Source: Candidatus Bathyarchaeota archaeon
Lineage (GTDB): Archaea; Thermoproteota; Bathyarchaeia; 40CM-2-53-6
Direction of reading: 5' to 3'
NCBI GenBank assembly: GCA_963706285.1
Contig: CAVPLU010000009.1
Span: 64,001 to 128,000, forward strand
DNA: 64,000 nt
Both the position numbers and the translations under genes were made by a program. Below, one piece after another: positions 1-64,000 of this stretch. Numbering within the stretch: position 1 is the stretch's first letter; the number at the start of each line of letters is the position of its first letter. The notes beneath the pieces are model-generated. The model was not told where the DNA came from, did no database searches, and worked only from the letters and a program-made list of their open reading frames with translations.

Positions 1-181
1 ACCAAGGCGAACTCTATTCGTGCACCATTCACCACACCAAGCCTTTCTACTGCAAACTCTACCCTGATGATGGCTTCTGTGAGCACGAAGAGATCACCGA
101 GATCTAATCAGCCTAGGAACCAGTCCGAGTTTACTTGCGCCCTTCGATTGCTGTGGCAGGTCTTACTGGACCGGCAAAATA

Positions 182-566
182 CTATGCCTTGGGCAATCTG
201 CCAGCGAACTCCCTTACCTGATTATCGTATTCCGAGCTGTCGAGGGTGACTTCAGCTGGATCCTCATTAGAAACCACCACGTCAACATGACCTAACGGCG
301 CATGGAAGTGCAACCCATACGAGACCGGTTCAAACCCAAATCTATCTCTGAGCATTCTTCATGAGTTCTTCTAAGACCATTTTGGAGTCATATTCACGTT
401 TGCCGACTAACTTCCCACCGGATACCCGGATTTCAGTGAATCCTCCTTTTCCATGAAGATGCGCATTTGTCTCAACGAGGGCAAGTCCATTCTGCTCAAA
501 GTACTTGCTAGCCCGATCCAGCGCTTCCAAAGCATCCAGCCTCGTCTTGACGGATAGTTTTAGCAT
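182..566 (-). CDS. Hypothetical protein (frameshifted; ORF 342-566 continues as DRFGFEPVSYGLHFHAPLGHVDVVVSNEDPAEVTLDSSEYDNQVREFAGRLPKA*)
   Basis: ATG at 566; protein-like continuation in shifted frames to TAG at 182-184. Confidence 0.5.
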
Positions 567-732
567 GTTTCATCTCTGAGACCCCTGCCTGTGGGGAGAA
601 TAAGACTTCGCCAAGACAAATCGCAATCATACAATGCCCGGATATGTACAAAAAACAACTTTCCAGTGTTCGTTCGAAAGGATAAACGAAGCATATGATC
701 GAATGTGTCCATGCAGCACCCGTCTTTTTTCG

Positions 733-2425
733 CTAAAGCTCTTCTGCTCGGGACTTGTTCACTATGGGCATTCGCCAGCCGATTCCGAATGCCTTTCTGC
801 TAATCTTTATCGATGGAGCCGCCTGCCTGCGCTTGTATTCGGCAGACTCTTATTCGCTCAAGTATGTCCTTCGCGAGCTTACGATCGTAGCCTAAGCCAA
901 CGAGCTCCTTGACGGACCGACGATTCTCAACTATCTCATCCACAAGTGGCGAAACGACTGAGTAATCGAACGGGTCGTACTGATCTGGTTTCAGCTCTGC
1001 GGACGGTGTCTTAGTGATGCTGCTCTTGGGTATCACCTCGAATTTCCGGCGTAGGTTATAGTACTCTGACAAGGCGTAGACTTCGGTCTTGCTGACATCG
1101 CCTATGACCGCGAGTCCGCCGCTCATATCTCCATAGAGAGTGCAGTAGCCAAGGGCGAGTTCAGTTTTGTTCCCGGTCGTTAAGACGAGGTGCCCAAACT
1201 TGTTGGAAAGAGCCATCAGAATGTTCCCTCGGATTCGTGCCTGAATATTCTCCTCGGTCACATCTGCCGGGTGTCTCTCCAAGGGTTGTTCCAGCGTCCT
1301 CTCGTAGGCTCCGAAAATTCCGTCAATCGGGATAGTCATGTAAGTGATTCCGAGATTCCTCGAAAGCGATTCGGCGTCGCGTTTGCTGTGATCGCTGGAG
1401 TATCGAGACGGCATTGAGACGCCCACCACGTTTTCTCGTCCGAGCGCCTCAACCGCTATCGCAGCTGTGAGCGCCGAGTCAATTCCACCGCTTAATCCAA
1501 CTACCGCTTTCTCGAACCCCGTCTTTCTGAAATAGTCGCGGACCCCCAATGCGAGGGCCGTGAATACGGACTCCTCCCTGTTGTAAGGCGGCGATGTTAC
1601 AGCTGACGCTGTGCCCGATGTAATCTTGAGATCAACGACAACCAAATCCTCCTCAAACGGTCTGCCGATTCCAACGAGTTCTCCTCGACTGTCGACAGCA
1701 AGGCTCTCTCCGTCGAAGACCAGTTCATCTTGTCCGCCAACCATGTTCACATAGAAGAACGGCCTTCCTAGCGCTGTAGCCTTCGATTTGAGAAGCTTCT
1801 CTCTCACCAGCCGCTTTTCCACATAGAAAGGCGACGCGTTAATGTCGACAACAACCTCAGCGCCTTTCTGCACAAGATCCGCTATTACATGACGCTCATA
1901 TCGGAGCTCCTCGTCCCACAAATCCTCACAGATAGAGACTCCAAGTCTGACTTTCTCTCCCCTAACAGTTACCGCAATGGGATCATTTCGAACGGCAGGC
2001 TTGAAGTATCGCAACTCATCAAAAACATCGTAAGTTGGCAGCAGTGTCTTGTGCACGATCTCAACAATCAAGCCATCATGACACACTGCAGCTGCGTTGT
2101 AGATATTGGACTGATCATGATCGACAAAACCAAAAACAGAGATCAACTCCGATGATTGCTCTGCAAGTTGTACGGCAAGCCTCTTGTTCTCTGCAATGAA
2201 CTCCAACGGGCCACTGGGCAGTTCACCATTCTTGGTTCGGATTTCTCTAGGAGGCAGCAGGTCGAGTGGCGGATACCCGGTTATCACCATCTCCGGGAAC
2301 GCTAGCAGATCAACATTGAGCTCCACCGCTTTCTTCATGAACGATTTGACAAGATCCGCATTGCCCTCTAGGTCACCAACAGTGGGGTTGACCTGCGCCA
2401 TTCCGACTCGAAGGATCGTCATCAT
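733..2425 (-). CDS. nadE: Glutamine-dependent NAD+ synthetase (C-terminal frameshift near 848)
   Basis: Nitrilase domain (FPEM, KTLLPTYDVFDE, ICEDLW) plus synthetase domain (GLSGGIDS, ENIQARIRG, TGNKTE, PSAEL); shifted frame gives AEYKRRQAAPSIKISRKAFG..* ending at 733. Confidence 0.95.
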
Positions 2426-2572
2426 ACCGAACCAGCAGTCAACAATCGTAGTATCGGAACCTACTATATGAAACGCGTATCAATGGGCTAAATCATCAAT
2501 TGATCGCGGAGATCTGCCATGTAATGCAGTAATGATCTGATTCAAGCCTGGTAAGAGCTTAAGAGGAAATTC

Positions 2573-3166
2573 TTGCATACATGCGAATCGCGGTGTGCAA
2601 TGTTGTCCACTGACCTTCGGCAAAAACTAATCGCCCTCGGCACCTCAAACCCTCTGCTCACCATCCGCCCAGGCGACGACTGCGACCTCTATCTTTCACA
2701 TACAATCGTTGACTCGAAGTACTACGGAGTAGCCTCCAAAGAACAAGTCAAGAAGCAATATGCAGCTAAGATGTGGCTCGTTGAATCTGAACGCACTGTG
2801 AAGTACCGAGAGATCATCCAAGAACGGGATCAGAGTGCAGGAATCCTACCAGCACCGAAACTAACCTTTCAGAAGAGCTTCGTCAAAGGCAAGGTTCTCT
2901 TCCAGAAAGAGAAGAGCGTAGCCTTCGGCTTCAAGAAACCAGCCGACCCCAGTAGCTTCGGCAAGGTGTACGAATATGACTTCGATGTCACAAAGATTCG
3001 CGGCCCTGTGAAGGAGTTGGTTGAAGCAAACGGCTGGAGATTCGAACAGATAATTCTAGACTATCAACCAACTCGCGGCCGAGACCAAGGTTTCTGCGGC
3101 AAATGTGGCGCAGCATTGCCTTCAGGAGCGGCGTTCTGCGCAAACTGCGGACAGAGGGTTCCCTAG
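2573..3166 (+). CDS. Hypothetical protein with C-terminal zinc ribbon
   Basis: FCGKCG-x8-FCANCG at C-terminus; start may be TTG/ATG near 2600. Confidence 0.75.
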   Translation: MHTCESRCAMLSTDLRQKLIALGTSNPLLTIRPGDDCDLYLSHTIVDSKYYGVASKEQVKKQYAAKMWLVESERTVKYREIIQERDQSAGILPAPKLTFQKSFVKGKVLFQKEKSVAFGFKKPADPSSFGKVYEYDFDVTKIRGPVKELVEANGWRFEQIILDYQPTRGRDQGFCGKCGAALPSGAAFCANCGQRVP

Positions 3167-3486
3167 GCTAGTTGTTGGTCATCAATTAGGATCAGAGAAG
3201 ATGCGTGCACCCTTCATTTCCGCGCAACAGTTTCCTAAACAAGCCGACAGAGTGTACCAGTGAGGCTCTGGGAGTTGCCCGTCGAGATCGTCGGAAGAGA
3301 ATCCGGTTTCGCATACTTCAAGGAAGGCGATGAGGTGAGGGTAAACGACGACGCAGTGCTAGCACCTGAAACAGTCCGCGGCCTGGTCGGAACTGTCCTG
3401 CACCGATCGCACATTGGCCAAGCGCCATTCGCGCATTTCCACTGAATTCAGAGAAAAGACTTCGATAAGAGAAGCGCTGATGAATC

Positions 3487-4020
3487 TTAACGTTCTTTGT
3501 TTCCATACTTCTCATAATGAACGATTTCATCCAAGTGTTTTCTGTACTTTGCCTTCGGCTTTTCATCTACATAGCCTAAGGTCAGTAGGGACACCACTCG
3601 AAGGTTCTTAGGAACATTCAGCAGCTCCTTCACCTCCACTTCATTGTAGGCACCAATCCAACAGGAACCTATGCCCAGATCCCAGGCTGTCAGTGCCATA
3701 TTCTCGATGGCAATGGCCAAATCGATAAGGAACCCTTCAAATGGGCCGACGCTTGCACTTTCATCCGGATTCGCCAGACAAACCAGCACAGCAGCAGCCT
3801 GCCCAACGAAGGCCTGACCTCCCGCAACATGAACCAATTTTTTCCTAATGGCTCGATCTGTCACGACGATGAATTCCCAAGGCTGGCGATTATCTGCAGA
3901 CTGCGCCATCCTCGCCGCCTCCAGAATATCCAGCAACGCTTCTTTGGGTATGGCTTTTTCCATGTATCTTCTTGTCGAGACTCTCGCTTTGATAAGGTCT
4001 AAGACTGGCAACACTAACAC
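3487..4020 (-). CDS. Nitroreductase family protein
   Basis: RVSTRRY, AQSADNRQPWEFIVV, LGIGSCWIG motifs. Confidence 0.92.
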   Translation of the reverse strand: MLVLPVLDLIKARVSTRRYMEKAIPKEALLDILEAARMAQSADNRQPWEFIVVTDRAIRKKLVHVAGGQAFVGQAAAVLVCLANPDESASVGPFEGFLIDLAIAIENMALTAWDLGIGSCWIGAYNEVEVKELLNVPKNLRVVSLLTLGYVDEKPKAKYRKHLDEIVHYEKYGNKER

Positions 4021-4180
4021 CGAGATTCCGTCAAGAATCTTTGTGACTTAAAGCTTGAATAGGAAAGGTGTCCGACGACGAATGCGTGCTGATAGCAAGA
4101 AGGGTCTGGTTATAAGAGCCTGCTTCCCTCTGCTGCTGGAATATGGATAGTAGACGACTGCCAGAAAAATTGAGCCTATC

Positions 4181-5095
4181 GTGATCAGGTTGAAATCCAG
4201 ATCGAAGAAATCGAAATCAACGCGACGGCGTGCAATCAGAGTCGGCGAGGTAGCTGGGGCCTTGGCCCTAATATTGGCTGTCGCGTTTGTAGTGTATATC
4301 ATAATCCCGCCGCAAACTCCGATTTCAGAAAAGCAATCGCCAAAGGCAGTAATTGTAGATGAGGTCAGCGTACAATTCGCAAACCCACAGTTCATCGAAA
4401 CAGTTCAAAGCATAATGAGCGCAGAGGATTTGGGTGTTGACACCTACGGGGCCCAAAGTGTTACTGTGAAGTTCTACGGCACATTGCCAACGTACGGTTA
4501 CAAGTTAATACTGCTGAGAGTTCACGGAGGGGTCGATCAGCAGACGGAAGGTCATCCAGTCGGCTTGTACACTTCAGAACCTTACAGCGAACTCAGCTAC
4601 CCTCAAGAGCAGTTGTCTGGCCTAGTTGCTACTGGACGCTCTTACAACCGTAGCGAGCAGGCCGTATTTGCAGTTACGCCCAAATTCATCGCGGAGAGGT
4701 CTGCAGCTGACTATCACGGTGCTCTAATCATCATTACGGGCTGTTATGGATTGTTCAGTGTAGATCTGCCCAAAGCTTTCGTCGATCGAGGTGCATCTGC
4801 CGTCATAGGATGGAACGGGCTCGTTGGGTCCGAGCACACAGACAAAGCAACGCTCTACTTGTTGAGAGAATTGTTGACTCAGAAGCGCAGCATCAGCGAA
4901 TCCATCCGAGCCGCAATTGATGAGGTTGGACCTGACCCTGACCACAACAGCACCATGAGGTACTACCCGAAAGAGGCAGGCGATTTGAAATTCTCCGGAA
5001 TTATCGAAGGATCCGCTTTTGAGTCAGGCGCCGCAATTTCGTCGCCAGTTGCTCTCATTGATACGAAAGAAAGATCAAGCGCTCACAAGATCTGA
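4181..5095 (+). CDS. Membrane-anchored protein, possible caspase/CHAT-like (clan CD) fold
   Basis: Basic N-terminus plus one TM helix; LLRVHGG and IIITGCYG resemble a His-Gly...Gly-Cys dyad; GASAVIGW motif. Confidence 0.55.
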   Translation: MIRLKSRSKKSKSTRRRAIRVGEVAGALALILAVAFVVYIIIPPQTPISEKQSPKAVIVDEVSVQFANPQFIETVQSIMSAEDLGVDTYGAQSVTVKFYGTLPTYGYKLILLRVHGGVDQQTEGHPVGLYTSEPYSELSYPQEQLSGLVATGRSYNRSEQAVFAVTPKFIAERSAADYHGALIIITGCYGLFSVDLPKAFVDRGASAVIGWNGLVGSEHTDKATLYLLRELLTQKRSISESIRAAIDEVGPDPDHNSTMRYYPKEAGDLKFSGIIEGSAFESGAAISSPVALIDTKERSSAHKI

Positions 5096-5131
5096 ATTCT
5101 CTACCACTCCATGGGACGGGCTTTGAGGTTA
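5010..5131 (+). repeat. Imperfect direct repeat, left copy (~120 bp)
   Basis: gagtcaggcgccgcaatttcgtcgccagttgctctcattgatacgaaa...gggacgggctttgagg aligns with 14013-14134; roughly 80% identity by eye. Confidence 0.9.
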
Positions 5132-5340
5132 GATAGCTCGACCTCCTGTGCGATCCACGGTCTGATATGGGGCATTTTGTTTTCATCTGAAGTGCAGCTT
5201 TCCCCAATATGGGATCAGTGCTGGCGCGGAAGCAATGAACAATGTAAATTCAGGAGCCGTTTACCGGTCGAGCTATGCGTGTGATTGTTTTGTCTCGAGC
5301 CAGACAAGACAAAGGCGAATAGTGTAGGGGTCGACGCATA

Positions 5341-7203
5341 GTGGGCGGAATAGCAGGCGAGTTACGTTTTGATGGAAAGATCAGTGACCTTTCGACCACC
5401 AAGGCAATGTGTGATGCCCAAGTCCACAGAGGGCCCGACGAAGATGATTACTATGCGAACGGGGCAGTGAGTCTCGGCGCGCGCCGTATTTTGGCCGGCA
5501 GCCTAACCCGAAATCTATACCCACTGCACAACGAGAACCACTCAATACATCTCGTTCTGGATGGTGAAATAGAGACTTGCTCGGATCTCAGAGTCAAGCT
5601 TGAAAAATGTGGACACGAGTTTCGCTCAAGAGCCTCTGCAGAATTGGTCGTCCATTCGTATGAACAGTGGGGCACCCGATGTCTACTTGAACTGACCGGT
5701 TCGTTTGCATTCGCCTTATGGGATGAACCCAAAGAAATCCTGTGGCTCACCAGAGATCGGTTCGGAATCAAGCCGCTCTACTACCATATGAGCAGCAGAT
5801 TCCTTGCTTTTGCCTCTGAAATAAAACCCCTGCTGCGGCATCCAGATATTCCGGCAAAACCCAACGCGAGTGTACTGAGGGACTATCTGCAAAGAGGATA
5901 TGCAACTGGAGCAGCAACAGATACCTTCTTTGAAGGAATTGACCGTCTACTGCCGGGGAACTACCTTCTAATCCACGCCGACGGGATCGTCAAACGGCAA
6001 AGATACTGGAACCCGATAGTCTCGAGAGAGCTGAACGGCAGGACATCGATTAGAGCAATAGAGATGACTCGCGACCTATTCTTCGAAGGGGTAAGGCAGC
6101 AACTCCCCCTGAACACTGCATTCGGCGTGACGCTGAGTGGCGGAATAGACTCTTCGTCAATCGTGTGCGCCGTAAAGAAGGTCGATCCGACCCGGCAGCG
6201 AGTCAAGGTTTTCTCAGCCCTTTTTCCAGGTCAATCAATCGATGAGAGCGCACATATCAACATCATATGCGAAGCAACGGAACCTGAGAAACATCACGTG
6301 ACGGTGACGGCAGACGATTTCTGGCACGACCTGCCCACTCTTCTCAGATGTCAAGAGACCCCTCTCAGCTTGACATTTGCGTACCCGCAGTGGCGACTCA
6401 TGAAATGTGCAAGAGAACAAGGTATCAGGATTATGTTTGAAGGTCACGGGGGTGACGAGCTGCTCTGCGGATACTCACTTTACTACTTCTACTACTTCAT
6501 GACTCTAATTGCACAAAGGAAATGGCGGAAGTTACTGGTTGAAGTCCTTCGCAGTCGTGACCAAACTTGGGACGAAGCTGAGAGCCTCTTCAGAACGTAC
6601 TCTCCTAATGTTGGGCGGTACGTGCGATCTCTGATCAGGAAGGTTTTTAGTAATGAAAATCGATCAACGCGCCAAATCTCCGAATCGAGTCAGATTGACG
6701 TGTCAAGTCTCACCACTGACTTGGCCTCGAAACTCGAAATCGACATGGCTTTAGACTCCATTCCGACAGCACTCGTTTGCGTGGACAAGAACTCAATGTG
6801 GCACAGCATCGAAATCAGAACTCCTTTTCTCGAGGAGAAGTTCGTCGCGCACTGCGTCTCGCTGCCACTAGATCAGAAGATGCGAGACGGCTGGACGAAG
6901 TATGCTTTTCGTCTAGCTATGAAAAACACACTTCCTGAACAGATTCGCCTCCGACGAAACAAGATAGGATTTCAAATGCCTCATCTGAGTTGGATCAAGG
7001 GCGAGCTTCGGCAGAAGCTGAGGGATTTCTTTTCAGATCCAAACCTTAGGGGGACTCGATACTACAACAGCCAGACAGCAAGGCACATCCTCAGCAAAAA
7101 GATAATGACAGTGCGCGATGCCAACATTATCTGGCGTATGCTGAACGTTGAGCTGTGGTTCCGAGAGTTCTTCTCAGAAAAGACAAGAGAAATGGAGAAA
7201 TAG
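5341..7203 (+). CDS. Asparagine synthetase B-like amide ligase with degenerate glutaminase domain
   Basis: HRGPD, RDRFGIKPLYY, LSGGIDSS, GHGGDELLCGY, EIRTPFL, KIGF; begins GGIAG instead of CGIAG. Confidence 0.9.
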   Translation: MGGIAGELRFDGKISDLSTTKAMCDAQVHRGPDEDDYYANGAVSLGARRILAGSLTRNLYPLHNENHSIHLVLDGEIETCSDLRVKLEKCGHEFRSRASAELVVHSYEQWGTRCLLELTGSFAFALWDEPKEILWLTRDRFGIKPLYYHMSSRFLAFASEIKPLLRHPDIPAKPNASVLRDYLQRGYATGAATDTFFEGIDRLLPGNYLLIHADGIVKRQRYWNPIVSRELNGRTSIRAIEMTRDLFFEGVRQQLPLNTAFGVTLSGGIDSSSIVCAVKKVDPTRQRVKVFSALFPGQSIDESAHINIICEATEPEKHHVTVTADDFWHDLPTLLRCQETPLSLTFAYPQWRLMKCAREQGIRIMFEGHGGDELLCGYSLYYFYYFMTLIAQRKWRKLLVEVLRSRDQTWDEAESLFRTYSPNVGRYVRSLIRKVFSNENRSTRQISESSQIDVSSLTTDLASKLEIDMALDSIPTALVCVDKNSMWHSIEIRTPFLEEKFVAHCVSLPLDQKMRDGWTKYAFRLAMKNTLPEQIRLRRNKIGFQMPHLSWIKGELRQKLRDFFSDPNLRGTRYYNSQTARHILSKKIMTVRDANIIWRMLNVELWFREFFSEKTREMEK

Positions 7204-7288
7204 AGAATTCGTGCATCGTAGCTCTTGCCTGGGACTGAACGATGCGGACTCATGCTAGCCATGATCGATACGCGCGGGACGGATTTCC

Positions 7289-8548
7289 ATGTTGGTTTCC
7301 GAAGTCAAGATAATTACGTCAGGAGCCTCCTGCGAACTGCAGGCTTCGGTGAGGAGTGACGCTACTGGGAAACCGTTTCTGCTTCGATACCGTTTTCCTC
7401 GCGGGTACGAGCGATTCATCAGCGTCGAGAACGGTGACCCGTTCCTAGCAGCGCTCTTGTTGCCCGCCATGAAATCGCATGAACCACTGGAGATAGCTGC
7501 AGCGATTTCTCCGAAACTTAATCATTCCGTCGATGCAATCCAGCGAATCTACAAATCCTGGGATCAAACGCTCTCGAAAGTGAATATCAAGGCGCCTGTC
7601 TGTAAAGCGTCATCATCAGCCCATAATCATTCGCGCCACGCCCTATTCTTTTCCTGCGGAGTTGACTCCTACTATTCGCTCTTGAAGAACTTGCAGAACC
7701 ACCCGATAGGCAAGGAAGCAATTACTGATCTACTCGTTGTTCACGGCTTTGATATCGCGTTTGGAAGAAGAAATACCAGAATGTTCGATACGCTTGTGGC
7801 GAACTCGAAGAAGGTGGGACGGGAGTTCCACAAGAACGTACTGCCCGTCGCTACGAACCTAAGAGACTTCGGTGACCGCTTCATTAACTGGCGCGCTTTG
7901 TATTTCGGCGCTTTCTTGGCCAGCATTGGGCTGGCTCTAGAAAGTGTATTCGACAGAGTCTATGTAGCCTCAGCGCATAGCTACGCTCAGATCGCACAAA
8001 GAGATCGCGCAGGGATGATTGAAGGATCCCACCCAGATTTGGACCCTTTGTGGTCAACTGAGCGAGTATCGTTTGTACATGATGGTTGCGAAGCAACCAG
8101 ACTCGAAAAGATAGGTTTCATCACAAAGTTCCCCATAGCTTTGCAGACACTGCGAGTCTGTATCATTGACAGCTACGGAGGTGGCCTATACAATTGTGGA
8201 TCTTGTCACAAATGCTTGAGAACAATGATTGCCCTGCACATTATCGGGGCGCTGCAGAAATGCAGTACTCTGCCTAACTCAATTGATCTGGGGAGGCTGT
8301 CCAACACTTGGATTTCTGATCCGAACGCAAGGGACATGCTGCAAACGCTCGTCAGGCATCTTGGATCTTCAGAGGCTGACTTGGCAATAGGATCTGCCCT
8401 TGAACAAGTTCTTTCCGAGAAATCGAGGGCAAGGCGTCACTTTCTCGGGACCACGACGTATCTTTTGAGCCTTTACACGCCCTTCTTATTGCGTCCATGG
8501 AATAGAGTCCAGCATTTCACCACGAGGTCACGTCCAAGAACCAAGTGA
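7289..8548 (+). CDS. PP-loop (QueC-like / adenine nucleotide alpha-hydrolase) protein with Cys4 site, paralog 1
   Basis: FFSCGVDS, HGFD, TNLR, GSHPDLDPLWST, HDG, LRVC...NCGSCHKCLRT. Confidence 0.75.
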   Translation: MLVSEVKIITSGASCELQASVRSDATGKPFLLRYRFPRGYERFISVENGDPFLAALLLPAMKSHEPLEIAAAISPKLNHSVDAIQRIYKSWDQTLSKVNIKAPVCKASSSAHNHSRHALFFSCGVDSYYSLLKNLQNHPIGKEAITDLLVVHGFDIAFGRRNTRMFDTLVANSKKVGREFHKNVLPVATNLRDFGDRFINWRALYFGAFLASIGLALESVFDRVYVASAHSYAQIAQRDRAGMIEGSHPDLDPLWSTERVSFVHDGCEATRLEKIGFITKFPIALQTLRVCIIDSYGGGLYNCGSCHKCLRTMIALHIIGALQKCSTLPNSIDLGRLSNTWISDPNARDMLQTLVRHLGSSEADLAIGSALEQVLSEKSRARRHFLGTTTYLLSLYTPFLLRPWNRVQHFTTRSRPRTK

Positions 8549-8589
8549 TACCAACCGCGTAGAAGCCCTATGCAGAGATCCGTGCCCTA

Positions 8590-9417
8590 GTGGTCTCCGA
8601 CGCTGGGGCAGAAAAAGATCGGGAAGCAATCACCCACCTGATTGTCGTCCACGGCTTCGATTCCTGGTTTGAAAAACGCAGCGAGCTTTTCGAAACCATC
8701 GTAGGGAACGCCAATCGGATAGCTCGGGAGCTCGGCAAGAAAGTCCTGCCTGCAGCCACGAATCTGAAAGATTTTGGCGACCGCTTTGTGCGCTGGGACA
8801 CTCACTACCACGGAGCGTTCCTTGCAAGTATCGCCTTGGCCCTGGAAAACGGCTTTGAGAGAGTATTCATAGCATCATCACATAACCAAGATCAGCTTTT
8901 TCCTTGGGGATCGCACCCGATTCTCGATCCGCTGTGGTCAACTGAGCGTCTATCTTTTGTTCACGATGGCTGTGAGATAAGAAGAGTGGACAAAATTCGT
9001 TCTATCTCTCAAGCCCCAATTGTACTGAGCACGCTGCGAGTCTGCAGTGTTCGCAGCCACATCAAGAGTGTGTACAACTGTGGTTCGTGCGAGAAATGCT
9101 TGAGAACGATGATCGGCCTGCACATAACTGGAGCGCTGCAAAGGTGCACGACGCTGCCTCATTCCGTCGACGCTCGGCTTGTCCGCAACATCTATGTTCA
9201 TGATCGAAATACGAGAAGCTTTACCGACGAGCTTGTCAATTCCCTTGGCTCTTCGCAGATGGATTTGGCGATCAAATCTGCCCTTCAGGAGGGTCTTTCG
9301 GGGGAAAGAGGACCAATGGCGAGGCGGCGATTGGTCTCGATAATAACTCAACTCTTGGTCATGTATCTGCCTGCATTGTTGCCTGCATGGAAGAAGGTGC
9401 AGCAGGCTGTCACATGA
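8590..9417 (+). CDS. QueC-like PP-loop/Cys4 protein, paralog 2 (N-terminal third missing here)
   Basis: AITHLIVVHGFD, GSHPILDPLWSTERLSFVHDGCE, NCGSCEKCLRT colinear with paralog 1; no SCGxDS in this ORF. Confidence 0.75.
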   Translation: MVSDAGAEKDREAITHLIVVHGFDSWFEKRSELFETIVGNANRIARELGKKVLPAATNLKDFGDRFVRWDTHYHGAFLASIALALENGFERVFIASSHNQDQLFPWGSHPILDPLWSTERLSFVHDGCEIRRVDKIRSISQAPIVLSTLRVCSVRSHIKSVYNCGSCEKCLRTMIGLHITGALQRCTTLPHSVDARLVRNIYVHDRNTRSFTDELVNSLGSSQMDLAIKSALQEGLSGERGPMARRRLVSIITQLLVMYLPALLPAWKKVQQAVT

Positions 9418-9467
9418 GAGTCGACCGTTGAACTAAACCTGGCTGAACCTCACAACTCACAGAGAAT

Positions 9468-10670
9468 CTAGGAGCTTGTCAATTTCGCGAGTTCGGAGAC
9501 AATCCACGCGTGCTTCCCAGGAGCGGTTGGTGGGATCGAATCAGTCAGTGTCACCTCAACAGCTTGACCCTCCAATAGGTCACTAAGCTTCTTTCCCAGA
9601 CTGCTGGGGTTCAGGTCTTTGGCCTTCGAATCGACTTCCAGCAACAACATGACTCTCCCATCTGAGAATTGGTGCACCCTGAATCGCTTGATCAGAGCGT
9701 GATGTTCAAGGAAGCTCGCGTCAAGAGGGTGCACACGTCGGCCGGATCGGCTGATTAGGAAATCGTTCTTCCTGCCAACTAAATGCCCCATCAGAGCGAA
9801 ACCACTAATGCTTCGATTGACAGGTCTGTCTGTCAGATCACCGATGTCGTAGCGCAGCAGAGGAAAAGAGGGGTTGTTTAGAACTGACACTACAATTCTA
9901 TAGTATCCGCCTTCCACTAGCAGCGTTTCTAGGAAAACCAAATCTTCCCTCACTCGTAAGAAGTGCTCGTTGTCCTCGTACGCGATGACTTGGCATTCAG
10001 CGGCACCGTATTCCTCAGTCACATTGGTCTGAAAGGCTCTTTGCACAGCATTTCGGATATCGACGGTGACCTGCTCGGACGTAAGGGTAATCAGTTTGAG
10101 CGATCCCACCCTTGCGTTGCATTCAAGGGCTTCCAAAGCCAACAGGTAGATGGCTGAGCTGTAGCCATACAGGTGAGCCGGCTTGAAACTGGTCATATTG
10201 CGAAGATAACCCCGAAGATCTTCTTTCCCTAACCTGTAAGCGGAAAAGCGTACTCGGTCACGCAGCAAGTCTTCCACTCTTCGTCTGAGTCTGCCTACGC
10301 GTCCTGACAAGCCCGGCGCAAAAGACGCTCCGTGTCCCCAAACCATGGCCATTCGATCGAAAATGTCTACGCCGAAAAGCGCGCGCGAGCGGTACTGGCA
10401 GCACACCATCTCCATGCTAGTCTTCTCTTCAGGTACAATGCGAGTGGAATTACGGTCGACCCTCCTGTGTAAATCCATTTGCCATGAAGCGGTCTCTCTG
10501 ACAAGAGCATGCCACTTCTAGCGCTTGTCTTGCTTAGTACTGGCACGCTCGACACGTACTCCTCGAGGCTCCGGAACTCATCGGGTAGGTTCTTCTCACG
10601 CGCAAGTTGCCTGTAGTGGGGGATTCTCTGTACTACCGTTTTCCTCGAAGCTACGAGCACATTATCGACG
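9468..10670 (-). CDS. Phenylacetate-CoA ligase / CapK-like adenylate-forming enzyme, paralog 1 (frameshift near 10445, N-terminus truncated)
   Basis: IPHYR, VPVLSK, YTGGST, LYGYSSAI, EEYGAAE, FPLLRYDIGD, GRKNDFL. Confidence 0.85.
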
Positions 10671-10674
10671 CCTC

Positions 10675-10937
10675 TATTGGAGATCCTTCTAACGATGCTT
10701 CTCATTCCCGCAATGAGGGCAGGCGAAACACTGGAGATACGTGCCAAAATTGTCCAAATTGATGCAGGCCACAGCCAGGATCAGCAGATCTTCAGCTCTT
10801 GGAACCAAGAACTCTCGCAGATTTCGATCAGGGCGCCTATTCGTAGGAAACCTCCTTCGGCAGCTCAGGGAACACGAAGGGTCTTATTCTTCTCATGTGG
10901 TATCGACTCATTCTATTCGCTACTGCGAAGGCAGGGC
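10675..10937 (+). pseudogene. Isolated N-terminal fragment of a QueC-like paralog
   Basis: LLIPAMRAGETLEI...FFSCGIDSFYSLL matches paralog 1 LLLPAMKSHEPLEI...FFSCGVDSYYSLL. Confidence 0.75.
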
Positions 10938-11213
10938 AAACAAATAATATATTATATAATAAAATTAATTAAAAATAAAAATAAAAATAAAATAATATTA
11001 AAAAAATTTATAAAAAAAAATAAAAAAAAAAAAATAAATATTATTAAATTAATAAAAAATATAATAAAAAAAAATTATAAATGAATATAAAAATAATTAA
11101 ATTGAAATATATTTATTTTATAATGAAATTGAAAAAAGTTATATTTTTGAATTGATTGTTTATTATTAATGTATGAAAATAAAATTTGAAATAATGTAAA
11201 AATAAAAATTATT
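10938..11213. other. Extreme A/T low-complexity tract, probable basecalling/assembly artefact
   Basis: Almost pure A/T in a ~50% GC context; abrupt junctions inside genes on both sides. Confidence 0.7.
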
Positions 11214-11214
11214 C

Positions 11215-11930
11215 TCGCACGCGGTTTGTATCGATCTTCCTTGACGAGTTCACTTCGAGCATCACCAGCACTGCTCCGTCTGAGAATTGGTGGATCTGAA
11301 GCGCTTGACCATGTTCCGTTGTCCGATCATGTACGGCAGCCAGCTGTGGCTAAGCACACAGGTCGACCAGAGCGACTAATGAGAAGATCGTTCCTTCTTC
11401 GATTACAGGTCAAGGATACCGAAACCATATCAGCTGGAATGACCGGCTTGTCGGTTAGATCGCCGATGTCATAGCGCAGGAGCGGGAACGATGGGTTGTT
11501 CAAACTGATATGATAACCTATAGTGATTGCTCTCTGTGGTAGTGTTTCAACGATTACAAGATCATCTCTCACCGTAGATTATGCTGATTATCCTCATACG
11601 CGATAACGGGGCACTCTGCGGCACGTACTCTGGACGACATTTGTATGAATGCACGCTGGACAGTATCGCTCATATCTTGTGTGACACCTCCGAGGTATTA
11701 ACAACTGATGGCCCAACACCACCCACCGGACTCGTAGAGGTGTTCTCCGATTTCGTACGAGTAGATTGTGTGGAGGTGCTGTGTGGAGGGATCTATGATT
11801 GGATCGTCTGAAGTGATCGCGCGTGAGCGGATCATTACGTAGATCGTGTGGACCGCAGATGGTTTCCAGTTTCCAACCTTAAAACCGTGTGAAATAACCC
11901 GAGCGCCCTTCCTAGGCTCTCGCTCCATCT
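11215..11930 (-). pseudogene. CapK/PaaK-like ligase paralog 2, garbled
   Basis: LNNPSFPLLRYDIGDLTDKPV and RRNDLLISRSGRPV match paralog 1 but with different synonymous codons; left and right limits approximate. Confidence 0.7.
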
Positions 11931-12064
11931 TGCGTTGGAGCCTTTCTCCTCGACTTTGACAACGGTGCCGAAAATTGTCGTGTAACTTGAATGCTCACGC
12001 TTATATCAATTCCATTCAGAATGAGATGAGAAACACATTGAGAATTCACATTAGCAACAATGCA

Positions 12065-13673
12065 ATGACGCGAATGCATGGATTGATAATCATCATAATA
12101 GTCGTAGTCGTTGCCGCGCTGGGAGCGTACTACAACCAGCCCGAGCAACGGAAAAGGAAACTCGTGGTTGACTTCTGGTATGAATCGTCAGGGCATTTTC
12201 CCCAGAGCGAGGACCAAGCCATGCTGTACAAGGCACAGCTGGAACGAACAGGACTAATCACCGTCAACCTACATTCTGCCGACTATCCAAGCTATAGGAA
12301 GAACAGAGCCGCCGACATCATGCCTGTATTCATGGCTGGCTGGTATCCGGACTATTTGGATCCTGATAATTTTGTCCTTATGATGCATTCCAAGTGGGGA
12401 GGATTCCTGCACACATACTACAGTAATCCCGAGATGGACGGACTAATCGAGCTAGCCCGAGTGGCGTTGGACCAGGCAACAAGGAATCAACTCTACCAAC
12501 AAATTCAGAAGATCATGGTTGAGGATGCGCCCATCGTGCCAGTCTGGCAGGGTACTAATTGGGCGATAACTAACCCAGATGTAGAACGCGTTGTACTTGA
12601 CATAACGGAATACCTTCGCTACTGGCTCATCGAGAGCTCAAGAGACACATTGATTCTTGGAACCACAGACTCAGTGGCGACTAACCTAGACCCAGCTGAA
12701 GCTTACGATTACTTCGGAATGAACGTTTTTCTGAACACGGGAGCGGGGCTCGTCTACATCGAAGCTGGCTCACAAGCAGGTCCGGAAGACTTCACGCCCG
12801 GATTGGCGACAAATTGGTCATCAAGCCCGAATGGGCTCACGTGGACCTTGGATCTAAGGCAGGGCGTGAAGTTCTACGACGGAACAGAATTCAACGCAAG
12901 TCATGTGAAGTACAGTTTCGACAGATCCATGAGCCTTTACCTTCCAGACAGCGCTCAGGCTGCGATTGGGTACAAGGACATCATTGACAGAGTGCAAGTG
13001 ACCTCCAAGTATCAGATTATGTTTCACCTCAAGATTCCGTTCGCTCCCTTCCTCGCGCTGATGGCGTATCCTGGGTCTTACATTGTCAACCCTAAGCTAG
13101 CTTCGCTGGACAAGACAGTCAACTACGTGGAAGGGGACGCTCGCGCGAGCAACCCGAACGATCTAGGACCTTACGTACTGACGTCGTGGGTTAGGAAGGC
13201 TGGGAAAGACTATGAGATGCGGTACGATGCTAACCCGAACTATTGGGGGATCGGTGACGGATACCCAAAGACGCGAGCACATTGTTGTAAGATTCTATTC
13301 CGATGCTACCACGCTAGCCAATGCCATGAAGTCCGGAGATATCGACATTGCCCATAGGCAGCTGGCGGCAACCGATATCAAGAACTTCCAAACCGACCCA
13401 ACTGTGAAGGTCTGGCAAGGCACCGGTGCCTACGTACAGTACATCTGTTTCCAAGAGAAGATACCCCCGTTCGATAACTCCAAGGTAAGACAGGCAATTG
13501 CCGCAGCACTCAACAGACAAGAGGTAGTGGACACCGTTTTCCTAGGGCAGGCAGCGCCTCTCTACAGCATGATACCGAACGGAATGGCGTTCCACCAAGA
13601 CGCATACAAGATCCTTGGAGACGCAAACACCTCCCTCACCGTGAGCATGCTGCAAGAACTGGGCTACGGTTAG
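12065..13673 (+). CDS. Family 5 (DppA/OppA-type) ABC solute-binding protein, circularly permuted (frameshift near 13272)
   Basis: N-terminal TM; GWYPDYLDPDNF, YSNPEMDGLI and LDPAEAYD, PGLATNW, LRQGVKFYDGTEFNA, PPFDNSKVRQAIAAALNR motifs in swapped order. Confidence 0.88.
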
Positions 13674-14012
13674 AACATTTTCAATCCATTTCAACGCTCA
13701 GCAAGTCATCGGATCCATCAAGCAGATGCTGCTTTGCCGCCTACAGACGACCCCTGCCTAGAGAAAGCTCGTTGCTTCCTAGCACACCGGAATCTTCGAC
13801 CAATCGCTCTTTGTCTGTTCTACCTAGGAACAAACCGTAACTTCGTCTTCGGGTCTCTTAGTGTGTGCGCACCGGCCCAAACACAGCACAGTGAGTCCAG
13901 ATCACGATATCCGCATTTAGTCAGCACAGTAGAGGACAGAGTTTCTTGCGTCTCGATTTGAAGGACTGCTATCGATTATCGCTGCGCGCCGTTTATGGCC
14001 TTAGGTGATCAC

Positions 14013-14134
14013 GATTCCGCTTCCGATTCAGGCGCCGCAATTTCGTTGCCAGTTGCTCTCATCGATACGAAAATAGGATCAAGCGCCACAAGATCTGAGT
14101 TCGTTGCCACTCGAAGGGACGGGCTGTGAGGGTA
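14013..14134 (+). repeat. Imperfect direct repeat, right copy
   Basis: gattcaggcgccgcaatttcgttgccagttgctctcatcgatacgaaa...gggacgggctgtgagg. Confidence 0.9.
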
Positions 14135-14449
14135 TCATGAGCGGAGGCTGGATTCGTATCTTGCATCCCTTAACTGCTGGTTTAGCCGCTTCACTTTCGC
14201 TGCGATGTCTTTGAAATCGAACTGTTCTACGCTGAAGCGTGCTAGGTCAACCTCCCACGCTTCCTGTCCCGACTGTGCATCTTTTCTCAGTTGCCATCGA
14301 TAGAATCGGATATCTCGAGTGCCCATCTCGGATTCTACCGCCACAATAGCCATGATCAGGTTCGGAGAACGGTAGATATCGAACCCACCAAGCTGCTTAA
14401 GGAACTCGCCTTCTCGAATGGGATAGTCTCTTCTGAACTCCTCACTCAC
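14135..14449 (-). CDS. Hypothetical protein (beta-rich then helix; possibly PC4-like)
   Basis: GGTGA SD-like motif and GTG start; RDIRFYRWQ segment; fold is a guess. Confidence 0.6.
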   Translation of the reverse strand: MSEEFRRDYPIREGEFLKQLGGFDIYRSPNLIMAIVAVESEMGTRDIRFYRWQLRKDAQSGQEAWEVDLARFSVEQFDFKDIAAKVKRLNQQLRDARYESSLRS

Positions 14450-14603
14450 CTACTGGTCACCTCTCAAGGATCCGTACACTCGTGACTGCTCCGCTGTCCC
14501 GAATAGCCACACGACACGTATTGAGCAACCATGGACGTTAAGCCTTCCTCGGCACAACTCGGACACATAACCGCACTCCAATCCGTCGCAGGACCCCTCC
14601 TCC

Positions 14604-15899
14604 TCAACCGAGAATCAAGTAGAGCAGGAAACCGTTGAACAAGATGATGACTCCAATGAAGATTGCTGCAAGGATTGTCGTGATTCTTCTGTTAACGAAG
14701 GAGCCCATTAGGTTCTTGTCATTTGTGAGTATCAGAAGGGGCAATAGAGGAAGCGGGACCAGTAAGCTCAAGGCGACTTGGCTGTAGACGAGAATTAGAA
14801 GCGGCTCTATTCCAGCGAGGATCGCGATTGTGGTTGGAATGGTGTTTATCAAACGTGTAACAATTCTTCGAATCCAGAGGTTCATCTTCCGACCGAGCAT
14901 TCCTTCCATGATTGCCTGTCCTGCAATAGTGGCTGTAGTTGAAGATGAGAGTCCTGAGGCGAGCAGGGTTATTCCAAACACAGTAGCTGCGGCCGGCCCA
15001 AAGAGAGGTTGAAGAGTAAGATAAGCGTCCTGAATTGTGGCAACGTTCGATTGATGCGATCCGAACGCTGCTGCGGCCATCACCATAATCGCAGCATTGA
15101 CAAGGCCTGCAAAAGTGAACATGATAATGCTCTCAGCAATATGGAGTCGCATCACTCGGCGTTTCGTTTCTATGCTTGGCTCGGTTACCTTATCGTTCGC
15201 AAGGGCCGAGTGAACGAAAATTGCGTGCGGCATGACAGTCGCGCCTATCACACCCACCGCGATTAGAACTCTATCGGTAGAGGCGAGGTTAGGAATAATC
15301 GACCCTGCTATCACAGGGGCCAGACTGGGCCCGGTAATGAGAATTTCGAAAACGTATCCAATCCCTATCGTTAGCACAAGGCTCATGAAAAAGTACTCCA
15401 GACGACGAACCTTACCTCCTGTCAATCCCATGACTAGAATAACATCTAGAACCGAAAGGAACGTTCCATAGAGGAGTGGTATTCCGAAAAGTAGGTTGAA
15501 GGCAATGACGGTGCCGAGAAACTCTGCGAGGTCGGTCATCACGGTGGCCACTTCAGAAGCAAACCAGTAGGACAAAATGTAGGCAGGTCTACTGAGGCGA
15601 AGACGTATGAGCTCCGGAAGAGAATGCCCTGTAGCTATACCGAGCTTTCCAGAAAGGTATTGCAGCAGCATAGCCATGACTCCGGCCAGCCAGACAATCC
15701 AGAGCATGCTATAACCAAACGAGGCACCTCCGCTGATATCTGTCCCATAATTACCCGGGTCCATGTAAGCTACGCTTACCATAAGCGCGGGACCGAAGTA
15801 GTTCCACAGATCACGCCAGAAGCTACTCGAGTTCGTGGAAGCCTCAGTTCTTGGACCTCGCACCTCTCTTGCCGTCCTGTGGCTACTCGCGTCAGCCAA
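14604..15899 (-). CDS. mntH: Nramp family divalent metal (Mn/Fe) transporter
   Basis: AYMDPGN, DLAEFLG, GATVMPH, TIAGQAIMEG. Confidence 0.95.
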   Translation of the reverse strand: MADASSHRTAREVRGPRTEASTNSSSFWRDLWNYFGPALMVSVAYMDPGNYGTDISGGASFGYSMLWIVWLAGVMAMLLQYLSGKLGIATGHSLPELIRLRLSRPAYILSYWFASEVATVMTDLAEFLGTVIAFNLLFGIPLLYGTFLSVLDVILVMGLTGGKVRRLEYFFMSLVLTIGIGYVFEILITGPSLAPVIAGSIIPNLASTDRVLIAVGVIGATVMPHAIFVHSALANDKVTEPSIETKRRVMRLHIAESIIMFTFAGLVNAAIMVMAAAAFGSHQSNVATIQDAYLTLQPLFGPAAATVFGITLLASGLSSSTTATIAGQAIMEGMLGRKMNLWIRRIVTRLINTIPTTIAILAGIEPLLILVYSQVALSLLVPLPLLPLLILTNDKNLMGSFVNRRITTILAAIFIGVIILFNGFLLYLILG

Positions 15900-15970
15900 A
15901 TGGCTTCTTCAGCTGACACGCTCACAGCGGGATCGATGTCGACTTCGGGAAATCCTTGTTAGGTGTCTTG

Positions 15971-17611
15971 TCACATCATGCCCATTCCGGGAGGCATACC
16001 TCCCCCGGGCGGTCCGCCAGCAGGTCCCTTTTCTCCCTTAGACGAAACTACGTCGTCGATACGGAGAATCATGCATGCTACTTCCGTTGATGACTTGATG
16101 GCTTGCTGTTTGACGCGAAGAGGCTCAATCACTTTCTCTTTGAGCATGTCAGCCACCTTTCCATCGTAGACGCTGACACCAAACCACTTGTTTCCGCTGT
16201 TCTGGTGCTTCATTCTTAGTTCAATCATGATGTCGATAGGGTCGAGTCCTGCATTCTGTGCGAGCGTCAATGGTATTGATTCGACAGCTTCTGCAAAGGA
16301 TTGAACGCCCAACTGCTCTCTTCCTCCAACCTTGACTGCAAAGTCACGAAGTTGCTTTGCCAGTTCCGCCTCAATAGAGCCTCCACCAGCAACGATCTTG
16401 CCGTCCTCAACGACGTTTCGGACTACGCAAAGGGCGTCGTGAATTGATCGTTCAGCTTCCTCGATAACGTGTTCGGAGCCGCCTCGTATCATAATGGTCA
16501 CCGCCTTCGGGTCTTTGCATTCCCTAATGTAGAGTAGCTTGTCGTCACCGATCTTGACCTCCTCTATCAGCTTGGCTTCGCCTAAGGATTCAGCGCCTAG
16601 ATCCTTCAGGGTCGCCACGATTTTCCCACCGGTTGCTCTTCCAAGTTTTTCCATGTCGCCGCTGCTAAGGTTCTTCGCGGCGAGGATTCCTCGTCTTGCA
16701 AGATAATGCAGAACAATGTCGTCAATACCTTTCTCGGATAACACTACGTTGGCCTTTGAATCGGCGATCTTCTCCACCATCTGCCTCATCGTTTTTTCCT
16801 CTTCATCTAGGAACGTTTTCATCTGGTCTGGGCTTTCGATAGTGATCTTTGCTTCGATCTCTGTCTTCTCAATCTCGAGCTTGGTATTGAGAAGGGCGAT
16901 TCTGGCTTTCTCTACTCGTTTCGGCATCCCTGGGTGAGCGATCTCCTTGTCGATGACGATACCTTTGATCAACTCTGTTTGATCTATTCCTTCGCCGCGT
17001 TTTTTCAACACTTTTATCCTATCGATATCTGCTTTGATCTTTCCATTCGAGTTCTCCATTACTTGTGTAACAGCTGAGGTGGCGAGTTGGGCAAGGTAGT
17101 CTTTGCTGGTTGCTACTGTCTTGGTTCCCATTGATGTGCTTGCTATCTGGCGTAGGGTTTTGATATCGGTCGAGTCTACCGTGATAGCTAGGGAGTCCAG
17201 GATCTGGAGAGCTTCAGCTGAACCTTTCTTGTAACCGTCTATGATGATCGTCGGGTGAACGTCCTGATCCATTAGTTCTTGAGCTTTCGAGAGAAGCTCC
17301 CCCGCCAGTATGACTGCCGTGGTCGTGCCATCGCCGACCTCGTTGTCTTGGCTTTTTGCAACTTCCACGAGCATCTTCGCCGCGGGATGTTGAACGTCGA
17401 ATTCCTTCATGATCGTGGCGCCGTCGCTAGTTATGACGACGTCCCCCATGCCGCTCACAAGCATCTTGTCCATTCCAAGCGGACCTAGTGTCGTTCGTAT
17501 AGTCTCAGTAACAATCTTGGCCGCCATGATGTTGCTTCGTTGAGCATCGTGACCCTTGCTTTCTGTTGATCCTTCCCGAAGAATGTAGATCGGCATTGTT
17601 CCTTCAGACAA
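15971..17611 (-). CDS. Thermosome (group II chaperonin) subunit
   Basis: [33 protein letters not shown]-rich tail; likely start TTG 17611 or ATG 17596; alpha/beta not assignable. Confidence 0.97.
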
Positions 17612-17695
17612 CTTAATCCAAACCGTTAACAGGATGGGCTGCCCGCTTGATAAACCAAGCACCCGTAACGGGTCTTAGCAAGGAATGTGGCCGTG

Positions 17696-17803
17696 ATGGG
17701 TTGGTACTGTCCAAAGTGCCGTTCGGTGTTCGTTGAGTTTCAATCCACTTGTCCATACTGCCTTGTACGGCTGAGAAAGTCGAAGTACGAGGACCGGATC
17801 TAG
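17696..17803 (+). CDS. 35-aa zinc-ribbon microprotein MGWYCPKCRSVFVEFQSTCPYCLVRLRKSKYEDRI
   Basis: Read manually; CPKC...CPYC; divergent from thermosome. Confidence 0.7.
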   Translation: MGWYCPKCRSVFVEFQSTCPYCLVRLRKSKYEDRI

Positions 17804-17853
17804 CCGAAACAGAACAAAGCCATCCCTACCGCCTCAGGATGGTGGTTTGAGCC

Positions 17854-18003
17854 TCATCGGTGGGTCGTGAATGATTTTCGACATTGTTCTGAGCAGAAAA
17901 CGTACCCTTTGGATAGGATGGGGTTCTCGATTTTCTTGCCGCAATTCGAACAGTATTTCCCATGAGTTCCGTTCGCTACCTCATTCAACGATGCGCACAC
18001 CAT
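17854..18003 (-). CDS. 49-aa TRASH-like metal-binding microprotein
   Basis: Read manually: ...KYCSNCGKKIENPILSKGYVFCSEQCRKSF (CxxC...FCSxxC). Confidence 0.65.
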   Translation of the reverse strand: MVCASLNEVANGTHGKYCSNCGKKIENPILSKGYVFCSEQCRKSFTTHR

Positions 18004-18441
18004 TTACTTGCTTTCGTTGTCGCTCATATGCCTTGCGAGCAAGACCGCTGAAGATTCAGATTATAAGCGCGGGCACGGAATCGTTGATCGAGAAGATTTG
18101 TCCGCACGCAAACGCGACCGCAAGTGGAAGGAAGAGTGGACTGGCCTAAGAACGGGAGAGTCGAAGCCACGAACCCGCGGAGTCAAGAGAAGAGAGAAGG
18201 GAGCAAAGGGAAAGTTCCGACTCCGAGGGATGGGAAAAGATGCAGGCGCCCGAAGCCGATGGAGGCCAAGACAGAACAGACAAAACAGAACGAGTCACCA
18301 AAGGTAAGAGACGTAACACTGAATAGAGCTGATAGATGTCTGGGAGTTTTGAGGTCTGACGTGGCTCTACTTCGCAATTCGTTCGAACCTATTGCCACGG
18401 GACTAGTTAGAAAACCAACATAGTTGGAGGTGAGAACAGGT

Positions 18442-18627
18442 ATGAGTCAAAGAGAGTACGAAGTTGAGATGACCAACGATCGCAAGAAGCTAATAGAGTT
18501 GCTTCAGCAGGGATTCAACTACATCTGCGATTACGAGGGCATGAAAGTACTCCGGAAGGAGAGCGGGAAATCCCGCAGGCGGAGAGAATTCATTAAGAGC
18601 TATTCCAGCCATCAACGAGAGACATAA
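18442..18627 (+). CDS. Small protein resembling the C-terminal tail of archaeal tyrosine integrases
   Basis: GGAGGTG SD; LIELLQQGFNYICDYEGMKVLRK. Confidence 0.5.
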   Translation: MSQREYEVEMTNDRKKLIELLQQGFNYICDYEGMKVLRKESGKSRRRREFIKSYSSHQRET

Positions 18628-18865
18628 TGAAGCGGAGAGCAGGCGAATGCGTCCGGGCGAGTCATTTCTTCTTGCTCCAGTAATCAAGATGACCTCGACA
18701 AATGCTAGGGAGAGTTCTCGCACTACGCGTGAATCAACGTGCAAAATTCCTCGGTTCGCATTTCTAGCCTACGCTTCGGCAACACGAGACATCTCAACAC
18801 TGATAGAGACCAAAGGCCTTATGACCTTTGAAGATAACGAGCTAGAGAGCATAAGAGGAAGCCAA

Positions 18866-19000
18866 TTGCCCAGACGCAGTGGTCGGCAAAGAAGAAAGCG
18901 TGTTCACTCACGAAGAAACCCTACACGAAGAGGAAAGCGCACACGCATGGCGGAAAGAGACCGGAAGCGGAAAGCCGAGACAGGACCTACGAGGCCCTAG
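18866..19000 (+). CDS. 44-aa Arg/Lys-rich peptide (M)PRRSGRQRRKRVHSRRNPTRRGKRTRMAERDRKRKAETGPTRP
   Basis: TTG start after AGAGGA; very basic composition. Confidence 0.5.
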   Translation: MPRRSGRQRRKRVHSRRNPTRRGKRTRMAERDRKRKAETGPTRP

Positions 19001-19063
19001 CGGGGCCTACCGGGAAATATTATATACATCTTATGCCGGAAAAAATATTGAGGTCGTTAGACA

Positions 19064-19213
19064 TTGGATATACTGTGGGTTATTGTTATAGTTCTTGTAA
19101 TTCTCTGGCTCTTGGGCCTACTCAGCGGAATAGGGACTCTAGTTCACATATTGCTGGTCATCGTTCTGATTGTGATTGTGGTCAGGCTTCTTCAAGGGAG
19201 AAAAATATTCTAG
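19064..19213 (+). CDS. lmo0937-family-like small membrane protein (49 aa)
   Basis: Read manually: (M)DILWVIVIVLVILWLLGLLSGIGTLVHILLVIVLIVIVVRLLQGRKIF; GAGGT SD; upstream TTATATA. Confidence 0.8.
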   Translation: MDILWVIVIVLVILWLLGLLSGIGTLVHILLVIVLIVIVVRLLQGRKIF

Positions 19214-19236
19214 TTCGAATTTGAACAGGATGAAGA

Positions 19237-19488
19237 GTGGATTTTATGATATCGTCTTTGCTTGTTGCAAGCATTGTTCGGGTGCTTAACGAAATAGGTG
19301 TGAATCAGACTGCAGGTTCCATGGTTAATTCAGCCTATACGTGGCTGGTGACCCTGAGTCCGATCATGCTGATAATCTTGGGCGTAATCGTATTCATCGC
19401 TGGGAGGTTCGCGAAATGGATCGGCATCATAATGGTCATCGTCGGCGTCATCTTCCTAGTCCTACCGTACATACTAGGCGTGATCTAG
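19237..19488 (+). CDS. Small membrane protein
   Basis: Two to three hydrophobic helices in the C-terminal half. Confidence 0.7.
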   Translation: MDFMISSLLVASIVRVLNEIGVNQTAGSMVNSAYTWLVTLSPIMLIILGVIVFIAGRFAKWIGIIMVIVGVIFLVLPYILGVI

Positions 19489-19506
19489 CCAGAGTCTGTG
19501 TAACCT

Positions 19507-19725
19507 ATGAGTCATTCGAGTAATTACTGCGATCAGTGTGGCGCTAACCTGAAGCCACAGTTCCAGTTCCGTGAGAACCAGCCCATGCTGTTCTACTGCC
19601 TTCAGTGCAAAGCCCCTAGAACCGTCGTGGCCACAGAGCATAAGCACCGAACCGACTATGCAATGGCTGATTGCCCCGAATGCGGCTCAAAAATGAGCAC
19701 GTACGAAGCGAACCCTTCAGGATAG
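19507..19725 (+). CDS. Zinc-ribbon microprotein (three CxxC)
   Basis: CDQCG, CLQC, CPECG. Confidence 0.75.
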   Translation: MSHSSNYCDQCGANLKPQFQFRENQPMLFYCLQCKAPRTVVATEHKHRTDYAMADCPECGSKMSTYEANPSG

Positions 19726-19768
19726 AAGAGAGAATAACTGAAAAAGAGATTCAAGGGGTGATTTCAAG

Positions 19769-19888
19769 ATGGCGAAGAAAAGCAGAGGCGGCAGAATGAC
19801 TTCAGCTAAGAAGCGTGCGGCCAAGAGGGCTGGTGGGCGCGGTCCTGTAAGAAAGCGTTCGGCCGGTCGAAAGATTATGAGGACTTGA
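19769..19888 (+). CDS. 39-aa basic peptide MAKKSRGGRMTSAKKRAAKRAGGRGPVRKRSAGRKIMRT
   Basis: Read manually; GGGGTGA SD upstream; no acidic residues. Confidence 0.75.
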   Translation: MAKKSRGGRMTSAKKRAAKRAGGRGPVRKRSAGRKIMRT

Positions 19889-20010
19889 GACCTCATCGCA
19901 GTGAAACAGGCCCAATCATACGGCCCATGATGTGCTGCTCTCTCGTTAGTCATTCCGCGGGACTTCACATATGACCTGAAACGCCCCCAAACGCCACAGA
20001 ATGAGTCGCG

Positions 20011-20241
20011 TTGGTAGGCAGCCTTATCTTCCACCACTACCACCACTACTATCACCACTATTACTACTGGCGAAATGAAATGACCTTGATGAAATGCACC
20101 AACTGCGGCTACGTTCAAAACTACGGCGGCCGCCGCAACCTGACCTACACGTGCACCAACTGCAAACGCTCAGACATCGACCAACACGAAGCCGCCAACG
20201 CCTACCAGAAAGTGAAGCGGAAGGAGGCGAAAAAAGAATGA
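20011..20241 (+). CDS. Zinc-ribbon microprotein, possibly with His/Tyr-rich leader
   Basis: CTNCG...CTNC; in-frame FHHYHHYYHHYYYW upstream; true start could be ATG at 20080/20089; stop overlaps the next start (ATGA). Confidence 0.7.
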   Translation: MVGSLIFHHYHHYYHHYYYWRNEMTLMKCTNCGYVQNYGGRRNLTYTCTNCKRSDIDQHEAANAYQKVKRKEAKKE

Positions 20242-20627
20242 CAATGTCGTATTATCAGCCTCCTACCCAGTACCAGTATTATCAGCCACCGACTCAGTAC
20301 TATCAACCTCCTGCTCAGTACCAGTATTATCAGCCTCCTACCCAGTCCTATCAGCCACCGACTCAGTACTATCAACCTCCTGCTCAGTACCAGTATTATC
20401 AGCCTCCTACCCAGTCCTATCAGCCGCCCGCCGAGATGTACTCCTACCAGCCACCGACCCAGTCCTACTATCAGCCTCCTACCCAATACTACAACTATCA
20501 GCCTCCTACCCAATACTACAACTATCAGCCTCCTACCCAATACTATCAGCCACCGAGCCAGATGTACTCCTATCAGCCTGCTAACCAGATGTACTCGTAT
20601 CAACCGCAAGGATTCAGAGTCCAGTGA
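20238..20627 (+). CDS. 129-aa Tyr/Gln/Pro tandem-repeat protein (15 YQPP[TAS]Q-type units)
   Basis: AAGGAGG SD; ATG 20238; all repeat units are multiples of 3 nt with synonymous variation. Confidence 0.85.
   Translation: MTMSYYQPPTQYQYYQPPTQYYQPPAQYQYYQPPTQSYQPPTQYYQPPAQYQYYQPPTQSYQPPAEMYSYQPPTQSYYQPPTQYYNYQPPTQYYNYQPPTQYYQPPSQMYSYQPANQMYSYQPQGFRVQ
20250..20606 (+). repeat. Coding tandem repeats (21/24/27-nt units, exact 69-nt duplication starting at 20280 and 20349)
   Basis: tatcagcctcctacccag/caa units seen directly. Confidence 0.95.
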
Positions 20628-20629
20628 CA

Positions 20630-20681
20630 GCTCTCTAGGCGTACTTCTCACGCCTTTCAAGAGAGCCCGAATCTTCTTTTT
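20630..20681 (+). terminator. Hairpin plus T-tract after the repeat gene
   Basis: GCTCTC-AGGCGT...ACGCCT-GAGAGC followed by TCTTCTTTTT. Confidence 0.6.
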
Positions 20682-21103
20682 CCCAAAACTTAGCAACCTA
20701 CCATGGCAACTCATGCTCTACTCTTGTCGCAATACATGTGAAGGGGGCTCCCGGAACACGGAGAAACAAGCCGAAATTGGCAACGGTGCATGGAACCATT
20801 CGTTTTCAGCCGCTTTTTGCACGCCCCTCAAGAAACCGAATAGGATTACGGGATAGTAAGAGGAAAGCAGCCCTTGCATTAGGGGTCGAGATTCGATATC
20901 AGCCTTATAGGCACACGAAGTCCAGACAAGCGACGAGAAAGCTTCTGTCAGCTGTTTAGGTTCCGCTTCGTCCCGAAGGATGACTGCCACAGCTTGCGTC
21001 AATGCACGAATCGCAATCGCCGCACCATTTCACTGGCAAATGTGAATAGCCTTATTCCCGCATATTCAACCCCAGAAGCCCTGATCTAATTGGGCGTATT
21101 GGA

Positions 21104-22250
21104 TTGATAGCTGGAATTGAGTCACGCAGATTGAAGAACCGTTGGACAGTAGGGTTCTTCAGGCCTTCTGTTGTCGTGCTAGCCGCATACATCATCTACG
21201 TGGAGTTTGTACTGTCTCTCCATCAGTACGACCCAACGGTATTCATTCAAATAGGCACCATATTCGCTGATCGGGCAAGTTCCGTCGCGAGATTGGTACA
21301 CGACATTGGTTTTGGGCCTCCTTTTTGGAAAGCCGGATTTGACGGCCAGTTCTACTACTACATTGCGCTGGATCCGGTAAATGCTTGGGAGTTGCTTGAT
21401 ACCACCGCAAGATATCAGCGCATTTTGTACCCGATAATTGTTCGTTCGCTCTCCTTCGGATATTTGCCTTCTATACCGTTTCTGATGATCATCGTGAATT
21501 TGGCATCCATTTTTGCTGGAACCGAGTTTCTTGCCCGCTTGTTGAAGTGGTTCCACCTTAACTCGTGGTACTCGCTCGGCTATGGTTTCCACATTGGGCA
21601 GCTAGTGTGTCTGAGAAAAGATCTGCCTGAGCCCCTTATGTACGCGTTTGTGATAGCGGCCATCTACTTACGCAGAGGCCAAGGGAAGTTCTCGCCTTGC
21701 GGGAATAATGTTCCTTTTGGCGCTCTTCACGAAGGAGCCTGCCATCCTATTCATAGTAGCCTATGTCTTCGGACTTCTACTGAGTTCAAGAAGGAGGTCT
21801 CTGCGTGACGCTGCGCTTTTGGTTTCCATATCTGTTTTGCCATATGCAACCTACCAGCTCATGCTACTCTATCGTTTCGGTCAAGTTGCATTCTTAGGTG
21901 TGGGAAACCTGCAGACTTTGAGTATGATTCCATTCTATGGCGTTTTCCAAGTACCTCGGACTCCATTCGAACTCGCCTCAATTGCAGTTTCCATAGTGAT
22001 ACCAGTCACGTTGTCGCTTGCTATCTTCTTCCGCAGTGTTGTCAGAGGAAACGTCGAGCCTTTGCTTGTAGCACTATTACTGAACGCTCTCTTTCTGGCG
22101 TTCCTGCCGCCCCTGTCCTATGTCGATGTATTTACCTACGGCAGGGTCTCGCTGGGTCTTGCGACTGCGTGGATAGCACACGCAGGTTTCTCACAGAATA
22201 GGCGAATGCTTGACTTACTCGATCTTGTGGGCTATCCCCCTCCAATTTAA
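21104..22250 (+). CDS. Polytopic membrane protein, AZOBR_p60025-like / GT-C-like surface glycopolymer protein (frameshift near 21680)
   Basis: GFDGQFYYYIALDP, RYQRILYP, DLPEPL, LFTKE motifs; many TM helices. Confidence 0.75.
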
Positions 22251-22286
22251 CCACTTGCCTGAATGACTGAAGATCATGCGAACTAG

Positions 22287-22420
22287 CTAACGAAAGCGTT
22301 CACTGCGAAGATTTCTCTTCGCCGAATGGGTGTCCCTGACGATGTTGGGAAAGTCGCCGCGTTAGTAGGCTCTTCTGAGTCGGAATTTATGGCAGGAGAA
22401 CCGGTGATCCTTGATGATGT
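22287..22420 (+). pseudogene. C-terminal remnant of an SDR oxidoreductase
   Basis: KISLRRMGVPDDVGKVAALVGSSESEFMAGEPVILDD resembles the SDR tail; in-frame stop just upstream. Confidence 0.6.
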
Positions 22421-22486
22421 TGCCTCGATCATCTTCTGTGAAAGCGGTGGTGTCGCCTTTTGGTCTTCAGCTTTCATCTAGTTTAC

Positions 22487-22804
22487 TTAGATGAATCTTA
22501 ACAGTAAGCCGACTATGCCGCCTAGGAGTACGAGTAGGCCACCTAGGCCGCCTGCGATCACTCCTACGACTATGAGAATAATGTCCCAAGTGAGGTCGGT
22601 AGCACGTCTGGCGCCCATGATGGCGATAATGCCGAGGATTATTTCGATGATCCCCCAGAAGGATCCGCCGATGGGTCCGACTATCGATGGCACGAACATC
22701 AAAAAGGCCATTCCCAAGAAGCTTAGGATACCCTGGATTACTAGGATTATTCCGCCAATCAATGCGAGAATGTACGCAAGCTGTCCCAAGGAGCCTGTAC
22801 GCAT
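22487..22804 (-). CDS. Small Gly/Ile-rich membrane protein
   Basis: About four hydrophobic segments. Confidence 0.75.
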   Translation of the reverse strand: MRTGSLGQLAYILALIGGIILVIQGILSFLGMAFLMFVPSIVGPIGGSFWGIIEIILGIIAIMGARRATDLTWDIILIVVGVIAGGLGGLLVLLGGIVGLLLRFI

Positions 22805-22843
22805 CTGCAATCAACTCAAGAGGTTGCATAGTTGAATTGCGTT

Positions 22844-22863
22844 TATAAGGTTATGTGCTTATA
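22844..22863. promoter_or_regulatory. TATA-overlapping inverted repeat TATAAG-N8-CTTATA upstream of RHH gene 1
   Basis: Seen directly; similar site at 23434-23453. Confidence 0.6.
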
Positions 22864-22896
22864 TCGTTAAGACTGGAATATGGCGTCTGTTAGGGA

Positions 22897-23133
22897 ATGT
22901 TAACTTTGGGTAAGATGTACATAGTTCTTTCTGACGAAACGGAACGTAGACTCCGACTGGCTGTTGTCACAATTTTCGGCGGAAAGAAGGGCGATTTAAG
23001 CAGTGCCATCGAGGTGGCTATCAAAGAATGGCTGGATAAACATGCGACAGAAGCCGATATTACCAAATGGGTGCGAGGCCAGTTGCACGAAAGAGGTCCA
23101 GGGAGACCCCGTGCTTCGAAACGATCCCTCTGA
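22897..23133 (+). CDS. Ribbon-helix-helix (CopG-like) regulator 1
   Basis: MYIVLSDETERRLR...GGKKGDLSSAIEVAIKEWL. Confidence 0.8.
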   Translation: MLTLGKMYIVLSDETERRLRLAVVTIFGGKKGDLSSAIEVAIKEWLDKHATEADITKWVRGQLHERGPGRPRASKRSL

Positions 23134-23433
23134 ATCATATGCGCCCAATATCGAGCACTTTCACACTCTGGCATACCCTAATTCATTCTATCACTTGAAG
23201 GCACAAATCCCCTCTTCTCCAGGCATTTCTGGACCATAGTATCTCTGCATGAGTATTGCGGGAATCGCCTGCAAGCGCGTAGAAGCTTAAGTTCTAACTA
23301 CGAATCAACCAAAGAACGAATACAATGAGCATGATCCCAAAAAGACCGATTTGTACACGCATTCTAGACCTGCCTCCAAGGCCGACTGAAACTCAGTCGT
23401 GGTTATACCACTAAATCGTTATAACGTTAAATA

Positions 23434-23453
23434 TATAAGTTTATATGCTTCTA
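23434..23453. promoter_or_regulatory. TATAAG-N8-CTTCTA upstream of RHH gene 2
   Basis: tataagtttatatgcttcta versus tataaggttatgtgcttata. Confidence 0.6.
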
Positions 23454-23482
23454 TGCGCATATAGGGTGTGGCCAGATAATCT

Positions 23483-23647
23483 TTGGGAAGAATCTACGTA
23501 GTGCTCTCCGATGATGTCGAGCGCCGACTGCGATTATCAATTGTGAGGAGGCTCGGAGGTAAGAAAGGAGACCTCAGTTGCGCGATCGAGGAAGCTGTCA
23601 ACGACTGGCTAGGTAAGGCTTGGTTGAAGCCTGGAGATCGGATGTAA
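23483..23647 (+). CDS. Ribbon-helix-helix regulator 2 (paralog, 54 aa, absent from the ORF track)
   Basis: Read manually: (M)GRIYVVLSDDVERRLRLSIVRRLGGKKGDLSCAIEEAVNDWLGKAWLKPGDRM. Confidence 0.85.
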   Translation: MGRIYVVLSDDVERRLRLSIVRRLGGKKGDLSCAIEEAVNDWLGKAWLKPGDRM

Positions 23648-23668
23648 GAAGGGGAGGTGGAAAGAAAA

Positions 23669-23835
23669 ATGGGTCATGTAACTATTGGAGGTACTTACTA
23701 CAATCACTTATCGGACTATCTGTTCCCTACGTCGTCGGTTATCCATCATGCGACAATCCAACGTACGGTTACAGCTATGGTTCGTATAGTTATCCATACA
23801 CCTACGGTTCGTACGGATATCCGTACTATTGGTGA
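23669..23835 (+). CDS. ~55-aa Tyr/Gly/Ser-rich peptide (one probable homopolymer deletion near 23726)
   Basis: GGAGGTG SD; MGHVTIGGTYYNHLSDYLF then shifted PYVVGYPSCDNPTYGYSYGSYSYPYTYGSYGYPYYW*. Confidence 0.7.
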
Positions 23836-23860
23836 TTAGAGCATCGTAACTAAACCGACT

Positions 23861-23897
23861 AGGTCGAGCACGATAAATGCTCGACCTCTTTTTTCTC
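23861..23897 (+). terminator. Perfect 10-bp hairpin plus T-tract
   Basis: AGGTCGAGCA-cgataaa-TGCTCGACCT-CTTTTTTCTC. Confidence 0.75.
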
Positions 23898-24152
23898 ATT
23901 CAATTGCAAGCGTTGAAAACACAGGCTGTCAGCTCAAAAGCAGCATAAGAGTCATAGATATCGCATCAAAAACGATACGGACCCAATAGGCTATGGGGAA
24001 GTGGAGGTTGTGACTCCAAGGAACAAAGGCGGATGGAGAAGGCGGAGACCGCTCAGGTGACTTCGGCATGGATAGTATTATAGGTGTGAGTAAGCTTACA
24101 TATGCTTAAGCTGGCATAGCCGATGATTCGAATAGGGAATAGGGCGCGTATA

Positions 24153-24731
24153 ATGAAACGAATCACAGCCGTTCTTCTCTTGGTCCTAGGTTTGGCAGCG
24201 TTTTCCCTGATGGCCACGCCATCAAATGCATCGATGGCCATGATCCGGGGTACTGTGTACTGGTATGACATGTACGGAAATCTCCGCCCACTTCCGTGGG
24301 CGCAAGTGGTCGCTGAAGGCAGTTCGGGAGAGCCCGCCACCGCTTCTACGACTACTGACGGTACCTACATGATGTGGGTGGCACCAGGGTCGTACAACTT
24401 GACCGTCTCCGTTGACCCTGCGTATACGCCCGAAAGCAAGACGGTCACGGTGACTGAAGGAGGCATGGCGTCGGCTGACTTCCAGCTTCAACCCTCTGGC
24501 AAGCCTATCCCAGAGTATCCATCCATGGCGCAGCCGGTAATGCTGTTGATCGCTGCCCTCGCCACGGCAGTCCTGATCCGCCGACGCAATCATGTCCGCT
24601 CGCAAGCTGACGAACATTCGCTTGGTTCTCCACAGCCCCGCGCAATCGTGGGCCGTGACTGGCCCGTGGATCCGACACTGCTACTGCAAACTGCACAACG
24701 TGGGAATACGATCTGCAGTCCGTTACAATGA
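24153..24731 (+). CDS. Secreted carboxypeptidase-regulatory-like (Ig-like) domain protein with PEF-CTERM-like sorting signal
   Basis: Signal peptide; IRGTV...TTTDGTY..VAPGSYNLTVS; PIPEYP plus TM plus RRR; tail after RRR may be read-through. Confidence 0.75.
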   Translation: MKRITAVLLLVLGLAAFSLMATPSNASMAMIRGTVYWYDMYGNLRPLPWAQVVAEGSSGEPATASTTTDGTYMMWVAPGSYNLTVSVDPAYTPESKTVTVTEGGMASADFQLQPSGKPIPEYPSMAQPVMLLIAALATAVLIRRRNHVRSQADEHSLGSPQPRAIVGRDWPVDPTLLLQTAQRGNTICSPLQ

Positions 24732-24743
24732 GGTTGAGAGAAC

Positions 24744-26087
24744 TTGGCTCGACGTTCTGTGGTTATTTTGACCGAACTCGCGCTGATCTTCATGATACTG
24801 CTGGTCGTCTATCCTAACGGAGCTGTCGCATCCGGAGCCCCTGCTAGTGAGCCGGCTGCCCTGAGCCTATCCGGTAGCGTTTCTGCAGGTTCTGCGATGC
24901 AGTATCCCTACCACTACTATTACAATTATCCTTACTACCCATACAACTACACGTACTACTACTCGTACTACTCTTACCCTTACTACTACCCCTACGCCTA
25001 CGACTCCTCATACTGCTACACGTACTACTATGACTACTACGGTTACAACTACGACTACTATCCCTACTTCTATTATGGGGCATACGGCTACCCCTACAAT
25101 TATCCGCAGTCCTGCTACCCGACGACAACAACCACCAGTACTCCCCCAGCAACCCCAACTTACGCACTTCAAGTGGCAACCAACCCCTCAAGTATCACTA
25201 GCGTGAGTGGAAACGGAACATACAATCAAGGAACCGCAGTGTCGTTCAGTGTTGCTTCGCTCATTATACCGAAGACCGCAAGCCAACGGTATGTCTTCAC
25301 AGGCTGGAGTGGAGACTTCTCAGGAAGTTCACCTAGCGGAACATTAACGATGACATCAGCAAAGAGCGTGGTCGCAAATTACCAGCTCCAGAACTACCTC
25401 AAGGTCTCCGTGGACCCTCAAGGAATCACAACCGCAGCTGGCGAAGGCTGGTACGTTCCGACTGACTCAGTCACCGCAGGTCCGGTCCCCTCATCCATCC
25501 CAGGAGGAGATGGAACTCGATACGTCTTCCAGCAATGGACGGTTGATAACGCTCCCGTCTCAGGAAACCCAGTGCAAGTCACTATGAGTAGCCCTCATGC
25601 AGTGGTTGCCCACTACAAGACGCAGTACATGCTCACAGTATTGTCCGACTATGGAATTGCTCAAGGAACAGGATGGTATGATGCGGGAACCTCGGCACCA
25701 TTCTCAGTTACAACACAGGTCGATGTGAGCTACGGCGTAAAGCAAGTCTTCGATAGATGGACAGGGGACACACAATCAACTTCCGCAGCCGCCGCAATCA
25801 CAATGGATTCGCCTCACACTGTCAGAGCCATTTGGAGAACGGACAGCACAGTCCTTTACACTACGATAGCGGTGGGCATCGCCGCAGCATTTGTGCTGGG
25901 CATAGGGCTGGCGATATTTGGGTTCATGAGAATGCGCGGAACGAAGTCTGCCCCAACAGCTCAGCCCACCACTCCGGTCACAACAGCTCAACCAGCTCCA
26001 GAAAAACTGAAGGCAACACCAACAAAGAAGAAAACTAAAGAAGTGTCAACAGGAACCGAGGGGAAAGCCCCCTCTTCTGAAGTCTAG
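24744..26087 (+). CDS. Surface protein: signal peptide, Tyr-rich domain, three InlB-B-repeat-like stalk domains, TM anchor
   Basis: YPYHYYYNYPYYPYNYTYYYSYY...; repeated RYVFxxWsGD / GxGWY motifs; C-terminal TM and Lys-rich tail. Confidence 0.85.
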   Translation: MARRSVVILTELALIFMILLVVYPNGAVASGAPASEPAALSLSGSVSAGSAMQYPYHYYYNYPYYPYNYTYYYSYYSYPYYYPYAYDSSYCYTYYYDYYGYNYDYYPYFYYGAYGYPYNYPQSCYPTTTTTSTPPATPTYALQVATNPSSITSVSGNGTYNQGTAVSFSVASLIIPKTASQRYVFTGWSGDFSGSSPSGTLTMTSAKSVVANYQLQNYLKVSVDPQGITTAAGEGWYVPTDSVTAGPVPSSIPGGDGTRYVFQQWTVDNAPVSGNPVQVTMSSPHAVVAHYKTQYMLTVLSDYGIAQGTGWYDAGTSAPFSVTTQVDVSYGVKQVFDRWTGDTQSTSAAAAITMDSPHTVRAIWRTDSTVLYTTIAVGIAAAFVLGIGLAIFGFMRMRGTKSAPTAQPTTPVTTAQPAPEKLKATPTKKKTKEVSTGTEGKAPSSEV

Positions 26088-26160
26088 ACAAATCTGACCC
26101 GTAGGTTACCAGGCATCAGCTTGGACTATGATGCCTCGGTGTCTGACCAAGTCTCGGGGA

Positions 26161-26545
26161 TTACTTGCTGGCTTCTATCCAGCCTCGTTGACCCGTCGTC
26201 TTCACGTAGAGGTCGTATGCAAAGAATGCGCTAATGGCAAATTGGATAATGCCTGCAAAGAACCAAGCAAACGTCCAAATGAGAACTTCAACTACGATAA
26301 CAATTATGAACAATAGCACCGGTGGGACAGTCACAACCTTCTGATATCCCCAGTACCAGTAACCGATACCTGGAAAGAAGAAGTTCAAGATCGCTGCAAT
26401 CACAGCATTCTTTTCCCCACTCGGAGGTGGAACATTAAGAGGCTGCACAGACGAAGGTTGAGCAGACTTACCCAACTGGGCTCCCACAACTCACGCAAAA
26501 CGTTGCATTATCCTCATTCTTGCCGCCACATTTAGGACAGAACAT
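26161..26545 (-). CDS. Zinc-ribbon plus membrane (TM2-like) protein (frameshift near 26485)
   Basis: MFCPKCGGKNEDNATFCVSCG then KNAVIAAILNFFFPGIGYWYWG. Confidence 0.75.
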
Positions 26546-26816
26546 AAGACATTCAATATCATAAAGGTCGAATACTGATATTTAAGACCAAACTCTGAAA
26601 ACAGCATAGCCTAAGGTAGACGTGAAACTAATTCGCAGAGTATTTCTTCTTGAATGTCTATGTGGGCACGGTAATCCCATCAACGTTCGCAGGCGTAGCT
26701 CTTGCCAATCACTTGCAGTCGAAAGCCATCAAATCAGTGCCAGACGATATTCGTGAGAACAAGAAGTCTGAACTGCATTTCTGCTCTGATGACGTGCGCT
26801 CCAAAGGTCGCGGGCA

Positions 26817-27341
26817 CTAAGTAACTGTGCTGGCGCGCAATCTGGACATGATCAAATCTGCGACCTTGTCCGGGTTCGGGACGTCGACCATTTCTGCATT
26901 CAAGTTCTCACCAGGCTGCGTCCCGCGAACCAAGCCGTAACCGCTCTTTGTTACAGGAGCAACATTCCCATACCTCGCCAATCGACCCACAAGACTCTGC
27001 GAAACCTGCACGTCACTAATAGACGAGAACGGAATACGCCGAACACTACGCCCCAACAACTGCCTCTGTACAACAACATCAGAATCAGTAATCAGATATG
27101 TGAAAGCGTTCCTACGAATAGCACCAACCAACATACCCAAGATCCCCAAGCCAACCAATCCCAACGCCGCATACCTGAGGAGAGAATCAGCGGATGAAAG
27201 CGGAAACTCAAAAATGAAGCTCACACCGAAAACCACGATACCCAACAATACAACGAGAAAACCCTTCCAAGCGAACGGCACAAGACTCGGCTTGATTCTG
27301 ATGCCTTGTTTCGCTTGAGCCGACAAAACTTTTCGTTTCAA
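26817..27341 (-). CDS. Bacterial PH-domain (bPH_2) membrane protein
   Basis: Two TM helices then YLITD...IPFSSISDVQVSQSLVGRL..YGNV. Confidence 0.8.
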   Translation of the reverse strand: MKRKVLSAQAKQGIRIKPSLVPFAWKGFLVVLLGIVVFGVSFIFEFPLSSADSLLRYAALGLVGLGILGMLVGAIRRNAFTYLITDSDVVVQRQLLGRSVRRIPFSSISDVQVSQSLVGRLARYGNVAPVTKSGYGLVRGTQPGENLNAEMVDVPNPDKVADLIMSRLRASTVT

Positions 27342-27619
27342 AGAATCATGAAATTGCTCGGATAAGGTTTTCTATTCTCAATTGAGTTGAAGTTCAGCCG
27401 GGTCCCACCTACGAGAACAGGACCACAGCTACGACACGATTTCCGAGACGTACATTCCGTTCGGAGTCTTCAATTCGTAGTGGACTGTTTTCGCAAGTAC
27501 CACGTCAGAGCACGTCAAAAATCCGACTGCCACGTTCCCCACTCAAAACCGTTCTTACTATATCTCTGACTCTCTTGGTGCACACAACACTCTTGGCATT
27601 GTGTGGCGAAAGAGTCTCT

Positions 27620-28051
27620 TCAGACGAAACCAGTCGCCAATATAGCAAGCGCAGCCAGTGCTCCGATAACCATGCCTACCGCCACTTCAGTTGGCGTGTG
27701 GCCTAGCGAATAATGCACGGGCGGCGTTCTGACATGCGCCAGACGTATGATGCTGTTTATTGTCTTTCCCTCCTCGCCAGCTGTGCGACGCACGCCCAAC
27801 GAATCCCGTATAACAACGACCGCAAGAACGACGGCCACGACGAATATCGAGTTCCGCCACCCTTCTGTCCAAAGGATAGAGAGGCAAAGCGCAGTGACAG
27901 TTGCCGAATGGGCGCTCGGCATACCGCCCGTCACCACAATGTCCTCAAGTGACAGACGTTGGCGATGACTCAATCTGATGAGTGACAGTTTCAGACCCTG
28001 CGCAACCGTCAGCGCGAGCACAACTGAACCAAACACCCCAGGAACGTCCAT
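27620..28051 (-). CDS. Divergent PAP2 family protein (DUF212)
   Basis: AQGLK, TGGMPSAHSATV, DSLGVRR, GHTPTEV. Confidence 0.9.
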   Translation of the reverse strand: MDVPGVFGSVVLALTVAQGLKLSLIRLSHRQRLSLEDIVVTGGMPSAHSATVTALCLSILWTEGWRNSIFVVAVVLAVVVIRDSLGVRRTAGEEGKTINSIIRLAHVRTPPVHYSLGHTPTEVAVGMVIGALAALAILATGFV

Positions 28052-28374
28052 GGCTTGTCGAAGAGGTTTTAGAGCAAAAGGGTTTGTAAGTCATTCGTCC
28101 CAAAGCCTGTCGTGTCGTCGCTCAGGCTCTTCTTTGCTTGCGGACCACAAGACGCGCCCTTCGGAAATCAATCATTGATTGGTTGAGAACGCGGAGGGAA
28201 AGAAAGTCTCAACGACTACTCTTTCTTTCTCTCTGTCTTTCTTCTCTCAGATTTCCACGTTGTTGCTTTCTCTATCTGGCGTCGCCCCTGTGTTGCTTTT
28301 CTGCCCTTCTGCGTCTCTCTTCGTAGTTTTTTCAATCTCCTTGTTCTCATTGACATGGCAGAACCTCGTCTCCC

Positions 28375-28674
28375 TTACTTGAGGTCCCGGCGCCTCTGCC
28401 AAGAGTCGACCTGGTCTCTTGTGGGCTCATCTTCGTCGTTGTTTCCATTCTCTTCGTTGTCTCCGGCGTCTTGATCGGGTTCATGTTCTCCTTTCTTACG
28501 TCCGTGTATCTCGTATCCGCACCGAGAGCATTTGTAGTAGTTCTCGTAGTGGCTGAATTGCTTGTCTGTCTTTTCTCCAGCCTTGAAGTAGGGTCGGGCA
28601 AAAGCGAGCATGAGACCTTCGCCGCATTTGGGACAAGGAATGGGACCTGTCATCTCTATCTTGTGTTCGGACAT
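28375..28674 (-). CDS. Zinc-ribbon protein with acidic tail
   Basis: CPKCG...CSRCG. Confidence 0.7.
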   Translation of the reverse strand: MSEHKIEMTGPIPCPKCGEGLMLAFARPYFKAGEKTDKQFSHYENYYKCSRCGYEIHGRKKGEHEPDQDAGDNEENGNNDEDEPTRDQVDSWQRRRDLK

Positions 28675-28962
28675 GACCCTACACTCTACGCGATAGTTCT
28701 AGTTCAGGACCTCGATATAATACGGTACGATTAGGCACGGTGCGCATCAGGTTCCAAGTGATACTTCCCGAGTCTGCGACAGAGCCACATGATCACAAGC
28801 CTCGTCTTCGTTCTCTTTTCGTGTATGTGGCATCAAGGGAACCCAACGACGTTCATTGTGCCGCCAATCGCTGTCAATCAGGGGTTCAGGGACTTCTCGC
28901 TTGCTCCGCAAAGCGTATTCATATAGGCTTCCTTCATAAGGTGCACCTCAAGTATCACTCAG

Positions 28963-29532
28963 GTGCACCCTCTGGCTAAACACGAATCGTACATCCATAT
29001 AGAGAACGTCGTCGCGTCAGCCACACTGAACCAGAAGATTGACCTCAACTCGATTGTTCGGCTTTTTCCTGGCGTCGAATATAGGCCTGAGCAGTTCCCC
29101 GGACTCGTATACCGGCTGAAGAAGCCGAAGACCGCGACGCTGATTTTCACCTCTGGGAAGATGGTTTGTACCGGAGCAAAGTCCGAGAGGCAATCAAGGA
29201 AGGCGGTCATGAAAGTTGTCGACGAACTCAAGAGGAACGGGATGATCATCCTTGGAAAGCCGGAAATCCAGATCCAGAACATTGTAGCCTCAGCGGGACT
29301 GGGAGGCCACATCGACTTAGAAAAGACAACGTACTCTCTGAAGAGGACGATGTACGAGCCCGAACAGTTCCCAGGTCTAATCTACAGAATGGACGACCCG
29401 AAAGTAGTCATACTGATCTTTGCGAGCGGAAAGCTAGTGTGTACAGGCGCCAAGAAAGAGGCGGAAGTACCTAGAGCAATCGCAAAATTGCAGGAAACTC
29501 TGGAAGAGAAGGGCCTCATAACCTACGAGTAG
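28963..29532 (+). CDS. tbp: TATA-binding protein
   Basis: Two repeats NVVAS/NIVAS, YxPEQFPGL, IFxSGKxVCTGAK. Confidence 0.98.
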   Translation: MHPLAKHESYIHIENVVASATLNQKIDLNSIVRLFPGVEYRPEQFPGLVYRLKKPKTATLIFTSGKMVCTGAKSERQSRKAVMKVVDELKRNGMIILGKPEIQIQNIVASAGLGGHIDLEKTTYSLKRTMYEPEQFPGLIYRMDDPKVVILIFASGKLVCTGAKKEAEVPRAIAKLQETLEEKGLITYE

Positions 29533-29651
29533 TCCCGAGCTCGGTCGGGCGAATTAACACTGCTGAGCTTGCCAGACATATGTAATGCTTCACGTTTGTC
29601 GCAAAAAAAGAACTGGGGGGCTCTGTTGTCCTGGGCGGTTTGCTGTTGTGT

Positions 29652-29975
29652 TTAGGTTGTTTTTGTTACTGTGATTTCGATGGTTGAGACGTTTCGTACT
29701 TGTCCTTCCTCGCCCAGCTGTTCGGTTCCGATATTGATTTTTTTGACGTGAAGTTTGCCTTCGAAGAATCGTCTTCTGCATACTTCTACGACGTCTACGG
29801 CTGCTGATATGGCTCTCCCTCTTGCTTTGATTGTTACGTCGCCGCTGCCGCTGGTGAATTGCATTAAGATGGCTGTAACGTAGGCCATGATGGGTTTTTG
29901 TCCGATGAAAATGGTGTTGGAGGGGATTCCACTCTGGCTAGGAGGGGTTGGTGGTACTTTTTGTTGTTCTGTCAT
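29652..29975 (-). CDS. albA: DNA/RNA-binding protein Alba
   Basis: IFIGQKPIMAYV, IKARGRAISAAVDV, VSTIEI. Confidence 0.95.
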   Translation of the reverse strand: MTEQQKVPPTPPSQSGIPSNTIFIGQKPIMAYVTAILMQFTSGSGDVTIKARGRAISAAVDVVEVCRRRFFEGKLHVKKINIGTEQLGEEGQVRNVSTIEITVTKTT

Positions 29976-30303
29976 GTTCTGTTCACCACTTTTTGCTTTT
30001 GTTACACATTGGATAGGACGCACGGTCCGAATCCACTGTATACATCCATGGATACCGTTGCCGTCCACTTAAGTATCCTAGGTTCGGTTGACACGCGCCA
30101 CACATATTCCGCGAATTCTCCCCTCTCAAGAGGCTGCCCTACGTACGCGTGAGGAAAGTGTACGTCCCCTAACAACCTAACAACAACGGCAAGTCTAATG
30201 TTGACTATAACCCGGGAAGGCGACCAACAGCAACCCGGTCAGACTCCGCTGAGAATGCTCCCGACATTGTGGCAGCTGTAGTTGGAGGTGAAACGAAGCG
30301 GCC

Positions 30304-30540
30304 TTAGGTTCCTTCCATAGTCATCAAGGTCAGCGATGATCTGAGGTTCTTGAGCTTGCGGACCTTCGAAGTTATGACTTCTTTCAGTTCTTTCATCGTC
30401 TCCGCCTCGACTTTCGCGACGATATCATATACGCCATATACGGCATGGGCTTCGCTAACGCTGTTGAGCTTTCTGAGTTCCCTCAGAAGTTCGTCTTCTG
30501 AGCCGACCTCAGCGTTAATCAAGACGATGGCTAGGGGCAT
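30304..30540 (-). CDS. Stand-alone Lrp/AsnC ligand-binding domain protein
   Basis: AIVLINAEVG, VYGVYDIVAKVE. Confidence 0.9.
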   Translation of the reverse strand: MPLAIVLINAEVGSEDELLRELRKLNSVSEAHAVYGVYDIVAKVEAETMKELKEVITSKVRKLKNLRSSLTLMTMEGT

Positions 30541-30838
30541 CGTTTGGATACCTACTTCCTAGAAACGCCACGGCCGTGCCGGGTAAAAAGGAGTTTGGTG
30601 CAACCGATCCATTCATTCTCTTTCAACGAGAAGCCTTGACGAACTTCATCTGATTATTCATATGATGGAGTGAAGAGAATTCGAATACTTCGCAACCGAT
30701 GAAATATTGTAGTTAGAACCGTTCATTTGTGTGGGGGAGGTTGGTGCTTGAGCTGTGTCCATGATTTCTCATTAGGTATCATAGGCATTGGACTTGAACG
30801 GGATATTGATTTTACGAGCTTGACAGATGACTCACGCG

Positions 30839-31102
30839 CTAGACGGCTTTGTAGTATACTATCCTGCCGAACTTTCTCACGTCAACCTTACCCTCCCGAA
30901 ACAAGTTATCTAGCGTCATAATGACACAGGCAACTATCGCCGCACCAGTCATTGGTTTCATGAGCGAATCTTTCATCACTTCGTTTCCAATCTCCTTCCC
31001 TGAGTAGGCTTTGTCACGATCCCTCGTTAGGAATTCAAGAACTGTGGCTTCCATTGATACGATACGTCCAGCCTTTTCCCATTCTGCCTTGCCAATTGGC
31101 AA
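30839..31102 (-). CDS. Small hypothetical protein, probable winged HTH
   Basis: VLEFL...AYSGKEI...LDNLFREGKV...YY. Confidence 0.65.
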   Translation of the reverse strand: MPIGKAEWEKAGRIVSMEATVLEFLTRDRDKAYSGKEIGNEVMKDSLMKPMTGAAIVACVIMTLDNLFREGKVDVRKFGRIVYYKAV

Positions 31103-31406
31103 TCCAAGAAACGCCTGTCATAGATAGCGCCGAGTAGCGTTAGTAAGACAATCGGTAGAGCTCGAATAGTCTCTTAATCAAGCGGCCTAGCTTTCTTCGT
31201 TCTACTCAGATGACCCTGCTCGGCTTAGCTGCGGATTCGTTCTAGATCTGATATCTTACTCTCAAAAGTCCGGATGTCTTTGGCCACGAGGCCATCCTGT
31301 AGTCCGAAGCTCATCCACTACTTTCTTTGTGGGTCCGTCGCTTGTCCGACTCCGACAAAACGATCTCGATTTACCTCGCCCCAGGCCCATAGGGCTTGGT
31401 GAAAAG

Positions 31407-31584
31407 TGCGGGGGGTGGGATTCGAACCCACGAAGGCCTACGCCACAGGGTCTCCCAGATCCTCGGTGGTCCCGAGGGATCACCTAAGCTTGGCACCACG
31501 CGACTTCGAGGTCGCAGAGTCCTGCCCCTTAGACCTGGTTCCCGCCTGGTTCGTTCAACTCGCCAGAGACTCGGGTACCCCCGC
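31407..31584 (-). tRNA. tRNA-Leu(TAG) with three introns (15/16, 30/31, 37/38)
   Basis: Exons 31570-31584, 31521-31538, 31483-31489 and 31407-31451 join to an 85-nt type II tRNA GCGGGGGTACCCGAG-CCAGGTCTAAGGGGCAGG-GCTTAGG-ACCCTGTGGCGTAGGCCTTCGTGGGTTCGAATCCCACCCCCCGCA. Confidence 0.9.
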
Positions 31585-31882
31585 TCATCAGCTCCTGTTT
31601 CTACTCACCAGCAGAATATTATCTCTTCGAAGTCGGCTTCGAGATCGGCATCTATCTATTCGTTCTATCGGAGCAGGAACCAGAGTAGTTCTGGGAAGGC
31701 CTTCGGAATATGAGCTCTGTTACATTCTCATCTGGCGTAAGAGTGCTAATATTCGTCTGCATGAAAGCAGGTTCTTCACGCAACCATCGTTTCATATCGA
31801 ATCTTCGACGCGTTAGCGATGACGGGCACTGATCGGATGAGGGTCCTCGCCCGCTTGAACAATGATTCCAAGTATGTGATAT

Positions 31883-32095
31883 CATTCAACATTCAAGGAG
31901 AAAGTCCGGCCAGCAAGAGGCATCAAGACAACTGATACCGCAATCCTAGATGGACAACGCATCTACTACAACCACATACGCCCACATCAAGGACTGACGG
32001 AAAAACACCGCACAAGTCGCAGGACTCGAACTAGACCTTAGGCGTGAACAAGTGGGAATCCCTAATCAAGAAGGCATGCCAGCGAGTTCGAGTGA
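31883..32095 (+). mobile_element. C-terminal remnant of a DDE (IS6-like/integrase core) transposase
   Basis: HSTFKEKVRPARGIKTTDTAILDGQRIYYNHIRPHQGL..GKTP..VAG...NKWESLIKKA across frameshifts. Confidence 0.75.
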
Positions 32096-33074
32096 TATAC
32101 AGATTCAGAATGCCACGCGTGTCTTTCTCGACTAACACTACTGATGCTTCCCAACGAATTCGAGTCCACTAAGCCATGAAACGAACACCATAAGTACCAT
32201 TGACGAAATCGCGAAGCATACCGCGAGCAATACTTGACTCACTTCTGGATCGAAAAATGCAAACTCCACAACGGCGATACTTGAGCAGACTCAGAGATGT
32301 TGCATTCAAGTCTGGCAGAACTCTCCAGCGCATTCATGCGAGCATCAATCCTCGTAATGTCAGTCTTGAGGACTCTGATCTCTGCTATCTGCTCAGAGTC
32401 GGCTGAGAGCAATACTAAGAAGAGTGCTACGACGAACGCCGTAACAACCTAGTAAGACGCAAAGCTAGACAGTGCTACTGTCAAGCCACTGAAGTGCAAG
32501 TCATCTTGCTTCATCGATTCTAGTGCAAGTAGCAATGAGCTGCAACTAATCGCAGGTCACGCTGACACCATCAGAACTACATTGAGTCGTCATACCCGTA
32601 GCAAGCAGTGTTGACGCCAACTGCATGACATATGTCCGACGGAGAACGAGGTCAGTTGCCACTCGATGAGTTCAGCTTGAGCTAAGACAGGCTAATTCGT
32701 GTCGACGCGAACTTGACTCCGTGAACGTGTCTCAGCTTGACATACGAGCGTGGCTCCATGAGTAACACCCCCCAACAGTTAACAGGGACCGATATATGGA
32801 CAAGCCACCCAAACAACTTACCAGAACCCCTGGGACCCCCTCCCCTAGGAGAGGGGATAACCGGTTCAGATAGTTGGCACGAGGATTCTATCGAAAGGTG
32901 ACTTGTCGACTATCCTGCTGATCATGAAACGCTCAAACGAAACAAGTCATGCGATCTCTTCTGGTGAGCCGTGAGTTAACAGGTCGGACGGTGAATCGAC
33001 AAGTTACCAGAACCTGAGTGAGCAATAGATATTAGTGGCAGTCTGGGTGAGGCTATGTCTTCGCCGAGTGAAGA

Positions 33075-33590
33075 GTGTTGAAAGGTCGCAACTATAGGAC
33101 GCCTCGCGGTCAGCCGTACACGCGCCACAAGTACATTCACGGCTCACCCGCACTGCGAATCTCCAAGTTCACCATGGGTGACACGAAGTCGAGCTTTGAC
33201 TATAAGGTCAGCCTGGTTGTGCAGGCTCCAATCCAGATTCGTCACAATGCGCTTGAGGCGGCCCGTGTCGCCGCGAACAAGGTCCTCTTCGACACGCTTG
33301 GCGAGACAGGTTACATTGTCCGCCTTAGACCGTACCCACATATCGTTCTCAGAGAGAACCGTATGATAGCCACTGCAGGCGCCGACCGACTCCAGGAAGG
33401 AATGCGAAGAGCTTTCGGAAAACCAACCAGTCGAGCAGCCCGTATGCGAGCCGGACAGCCGATTCTGGACCTCTATGTCAATCAATCTTATGTCGATCTC
33501 GCGAAAGAAGCTCTCAAAGTGAGTTCGAGCAAACTCGGAGCCACCTGCAGGGTCGTAGTGGAGCGATCTGTGCCTCAGTCGGCCGCCTAG
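33075..33590 (+). CDS. rpl10e: 50S ribosomal protein L10e (uL16)
   Basis: QIRHNALEAAR, ILRENR-like VLRENRM, AGADRLQEGMRRAFGKP. Confidence 0.97.
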   Translation: MLKGRNYRTPRGQPYTRHKYIHGSPALRISKFTMGDTKSSFDYKVSLVVQAPIQIRHNALEAARVAANKVLFDTLGETGYIVRLRPYPHIVLRENRMIATAGADRLQEGMRRAFGKPTSRAARMRAGQPILDLYVNQSYVDLAKEALKVSSSKLGATCRVVVERSVPQSAA

Positions 33591-33754
33591 AACTAGACAA
33601 GGACTAGACATTAGTCAGGTGCCTTGGTAAGGACGAGTCAATACTAGGACCCTATCACGGGTTTCTCCGGCACCTCAATTGTTGCTCGGCCAATCGAGTT
33701 CGGATGTGATGATTTATTAGCGATGCAGACGGAATTTCAGGAACGGTGCAATGA

Positions 33755-36113
33755 GTGGCGCCCTCTAACAAGCAAACGGCGCTGATGCTTTGGTTCAACG
33801 AGGTTACGAAAGAGGACGTTCCCCTAGTGGGCGGCAAGTCCGCAAGTCTAGGTGAGATGACGTCAAAGACGAAAGTTCCAGTCCCTTACGGTTTTGCGCT
33901 TACAGCTGAGGCCTTCCGGCTGTTCGTCAGAAAGAACGGACTGGACAGGAAGATTGTTGACGCGCTGGAGCCTCTTGAGTGATTCAAATGACACTGTTAT
34001 GCTCCAGAAGGTTGGCGCTGAACTCAGGAAGATGGTTATTTCGGCTCAAATGCCGAAAGAGCTTGAAAGAGTCATAGTTGATGCCTATCACGACTTAGCC
34101 GTGCATGAGAAGGTCAAGAATCCGTTCGTCGCAATTAGAAGCTCCGCTACAGCGGAGGATCTGCCCGACGCGAGTTTCGCTGGTCAACAGGAAAGTTATC
34201 TGAACATCACAGGGGCGAACGACGTGGTTGACAAAGTGCGGGAATGTTATGCTAGCTTGTTCACCGATCGTGCAATCTTCTATAGAGTACAGAAAGGATT
34301 CGATCACCTTGACCTCGCTCTATCGGCGATCGTTCAGATGATGTGCTACGCCGAATCCAGCGGAGTAATGTTCTCGATTGATCCCACGGACGGCGACGAT
34401 TCGGTGGTAATGATTGAAGCGAACTATGGGCTGGGCGAGTACGTGGTCCAGGGCCGAGTGACTCCGGATAACTACTATGTAGATAAGGAGACGCTTAAGG
34501 TCGTTCGCAAGAATATCCCAACGAAGACTGTCATGCTCATACCGAAACCTGAAGGCGGAACAGAGGACAGACAGGTTCCGGATTCGTTGAAGAATCGTCA
34601 AGTCATCAGTGACGAACAAGTGATAGAGCTCGCGAAGTATGCTCTCATGATAGAGCAGCATTATGGTCGACCAATGGACATCGAGTGGGGATTCGATAGG
34701 CAAACCGGCAAACTTCTGATACTGCAAGCACGGCCTGAAACCGTTTGGTCCTTTAAGAAACGCCCGATGGAGAAGTTGGCAACTTTCACGACTGAGAGAA
34801 AGATCCTCGTCAAAGGTCTGCCAGCTTCACCAGGGGTCATTGCGGGCAAAGTTCATCTAATCCCGTCAGCAGAGCATGTGAGTGAGTTCCAAGCTGGCGA
34901 GGTTCTCGTAACTGAGATGACTGCGCCCGATTGGGTTCCGGCTATGAAGAAGGCGAAGGCGATCATTACGGACAGCGGTGGTATGACTTGTCACGCCGCA
35001 ATCGTTAGTAGAGAACTCGGAATTCCATGTATCGTAGGATCTAAGAATGGTACCAAGGTTCTTGCAACAGGAATGGATGTTACCGTGGACGCGAAAAGAG
35101 GAGTCGTATACGAGGGAATAATGAAGGAGGCTATGACGCCTCAAGTTCAGCAGGGGTCAGCTTCTGGCTCGGCTGGATTCTATGAGGCGCCAGTGACCGG
35201 AACAAAGATCTTCGTCAACCTCGGCGAACCAGAACTTGCGGAGAAAGTAGCTCTGCTCCCATCCGACGGTGTCGGTCTTCTGCGTATGGAATTCATCGTC
35301 AACGACCACATCAAGAAGCATCCAATGTGGCTGATTGAGAACAAGCATCCCGAGGAGTTTGTCGACAAACTCGCTGAAGGGCTCGCCACATTCTGCAGAG
35401 CCTTCCATCCGCGACCGGTAGTGCTCAGATTCAGCGACTTCAAGACAAACGAGTATGCCAAGTTGGAGGGCGGAGAGAAATACGAAAGCGGAATAAAGGA
35501 AGCAAATCCGCTGCTCGGTTTCAGGGGAGCCAGCCGCTATACCGATCCAAAGTTCGAGCCAGCATTCAGGCTCGAGATCGCTGCTGTGAAGAAAGTCAGA
35601 AACGAGATGGGCCTCAAGAACCTCTGGTGCATGATCCCATTCAACAGGACAGTCGAGGAGTTCGTCAAGGTCCGCGAGCTGCTTCAGCGCGAAGGTCTCC
35701 GACAAGATGAGGACTTCAAACTCTGGATCATGGCGGAGATACCAAGCAATATACTCCTAGCCGACGAATTCTGCAAGGCTGGCGCCGACGGCTTCTCGAT
35801 CGGCAGCAACGATCTCACCATGCTCATACTTGGCGCGGACAGAGACAATGAGATTCTGGCGCCCCTTTTTGACGAGAGAAACCTCGCAGTCAAGCGGGCA
35901 ATTAAGAGTCTGATAGAGACAGCTCATCAGTATGGTAAGACAGTCAGCATCTGCGGACAGGCTCCGAGCGTATACCCAGAGTTCACGAGATTCCTAGTCG
36001 AAGCAGGCATTGACAGCGTGTCCGTCAACCCCGACGCTGTTGTGCAAACTAGGAAGCTTGTGGCACAGGTCGAGCAGAGAATCCTCCTTGAGAAAGTCAC
36101 CCGGCAACGTTGA
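33755..36113 (+). CDS. ppsA: Phosphoenolpyruvate synthase (frameshift near 33978)
   Basis: VGGKSASLGEM, RSSATAEDLPDASFAGQQ, GGMTCHAAIVSRELG, FSIGSNDL. Confidence 0.97.
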
Positions 36114-36310
36114 AGACAGCCCCAACAACGGACCTCCGTGCGCACGATAGGCACTCAAGGGCCCTTCTATGGAGGGGTTTAGTCAATCGGAAATTGCATT
36201 TGAGACGCTAATCCAAACAGGCTACTTCTGGCCTGAGGTAATCGTGGAGCCATATTGCTGGCCATGTGATTCGTGCATACGAGATTCTGGCCAACATAGG
36301 GCCAGCGTAT

Positions 36311-36658
36311 TCAGGTCGGTTCCAAGAAACGGTCGAGCACGTTCCTGACATCCTGCTTAGCAACCGCTCCAACGATGCGCTCAACTTCGGTTCCTCCTTG
36401 CAGTAGCAGGAGTGTTGGAATTCCCATAATCCCAAAGCGTTCGGTCGTTGCAGGGTTCTCGTCAGTGTTTAGTTTTCCAAAGATGACTCTGTCTGCATAT
36501 TCTTCCGCGAGTTCTTCGATGACAGGTGCCATCGCCATGCATGGGCCGCACCAAGGTGCCCAAAAATCCACCACCATCAGATCGTATCGTTCAACGACCG
36601 GATCGAATCCGTCATCAGCAAGAGTGATCGGCTGTGCAGTGTTTTGCTCTGACTCCAT
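36311..36658 (-). CDS. trxA: Thioredoxin
   Basis: DFWAPWCGPC, GIPT. Confidence 0.95.
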   Translation of the reverse strand: MESEQNTAQPITLADDGFDPVVERYDLMVVDFWAPWCGPCMAMAPVIEELAEEYADRVIFGKLNTDENPATTERFGIMGIPTLLLLQGGTEVERIVGAVAKQDVRNVLDRFLEPT

Positions 36659-36924
36659 GTGCAATGCCTCCACGATGCGGCGTACGGTGCTTGGCACCTG
36701 AATAAAAGAAGATCGTCACGATCATTGTTCTCGTCGAGTGATCAATCAATCCAATCATCTAATCTCATCCGCGTCCAATCTCGAACGAAGGCTCCACGAG
36801 TGGGGCATAGTTCCGTTTCTTCAGAGGACAATCGTGAAGTTGACAGTTTCGGTGCTGACACATGCTGGGCATTTGCACAGCAGTTACACAACACCTTATT
36901 CACTCGCGAGCCCTAGGAGTGATC

Positions 36925-37323
36925 ATGCCGATCAAGTACTTTCCCGCCTCCGACGTTAAAGACTTGACCGATCAATTGATTGAGGAATTGGGTTTCGTTC
37001 ACATCCCAAAGGAAAGGGTCATCTGCATCAGGAGTGTCGGATCAAAATCTAGAGGGACTATCGCAAGAGTGCATTCTTTCCCGAAAGTCTGGCAGCGGGG
37101 GCTTGCCATGAAAGCACATTATGCAATTGAGGTTATCTCAGAACACTTCGATGACCTTTCGATGGCAGAACAAGAGAAGGTCATCATCCACGAGTTGCTT
37201 CATGTACCGAAGTGTTTTGGTGGTGGATTTCGACACCATAGAGACTGGGTCACCAGGCATAGGGTCGATCGGCTTCATGCTGCCCTGGTTGCGGATCGCC
37301 TCAGGGACTCAAGCAACGGTTAA
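36925..37323 (+). CDS. Putative metallopeptidase (archaeal HELLH family)
   Basis: RSVGSKSR..ARVH, EVISEHF, IHELLHVP..FGGGFRHH. Confidence 0.85.
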   Translation: MPIKYFPASDVKDLTDQLIEELGFVHIPKERVICIRSVGSKSRGTIARVHSFPKVWQRGLAMKAHYAIEVISEHFDDLSMAEQEKVIIHELLHVPKCFGGGFRHHRDWVTRHRVDRLHAALVADRLRDSSNG

Positions 37324-37359
37324 TTCGAGGACAGTTCGTGCGTTACCCCTCGTAGTCCC

Positions 37360-38400
37360 ATGTACGATCTCGAAGAGGCCCGCCTAATCGAGGAGATCAA
37401 GAGGCGATCGCCTCGTCGCGTCCTGCTTCAGCTACCAGAGGGACTGAAACCGCAAGCCGCCAAACTCGCTGAAAGACTTCAGAACGCGAGTGGAGCCGAA
37501 GTATTCGTCTCGGGAGACCCATGTTACGGTGCTTGCGATCTCGCATTGAACCAAATGAAGGAGTTGCACGCGGACCTCTTGATCCATGTTGGCCACGCGG
37601 AGATACCAAACGGTGACGCCAGCGATGGCATCATCTACGTCGAGGCAAGATCAGATCAGAAGATCGAGAAACCACTCGCTGAGGCTCTCAAACTTCTGAA
37701 GGATGAAAAATGTATTGGATTGGCTGCATCGGTGCAGCATTTGCATTTGCTCAAGCAGGCAAAGGAGTCGCTTGAACATGCAGGGAAGGTTGTGCTCATA
37801 GGCAAAGCATCGGGAAGGCTCAGACACGAAGGCCAAATCTTGGGATGCGACTACGGAAGTGTCCTATCCATAGCGAGCAAGGTTGAAGCGTTTCTCGTGA
37901 TCGTAGCAGGAGATTTCCACGCTCTCGGCGTATCACTTTCTACAGGCAAGAGAACGATTGTGGCCGACCCATACCAGCAGACGGCACGAGACATTACCGG
38001 CCTCGTCGGGAAGATTCTGCGACAGCGATACGCAACGATCTTGAAGTTCAAGGAGGCAAAGAGGATCGGGATTATTGTGGGGCTCAAGAGCGGCCAGATC
38101 AATCTGGTTGTCGCTAGGAGGTTGAAGACACTCCTAGAACAGAATGGGAAGCAGTGCACGCTGATCGCTTCCTCGGAATTCATTCCGGAATCAATGGAAT
38201 CGTTCACAGATCTGGATGGGCTCGTGGAAACCGCCTGTCCAAGAGTTGCGATCGATGACCGAAGTCGCTATCACAAACCTCTGGTCAATTCGGAAGAGGC
38301 ACTGATCGCGATCGACAAGAAAGGCTGGGAAGAGTACGGCAAGCATACCGAAGAAACATGGGATCGAACGCCTGCTACAACAGATGAGGCCCAATCCTAG
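37360..38400 (+). CDS. dph2: Diphthamide biosynthesis enzyme Dph2
   Basis: LQLPEGLK, CYGACD, GQILGC, TACPR. Confidence 0.95.
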   Translation: MYDLEEARLIEEIKRRSPRRVLLQLPEGLKPQAAKLAERLQNASGAEVFVSGDPCYGACDLALNQMKELHADLLIHVGHAEIPNGDASDGIIYVEARSDQKIEKPLAEALKLLKDEKCIGLAASVQHLHLLKQAKESLEHAGKVVLIGKASGRLRHEGQILGCDYGSVLSIASKVEAFLVIVAGDFHALGVSLSTGKRTIVADPYQQTARDITGLVGKILRQRYATILKFKEAKRIGIIVGLKSGQINLVVARRLKTLLEQNGKQCTLIASSEFIPESMESFTDLDGLVETACPRVAIDDRSRYHKPLVNSEEALIAIDKKGWEEYGKHTEETWDRTPATTDEAQS

Positions 38401-38962
38401 CCCTAGGATACGGCTTGAGCAGTATACGATTCCTGCAAACATTGCAGCAGACATTCTCTTCCTTGCCACCGCCGTGTACCAAGACATTGCGGGCAAGTGC
38501 GTGGTCGATCTTGGAACGGGTACCGGCAGACTCGCGATAGGTGCAGCCCATATGGGAGCGAGTCGTGTAGCCGCGATAGACATTGATCCTGAAGCGATCA
38601 GAGTTGCACGCGAGAACTCTCGGGTCGCAATGATCGAAGTGGATTGGATAGTCGGCGATCTGAATGCAATTCGCGGAATTTTCGATACGGTTATAATGAA
38701 TCCGCCATTCGGAACGAAGCTGAAACATGTTGACAAAGTTTTCTTGAGCAAAGCCATCCAGATTGGACGCGTTGTCTACTCGATCCACAAGTCAGCCACC
38801 CGAGAGCATATCCTACAATACTTGAAGCGGCTCGGATGCAGAGTGGACGCGATTCACGAATACACGTTGGATATTCCAAGGATGTTCGAACATCACAAGA
38901 AAACGAAGCATCCTGTCAGGGTTGACTGCTACAGGGTAGAGACCGGAAGAGGCCCACAATAA
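38336..38962 (+). CDS. METTL5-family RNA methyltransferase
   Basis: LEQYTIP, DLGTGTG, MNPPFG, VYSIHK; homologous N-terminus extends upstream of ATG 38384. Confidence 0.92.
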   Translation, partial: TASIPKKHGIERLLQQMRPNPSPRIRLEQYTIPANIAADILFLATAVYQDIAGKCVVDLGTGTGRLAIGAAHMGASRVAAIDIDPEAIRVARENSRVAMIEVDWIVGDLNAIRGIFDTVIMNPPFGTKLKHVDKVFLSKAIQIGRVVYSIHKSATREHILQYLKRLGCRVDAIHEYTLDIPRMFEHHKKTKHPVRVDCYRVETGRGPQ

Positions 38963-39076
38963 CCAGCGCGAGCAAAAATTGTCCCTGCTTATATACGGCC
39001 GTTCTCATTATGAAAGAAAGCTTCGGTCGAGCTACCCTCTCCAAAGTTCCATGAAACAAGTAAGGTTCAATCAGAA

Positions 39077-39652
39077 ATGCCTGCAAGAGATTTCCGTAAG
39101 CCACAGCTCGTCGTTCCCGGAGAGGATCTATGTGTTGCCGAGGAATTCTCACCAGGTCCCGGTACATACGAAAGTGGTGGCGTAGTCTATTCGGACCTTA
39201 TTGGTGAGAGAGTGGCGGATCTCAAAGAAAGAAAAGTGAAGGTTGTCGCGAAAGCCCGGACTCCAACAATGCCTACGGATGGATCAACGGTGATCGGTCA
39301 AGTCGCAAGCGCTCATGAAAAGTCGGCCATAATCAGCATATACAAGGTAGACGCGAAAGCCGTCGGAAGACCGTTCACAGGTATCCTCCACATCTCATCG
39401 TCAAGCCCCAGGTACGAGCGAAACATGAATGACGTCTGCAAGACAGGCGACCTAGTCAAAGCCAGAGTGTTCAATGACAAGAGCAGGATCCCAGAACTTA
39501 CCACAGCCGGGAGAGGACTTGGGGTGATCCGAGCGTATTGTTCCAGGTGCGGGGGCCTGCTTGTCATAACAAACCGTAAGTTGCAGTGTGGTCTATGCGG
39601 AAATGTCGAGCACAGACGCTTGGCCGATGAATTCGAGGTAGTATCGAGGTAG
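39077..39652 (+). CDS. csl4: Exosome subunit Csl4
   Basis: VVPGEDL..AEEF, GDLVKARV, LGVIRAYCSRC...CGLCG..EHRR. Confidence 0.95.
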   Translation: MPARDFRKPQLVVPGEDLCVAEEFSPGPGTYESGGVVYSDLIGERVADLKERKVKVVAKARTPTMPTDGSTVIGQVASAHEKSAIISIYKVDAKAVGRPFTGILHISSSSPRYERNMNDVCKTGDLVKARVFNDKSRIPELTTAGRGLGVIRAYCSRCGGLLVITNRKLQCGLCGNVEHRRLADEFEVVSR

Positions 39653-39657
39653 TACTG

Positions 39658-39942
39658 TTGAATCTCAAGGTTCTAACGAAATCGAAGAACGAGTTGAAAT
39701 TGGAGCTTCAGGGGGAGGGGCACACTTTCTGCAATTTGCTCCAGTGGGTATTACTCCAGGACAAGACCGTTGAGATGGCAGGATACGACGTTCCACATCC
39801 TCTGCTTCCGAGCGCAATTCTGTACATTCGGACGAAAAGGGAGTCGTCTCCCGAGAAAGCACTCACGCGAGCCCTAGCAAAGGTAGGCGAGATGAGCAAC
39901 GAGTTCTTGGAAAAGCTCGACAAAGCCGTCGTTCCAAGCTGA
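39658..39942 (+). CDS. rpoL: RNA polymerase subunit L (Rpo11)
   Basis: GEGHTFCNLL, AGYDVPHPL. Confidence 0.95.
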   Translation: MNLKVLTKSKNELKLELQGEGHTFCNLLQWVLLQDKTVEMAGYDVPHPLLPSAILYIRTKRESSPEKALTRALAKVGEMSNEFLEKLDKAVVPS

Positions 39943-39958
39943 TTCAGATACACCACAG

Positions 39959-40324
39959 CTGAAATCTGTTCTTGCTGATTCGAAACTGGCCAAACTTGGA
40001 GACGCATACATAAATTTCGTCTTCTCGTTGGGTAGATCGAGAATCCTTGGAGAACCTCAGGGCATCAAAGTGAGCGATAGGATGCTTGCGGAAGCTCTCA
40101 GAAGATCAGGACTGAGACAAGAGCTACCGCATCGTACGACCCGTCAGGACTGCGCGAACGCAGTTGAAGCGCTCCTCGTTTACGGGTACCTGAACAATCT
40201 GGTTTCGCTAGAGGATTCAGTTGAACAAATAGCTTCTGCGCCGGATTCGCCCATCGACGGCTTAGTTCAACTGATAAAGACGGTAGCGAACAAGATTGAA
40301 GAGCGGAAGTCAAACACCGCATGA
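39959..40324 (+). CDS. Archaeal ribonuclease III-family-like protein
   Basis: In-frame DSKLAKLGDAYINFVFSL upstream of the track ORF; ANAVEALL; usual position next to rpoL. Confidence 0.75.
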   Translation: MKSVLADSKLAKLGDAYINFVFSLGRSRILGEPQGIKVSDRMLAEALRRSGLRQELPHRTTRQDCANAVEALLVYGYLNNLVSLEDSVEQIASAPDSPIDGLVQLIKTVANKIEERKSNTA

Positions 40325-40893
40325 TCAAGAAAGAGATACGCGTTCTTGGAGTAGCTTGCGTTTCGCCTCACCAAAATGATGCGACTTCCACCCAAATTGT
40401 GGGCGTGGTGTACAGAGGAAACCGTTGGCTCGAAGGCGTGATGCGAGCCATCATACCACGACAAGTGATGAATCTCACTCGCAGGATCATTGAGATTACT
40501 GTTAAATCTCCTCATTATCCCCAGCTCAGAGTCATCGTATTGGACGAGCTGATCGCCAAATCCGGGCGGTACATCGACATTCGCGCCCTCAACAAAAAAA
40601 CGAGACTTCCAGTGGTTGCTGCCCTGCGTCAGAAGATACCCATCAAGCGTCTGCAAGAGAGTCGAATGGTGCACAGACGCGTGGTCAGAATATTTTCTGA
40701 CCTGCCCTATGTGAAGTTTAGACGCGCAGGAAAGACGTTCTTCGTTTACTTCGCCGGGTTGAGCGAGGTCGATCTCAATGAGCTTCTCAAAGTCTGTGCT
40801 TCTAGGGAAGGCGTTCCAGAAGCGGCTAGGGTTGCTAGGATCACGTGTTCCTCCCTTGAAGCTACTATCCGGGCGCGAGCCTCAAAGAGATGA
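40321..40893 (+). CDS. DUF99 (endonuclease V-like) protein
   Basis: KKEIRVLG, VGVVYRG..WLEGV, QLRVIVLD, PEAARVA. Confidence 0.85.
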   Translation: MIKKEIRVLGVACVSPHQNDATSTQIVGVVYRGNRWLEGVMRAIIPRQVMNLTRRIIEITVKSPHYPQLRVIVLDELIAKSGRYIDIRALNKKTRLPVVAALRQKIPIKRLQESRMVHRRVVRIFSDLPYVKFRRAGKTFFVYFAGLSEVDLNELLKVCASREGVPEAARVARITCSSLEATIRARASKR

Positions 40894-40944
40894 TCTTAAC
40901 CTGCCCGCTATCCACGTCTTCTTCTGAATGTTTTAATAGAGATA

Positions 40945-41298
40945 GTGAGCCTCTCGGTGGCGGATCGGCGAAAATTGAGATTCTGTCCAAAATGCGGATC
41001 AAGGCTTGTACCCGTAAAGAAGGCCAAGTCGATCGTCTTGAGCTGCCCAGGTTGCGAATACGAGACCAGAAAACCCGAAAGAAGCATTCAGCCGGTGAAA
41101 CCCGAGAAGGAGAACATTATCGTCATCGGCAGAGAAGAGCAGAAGATCAGGACCCTGCCCAAGATGAAAGTCGAATGCCCCAAGTGCGGCCACATGGAAG
41201 CCTTCTACTGGCTCGTGCAAACTCGAGGCGCGGACGAGTCGTCAACTCAGTTCTTCCGATGCGCAAGCTGCGGAGCCACCTGGCGAGAGACTTCATAG
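40945..41298 (+). CDS. tfs: Transcription factor S / RpoM
   Basis: FCPKCG, CPKCGH, QTRGADE, FFRCASC..WRE. Confidence 0.95.
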   Translation: MSLSVADRRKLRFCPKCGSRLVPVKKAKSIVLSCPGCEYETRKPERSIQPVKPEKENIIVIGREEQKIRTLPKMKVECPKCGHMEAFYWLVQTRGADESSTQFFRCASCGATWRETS

Positions 41299-41436
41299 AA
41301 CCGTGACTCCACTCAACGAAGATTAGGCCATCCGATCGTTGGTAAAGCCTCCGGCCCCTTGATGCTTAATAACTTAACAGAAACCGAGTGTTAAGCATAA
41401 ATTACCACCAACGCACGTTAGGGCAGGGAACGCAAA

Positions 41437-42192
41437 GTGTTCAAAGCATCCGTAAGTGACGCGAAACTCTGGAAGAACCTCCTTGCCGCCATATCGACCC
41501 TGATCGAAGAAGCAGACTTCAACGCTACTCCCGACGGAATCAAACTGAGATCAATGGATCCTTCTCATGTGGCAATGGTTGATTTTGAATGGCAGAAGAC
41601 TGCCTTTGAGGAATACATTTGCCAAGAACCAACCAAGATACGCGTTAACATAGCGTCAATGTTGAAACTGCTGAAACGTGTCGGCAGCGATGAGATTCTG
41701 GAGATGCTCTATGATGAGAAAACGCGGAAGCTGAATCTGACGCTTAAGGGAAAGATGATGCGCAAGTTCACGATACCTACGCTTGATCCTGCGCAAGAAG
41801 AGGTGCCGACTCCTAAGATCACGTTCAACTCCAAGGTCAAATTGACAACTTCGACATTCAGGGACATTATTGACGATGTGCAGGCCGTAAGCGACAATGT
41901 TAGACTCGAAACCACGCCCGAGAAGTTGATTGCTGCCGCAACAACTGAGCTCAGTAGCGCTGTCATCGAACTTGAGAAGGCCAGCGATATGCTGATTGAA
42001 CTCGACGTGAGAGAGCCTTCGAAGGCGACTTTCAATCTGAACTATCTCTCTGAGATAACGAAGGCTGGGGCCTCGACTTCTGAGATTGTCACGGTCGAGT
42101 TCTCTAGTAATATGCCAGTCAGGCTGGAGTTCGATATACCCCAACAGGGTCGGCTCTCGTACTATCTAGCTCCCAGGATTGAGGCTGAATAG
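41437..42192 (+). CDS. pcn: PCNA sliding clamp
   Basis: SMDPSHVAMVD, YYLAPRIE. Confidence 0.97.
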   Translation: MFKASVSDAKLWKNLLAAISTLIEEADFNATPDGIKLRSMDPSHVAMVDFEWQKTAFEEYICQEPTKIRVNIASMLKLLKRVGSDEILEMLYDEKTRKLNLTLKGKMMRKFTIPTLDPAQEEVPTPKITFNSKVKLTTSTFRDIIDDVQAVSDNVRLETTPEKLIAAATTELSSAVIELEKASDMLIELDVREPSKATFNLNYLSEITKAGASTSEIVTVEFSSNMPVRLEFDIPQQGRLSYYLAPRIEAE

Positions 42193-42195
42193 GGT

Positions 42196-42402
42196 TCAGG
42201 CGCGTTTTCGGTCCTTGGATTGCGTGTGGAGCTTTCCACATTTTGGGCAGATCGTATCATTTTGGGATATAATCGCACCGCAGAACCTGCACTTATTCCA
42301 CTTCACTAACCTTCGTGCAACGTCCTCAACCGTCTTAGATGATCTCAATAGATCATCCGGTCCAGGCATTCGCCGGTCGGCTCCTGTGTCCTCTATGGAC
42401 AT
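42196..42402 (-). CDS. Small zinc-ribbon protein
   Basis: CRFCG...CPKCG. Confidence 0.65.
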   Translation of the reverse strand: MSIEDTGADRRMPGPDDLLRSSKTVEDVARRLVKWNKCRFCGAIISQNDTICPKCGKLHTQSKDRKRA

Positions 42403-42584
42403 AACCCACAGAATAGCGTCTATAAGCTCGTTGTGTGACTAACGGGGTCAGCTTGGCGACCACAACGACCCGAGAGAGTGCGGAAACGGACAATCTGGAC
42501 TGGCGGAATGCAAGCGCAATCATCGCACCATGCTATCTGGAGGCGAGTTGCCGAGCGAGCTGGTGGGCCCACTTAGTCGCGGTC

Positions 42585-43654
42585 TTGACGAAGCTGGATT
42601 ATGCGAAGTATCCATTCACTAACGAGGCTGCCGAATACGCCAAGAACCTAAACATTGACCTAAGCGACCTTGCCAGTGGAGAGTTCTCTGTCATACTAGA
42701 TCTAGCGGAGAAGAGAATCGTTGACGCTCTAACGGTTGGAAGGATCGATCCGGAACCCCAAGGCGAACCCGAAATACTGGCATATCCGGCTGCGCTGATG
42801 TTGATCGCGCTGGCAGGCGACGAAAGGCTCGTAGGAGATATGCTCTGGGCGAATCAAAGCGAGCCTACGAGTTGCTTAGACAAGAGTCGCCAGATCTACT
42901 GCTACAGATCGCTGAACACACATTTGCCTGGAACGCTAAAATCACAGACAAAGAAATCGGCGAAACCCTCTATGAATTTGGACTGTCCTATCCTGACTAC
43001 CTAAGGAATGCAGTAAAGATACGCGATCCTGATTGGAAACTCACTAACAGGGTATTGGCGCAGGGATACGTCTACTGCGACAAAGACGAATTTGCGAGGC
43101 TGCTCAAAGAAGAAGTTGAAGCCAGAGTTCTCTCAAGAATCTCAGGCTACCACGGCACCGCCCCTGATGCTATCGCCCCACGAGTTGAAACAATCAAGAA
43201 ACTTGTGCTTGCTAGAACACAATTGTACGGAATTGAAGAAGCTCCAAAGGCTATTTTGGCTGCTGCGATGCCTCCATGCATGAAGGCTCTTCTCTCAAGC
43301 CTCAGTAGCGGAAAACACATCTCACACATTGGGAGGTTCGCGATCACGGCGTTCCTGAGCAACATTGGAGTCACCGATGAGGATATCCTCAAGATGTTTC
43401 ACACGCAGAGTGATTTTAGCGAGCGGATAGCAAGATATCAGGTCCAACACATATCAGGAGCCAGAGGCGGCAAGAAGAAATACACTGCTGCCAGCTGCAA
43501 GACGATGAAAACGTGGGGTCTGTGCGTTAATCAAGATGAGATTTGTGCTACGATATCACATCCTCTCTCATACTACAGAAAGAAAGCAAGAATGATGTCA
43601 GCGACATCACGGAGACAAAGATCGGCAGAGGCGCCGAGGCCGGTTATCTCATAG
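42585..43654 (+). CDS. priL: DNA primase large subunit (frameshift near 42832)
   Basis: YAKYPF, WKLTNR, MPPCM, HIGRF, YQVQHI, C..C..HPLSYY. Confidence 0.95.
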
Positions 43655-43708
43655 GGCCTAGCAAGCAGTACTTGACCTAGCTTTCACAATGATTAGTGAT
43701 CACATTTG

Positions 43709-46143
43709 ATGCGAAACTCACTCAGTGCAGTCTTATTGGTTCTGATTCTGCTATTCCCCGTTGCGTACTTCACTCTTAATGATGAAGCCAATCTCGCGGT
43801 CTCGAAGTCGATTGATCCATTCCTGTTCTTGGTGGACATTCAGCGAGCAGCACGAATGCGGGAATGGTCAAGGCGCTAGTCACTTCACCTTATCCATTGA
43901 CGTCGTCTCAACGAACGACGCTTGGTTCACTTGGTGTGATCACAGGGTCGATGGGAAGAGTGACAACCGTTCAATTGCCCTTGACCGCCGTTGAAGAAGT
44001 TGCAGAGCTTGATTTCGTTTCTGGGCTGTTCGCTCCGAGGAGCTATCGTCCCACACTCGATTTAAGCGCACCCGACCTCGGCGCTACCTACGTTTGGCAA
44101 AACGTTACAGATACGCACGGAAAACCAATTGATGGATCTGGAGTCCTAGTTGGCATAATCGATACGGGAGTGGATTTGTCTCATCCAGATCTCAAGTTTC
44201 CGAACGGAACATCTAAGGTTGTATACCTGTGGGATCAAACGGCATCAGGGAAGCCGCCGGCAGGCTTCACGTACGGTGTCGAATGCTCATCGAGTGAGAT
44301 CAACAATGGAAAATGCACAGAAAGAGACACATTCGGCCATGGCACACACGTAGCATCAATAGTCGCAAGCTCGGGCAATGCATCAGGCAAGTATCGCGGG
44401 ATCGCTCCTGGCGCCTCTCTCATAGTTGTGAAGAGCGGGTCTCCAATATGCGAGGGCGAAAGTTGGACCTTTGAAGACAATGCCATCCTAGACGGTCTGC
44501 AGTATCTTGTGGACAGGGCTCGTGCGCTCGGGCAAAAGCTCGTGATCAACTTGAGTCTTGGAGGGAACATCGGTGGTCATGACGATACAAGTCCTTTCGA
44601 ACTCATTCTTAACGATCTTAGTGCACAGGGGGTCGTTGTGATCGTTGCGGCTGGAAACGAGGCGAACACTAACATTCATGCCACAGGCTCCCTGGGCCGC
44701 AACAATTCCTCGCTTGTTGGTTGGGCCCCCTCCGACCAAACTCATAGCGCGGTCGTTGACGTGTGGTATCAAGAGTGATAGAACCATTTCAGCAACTCTC
44801 GTTACGCCTTCCGGGGAAAGCGTATCAGGGCCAACAAGATCCAGTGGAACAAAGACCGCGGATGGTTTGGTCAGCATCGTTTCAGCAACGACAGCCAAGG
44901 GAAAGGAGCTCGACGGTCTCAGTTGACGCTAATGGCACTCTGCGAACATCTAGGTGGAACTTGATACTGAAGGCAATAGATAGCGGCCCAGACCTGAACT
45001 GGGATGCTTGGGTGGACAGCGATAGTTGCTCCTACCCAGCCGCGTCTTTTCTGACCGGTGATGATTACAGGATCGACGTGAGTGGAACGGTGACGGTTCC
45101 CGGCACCGCAAGCGGCGTGATTACGGTTGGAGCCTACGTTAGCAAGAACTCTTGGACAGACGTCTCGGGAAAAGAGGTCTTCGCCCAGGGTTATCGTGTC
45201 GGCGAGGCCACGGATTTCACTTCAAGAGGCCCAACAAGGGATGGACGCACAAAGCCTGACGTATCTGCTCCTGGACTATTCATCGCTGCGGCCCGCTCGT
45301 CGGATGTTTCTCCTGGTGATAACGATCCTGATCGGTATCATCGCGTTCTTGCTGGGACGAGTATGGCGGCTCCTCACGTTGCAGGCGTGGCTGCGTTGAT
45401 GCTTCAGTACAAACCCCAGATGACACCGAGGGAAATCAGATCTGCTATGGTTGAGGGAACGACCCTTGATGACTTCACGGGTTTCATCGATCCGTCAAGA
45501 GGATCAAACGAATGGGGGTGGGGAAAGGTCGACGCGAGAACCGTAACCTCGCTCTTCAGAGTATCCTCTACGATAGAATCGCTCCCTCCAACGTTTGCTG
45601 TTGACTTGGTCGTCGACGGGCAGCATCACGAACCCATCCACGGAGGGGAGGCTATCACCATGCGGTTCTTGTCCGGCACCACTCACTCGTTTGTTGTGGC
45701 AGACGAAGCGTTCACAGCAAACTCGACTCGATACTTCGTCAGTCAATATGCTGCTGCTTTCTCCGCCAATGGTGTCTTCACACCGAATGCGAGAGTTCAG
45801 TATCTGCTCTCGCTAGAGTCCCCAGTCGGAGCGACCGAGGGTGGCGGATGGTACGACGCAGGTAGCTACGCCAACTTCACCGTCAGGTTACCCGAGTTTT
45901 TGAAAGGCCTTGAGTCAACTTGTAGGGGTAGATTTTTCCTTTGACCATTGGGTTGACGAGCATGGTAACAGAGTATTGTCGGACTCTCTACGAATGGATT
46001 CACCTCACACGCTCAGAGCCTCTTGGGGTGTTCGCGTTGCAGATTGGCGGCCGCTCCTTGCCTTGGTCACACTGATTCTTGTCTTGGCGTTAGTTCTCGA
46101 ATCAAGACGAAGAAGACTGCAAAAAGGACAACAACGCGGTTGA
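43709..46143 (+). CDS. Membrane-anchored subtilisin (S8, CspA-like) protease; several frameshifts
   Basis: Signal peptide at 43709; IIDTG, GHGTHVAS, AAGNE, GTSMAAPHVAG; YLWDQT..G.PP.GF.YG insert; C-terminal stalk plus TM plus RRRR. Confidence 0.9.
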
Positions 46144-46296
46144 TGATGATTTGACGTTCGGTAGAACGAGACCCGACGAGGCAAGAACACATTTGTCTTC
46201 GCGTTGATAGTGAGGCTGCAAGGATAAGGGGAATGCGAGACGGCCTCAACCAGCGCTCGGGACATAGATCGGATCAGTTTCATCAAGAAGGCCTTC

Positions 46297-47499
46297 TTGC
46301 ATTACTACAACCAGCGAAGTAACAGGGTCGCTCTGCCTCCGGACTTTCGATCTAGAGAATTCGCATTTCTCGCATTTGGCGAGAAATTCATGACGCGGCA
46401 CAAAGCAATTGGATCGCAAGAAGAACTAGCCAATACGATTCGGATGCTAGTCCCATCGGACGTCTACTATTCAACAGCCTACTACTCGAAACCTGCGGAA
46501 CAGATGGAGCGCAAAGGGTGGCTCGGATCCGATCTCGTTTTCGATGTTGACGCCGACCACATAATGACTTCATGCAAAGCAAATCATGACAAGTGGCGCT
46601 GCATCAATTGCGGATTCTCAAAACAAGGAAAGTCTCCTGCTCAATGCCCTAACTGTGGGCAAGCAAAGTTCGAAGAGCGTACTTGGCTATGTGATGACTG
46701 TCTCAAAGCGGCGAAAAATGAAGTCTTCAAACTCGCTGACTTCCTGGCAAACGATTTTGGAATATCCGAACAAGCGATGCACACATTCTTTTCCGGTCAC
46801 AGAGGCTATCATCTCCATGTGAGAACAGAAGAGGTTCGCAAATTGGATGAGTCGCAGAGAAAGGAGATAGTTGACTACGTTCTGGGTTTGGGATTGGATG
46901 TTTTCTTTCAGGGACTCTACAAGAAGCCCCAGGATGTGATCGTAGGACCGCAACGAGACGACCCAGGATGGCGTGGTCGCTTCGCCCGAGAGATCTACCG
47001 ACTCATCATGCAAGGAACCGAGGAAGAACTGGTGGACTTGGGTTTCTCGACTCGTCGAGCGCGATTGATCATGCAAGAAAGACCAGAGAGAGAAGAGCGT
47101 TGGCAGAAAGAGATTCTGTGGAGCGAGTTCGAAGATAGGTTCCACGTCAAGGACACAACTTGGCGTACGATATTTGAGCGGGCAATCTCAAAAGGCGCCC
47201 TACCTGCAGAGATCGACACCGTAGTAACCACGGATATTCACAGATTGATACGTCTGCCCGAGACGCTCAACGGAAAGACAGGCCTTCGAGCAATGGCCGT
47301 TTCAAACTTGAACACCTTTGATCCATTTGTTGATCCAATAGCTTTTGAAGGAGAAGAGACAGTTCGAGTCAGCGACGCACCAGCTTTCAGAATGGGGAAT
47401 ACGAATTATGGGCCATACGTCAATGAGGAAGTGACGCTACCCGCTGCAGCTGCGATGCTACTACTCTGCAAAGGTGTGGGTGGTCCAATACAGAAATGA
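46297..47499 (+). CDS. priS: DNA primase small subunit with zinc-ribbon insertion
   Basis: REFAF, DLVFDVDAD, FSGHRGYHLH, IDTVVTTDIHRLIRLP; true start slightly upstream. Confidence 0.95.
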   Translation: MHYYNQRSNRVALPPDFRSREFAFLAFGEKFMTRHKAIGSQEELANTIRMLVPSDVYYSTAYYSKPAEQMERKGWLGSDLVFDVDADHIMTSCKANHDKWRCINCGFSKQGKSPAQCPNCGQAKFEERTWLCDDCLKAAKNEVFKLADFLANDFGISEQAMHTFFSGHRGYHLHVRTEEVRKLDESQRKEIVDYVLGLGLDVFFQGLYKKPQDVIVGPQRDDPGWRGRFAREIYRLIMQGTEEELVDLGFSTRRARLIMQERPEREERWQKEILWSEFEDRFHVKDTTWRTIFERAISKGALPAEIDTVVTTDIHRLIRLPETLNGKTGLRAMAVSNLNTFDPFVDPIAFEGEETVRVSDAPAFRMGNTNYGPYVNEEVTLPAAAAMLLLCKGVGGPIQK

Positions 47500-48093
47500 A
47501 CCGTGAGGAACTCTACCGAATCTGGAAAGCCGAGAAGAGCGAGATAGCGCTCAAAAAGCTCGACCCATCTTTCTACGCAGAGGTCAGGAAGCTGCTGAAC
47601 GATTGCATGGCCGCTTCAGCAGCAACCGGCCAAGACCGAACTCAGAAGGCAATCACCGAGAAGGAGCTCATGGTACTGCGACGGCTGAGCACCGAGATCG
47701 CCAGTGACGCGGATGAAGAAGATTATTGACGCAGCACTTGCCGGACTCAACGTTGGAAGTGAAGTGCTTGCCCAAGAAGAAGGAGAATTTACGAGGATAA
47801 TTGCAGCGCATATAGGGGACTACAGATCGTTTCATCGACGAATTAGGACTAGGCAGTTTGTCTTCCGTGGAAAAAGCTCCGGAGCAAGCCAGCTGAGATC
47901 CGAGTTAGAGGTCGTGCGATTCCTCTCAGACTTTCCAGCAATAATAGGAGTGGACCTGAGAACCTATGGCCCCTTCAAATCCGAGGATATCGCCACATTG
48001 CCAGCTGAGAATGCTTCTGCGCTCATCAGCCAAGGGGTCGTGAGGCAGGTTCGTTTCTCCGAAGGGATAGCATCCGCTCCGCAATCTGCATGA
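47496..48093 (+). CDS. gins51: GINS subunit Gins51 (frameshift near 47705)
   Basis: EK...LDPSFY N-terminus; VRFLSDFPAIIGVDLRTYGPFKSEDIATLP C-terminus; follows priS. Confidence 0.85.
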
Positions 48094-48134
48094 ATTTTCG
48101 GGACTGAAAATAGTCTATTTGGGGCTAGATACGT

Positions 48135-48572
48135 CTAGCGTCTAGGCTTCTCTTTCTTGCCTTTGAGCAGAGCGTCGAGAGAAACGCCGTTGCACGCGTA
48201 TACTTTGAATCGGATTCCCGGAATGTCTCCCATGCTCTTACCTTCGGCGCCACCTATGCCTTCTATCAGAACCTCGTCGTGCTCATCAATGAAGTTCATG
48301 GCACCGTCGCCAGGCAGGAACGCAGTAAGGACCTTCCCGTTCTTTATCAACTGAACTCGAACACACTTGCGCACAGCGCTATTTGGCTGACGACATTCGA
48401 CGCCAACTTTCTCAAGAACTATGCCGCGGCCCTGCGGGGCTCCCTGAAGAGGGTCTGCTTTGTAATCCAGCCCAAGCATACGACGTTTGTAAGGCGGATA
48501 ATGCCATCGGAACCGCTTGTGCCTACGTTTCAACTTGCGTGCTCCCAGTAGGCCCCGTGATGATTTGCCCAT
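48135..48572 (-). CDS. rps12: 30S ribosomal protein S12
   Basis: [32 protein letters not shown]. Confidence 0.97.
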
Positions 48573-48697
48573 TATGACACCCGTATCCTGAAACTCCTCG
48601 TGCTAGACTTTGACCCGCCTTATATGTTGTGCGTAATTCGCGGCACGAATACGGAAGGCTTGAAAGCAATGTTTCGTGAACATCATTCGAGTCACCC

Positions 48698-49783
48698 ATG
48701 CGAAAGAGCATCCTCGACGACAGAGTCGCGACGACCAAGATTGATCGAGAGAACATGCTCAGGATTCTTGAGAAGACTCCAACCGCCTACGAGGAAGCAT
48801 ACGAATCCGCATTGCGTTCTGTAAATCTCCCGCAGACATCTTCGACTCCCCCAGCGTATTTGGCATTTGTAGGAATGGGCGGTTCAGCGATAGCGGCCGA
48901 CATACTGAAAGAATGGTTCTTCGACGCTAGAACTTCAATTGAAGTTTTGAGGGGGCCTAAGCTGCCGGGCTCAGTCGGTGCTGGCACATGTGTCCTCGTT
49001 GCCAGCTACTCAGGTCAGACCGCCGAGGCGCTGGAAGCATTGGGCGAGGCTCGCAAGCGTGGCGCTGAGATTTCTTGCATCAGCTCAGGAGGAAAGCTGC
49101 TTGAGCTTTGTCGAGAAAACGGAATTCCTCACGTGGAAGTCATACCTGGATTGCAGCCCCGTGAGGCATTGCCTCATCTCCTGTGCGCTTCTCTTGTGAT
49201 ACTTGAGAGATGGGCCGTCGGCGACCATCAGGCAATTGGCGTTGAATTGAGATCTTTGAAGGGGCAACTGGAAGAGCTTAGGAAAAGAGTTGGATTCAAA
49301 CAGCCTCAGGTTAGGAACCCAGCGAAGCAGTTGGCCATTGCACTCAACGGAACAATCCCGTTCATCTACACATCCCAACATCTGGCGCCAGCAGGCAGAA
49401 GATTCAAGAATCAACTCAACGAGAACTCAAAAGTACTTGCGAAGTTCGAGATTCTTCCGGAAATGCTCCATAACGAAGTTCAGGGATGGCATATGTTGGA
49501 GAACGGATTTGCTGATTCCGTATCATTCGTCTTGCTCAGAGACCATGAAAATGAAGAAGATGCCGAACAATTCAGAAGACTGAAGCGATTGATCCGCAAG
49601 CGGGGAGGCAAGAAGATACACGAAATCCATCTGAAAGCTCCAACGTCGCCCGCTGCAATCCTCACAACGATCTACTATTGTGACTTTGTTTCATTCTATC
49701 TGGCGTTGGCACGCGGTGTAGACCCGACCCCTGTCAGAACCATTCAATTACTGAAACGTACGAGGCAACTTCTGCGGCCATAG
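48698..49783 (+). CDS. Bifunctional phosphoglucose/phosphomannose isomerase
   Basis: GMGGSA, SYSGQT, QPR, NENSK, PEMLHNE. Confidence 0.93.
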   Translation: MRKSILDDRVATTKIDRENMLRILEKTPTAYEEAYESALRSVNLPQTSSTPPAYLAFVGMGGSAIAADILKEWFFDARTSIEVLRGPKLPGSVGAGTCVLVASYSGQTAEALEALGEARKRGAEISCISSGGKLLELCRENGIPHVEVIPGLQPREALPHLLCASLVILERWAVGDHQAIGVELRSLKGQLEELRKRVGFKQPQVRNPAKQLAIALNGTIPFIYTSQHLAPAGRRFKNQLNENSKVLAKFEILPEMLHNEVQGWHMLENGFADSVSFVLLRDHENEEDAEQFRRLKRLIRKRGGKKIHEIHLKAPTSPAAILTTIYYCDFVSFYLALARGVDPTPVRTIQLLKRTRQLLRP

Positions 49784-49880
49784 GGCTAACCGCCCGTTTC
49801 CTACAGTCAGAATGCAAAAGCCTACTAGCCAGCGGGCCCGATGGGTCTCGATCTAACACTATCACGGGGGAACGAATTGG

Positions 49881-50342
49881 TTGTCGTACGAGGAACATGC
49901 AAAAGCAATCGGAATTAAGATCCCGCCTGCCGCGACTCCCGTTGGAGCATACCTACTCGCGGTTCAGAGCGGTACCTTGCTTTTTACAGCAGGTCAAGGA
50001 CCTGTGAAAGATGGTGTTCCCGTTTTCAGAGGCAAAGTCGGCCGTGACATCACGGTTGAGGACGCATATGAAGCTGCGAAACTTTCCGCGTTGAATTGCC
50101 TGGCCGCGGCGAAATCACTCTTGGGAACGCTCGACAGAATCGAACGTGTCGTGAAGGTGAACGGATACGTCAACAGTGCATCGGGGTTCACTGAGCAGGC
50201 AAAAGTCATGAACGGCGCTTCCGATATTTTGGCACAGATCTTCGGAGAGAAGGGACGCCATGCTAGAACATCGGTTGGGGTGAGCGAGCTTCCTCAAAAC
50301 ATAGCCGTGGAAGTCGACCTTGTCCTAGCTTGCAAGTCCTGA
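49881..50342 (+). CDS. RidA/YjgF family protein
   Basis: LFTAGQGP, MNGASD..FGEKGRHARTSVG. Confidence 0.93.
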   Translation: MSYEEHAKAIGIKIPPAATPVGAYLLAVQSGTLLFTAGQGPVKDGVPVFRGKVGRDITVEDAYEAAKLSALNCLAAAKSLLGTLDRIERVVKVNGYVNSASGFTEQAKVMNGASDILAQIFGEKGRHARTSVGVSELPQNIAVEVDLVLACKS

Positions 50343-50373
50343 TCGCTGGTCCATTCGGTCGAGCTTCAATAAG

Positions 50374-51484
50374 CTATTGAGGAGGCAAGGGCGGCTGCCT
50401 TGCGCCACAGTGAGGGCAGAAAACCGCCAGCATGACGAGTTGCGCTCCGCAGTTCACACAGTTCTTGATACCCCGCGGAGGTTTGTGAGGATGCCGGAGG
50501 TTCCAGAGTTCTGGGAACAGAAACAACTGGGACTCCGGAGGGACCTGCAAAAGTCTGTAAGCCGTGTGCCCTGTCTGCATAGATGAAGAACAGCAGTAAG
50601 GTAAAGAATGCTGAGAGTAAGGCGGAAATCATTGAATAGGCAACATTACTCGCTCTGAGCATCAGCTCTAGTAGACGACCACTATCTGTGTAGATCGCTG
50701 GGTTACCTAGTTCCAAGTAGGAGATGCTCGGCCACATGAAGGACGTAGCCAAAGAGGCTAGCAGCCAAGCGATTCCTGATATGACCATGTAGCCTATTAT
50801 CGTTGCGAGGTTACTTCGCACGAAAACGAAGCTTGACTTGATCGATTGCATTATTCCAAGATCATCGACTACTAGAGCTTGCATCCATGGAACAAGGAAG
50901 ATGTAGAAAACGAGTTCAATCAATGCAACCACGAATACAATGCCGAGCAATGTGAAAACGATCGGGGCAAGCAAGCTGAAGATAGTCGCGGCCGTGAGCT
51001 CTCCAAGAGCAATCATCTCCCCCAGATTGAGCGTAAGAATACTCGCCACCGCAACTGCTGTTCCAACAGCCACCGGGAGAACAAAGACTATCGCGACCAG
51101 CAAGCGGCCGCCAAGGATCCGGAGGAAGTACTTCTTGGATCCAATCCACAGATCGGCAAACTCTGTTCGTCCGTCGACGACCGCACGCTTGTTCATGTAT
51201 GCCCAACCAGCGGTCAGGAACGTGTCGACAAGGAAGATTCCCATGAGGAGGAACACGCCACCCACGACGATCGGGGTGAGGCTCTCTACATCTGCGGTCA
51301 GTCCGAATGCTATCAGTAGCGGAAAGAACGTGAAGGACGCTATCGTCAAGAAGGCGAGCGGCACAATCACCTGAATCAGGATTGGTGGCAATATCAATAT
51401 CCAGTTGTTTCTCATTCGCGCTGCACATTTGCTGATCAACGCTCCGAGATCCATTTGTATCACCGTGACAACCGACTTCGTCAA
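50374..51484 (-). CDS. Polytopic membrane protein with C-terminal zinc ribbon (frameshift near 50475)
   Basis: About six TM helices; KNCVNCG...FCPHCG in the shifted frame. Confidence 0.75.
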
Positions 51485-51534
51485 GCTTCGAGAATGAATT
51501 CAGAATTTAAGTGCGACGTTGAGGGATTCAGCGC

Positions 51535-51984
51535 TCAGGGCCTGAGGTCTCGCACATAGTCGCCTGCGTCATGATCAAAGGGTATCTTGTGGCCCTCACA
51601 CAATGCAGCGAGATTCTCGACTAGTCCCTTCCAGTAGAACGTGACAGATTTCTTGTCCTCCTCACTTTCGTACGCGTTGAGGTGATCAAAAACGAGCAGC
51701 ATGGATTTGCCTGCACTTTTCTCTACGAAGCTCCAAATGCCGAACCCAGGTACGACATCGCTGTATCGATGCACGATCAAGTGATTTCGCACCAATGCTA
51801 CAACTTCTGCGCTCGGGTAGTTGTCCCCTACGAGTTTGCCTCCCACGGCGAATCTTTTGATGTGACATCGTGGATCGTACCAGATCCTCAAAGTCCGCGT
51901 CTGCTGGAAACACTTGTACACTCGAGCAACAGGAGCATTGATTCTCTTTTCGATGTGAATGGTGCCTGCCAATTTGCCCAACAC
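51535..51984 (-). CDS. SRPBCC/AHSA1-like domain protein
   Basis: IHIEKRINAPVARVY..F....L..WY; YWKGLVENL. Confidence 0.8.
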   Translation of the reverse strand: MLGKLAGTIHIEKRINAPVARVYKCFQQTRTLRIWYDPRCHIKRFAVGGKLVGDNYPSAEVVALVRNHLIVHRYSDVVPGFGIWSFVEKSAGKSMLLVFDHLNAYESEEDKKSVTFYWKGLVENLAALCEGHKIPFDHDAGDYVRDLRP

Positions 51985-52152
51985 CCAACGATGAATGAAC
52001 TCATCATGAACTGATTCTTGTTCTTAACAAGTGCGCATGCGTGTTTCCGAAATCAATGATCGAGAAAAACATTGCAGATGGCTTGTTGTGCTTTCGATAA
52101 CTTATGTCATCTTTAAATAGACGCCGCCGGGGTTCCGGGGTCGGTCACCGCG

Positions 52153-52530
52153 TTGTTGCTCCCTGATGAGATTGCCTCAAAGTCTGTCATTCCTGCGATC
52201 CGTGCGATGGTTGTTCGCAGACTTGTGGATGAGCACGGGATGACTCAGCAGCAGGCCGCATGTCTCTTAGGAATCACTCAACCAGCTGTGAGCAAGTACA
52301 TGCACAACAAACGAGGGATTGCGATAAGGCTGGATGGCATAGATCGTGTGAACGATGCGGCGAGCAAGATCGCTGCTATGCTCGTATCGGGAAAGGCCGG
52401 GCAGGTTCAGATAATGAGTAAACTCAATGACGTCTCCGTGCAAGTTAGAAAGAGTAGACTAATGTGCGATCTTCACAGACGCCTTGAACCAGGCTTAAAC
52501 CTAGGTGGATGCCGTATATGCGAAACCTAA
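52153..52530 (+). CDS. HTH transcriptional regulator with Cys/His-rich C-terminus
   Basis: VIPAIRA, GMTQQQAA.LLGITQPAVSKY, MCDLH...CRIC. Confidence 0.88.
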   Translation: MLLPDEIASKSVIPAIRAMVVRRLVDEHGMTQQQAACLLGITQPAVSKYMHNKRGIAIRLDGIDRVNDAASKIAAMLVSGKAGQVQIMSKLNDVSVQVRKSRLMCDLHRRLEPGLNLGGCRICET

Positions 52531-52581
52531 CTGATCCGTAGCGTTAGAGGATAATCAATGATCTACAGGATGATATGAACG

Positions 52582-53142
52582 ATGGCGGCCGATAACCCTG
52601 CAGAAGAACCTCAGACCTCACTTCCGCATCCTATCGCGAGTGAGTCTCCAGGTTTCTGGGTTGGGAATCTCAGAGACTTTGTGGAAAAAGCCGTTGGCTG
52701 GGGCCCCGTAAAATCCCTGATCAACTGGAGTCGTATCTACTCACTCTGGCCGGTTCACCTTATGACTGCCTGTTGCGGGGCTGAACTCGGCGCAATGATG
52801 AGTGGGAGATACGACCCTGAGAGATTCGGCATGCAGGCTGCGACTGGGTCGATGCGCCAGAGTGACCTTTTGATAATAGAGGGAACAGTGACAAAAAAGA
52901 TGTTGAAGAGGGCTAAGGTGACTTGGGAGCAAATGCCCAATCCAAAGTACGCGATTGCGATGGGCGACTGTGCATGCTCCGGTGGCCTCTTCCACGACTC
53001 GTATAGCATAATCAACGAGATCGAAAAGGCGATTCCAATTGATGTCTTTGTTCCAGGATGCCCTCCTAGGCCTGAAGCGCTTCTAAATGCCGTGATTAAG
53101 TTGAGAGAGAAGATCCGACGAGAGGAGGTCTACACGAAATGA
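52582..53142 (+). CDS. nuoB: Complex I-like subunit B
   Basis: TACCGAE, MGDCACSGG, VPGCPPRPEA. Confidence 0.93.
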   Translation: MAADNPAEEPQTSLPHPIASESPGFWVGNLRDFVEKAVGWGPVKSLINWSRIYSLWPVHLMTACCGAELGAMMSGRYDPERFGMQAATGSMRQSDLLIIEGTVTKKMLKRAKVTWEQMPNPKYAIAMGDCACSGGLFHDSYSIINEIEKAIPIDVFVPGCPPRPEALLNAVIKLREKIRREEVYTK

Positions 53143-53624
53143 CCGCCGCGCCCTCCACTTCAGAAGATCACATCGCGAGTGCCATCAAGGAACACCTAGG
53201 TACTGCAGTAGAAAATGTGGCAGTCATCCGCAAGAGCCGTATATCAGTCGTAGCCCGCGCGGAAGCAGTCAGAGAAGTTGCGACATGGCTGCAAACCTTC
53301 GGATTCGACCATACGCTCGCAGTTTCTGGAGTTGATTACCCACCGGAGAATCGCATCGACGTTGTGTATTTCGTCTCATCTTACTCGCATGACGATCTCA
53401 AGGGTATAGTAGTATTGCTTACAGTCCACCTCGGGCGAGAGAATCCTGTACTTCCATCGTTGACCCCAATCTGGGAGAGTGCTAACTTTTTCGAGCGCGA
53501 GACCTACGAAATGTTCGGAGTAAATTTTGAAGGCCACCCAAATCTGAAGAAGCTGTTGCTTCAGGATAACTGGGATGGGCCGCCTCCATTGAGAAAAGAT
53601 CTGAAAATCCCGGAGATGGCATAG
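53139..53624 (+). CDS. nuoC: Complex I-like subunit C
   Basis: SGVDY, FERETYEMFGVNFEGHP, PLRKD. Confidence 0.93.
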   Translation: MTAAPSTSEDHIASAIKEHLGTAVENVAVIRKSRISVVARAEAVREVATWLQTFGFDHTLAVSGVDYPPENRIDVVYFVSSYSHDDLKGIVVLLTVHLGRENPVLPSLTPIWESANFFERETYEMFGVNFEGHPNLKKLLLQDNWDGPPPLRKDLKIPEMA

Positions 53625-53625
53625 G

Positions 53626-54708
53626 TTGTCAACACTCGATCTGAATGTTGGGCCCCAGCATCCAGGGTCTGGCCACATGCGAATCATGGTCAAAACAGAT
53701 GGCGACTTCATAGTTGAAGCAATCCCCGATATCGGCTACGTTCACCGGGGATGCGAAAAGATAGCAGAGTCAAGGAATATCATAAAGAATATCCCTATGC
53801 TTGAGCGCCCCAACATTGCAGACTCATCAAACCTAAACTGGTCCTATATCCAACCAATCGAAGAACTCCAGAGGACCGAAGTCCCAGAACGTGCTAACTA
53901 CATTCGCACAATACTCTGCGAGATCAACAGAATAGCAAGTCACCTTTATGGAATGGCCATAATGGCAGGGATATTTTCTGGGCATACTACGATGTACATG
54001 TTTGGTTTTGGAGACCGGGAACTACTCTTGGACCTAGCTGAGATGCTCACAGGAGCTAGAATGACATACTCCTTCTTCGTGCCCGGAGGCGTTCGAAGAG
54101 ACCTTCCAAGGGGCTTCAAGGAGCGGCTTCTAGAGACTCTCGACTATGTGGAACGTCGGCTCCCCGTGATTGACCGGATATTCGTGAGCAACCCTCTCTT
54201 CATCGAACGTGCTAAGGGCATAGGAGTCCTCAACAGGGAAGACGCGATCAGACTTGGTGTCGTCGGCCCGGTCGTGAGGGGATCCGGTGTTCGGTGCGAC
54301 GCGAGAAAAGACGCGCCCTATGGAGCCTACGACAAGGTAGATTTCGACATACCCAACTTCAAGGAGGGGGACAGCCTCTCGCGTTGGTTGGTCAGATTCG
54401 AGGAGATAAGACAAAGCATCTCGATCTTGCGGCAAGCGATTCGAGATATTCCGAAGGGAGCGATCTCTAAGAAGAGCCCCATGGTGGTTCCTCGTGGAGA
54501 AGCCATCGGCAGGGTCGAATCTTCCCGCGGAGAGACAAACCACTACATCGTCGGAGATGGAGGCGATCGACCATACCGAGTCAAGATGAACACAGGTTCA
54601 TTCAAGAACCTGCCGGCGCTTCCGTTCCTATTGAAAGGCGTTCGCATCGGTGACATGCCGATAGTCTACGGCAGCTTGGACTACTGGCCCGTGGAAGCAG
54701 ACCGGTAG
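53626..54708 (+). CDS. nuoD: Complex I-like subunit D
   Basis: NVGPQHPG, GYVHRGCEK, EINRIASHL, GGVRRD, ends EADR; no NiFe CxxC motifs. Confidence 0.93.
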   Translation: MSTLDLNVGPQHPGSGHMRIMVKTDGDFIVEAIPDIGYVHRGCEKIAESRNIIKNIPMLERPNIADSSNLNWSYIQPIEELQRTEVPERANYIRTILCEINRIASHLYGMAIMAGIFSGHTTMYMFGFGDRELLLDLAEMLTGARMTYSFFVPGGVRRDLPRGFKERLLETLDYVERRLPVIDRIFVSNPLFIERAKGIGVLNREDAIRLGVVGPVVRGSGVRCDARKDAPYGAYDKVDFDIPNFKEGDSLSRWLVRFEEIRQSISILRQAIRDIPKGAISKKSPMVVPRGEAIGRVESSRGETNHYIVGDGGDRPYRVKMNTGSFKNLPALPFLLKGVRIGDMPIVYGSLDYWPVEADR

Positions 54709-54711
54709 GAG

Positions 54712-55185
54712 ATGAGAGCAATGTCAGCAGCTGAAGCATTCCTGGAGGCTGTGAAGCATATGTTCAAGAAGACTTTCACACTGAAGCATCCTTACCAAAG
54801 ACATGAATTCCCCGACGGGTATCGCGGGAGGCACCTGCTCTACATGGACCGATGTACTGGATGCGGAATATGCTCATGGATTTGCCCGGAGAAATGCATC
54901 ACGATGGTTTCCACAACTGACCAGAAAACGTATACGCAGAACCCGTACAAGCGATTCCCTCAGTTCTGGTACATCCGTTGTTGCTTCTGCCATTTCTGCA
55001 CCGACTATTGCCCCACTGGAGCTCTTGACTACACGAGCGACTATGATCTTGCCGAATACGAGAAGGAACTAATCATCTGGAGCCCTGAAAGGCTATCCAG
55101 AGTTCCCGAAGCATACGAAGGATACCGCACGAAGTTACACGGCTCAGCTGGCGTTGACCATGTGCTCTCCGCGGAAGAGTCGTGA
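54712..55185 (+). CDS. nuoI: Complex I-like subunit I (2x[4Fe-4S])
   Basis: YRGRH, CTGCGICSWICP, CCFCHFCTDYCP. Confidence 0.93.
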   Translation: MRAMSAAEAFLEAVKHMFKKTFTLKHPYQRHEFPDGYRGRHLLYMDRCTGCGICSWICPEKCITMVSTTDQKTYTQNPYKRFPQFWYIRCCFCHFCTDYCPTGALDYTSDYDLAEYEKELIIWSPERLSRVPEAYEGYRTKLHGSAGVDHVLSAEES

Positions 55186-55448
55186 GACATGGAATGAGCC
55201 AGATACAAGACACCATCATTCGAAATATAGACCGGCGTAGGAAATCTCGTAGACGAACTCGCGGGCCCTATCGAAAGTCATCCAGGGCCGGGCTGCCCGT
55301 CTCCAGTTCATAACGTGTCCGTGCTGGAGCCAAACGAAATGAGAAAGCATGACCGGATCTATGAAGGGTTGGCGAAAAGCCAAAGTATGACGTATGTTAT
55401 GTTCGCCAAGAAACCCCCAGATAAGTCAACTGATCAGGGGAGAAAATA

Positions 55449-56678
55449 ATGGGGCTGAATGTGACCAAGCTACGTGCAGATTTTCCCATTCTGAAGAGAA
55501 AGATAGGTGGGAAACCCCTCGTCTATTTGGACAGTGCTGCGACCTCACAGAAGCCGAAAGCAGTAATCAACGCAATAAGCCGATATTATCGCGTATACAA
55601 CGCAAATGTTCACAGAGGCATCTACCGACTCAGCGAAGAAGCAACCATTGCGTTCGAGCAATCGAGGGAGAAGTACACTCGCTTCATCGGTGCAAAGACT
55701 CCGAAGGAGATTATCTTTGTTCGAAATACAACAGAAGCCATAAACTTGGTAGCGTTCAGCTGGGCAAGAGCGAATCTCAAGACCGGAGATCATATTCTTC
55801 TCACCGAGACTGAGCACCACAGCAACATAGTTCCATGGCAGATACTGGCAAGAGAAAAAGGACTCAGGCTCGACTATGTCAAGATGCAGGACGACGGAAT
55901 ACTTGACTGGAAGAGCTTCCAAGAACTGATCAGACAAAGTCCAAGGATCCTGAGTCTTGCTCACGTCTCAAACGCATTAGGAACAATCAATCCGATCAAA
56001 CAGATGGCCCGAGAAGCGCACAAAGCAGGCGCGATCGTCATCATCGACGGAGCGCAGTCCGTTCCACATATGCCTGTAGACGTTACTGATCTTGATTGCG
56101 ATTTCATGGCGGCATCAGGCCACAAGATGTTGGCGCCCACCGGAATAGGGATGCTCTATGGAAGACAAGATCTTCTGGAACACATGGAGCCGCTGATGGG
56201 TGGCGGAGAAATGATCAAGGAAGTCCATCTCCAAACCTCTCGATGGAACGACCTCCCTTGGAAGTTCGAGGCGGGAACTCCGAATGTTGAAGGAGTTATC
56301 GGACTTGGGGCAGCAGTTGACTACCTTTCGAAGTTGGGAATGGAGAACGTTAGACAACATGAGAAGGATATCACAAGATATGCGCTTGACAGGCTTGGAC
56401 GCGTCAAAGGCTTAGTTCTGTATGGCTCTGGGGATGTGGAGAAGCGCGGGGCTGCAATCTCGTTCAACTTGGATGGCATACATGCCCATGACCTAGCCAC
56501 GGTGCTGGACACTCAGGGGATAGCGATAAGGTCCGGACACCATTGTGCTCAGCCACTAATGGAACGATTGGGCGTGTCAGCGACGTCTCGCGCTAGTTTC
56601 TACATCTACAACACGCAACGGGAAGTTGACTTTCTCATCAGGGCACTTGAAAGAGCGGGGAAGATGTTCAAGATATGA
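55449..56678 (+). CDS. sufS: Cysteine desulfurase SufS
   Basis: YLDSAATSQKP, EHHSN, SGHKM, RSGHHCAQP. Confidence 0.96.
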   Translation: MGLNVTKLRADFPILKRKIGGKPLVYLDSAATSQKPKAVINAISRYYRVYNANVHRGIYRLSEEATIAFEQSREKYTRFIGAKTPKEIIFVRNTTEAINLVAFSWARANLKTGDHILLTETEHHSNIVPWQILAREKGLRLDYVKMQDDGILDWKSFQELIRQSPRILSLAHVSNALGTINPIKQMAREAHKAGAIVIIDGAQSVPHMPVDVTDLDCDFMAASGHKMLAPTGIGMLYGRQDLLEHMEPLMGGGEMIKEVHLQTSRWNDLPWKFEAGTPNVEGVIGLGAAVDYLSKLGMENVRQHEKDITRYALDRLGRVKGLVLYGSGDVEKRGAAISFNLDGIHAHDLATVLDTQGIAIRSGHHCAQPLMERLGVSATSRASFYIYNTQREVDFLIRALERAGKMFKI

Positions 56679-57076
56679 CGCCAGATATCTACAGAGAAAC
56701 GATCTTGGACCATTACAGGCATCCTAGAAACTACGGAGACCTGCCAAATGCAAACGCCCATGCGAGAGACTCGAACGTTTTGTGCGGCGACGTAGTCGAG
56801 ATGCAGTTGAGAATTAACGCAAACAAGATTGAAGAGGCGCGTTTCAGAGGGGAAGGATGCGCAATAAGCATAGCAACGGCTTCGATGCTCACGGAATTCT
56901 CCAAAGGCAAGTCAATCTCAGAGATCAAGGGCCTCGGAAACAAGGAACTCGTTAAGCTCCTCGGGACTGACCCTGGACCGGCGAGGATTGAATGTGCGAT
57001 ACTGGGCTTGGAAGTCATGAAAGCGGCGATTGACAAGCGGCAAAATGTCAAGACTTCCGAGGAAATCGACCGCTAG
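56675..57076 (+). CDS. sufU: SufU/IscU-type scaffold protein
   Basis: DHYRHPRNYG, LCGD, GCAIS, RIECA. Confidence 0.9.
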   Translation: MTPDIYRETILDHYRHPRNYGDLPNANAHARDSNVLCGDVVEMQLRINANKIEEARFRGEGCAISIATASMLTEFSKGKSISEIKGLGNKELVKLLGTDPGPARIECAILGLEVMKAAIDKRQNVKTSEEIDR

Positions 57077-57327
57077 TCATTCTAATCACGGTTAAGCAGC
57101 AGGGAAATGTTGAATTAGAAGTAATCTATTTTAGCGCAATATCCTGAAGGTAGGTGCCCGGCCGCTCCCCTTGGTACGTCCGTATTCGAGTAATGTAGGG
57201 TTAGAACGAAAGGTTTTCCTTACGTTTACCCTTATTAGGGCGTCCTCCTGTGCTGAGGAGGAGTTGCGTTAGGGGTCCGAATCTTCAGGGCCTATTGAGC
57301 ATTTGGATATCGGAGAGAGACGATCAT

Positions 57328-57618
57328 TTGAAGGATGAGGAGAATAGAAAAGCTATTGACGTTTTCGAAAATCAGCTTGTTCCTAAGCATGAGATTGTGC
57401 CCAGGCGTGAGGCTGAGGAGCTGCTCGAACGTCTGCACATCAAGGCGCATCAACTGCCTTACCTAAGAGCTGATGATCCAGCCGCGCGACAGATAGGTGC
57501 CAAGCCGTGGGATGTAGTGAAGGTCACGCGTAAGAGTCCCACAGCCGGAGCGGTTGTAGTGTACAGGTACGTTATTGAGAGTTCAGCTGGAGGGGGAAAA
57601 CCTGATCAGTCAAGTTGA
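57328..57618 (+). CDS. rpoH: RNA polymerase subunit H (Rpo5)
   Basis: LVPKHEI, QLP, DPAA, RKSPTAG..VYRYV. Confidence 0.95.
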   Translation: MKDEENRKAIDVFENQLVPKHEIVPRREAEELLERLHIKAHQLPYLRADDPAARQIGAKPWDVVKVTRKSPTAGAVVVYRYVIESSAGGGKPDQSS

Positions 57619-60600
57619 ACCGCAGATGTGGGGACTGATCAAGGAATTCTTCCGCGAGAAGGGCCTTGTCAGGCAGCACATCGATTCATACAACGAATTC
57701 ATTGAAACGGGATTACAGGCGATCATAGACGAGGTTGGATCAATCCCGATAGAGATCGAAGAGTATCCGTTGAAGATCAAGCTCGGGAAGATTGAGATCG
57801 GCACACCGAGGGTAACAGAGGTTGATGGATCTGAGAGGCCCATTTATCCTACGGAAGCTCGGGTACGCAATCTCACCTATGCCGCGCCATTGCACCTTGA
57901 AATGACGCCTGTTATCGGGGAACGTGAAGGTCAGACGGAGATCGTCTACATTGGGGACTTTCCCGTCATGCTTCGTTCGAAGATATGCCCTCTCTCGAGG
58001 CTGACTCCCGATGAGATGACCAGTATCGGCGAGGATCCCATTGATCCTGGCGGATACTTCGTCGTCAATGGTGCTGAACGTGTGGTGGTTGCGCTCGAGG
58101 ATCTGGCAGCGAACAAGATTCTCGTTGACACAGAAAAGACGGGAGTCAACCCCGTCTACAAGGCCAAGATTTTCTCTACGACATTGGGTTTCCGGGCAAG
58201 AACTGAAGTCACCATGAAGTCCGACGGTGCGATCTTTGTTATGGTTCCGGGGGTGCCTGCGGAGATTCCCTTGGTCGTGCTCATGAAAGCGCTTGGTATT
58301 CAGGAAGACTTGAAGATCGCCGAGCTGATCTCTGATGATGAGATCATCCAGAACCAATTGGAAGGTTCATTCGAGAAAGCGCAGGGCATCCTTTCGGTGA
58401 AGGATGCGCTCCTATATGTTGGTAATCGTCTCGCGCCAGGACAGGTTGAGGACTACCGTGCCAAGAAGGCTGAAACGGTTGTCGATCGTAACTTTCTTCC
58501 ACATATTGGGCGAACGCCAGCTGAAAGGAAAGAGAAAGCGTATTTCCTCGCCGAGATCACGACAAGGATTATTGAGCTGAAGCTTGGCAGGCGGGGCCCA
58601 GACGACAAGGATCACTATGCGAACAAGCGACTCAAGCTTGCAGGAGCCTTGATGGGTGACCTCTTCAGAATCACATTTCGAAATCTCGTCCGTGATTTGA
58701 AGTATCAACTTGAGCGCATCACGATCAGAAGACACCAAGAACTTTCGATTACGAACGCAATTAGGCCTGGCATAATCAGTGAACGAATACAGCACGCGGT
58801 TTCGACAGGTAACTGGGTCCGAGGAAGGGTTGGGGTAACACAACTTCTCGATCGAACGAACTTTTCCTCGACATTAAGCCACCTGAGGCGGCTTCAATCT
58901 CCCTTGAGCAGAAGCCAACCCAACTTGGAGGCGCGCGATCTGCATGCGACGCATTGGGGCAGACTATGCCCGAATGAAACCCCTGAAGGGTCGAATTGTG
59001 GTCTCGTGAAGAACTTGGCATTGTCTTCCATCCTGTCAACAGGGGTCGACTCAAGAGAGTTCGTGCTCAAGCTACGAAGGATAGGGGTCGTGCCAATTGG
59101 GGAGGCAGAGAGCAAGTCAGCAACTCCGAGTGTCATCGTCATAGTTGACGGCCTAATTGCAGGCGTCACGCGTGCACCTAACGAGCTTGTGCAGGAACTT
59201 GTACGTATGCGTCGCGCCGGCGAAATCAGCTCCGAAGTGAACGCCGCGTATTTCCCTCCAGAAAGAGAGACCGTGCGGGGATGCGTCTACGTGAATTGTG
59301 ACGGCGGCAGAGTGCGGAGACCGCTAATCATAGTGGATGATGGCATTCCGAAACTGACGCGCGAACACGTGGAAGCCATTCAGAGAGGCGAAATGCGTTG
59401 GGAGGAACTCGTTGAGAAAGGGGTCATTGAGTATCTAGACTCTGACGAGGAGGAGAGTGCTCTCGTGGCGCTCGATCTTTCCAAGGTCTCGAAGGATAGC
59501 ACGCATCTGGAGCTTGCTTCTTACACAATGCTAGGCATCTGTGCTTCAGTAATCCCGTATTCTGAGCACAACCAGTCTCCAAGGAACGCCTATGAGTCAG
59601 CCATGGCGAAACAAGCGCTTGGAGTTTCCTGCACCAACTTCTTCAACCGAGTCGATTCTCGATCACATCTATTGCACTACCCGCAGTTGCCTCTCGTTAG
59701 GACGAAACCAATGGAGGTCATTAACTACGATGACAGACCTGCAGGCCAGAACTGTGTTTTGGCCGTACTTTCGTTCCAAGGCTACAACATGGAAGACGCC
59801 GTAGTCTTCAACCGATCATCTGTGGACCGTGGGTTTGGCCGTTCTACATTCTTCCGAATCTACGAAGGTGAATGTAGACAGTACCTCGGAGGGCTCCGCG
59901 ACAAGTTCGAAATCCCCGAAGCAGGGACAAGAGGATACAGGGGCGACAGATACTATCGCTTTCTTGAGGAAGATGGAATTATCTCGGCTGAGGCGGACGT
60001 GAGCGGAAACACAGTTCTTGTTGGCAGAACAAGTCCTCCTCGGTTCTTAGAAGAGTACCGTGAATTCGAAGTTAAAGGACCCACAAAGCGTGACTCATCT
60101 GTGGGAATGCGTCCTTCAGAGGTCGGAGTAGTCGACACTATTTTCGTTACTGAATCAATCGAAGGCAGTAAGCTCGTGAAGGTGAAAGTCAGAGACACAC
60201 GTGTTCCCGAACTTGGGGACAAGTTTGCCTCAAGGCACGGGCAGAAAGGCGTCATCGGCCTCCTTGTTCCACAGCAAGATATGCCCTTCACTCAGGATGG
60301 TGTCGTCCCAGATGTCATCATCAACCCTCATGCATTTCCGTCCCGTATGACGATCGGACAATTCGTGGAATCATTAGCTGGCAAAGTCGCTTCGTTGAGG
60401 GGGGAGCCAGTTGACGGGACTCCTTTCAGCAACGAACGCCCAGAGCAACTTCGCGATACCTTGCTGAAGCTTGGATTCACTCAAAGCGGAAGCGAAGTTT
60501 TCTACAACGGTATTGACGGAAAGAAGTTTGTAGCCGATGTGTATGTTGGAGTCATATACTATCAGAAACTTCACCACATGGTTGCAGACAAGATGCACGC

Positions 60601-60952
60601 ACGGGCACGCGGCCAAGTACAGATGCTGACACGACAGCCAACCGAAGGAAGGGCCCGAGGAGGGGGCCTAAGATTCGGGGAGATGGAACGCGACTGTCTA
60701 ATCGGACACGGAGCGTCTGCGCTGCTCAGAGACAGACTCCTCGAAGAATCTGACAAGTACACCGTCATGGTCTGTGAAGTATGCGGCTTGCTCGCTTACC
60801 ATGATATCAAACAGAACAAGTACGTGTGCCGTATCTGCGGCGAGCGGGCGGTAATCTCCCCAGTCGCACTTTCTTACGCCTTCAAACTACTCCTTCAAGA
60901 ATTGATGGCGCTCGGTGTGGCTCCCAGACTTAACATTTCGGAGCGTGCATAA
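57575..60952 (+). CDS. rpoB: RNA polymerase subunit B (unsplit)
   Basis: [44 protein letters not shown]; start may be ATG 57626. Confidence 0.98.
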
Positions 60953-60953
60953 G

Positions 60954-63900
60954 ATGGCGATGTTGGAAGAAGCAACTAAGATCATCGGCAGCATCAGGTT
61001 CTCACTTCTTTCCCCGAATGAAATACGTCGCCTGTCAGCAGTTGAAGTTCAGACAGCGGACACATATGATGAAGACGGCGTCCCCATAGTATCAGGTCTA
61101 ATGGACGGAAGATTGGGAACACTCGAACCTAGGCAGAAGTGCAAGACCTGTGGAAACACGGCTGTAAGTTGCCCAGGTCACTCCGGGCACATAGAACTTG
61201 CGGAGCCTGTGGTTCATGTGGCCTTCGCCAAACTCATACACAAACTCCTGTCCATCACTTGTCGCAACTGCGGCAGGATACTCATGTCGAATGAGAGGAT
61301 TGAGAACTACCAAGCAAGGATAGCGGAAGAAAAGAAACGCCTCAACGAGGTGCCCACGACTTTCTTCGACGCCATTATGAAGGACGCGAAGAAAGTTCAA
61401 GAGTGTCCACACTGCGGAACGCGACAACACACAATCGAACATCAGAAACCCACAACGTTCATAGACGAGACCGGAGCGCGGCTCACGCCCAGCGCAATCA
61501 GAGAGATGCTTGAACGCATTCCTGATGATGATCTTCGCATTGTGGGTATGGATCCAACCGCTGCAAGACCTGAATGGATGATCATGCAGGTCCTACCCGT
61601 GCCGCCAGTTACGGTGCGACCATCTATTACGCTCGAGTCAGGCATTCGATCAGAAGACGATCTGACTCACAAACTCGTTGACATAATTCGAATCAACCAG
61701 AAGCTGCATGAGGCACTCGAATCCGGCGTTCCGGTCAACATCATTCAAGAACTACATGACCTGCTTCAGTATCATGTTACTACGTACTTTGATAATGAAG
61801 TTTCCGGCCTGCCACCTGCTCGTCACCGATCAGGAAGAGCGTTGAGAACGATCAGTCAACGACTAAAGGGCAAGGAAGGCAGATTCCGAGGCAACCTGTC
61901 TGGAAAGCGAGTTGACTTCTCAGCTAGGACTGTAATTTCTCCTGACCCTAACCTAGACATCAGCGAGGTTGGCGTTCCAGTTGACATAGCCGCACGACTG
62001 ACTATTCCAGAACGTGTTACACAATGGAACATCGAAGAGATGAAACGGCTCATCAGAAACGGCCCTGACCAGTACCCAGGCGCTCTCTATATCGTGCGCC
62101 CGGACCAAAGGCGAGTCAGATTAGAGTTCGTTACCGAACGAGATAGTCTCGCAGACGCAATCGAACCAAGTTTCGTCGTCGAACGCCACATCAGAGACGG
62201 AGATATTGTGCTCTTCAACAGACAACCCTCACTTCACAGAATGTCAATCATGGCCCACACAGTTAGAGTACTTCCATACAAGACCTTCAGACTGAACCCA
62301 TGCGTCTGCCCACCATACAACGCGGACTTTGACGGCGATGAGATGAACCTGCATGTACCGCAGAGTGAGGAAGCGAGAACCGAAGCAAGGCTTCTCATGC
62401 AAGTACAGGATCAGATACTCTCTCCTCGCTACGGAGGGCCAATCATCGGTGCTAAGACGGATCTTATCAGCGCGGCCTATCTGCTCACCCGCAAGTCAAC
62501 AGCCCTCACAAAGGATGAGGTTTGCAGACTCCTTGCAGCTGCCGGGTACGCGGGCGAAGTTCCCGAACCAGCGATCAAGCGTCCTGTCGAACTCTGGACC
62601 GGGAAACAGATCTTCAGCCTCTTCCTGCCGAAGGGTTTCAGCTTCACCACCAGATCCAGTATGGTGACAAAGGATGACAAAGAACACGTCATAATACGTA
62701 ACGGAATACTCGAAGAAGGAGTCATCGACAAGAACTCGATCGGCGCCGAACGCTCGGAGACTCTCTTCCACCGAATTGTGAAGGATCAAGGATCTGAGAC
62801 CGGGCGTCAGTTTCTCAATCACCTCGCGAAGTTGCTGGACCGTTTCGTCCTGATGAAAGGTTTCTCATACTCACTGAAGGAACTTGACGTACTTCCGAGT
62901 GTCAAGGAAAAGATTGACAAGGTCATAAGGAAAGCCGAAGAGCGTGTCTACGCACTTATCGAGAGCTACAACCAAGGAACTCTTGATCGACTGCCGGGCC
63001 AGTCCCTTGCGGAATCACTCGAGATTCGAATAATGGACGAACTCTCCAAAGCTCGTGACGTTGCTGGCGAGCTTGCCGACGCGAACTTGGACGAAAGAAA
63101 CAGCGGTGTAATCATGACTAGAACAGGAGCAAGAGGTTCGTCGCTGAATATTGCGCAGATGATAGCATCCGTGGGTCAGCAGTCAATTCGTGGTCAAAGA
63201 ATCCGCAGAGGATACAGAGACAGAGTGCTGTCATTCTTCCGACCTGGAGACGCAGGTCCTGAAGCAAGAGGTTTCGTCTACGCCTCGTATCGTGACGGTC
63301 TCAACCCGATCGAGTTCTTCTTCCATGCAATGGGTGGACGTGAAGGACTAGTGGACACTGCAGTCAGGACCCAACAAAGCGGATACATGCAAAGAAGACT
63401 GATCAATGCGCTTGAACATCTCAGAGTGGAGTACGACTCAACCGTGAGGGACTCGCGAGGAGATATCATTCAATTCAGATACGGAGAAGACGGTGTGGAC
63501 ACAGCGAAGAGCGATCACGGCAAGGCAGTAAACTCTGAACGCCTAATCGAACGTGTAAGGCTCACCGCGGACAAAGGCGCGAAGGCCACCAACAAGTACG
63601 TCGAGACCAAGGTTCGAGAAGTCACCGACCGACTTTCTCCCCTCCTAGCAGATGAGTTGAAGCGAGATCTCCTGAAGGCTAAAATGTCACGGCGCGGCGT
63701 CGACGAAGCCGTTGGCCAAGCCGTCGAAAACTACGGCAGATCGCTCATCGAACCCGGCGAAGCAGCAGGAATTGTATCAGCTCAATCCATCGGAGAGCCT
63801 GGCACGCAGATGACACTGAGAACCTTCCACTTTGCAGGAGTGAGGGAGCAGAACGTCACCCTTGGCCTTCCTAGACTGATTGAGATTGTCGACGCAAGGA

Positions 63901-64000
63901 AGATCCCGTCGACGCCGACGATGACGGTGTTCCTTGACGAGAAACACAGGACGAGCAAGGAGAAGGCCGAGGAAGTCGCCACCCTCCTCACGCATACTAC
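60954..64000 (+). CDS. rpoA: RNA polymerase largest subunit, fused A'/A'' (runs off the window)
   Basis: ATG 60954; [10 protein letters not shown]; YGEDG continues in frame, with no stop seen, into [27 protein letters not shown]. Confidence 0.96.

Follow-up and report, generated by a model that had tools for sequence, protein, structure and literature searches.

Here, we report that 8.9 kb of archaeal DNA (positions 17687 to 26545), with thermosome and TBP genes on either side, reads as a mosaic accessory island of small genes, the core of which would be a travelling gene set with a proposed role in stress protection; we hold this reading with middling confidence. The genes are real, are syntenic in relatives and show low divergence there compared with core genes.

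The window is the whole stretch of DNA analysed (64,000 nucleotides), and its source archaeon is a wetland Bathyarchaeon. Comparisons drew on the closest relative (G001; 95% nucleotide identity), a sister genus (g4; eight genomes, eight loci) and a genome of another family (G030).

Gene content of the island

The initial annotation had described a dense small-gene locus, and its observations mostly held, apart from an Arg-rich open reading frame (ORF), a sorting signal and the terminators overall. The island carries 17 supportable genes, 13 of them encoding fewer than 110 amino acids (Table 1), and most genes of the stretch are conserved or under purifying selection. The Shine-Dalgarno (SD) motifs noted earlier are clear for four genes; the proposed hairpin/T-tract terminators stood for one strong site after the Tyr/Gly-rich peptide gene, with terminator-like sites overall at chance (9 observed, 8.9 expected). 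Three genes (Tyr/Gly peptide, GT-C fold and Zn-ribbon-TM) contain 1-nucleotide frameshifts; either decay of this copy of the island or indel errors in the assembly may lie behind them.

Table 1. Features of the island and its edges (window positions)
Feature	Position	Strand	Remark
zr38, 38-aa zinc-ribbon protein	17687..17803	+	adjoins thermosome gene
zr49, 49-aa zinc-ribbon or treble-clef-like protein	17854..18003	-	
Conserved purine-rich element, probably non-coding	18052..18320	.	outside travelling set
p67, small ORF	18442..18627	+	GGAGGTGA SD
Arg-rich ORF, not supported as gene	18647..19000	+	
11-bp direct repeat AAGAGGAAAGC	18928..18938, again 20858-20868	.	bounds segment 1, absent in G001
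lmo0937-family (DUF5670) two-TM microprotein	19064..19213	+	
tm83, small membrane protein	19237..19488	+	in relatives, first gene of operon facing RHH genes
zr72, double zinc-ribbon protein	19507..19725	+	restricted to this lineage
basic39, 39 aa, 41% Lys/Arg	19769..19888	+	GGGGTGAT SD
HYzr76, zinc-ribbon protein, N-terminal His/Tyr tract	20011..20241	+	putative start
YQPP-repeat protein, 129 aa	20238..20627	+	AAGGAGG SD
Predicted GT-C-fold membrane enzyme gene	21104..22250	+	1-nt frameshift in this assembly
10-bp direct repeat AGGCTCTTCT	22367..22376, again 28124-28133	.	bounds segment 2, absent in G001
tm107, Gly-rich four-TM small membrane protein	22487..22810	-	
Shared divergent promoter region	22811..22914	.	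AT-rich TATA-like boxes
rhh78, RHH protein	22897..23133	+	basic C-terminal tail
rhh54, RHH protein	23483..23647	+	RHH_6 28.7 bits, cut-off 27
Tyr/Gly-rich peptide gene	23669..23835	+	one base missing here (frameshift); GGGGAGGTGG SD
Hairpin (10-bp stem) and T-tract	23861..23897	+	3' of Tyr/Gly peptide gene
Surface protein: signal peptide, CarboxypepD_reg domain, TM anchor, 45-aa tail	24123..24731	+	
Surface protein: signal peptide, Tyr/Trp/Cys-rich module, Thr linker, InlB-type B repeats, TM anchor, basic tail	24744..26087	+	
Zinc-ribbon and TM-domain gene, 127 aa if intact	26161..26545	-	one extra G here
bPH_2 membrane protein, assigned to travelling set	26817..27341	-	just beyond span of initial annotation

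Family matches bore out the zinc-ribbon peptides. On the left, zr38 (dN/dS, 0.08 to 0.13 in five genus comparisons; 0.29 versus G001) lies beside the thermosome gene in loci L002, L011, L021 and L027, and zr49 has weak Pfam matches and orthologs in three g4 genomes (59 to 60% amino acid identity, Cys pattern kept; dN/dS, 0.4 to 0.9 within the genus and 2.6 versus G001). The purine-rich element is 85 to 91% identical in four genus genomes, in differing contexts. Its variable sites (17/25/28 by codon position) lack 3-base periodicity and it contains one 1-nucleotide indel, as would suit a non-coding element; no Rfam match was found at an E value of ≤1. p67 has a single ortholog, in G001 (9 synonymous versus 2 non-synonymous changes), and no match in family searches. 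Two Arg/Lys-rich peptides had been proposed. The one at 19769, basic39, is real; the one at 18866, in ORF 18647-19000, was rejected as a gene (dN/dS, 1.79 versus G001, with two stops there, and 0.89 versus G008). The G001 breakpoint falls inside this ORF.

The likeness of one microprotein to lmo0937 is secure by NF033488 (42 bits; cut-off, 30) and PF18919 (33.2 bits; cut-off, 23.5), with dN/dS of 0.09 to 0.11. tm83 (dN/dS, 0.17 to 0.53) has orthologs in seven of the eight g4 loci, in G008 and G030 and on contig C16 of the same genome, and tm107 in seven of eight g4 loci and G030 (71 to 86% amino acid identity); the atlas look-alikes of tm107 are archaeal hypothetical clusters (0.93 to 0.94). 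zr72 has matches in 13 of 105 genomes of the order (E < 1e-30 in 11) and in three other 50% clusters (E ≤ 1e-10, full-length in one), with dN/dS of 0.12 versus G008 and 0.67 versus G030. By sequence, basic39 (dN/dS, 0.12 to 0.15) groups as a member of an unannotated family that spans both domains, Bacteria and Archaea (about 78% identity); the family comprises 369 clusters, every one labeled hypothetical and none with a Pfam match, and occurs in 312 stretches in species genomes of both domains. Of its 39 columns, 18 are invariant. The bPH_2 gene matches PF03703 (50.1 bits; cut-off, 22).

Two paralogous RHH regulators had been called; they are 62% identical, and whereas rhh54 exceeds the RHH_6 cut-off of 27 bits, rhh78 falls under it (22.7 bits). 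rhh78 has orthologs in five g4 genomes (80 to 96% amino acid identity) and a dN/dS of 0.06 versus its C16 copy. Members of the rhh54 family occur in 40 of 105 genomes from the order, as many as 13 in a single genome; RHH_6-type genes thus form a large paralog family, and their presence is not specific to the travelling set. The block GCTTATAAGGTTATATATTTATATCG upstream of rhh78 is conserved across seven copies, and the divergent promoter would be controlled by the RHH proteins.

The Tyr-rich products are likewise genuine. The YGYSYGSY peptide gene (167 nucleotides in the initial annotation) is real, although a frameshift lies within it here: six of nine copies examined are intact (53 to 96 aa), namely, that on C16 (55 to 59 aa) and those of five g4 genomes (53 to 96 aa), always directly 3' of rhh54. 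The His/Tyr tract at 20029-20070 falls inside HYzr76, with an in-frame length difference in G055, and the stop of HYzr76 overlaps the start of the YQPP gene (ATGA). The latter indeed has eight copies of the YQPPTQ repeat. In G055, both genes have orthologs in the same pairing (HYzr76, 83% amino acid identity and dS of 0.16; YQPP protein, 81%), and YQPP paralogs occur on C8 and C12 of the same genome.

Synteny and proposed exchange of the travelling set

The core set would comprise two RHH genes followed by the Tyr/Gly-rich peptide gene and, across the shared AT-rich promoter region, tm83, tm107, the lmo0937-family gene, zr72 and basic39; the bPH membrane protein and the Zn-ribbon/YQPP-repeat pair would be members of the same set. 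The initial annotation had asked whether the genes are syntenic in relatives. The core sub-set is, being kept within 10 kb in the eight sister-genus genomes, in G030 and in a second own copy, so a linked small-gene module exists. DUF5670, zr72 and basic39 keep that order in all eight g4 loci, with tm83 and tm107 within 10 kb in seven, rhh54 in seven, a Tyr/Gly peptide match 3' of rhh54 in six (intact ORF in five) and bPH beside the set in six; the thermosome gene adjoins it in only three. The set also occurs on G030 contigs C5 and C4, and the second own copy, on C16, reads peptide, rhh54, rhh78 facing tm83 and then CsbD and dodecin.

Travelling-set genes have dS of 0.1 to 0.9 (values against g4: zr72, 0.13 to 0.46; bPH, 0.30 to 0.61; tm107, 0.30 to 0.62; rhh78, 0.31 to 0.60), whereas core genes are 68 to 77% identical to g4 in nucleotides and the thermosome gene is saturated; G030 is 87 to 93% identical over set genes but about 65% over the thermosome gene. 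From this much lower divergence we infer lateral exchange of the set between genera. The DUF5670 gene of the window is saturated versus g4, as diverged as core genes, and the island itself is thus mosaic. G001 is without 18939-20857 and 22378-28123, each flanked by a 10- to 11-bp repeat.

It is unlikely that there is no functional unit here and that a recombination hot spot has gathered unrelated small accessory genes, g4 synteny reflecting recent shared ancestry of transferred DNA. Order and orientation do vary in nearly every genome, the window copy is a mosaic with a DUF5670 gene of different lineage, unrelated cassettes are interleaved, and kin genomes are non-independent samples. Membership is nevertheless kept despite the shuffling (eight g4 genomes, G030, G008 and the second own copy), and the second own copy has other downstream genes, yet of the same kind (CsbD). 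The basic39 profile occurs in 12 of 105 genomes of the order, 11 of which also have zr72; basic39 directly follows DUF5670 in three distant archaeal loci as well (L098, L100 and L107), and conservation extends to the RHH/tm83 promoter block.

RHH and zinc-ribbon microproteins are typical of archaeal viruses, and a decaying remnant of an integrated provirus or plasmid, its RHH, zinc-ribbon and membrane genes having no cellular role, would account for that resemblance, for divergence implying exchange between genera and families, for the patchy distribution (12 of 105 genomes), for insertion-like segments with short direct repeats at their ends and for the three frameshifted genes. We judge it decidedly improbable. 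Neither the window region nor the g4 and G030 loci that were read showed an integrase, capsid, replication or packaging gene, and tRNA detection gave none for the window. Scans of viral contigs returned no relative of rhh54 or tm107 and one 17-residue match to zr72; PHROGs matches were only to three unknown-function families and, for bPH, "membrane-flanked domain." The g4 sets lie inside long chromosomal contigs (up to 1.4 Mb).

Interleaved cassettes

In this genome, the travelling set would have been split, rearranged and interleaved with a GT-C-fold enzyme gene, a surface-protein unit of two genes (24123-26087) and a Zn-ribbon-TM gene; as cassettes, neither the enzyme gene nor the surface-protein pair is related to the core set. 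Positions 21104-22250 are one frameshift-split gene of 381 codons, intact in contigs of runs X2 and X3, which have one base fewer at 21668. Its homologs (413 to 531 aa) are without Pfam matches, and the model of one of them (pLDDT, 78.9; pTM, 0.84) gave Z scores of 19.9 to Pmt4 and 19.7 to AglB, which agrees with the GT-C-like call and predicts a GT-C-fold membrane enzyme. ORFs 26468-26545 and 26161-26487 are likewise a single frameshift-split gene (Zn_Ribbon_1, 36.2 bits), for which the C3 copy of the same genome is one ORF (98% nucleotide identity).

The surface-protein genes are paired in five genus genomes, on other contigs. The first matches PF13620 (38.2 bits; cut-off, 32.3; dN/dS, 0.26 to 0.44), and its supposed sorting signal proved to be a TM anchor with a conserved tail of 45 aa behind it, and no CTERM model scored above cut-off. 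The second matches PF18998 (49.5 bits; cut-off, 23.6), with dN/dS of 0.12 to 0.19 in the repeats and 0.27 to 0.39 at the N terminus; its reported Tyr-rich N-terminal domain is a W/Y/C-rich module in all nine homologs read (eight genus orthologs and one own paralog).

A cell coat versus stress protection

The earlier interpretation survives in part, as a linked small-gene core; the whole 9 kb as one module and a cross-linked coat do not. Both set-bearing segments are absent in G001, and relatives have the GT-C gene, the Zn-ribbon-TM gene and the surface-protein pair at other sites. For the Tyr/Gly peptide and YQPP protein, no signal peptide or TM segment was predicted, and neither has a linked gene for a cross-linking enzyme, which leaves the coat reading without support. 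Of the peroxidase and laccase genes suggested for a genome check, the only peroxidase was a KatG-type match (724-aa open frame, two peroxidase domains) and Cu-oxidase gave a single match, a fragment interrupted by a stop; the genome search for tyrosinase, the control of which was silent, found none. A single co-regulated envelope-armouring or resting-stage programme, its Tyr-rich proteins cross-linked into the wall and its basic peptides compacting DNA, is therefore very improbable, even with real and conserved Tyr-rich products, a conserved Lys/Arg-rich basic39, a syntenic core, a 447-aa protein whose aromatic module is predicted outside the cell and a KatG-type gene, given that the last is on another contig, that the surface-protein pair and GT-C gene are linked to the core set in none of eight g4 loci (other contigs in genus relatives) and that basic39 sits beside stress-type, not chromatin, genes in many bacterial and archaeal phyla.

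For the travelling set, we instead propose small proteins that would protect against stress (stationary phase, osmotic or cold) and would act in the membrane and cytoplasm, not in a cell coat. CsbD exceeds its cut-off both in the C16 copy and in G054, and the G030 copy contains DUF1508/YegP. Among 67 basic39 loci of other phyla, the two nearest ORFs per side included ice-binding-like proteins (10), BON (5) and CsbD, DUF883_C, DUF1328, DUF3185, MscL and MscS (1 each), the majority being without a family or of unrelated families. Family content and neighbors elsewhere (CsbD, dodecin, YegP, BON, mechanosensitive channels and ice-binding-like proteins) favor a stress module of small proteins; this association suggests a stress theme, and by family content a general stress set would fit better than differentiation, though a dormancy-like protective role may apply. 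The counterpart of the two-TM microprotein in Listeria, lmo0937, is listed as sigma-B dependent (PMC2813243, PMC7690807).

Gene content and moving pieces of the locus

The locus lies between a thermosome gene on one side and genes for bPH_2, DUF212, TBP, and Alba on the other, and is therefore chromosomal and archaeal. Short contigs from four wetland/peat metagenome runs cover parts of the stretch (in run X1, 54 of 204 pieces at ≥99% identity); no RNA run was found to cover it. Candidate open reading frames (ORFs) were each compared by dN/dS with genus relatives, own-genome paralogs, and later the sister genus, g4. Purifying selection was clear for the zinc-ribbon protein zr38, the DUF5670 gene, basic39, both ribbon-helix-helix (RHH) genes, and the B-repeat part of the 447-aa protein, and moderate for tm83, tm107, zr72, and the CarboxypepD_reg protein. 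Families above curated cut-offs were DUF5670/NF033488, RHH_6 (rhh54), CarboxypepD_reg, Flg_new_2 (InlB-type B repeat), Zn_Ribbon_1, and bPH_2.

Features of the locus, with selection estimates and synonymous divergence from the sister genus g4 (G001, closest relative; G008, genus relative; G030, genome of another family)
Feature	Position (strand)	dN/dS	dS versus g4
Thermosome gene (Cpn60_TCP1, 618 bits)	15971-17662 (-)		saturated
Purine-rich element (~265 nt)	18052-18320		
ORF enclosing the Arg-rich peptide at 18866, rejected as a gene	18647-19000	1.79 (G001, two stops); 0.89 (G008)	
DUF5670 (lmo0937 family)	19064-19213	0.09-0.11	saturated
basic39 (Lys/Arg-rich, 39 aa)	19769-19888	0.12-0.15 (three comparisons)	0.45-0.96; 1.20 (divergent G063 copy)
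GT-C-fold gene, two frames	21104-22250 (21104-21808, 21708-22250)		
rhh78	22897-23133	0.06	0.31-0.60
rhh54	23483-23647	0.20	0.32-0.94
Tyr/Gly peptide	23669-23835		
66-nt block	23962-24027		
CarboxypepD_reg protein (202 aa)	24123-24731	0.26-0.44	
447-aa surface protein	24744-26087	0.12-0.19 (B-repeat part)	
Zn-ribbon-membrane gene, two frames	26161-26545 (26161-26487, 26468-26545)		
99-aa ORF	28375-28674 (-)		
tRNA-like piece (47 nt)	31406-31452 (-), up to ~31545		
zr38		0.08-0.13 (five comparisons)	
zr72		0.12 (G008); 0.67 (G030)	0.13-0.46
tm83		0.17-0.53	0.43-0.86
tm107		0.65 (G030)	0.30-0.62
HYzr76 (Zn-ribbon of the Zn-ribbon/YQPP pair)			0.16
bPH			0.30-0.61

The initial annotation had read the region as a microprotein-dense locus running a single coat or dormancy program. 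The density is largely real and the locus unusual; the single program did not stand, and the coat is very unlikely. Its lmo0937-like call was borne out: the DUF5670 gene scored 42 bits with NF033488 (cut-off, 30) and 33.2 bits with PF18919 (cut-off, 23.5), and its 49-aa product (two hydrophobic runs; C terminus RLLQGRKIF) and 12 similar orthologs have the expected size (~45 to 50 aa) and basic C terminus. So was its call of two paralogous RHH genes, with rhh54 at 28.7 bits against RHH_6 (PF16762; cut-off, 27) and rhh78, below that cut-off at 22.7 bits, 62 to 63% identical to rhh54 over 45 aa. The clear SD motifs claimed for several genes were found strong before basic39, the Tyr/Gly peptide, the YQPP gene, and p67, and the RHH-peptide unit is closed by a 10-bp hairpin and T-tract. 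The Arg-rich peptide at 18866 fell with its ORF. A microprotein-dense locus in a metagenome-assembled genome can thus hold reading frames of three kinds: those of real, conserved genes, those split by frameshifts, and those that stand open by chance where the DNA is purine rich.

Three genes are split by single bases. The two overlapping frames of the GT-C-fold gene are one gene: contigs of runs X2 and X3 are one base shorter at 21668, and deleting one base there gives a 381-codon ORF (homologs, 413 to 531 aa). The Zn-ribbon and membrane frames form a single 127-aa gene in a 98% identical copy on contig C3 of the source genome, relative to which the window has one extra G. The Tyr/Gly peptide gene is one base short of the intact copy on contig C16, which explains its initially annotated 167-nt span. 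Each of the three may be a true pseudogene or the product of an error in assembly.

No Pfam match was found for either frame of the GT-C gene, its homolog P0123, or 14 homologs, and none placed it in a described GT-C sequence family. An AlphaFold model was built for P0123 (43% identity across two-frame gene's N-terminal frame, covering 67% of it; 11-sequence alignment; pLDDT, 78.9; pTM, 0.84). The top 29 Foldseek rows were all GT-C-fold membrane proteins, nearly all glycosyltransferases, with weak E values (0.02 or worse). The VIA structural aligner scored Pmt4 at Z = 19.9 over 345 residues (RMSD, 5.3) and archaeal AglB at Z = 19.7, both higher than the ~13 attainable by chance for helical bundles. 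The predicted GT-C membrane fold holds for the product, in agreement with its first description as a GT-C-like enzyme. GYDGQFYY, invariant in 11 homologs, is a candidate for the segment that bears the conserved acidic residue of the first outer loop in GT-C enzymes.

The purine-rich element is 85 to 91% identical in four genus genomes. As a gene it was rejected: its variable sites by codon position (17/25/28) have no periodicity, it carries a 1-nt indel, and its two open frames, open only because T is scarce, are less conserved as amino acids than as nucleotides. Rfam had no match for it, and it is probably a conserved non-coding element. Its neighborhoods differ (Nramp adjoins in genus relative G002 and a 99-aa Zn-finger ORF in G009), and a TTATAA box lies at its start. 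The conserved 99-aa ORF, a weak zinc-finger match, moves with rearrangements: its neighbor is TBP in the window and G001 and the purine-rich element in G009, and in G008 it comes straight after zr38. The 47-nt piece resembles a tRNA end (T-arm and acceptor stem, then a T-tract) and is repeated at 83 to 98% identity in many places of five genomes (G008, G030, G054, G055, and G059); ARAGORN and Rfam made no call there, and it may belong to an intron-bearing or split tRNA gene. In G054 and G030 the Tyr/Gly peptide is followed by a conserved gene for a 141-aa membrane protein, and the 66-nt block is 89 to 95% identical to the sequence just upstream of that gene. The gene is absent from the window, where the surface-protein pair stands instead. 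Rfam had no match across the whole window at the gathering threshold, nor at E ≤ 1 in 17600-21100 or 31200-31700.

Synteny and probable exchange of the travelling set

In the closest relative, G001 (95% nucleotide identity), one contig aligns with 16559-18938 and resumes at 20858-22057; another aligns with 21917-22377 and resumes at 28124-29535. At both breakpoints a 10- to 11-bp sequence that flanks the extra window DNA (AAGAGGAAAGC and AGGCTCTTCT) is present only once in G001. G008 carries the thermosome gene and zr38, followed by rearranged pieces. A search of the order for zr72 found 13 of 105 genomes, of which 11 matched strongly: the source genome, G008, 8 of the 23 g4 genomes, and G030. 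A basic39 profile found 12 of the 105, including those 11.

The 20-kb stretches around the eight g4 zr72 matches were compared. DUF5670, zr72, and basic39 occur in that order in all eight, tm83 and tm107 in seven, rhh54 in seven, bPH in six, and rhh78 in five; zr49 and the thermosome gene are each present in three. A match to the Tyr/Gly peptide lies directly 3′ of rhh54 at six loci (intact in five, frameshifted in G062), and one further locus stops at a contig edge. The Zn-ribbon/YQPP pair recurs once, in G055 (83% and 81% amino acid identity). Gene order and orientation otherwise vary among loci, with the RHH genes always facing tm83 across a conserved divergent block, GCTTATAAGGTTATATATTTATATCG, a putative RHH operator. 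Two copies of a similar set stand at contig starts in G030. The source genome has a second copy on C16, in which the peptide, rhh54, and rhh78 face tm83, followed by CsbD (46.6 bits; cut-off, 40) and dodecin genes. Synteny in relatives, on which the initial annotation had staked its locus, was thus found for a core subset at eight g4 loci; in genus relatives the surface-protein pair lies on other contigs. A mere patchwork of independent cassettes, as the locus might be read, was revised in view of the conserved set in the sister genus.

Divergence differs between the set and its surroundings. Core genes of the window are 68 to 77% identical to g4 in nucleotides (PEP synthase, 71 to 72%; TBP, 73 to 77%; PCNA, 68%; L10e, 68 to 70%) and 79 to 87% identical to G008. 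The thermosome gene is 65 to 67% identical to g4 and has a dS of 0.54 within the genus; the low dS of the set genes against g4 is given in the table. G030 is 87 to 93% identical to the window over set genes and ~65% over the thermosome gene. Within the source genus, g1, strong RHH matches were found only in the source genome, and zr72 with basic39 only there and in G008. These sequence comparisons suggest that the set was exchanged recently between genera. DUF5670, saturated against g4 and 75% identical in nucleotides to G030, makes the island itself a mosaic. Bin contamination is an unlikely cause, since the set sits within long g4 contigs (up to 1.4 Mb) and g1-type genes lie on both its flanks in the source genome.

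A provirus or plasmid is a less likely reading that the exchange signature of the set would allow; integrase, replication, and capsid genes were not seen in the window region or in the g4 and G030 loci read, and ARAGORN found no tRNA in the window that attachment repeats could have used. Scans of viral contigs were empty for rhh54 and tm107, and with zr72 they gave a single match of 17 residues; PADLOC had no match among 18 proteins, and PHROGs gave only families of unknown function and one bPH match. On the best reading, the locus is a rearranging island, and within it lies a set of stress-type microproteins that is associated with RHH genes and shared by lateral exchange. Its synteny and divergence are observed; a stress function would follow by association.

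Surface proteins, Tyr-rich peptides, and basic39

The CarboxypepD_reg gene and the 447-aa gene are a conserved pair in five genus genomes, each time on other contigs. The nine homologs that were read for the 447-aa protein all agree in arrangement: a signal peptide is followed by a module rich in Trp, Tyr, and Cys (core W.YCYPWNYSWCYPYYW), B repeats, a transmembrane (TM) anchor, and a basic tail. The module is expanded in the window copy, with 43 Tyr within the first 160 residues. The protein is a membrane-anchored surface protein outside the travelling set and the only surface-anchored Tyr-rich product. Its partner, initially called a sorting-signal protein, ends in a TM segment, RRRN, and 45 further residues conserved in five orthologs; no CTERM model (PGF-/PEF-CTERM type tested) exceeded its cut-off (best, JDVT-CTERM at 13.6 bits; cut-off, 27), and the call was dropped. 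The sole archaeosortase-like match in the genome (G000:C4:461482-462558; 26.7 bits; cut-off, 25.7) is not linked to the locus. Its neighbor there is a protein with B repeats, a distant relative of the 447-aa surface protein.

The Tyr/Gly peptide has a conserved 25-residue N terminus, YGYPS/YGYGS repeats that vary in frame, and a C-terminal YGYPYYW. In the orthologs read, both this peptide and the YQPP protein lack signal peptides and TM segments. The Tyr/Gly peptide had one match in a large protein database, which says little about its range because gene callers probably seldom pick it up. On contig C3 the source genome (89% complete) holds a peroxidase gene of KatG type, and its Cu-oxidase match is a broken fragment, neither of them linked to the locus; a tyrosinase search of it gave no match, but the control was equally silent. 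With two small Tyr-rich proteins lacking export signals and the oxidative genes unlinked, the proposed cross-linked coat is very unlikely. Our literature search on tyrosine-rich low-complexity proteins in archaea found nothing related. A 113-aa YQPP paralog on contig C8 (L135:1928-3576), with a C-terminal GGYGGYRGYHGYGGYSGFGGFW tail, directly follows a radical SAM gene (PF04055, 44 bits), an enzyme that could modify such Tyr-rich peptides.

The protamine-like character ascribed to basic39 agrees with its composition (16 of 39 residues K or R), and an alignment of 16 members is invariant at 18 of 39 positions. The family comprises 369 clusters in a large protein database; most are exactly 39 aa long, and every one is labeled "hypothetical" and lacks a Pfam family. 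Species-representative genomes from many bacterial and archaeal phyla contain 312 matching stretches. Mean identity is 78.0% between archaeal and bacterial members and 77.4% within archaea; the hundreds of variants in both domains stand outside any family assignment. A known ribosomal or structural protein was rejected (PDB, none at E ≤ 10; NCBIfam and Pfam, none; Atlas matches, below 0.9). A search of the literature with the most conserved motif found nothing.

Neighbors were surveyed at 67 loci outside Bathyarchaeia (nearest two ORFs each side; 150 ORFs). Raw counts, with no control loci, were 10 for ice-binding-like, 5 for BON, and 3 for DUF3667 genes, and one locus each for CsbD, DUF883_C, DUF1328, DUF3185, MscL, and MscS; most remaining neighbors had no family or unrelated families. 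The neighbors named here are of stress and surface types rather than chromatin related, and a DNA-compacting role for basic39 is putative. DUF5670 lies within 7 kb of basic39 at 13 of 79 loci and directly upstream at three distant archaeal loci. The ice-binding-like neighbors (PF11999) are secreted, and several end ~50 nt before basic39. A membrane protein of ~111 aa with no Pfam family follows basic39 by ~130 nt at 14 loci (L054-L130) in other phyla; the four read are Thermoplasmata.

Possible function of the set and known systems

Bathyarchaeia, which are abundant in sediment and peat, are uncultured; their stress physiology is barely known, and annotation mostly misses their microproteins. 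The locus offers a defined and conserved set of small genes that was probably shared laterally and includes RHH genes of its own. CsbD genes occur in the C16 copy and at the G054 locus, and DUF1508/YegP and VIT1 genes at the G030 locus. Our literature search returned nothing on DUF5670 or on small proteins and stress in Bathyarchaeia. A more far-reaching reading, which we consider improbable, sees in the set a protective "matrix" kit that can be transferred between genomes and that RHH proteins control: a self-associating Tyr/Gly and YQPP gel or condensate, a polycation coating nucleic acid or ribosomes, and envelope-stabilizing membrane proteins would together let Bathyarchaeia in peat survive freezing, drying, or starvation in a dormant-like state. 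The polycation would then be an ancient or promiscuous stress factor common to Bacteria and Archaea.

Like the Bacillus spore-coat proteins CotC/CotU, the locus has small, very Tyr-rich products. Unlike them, these have no sequence relation to the coat proteins (no Pfam, NCBIfam, or PDB match), the two small ones lack export signals, the context is not of sporulation type, and no linked oxidase was found in the 89% complete genome. Self-associating Gly/Tyr-rich low-complexity domains are found in FUS-type [G/S]Y[G/S] regions and plant glycine-rich stress proteins. The Tyr/Gly peptide resembles these in its repeat number, which varies in frame between orthologs, and in its likely cytoplasmic place; unlike FUS-type domains, it is free-standing (53 to 96 aa), has a conserved 25-residue N terminus and no RNA-binding domain, and would self-associate only putatively.

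The locus shares with flexible genomic islands, which vary among strains and carry surface proteins and glycosyltransferases, its presence or absence at 95% genome identity, the surface-protein pair, the GT-C-fold enzyme, short breakpoint repeats, and pseudogene-like frameshifts. Its core differs in being conserved microproteins common to genera at low dS, and not a replaceable glycosylation cassette.

With bacterial general-stress small-protein genes (sigma-B type: CsbD, lmo0937, and YdbS/YdbT-type bPH) it shares three families above cut-offs in the set or its copies (lmo0937, CsbD, and bPH_2), very small membrane or hydrophilic products, and, in bacteria, basic39 neighbors that include BON, DUF883, DUF1328, and mechanosensitive channels. 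Two articles place lmo0937 among the sigma-B-dependent, stationary-phase genes of Listeria (PMC2813243, PMC7690807). Unlike sigma-B regulons, the set has no sigma factor, its host being an archaeon, and its induction by stress is putative; it has RHH genes at the promoter and the lineage-specific zr72, tm83, tm107, Tyr/Gly peptide, and YQPP protein.
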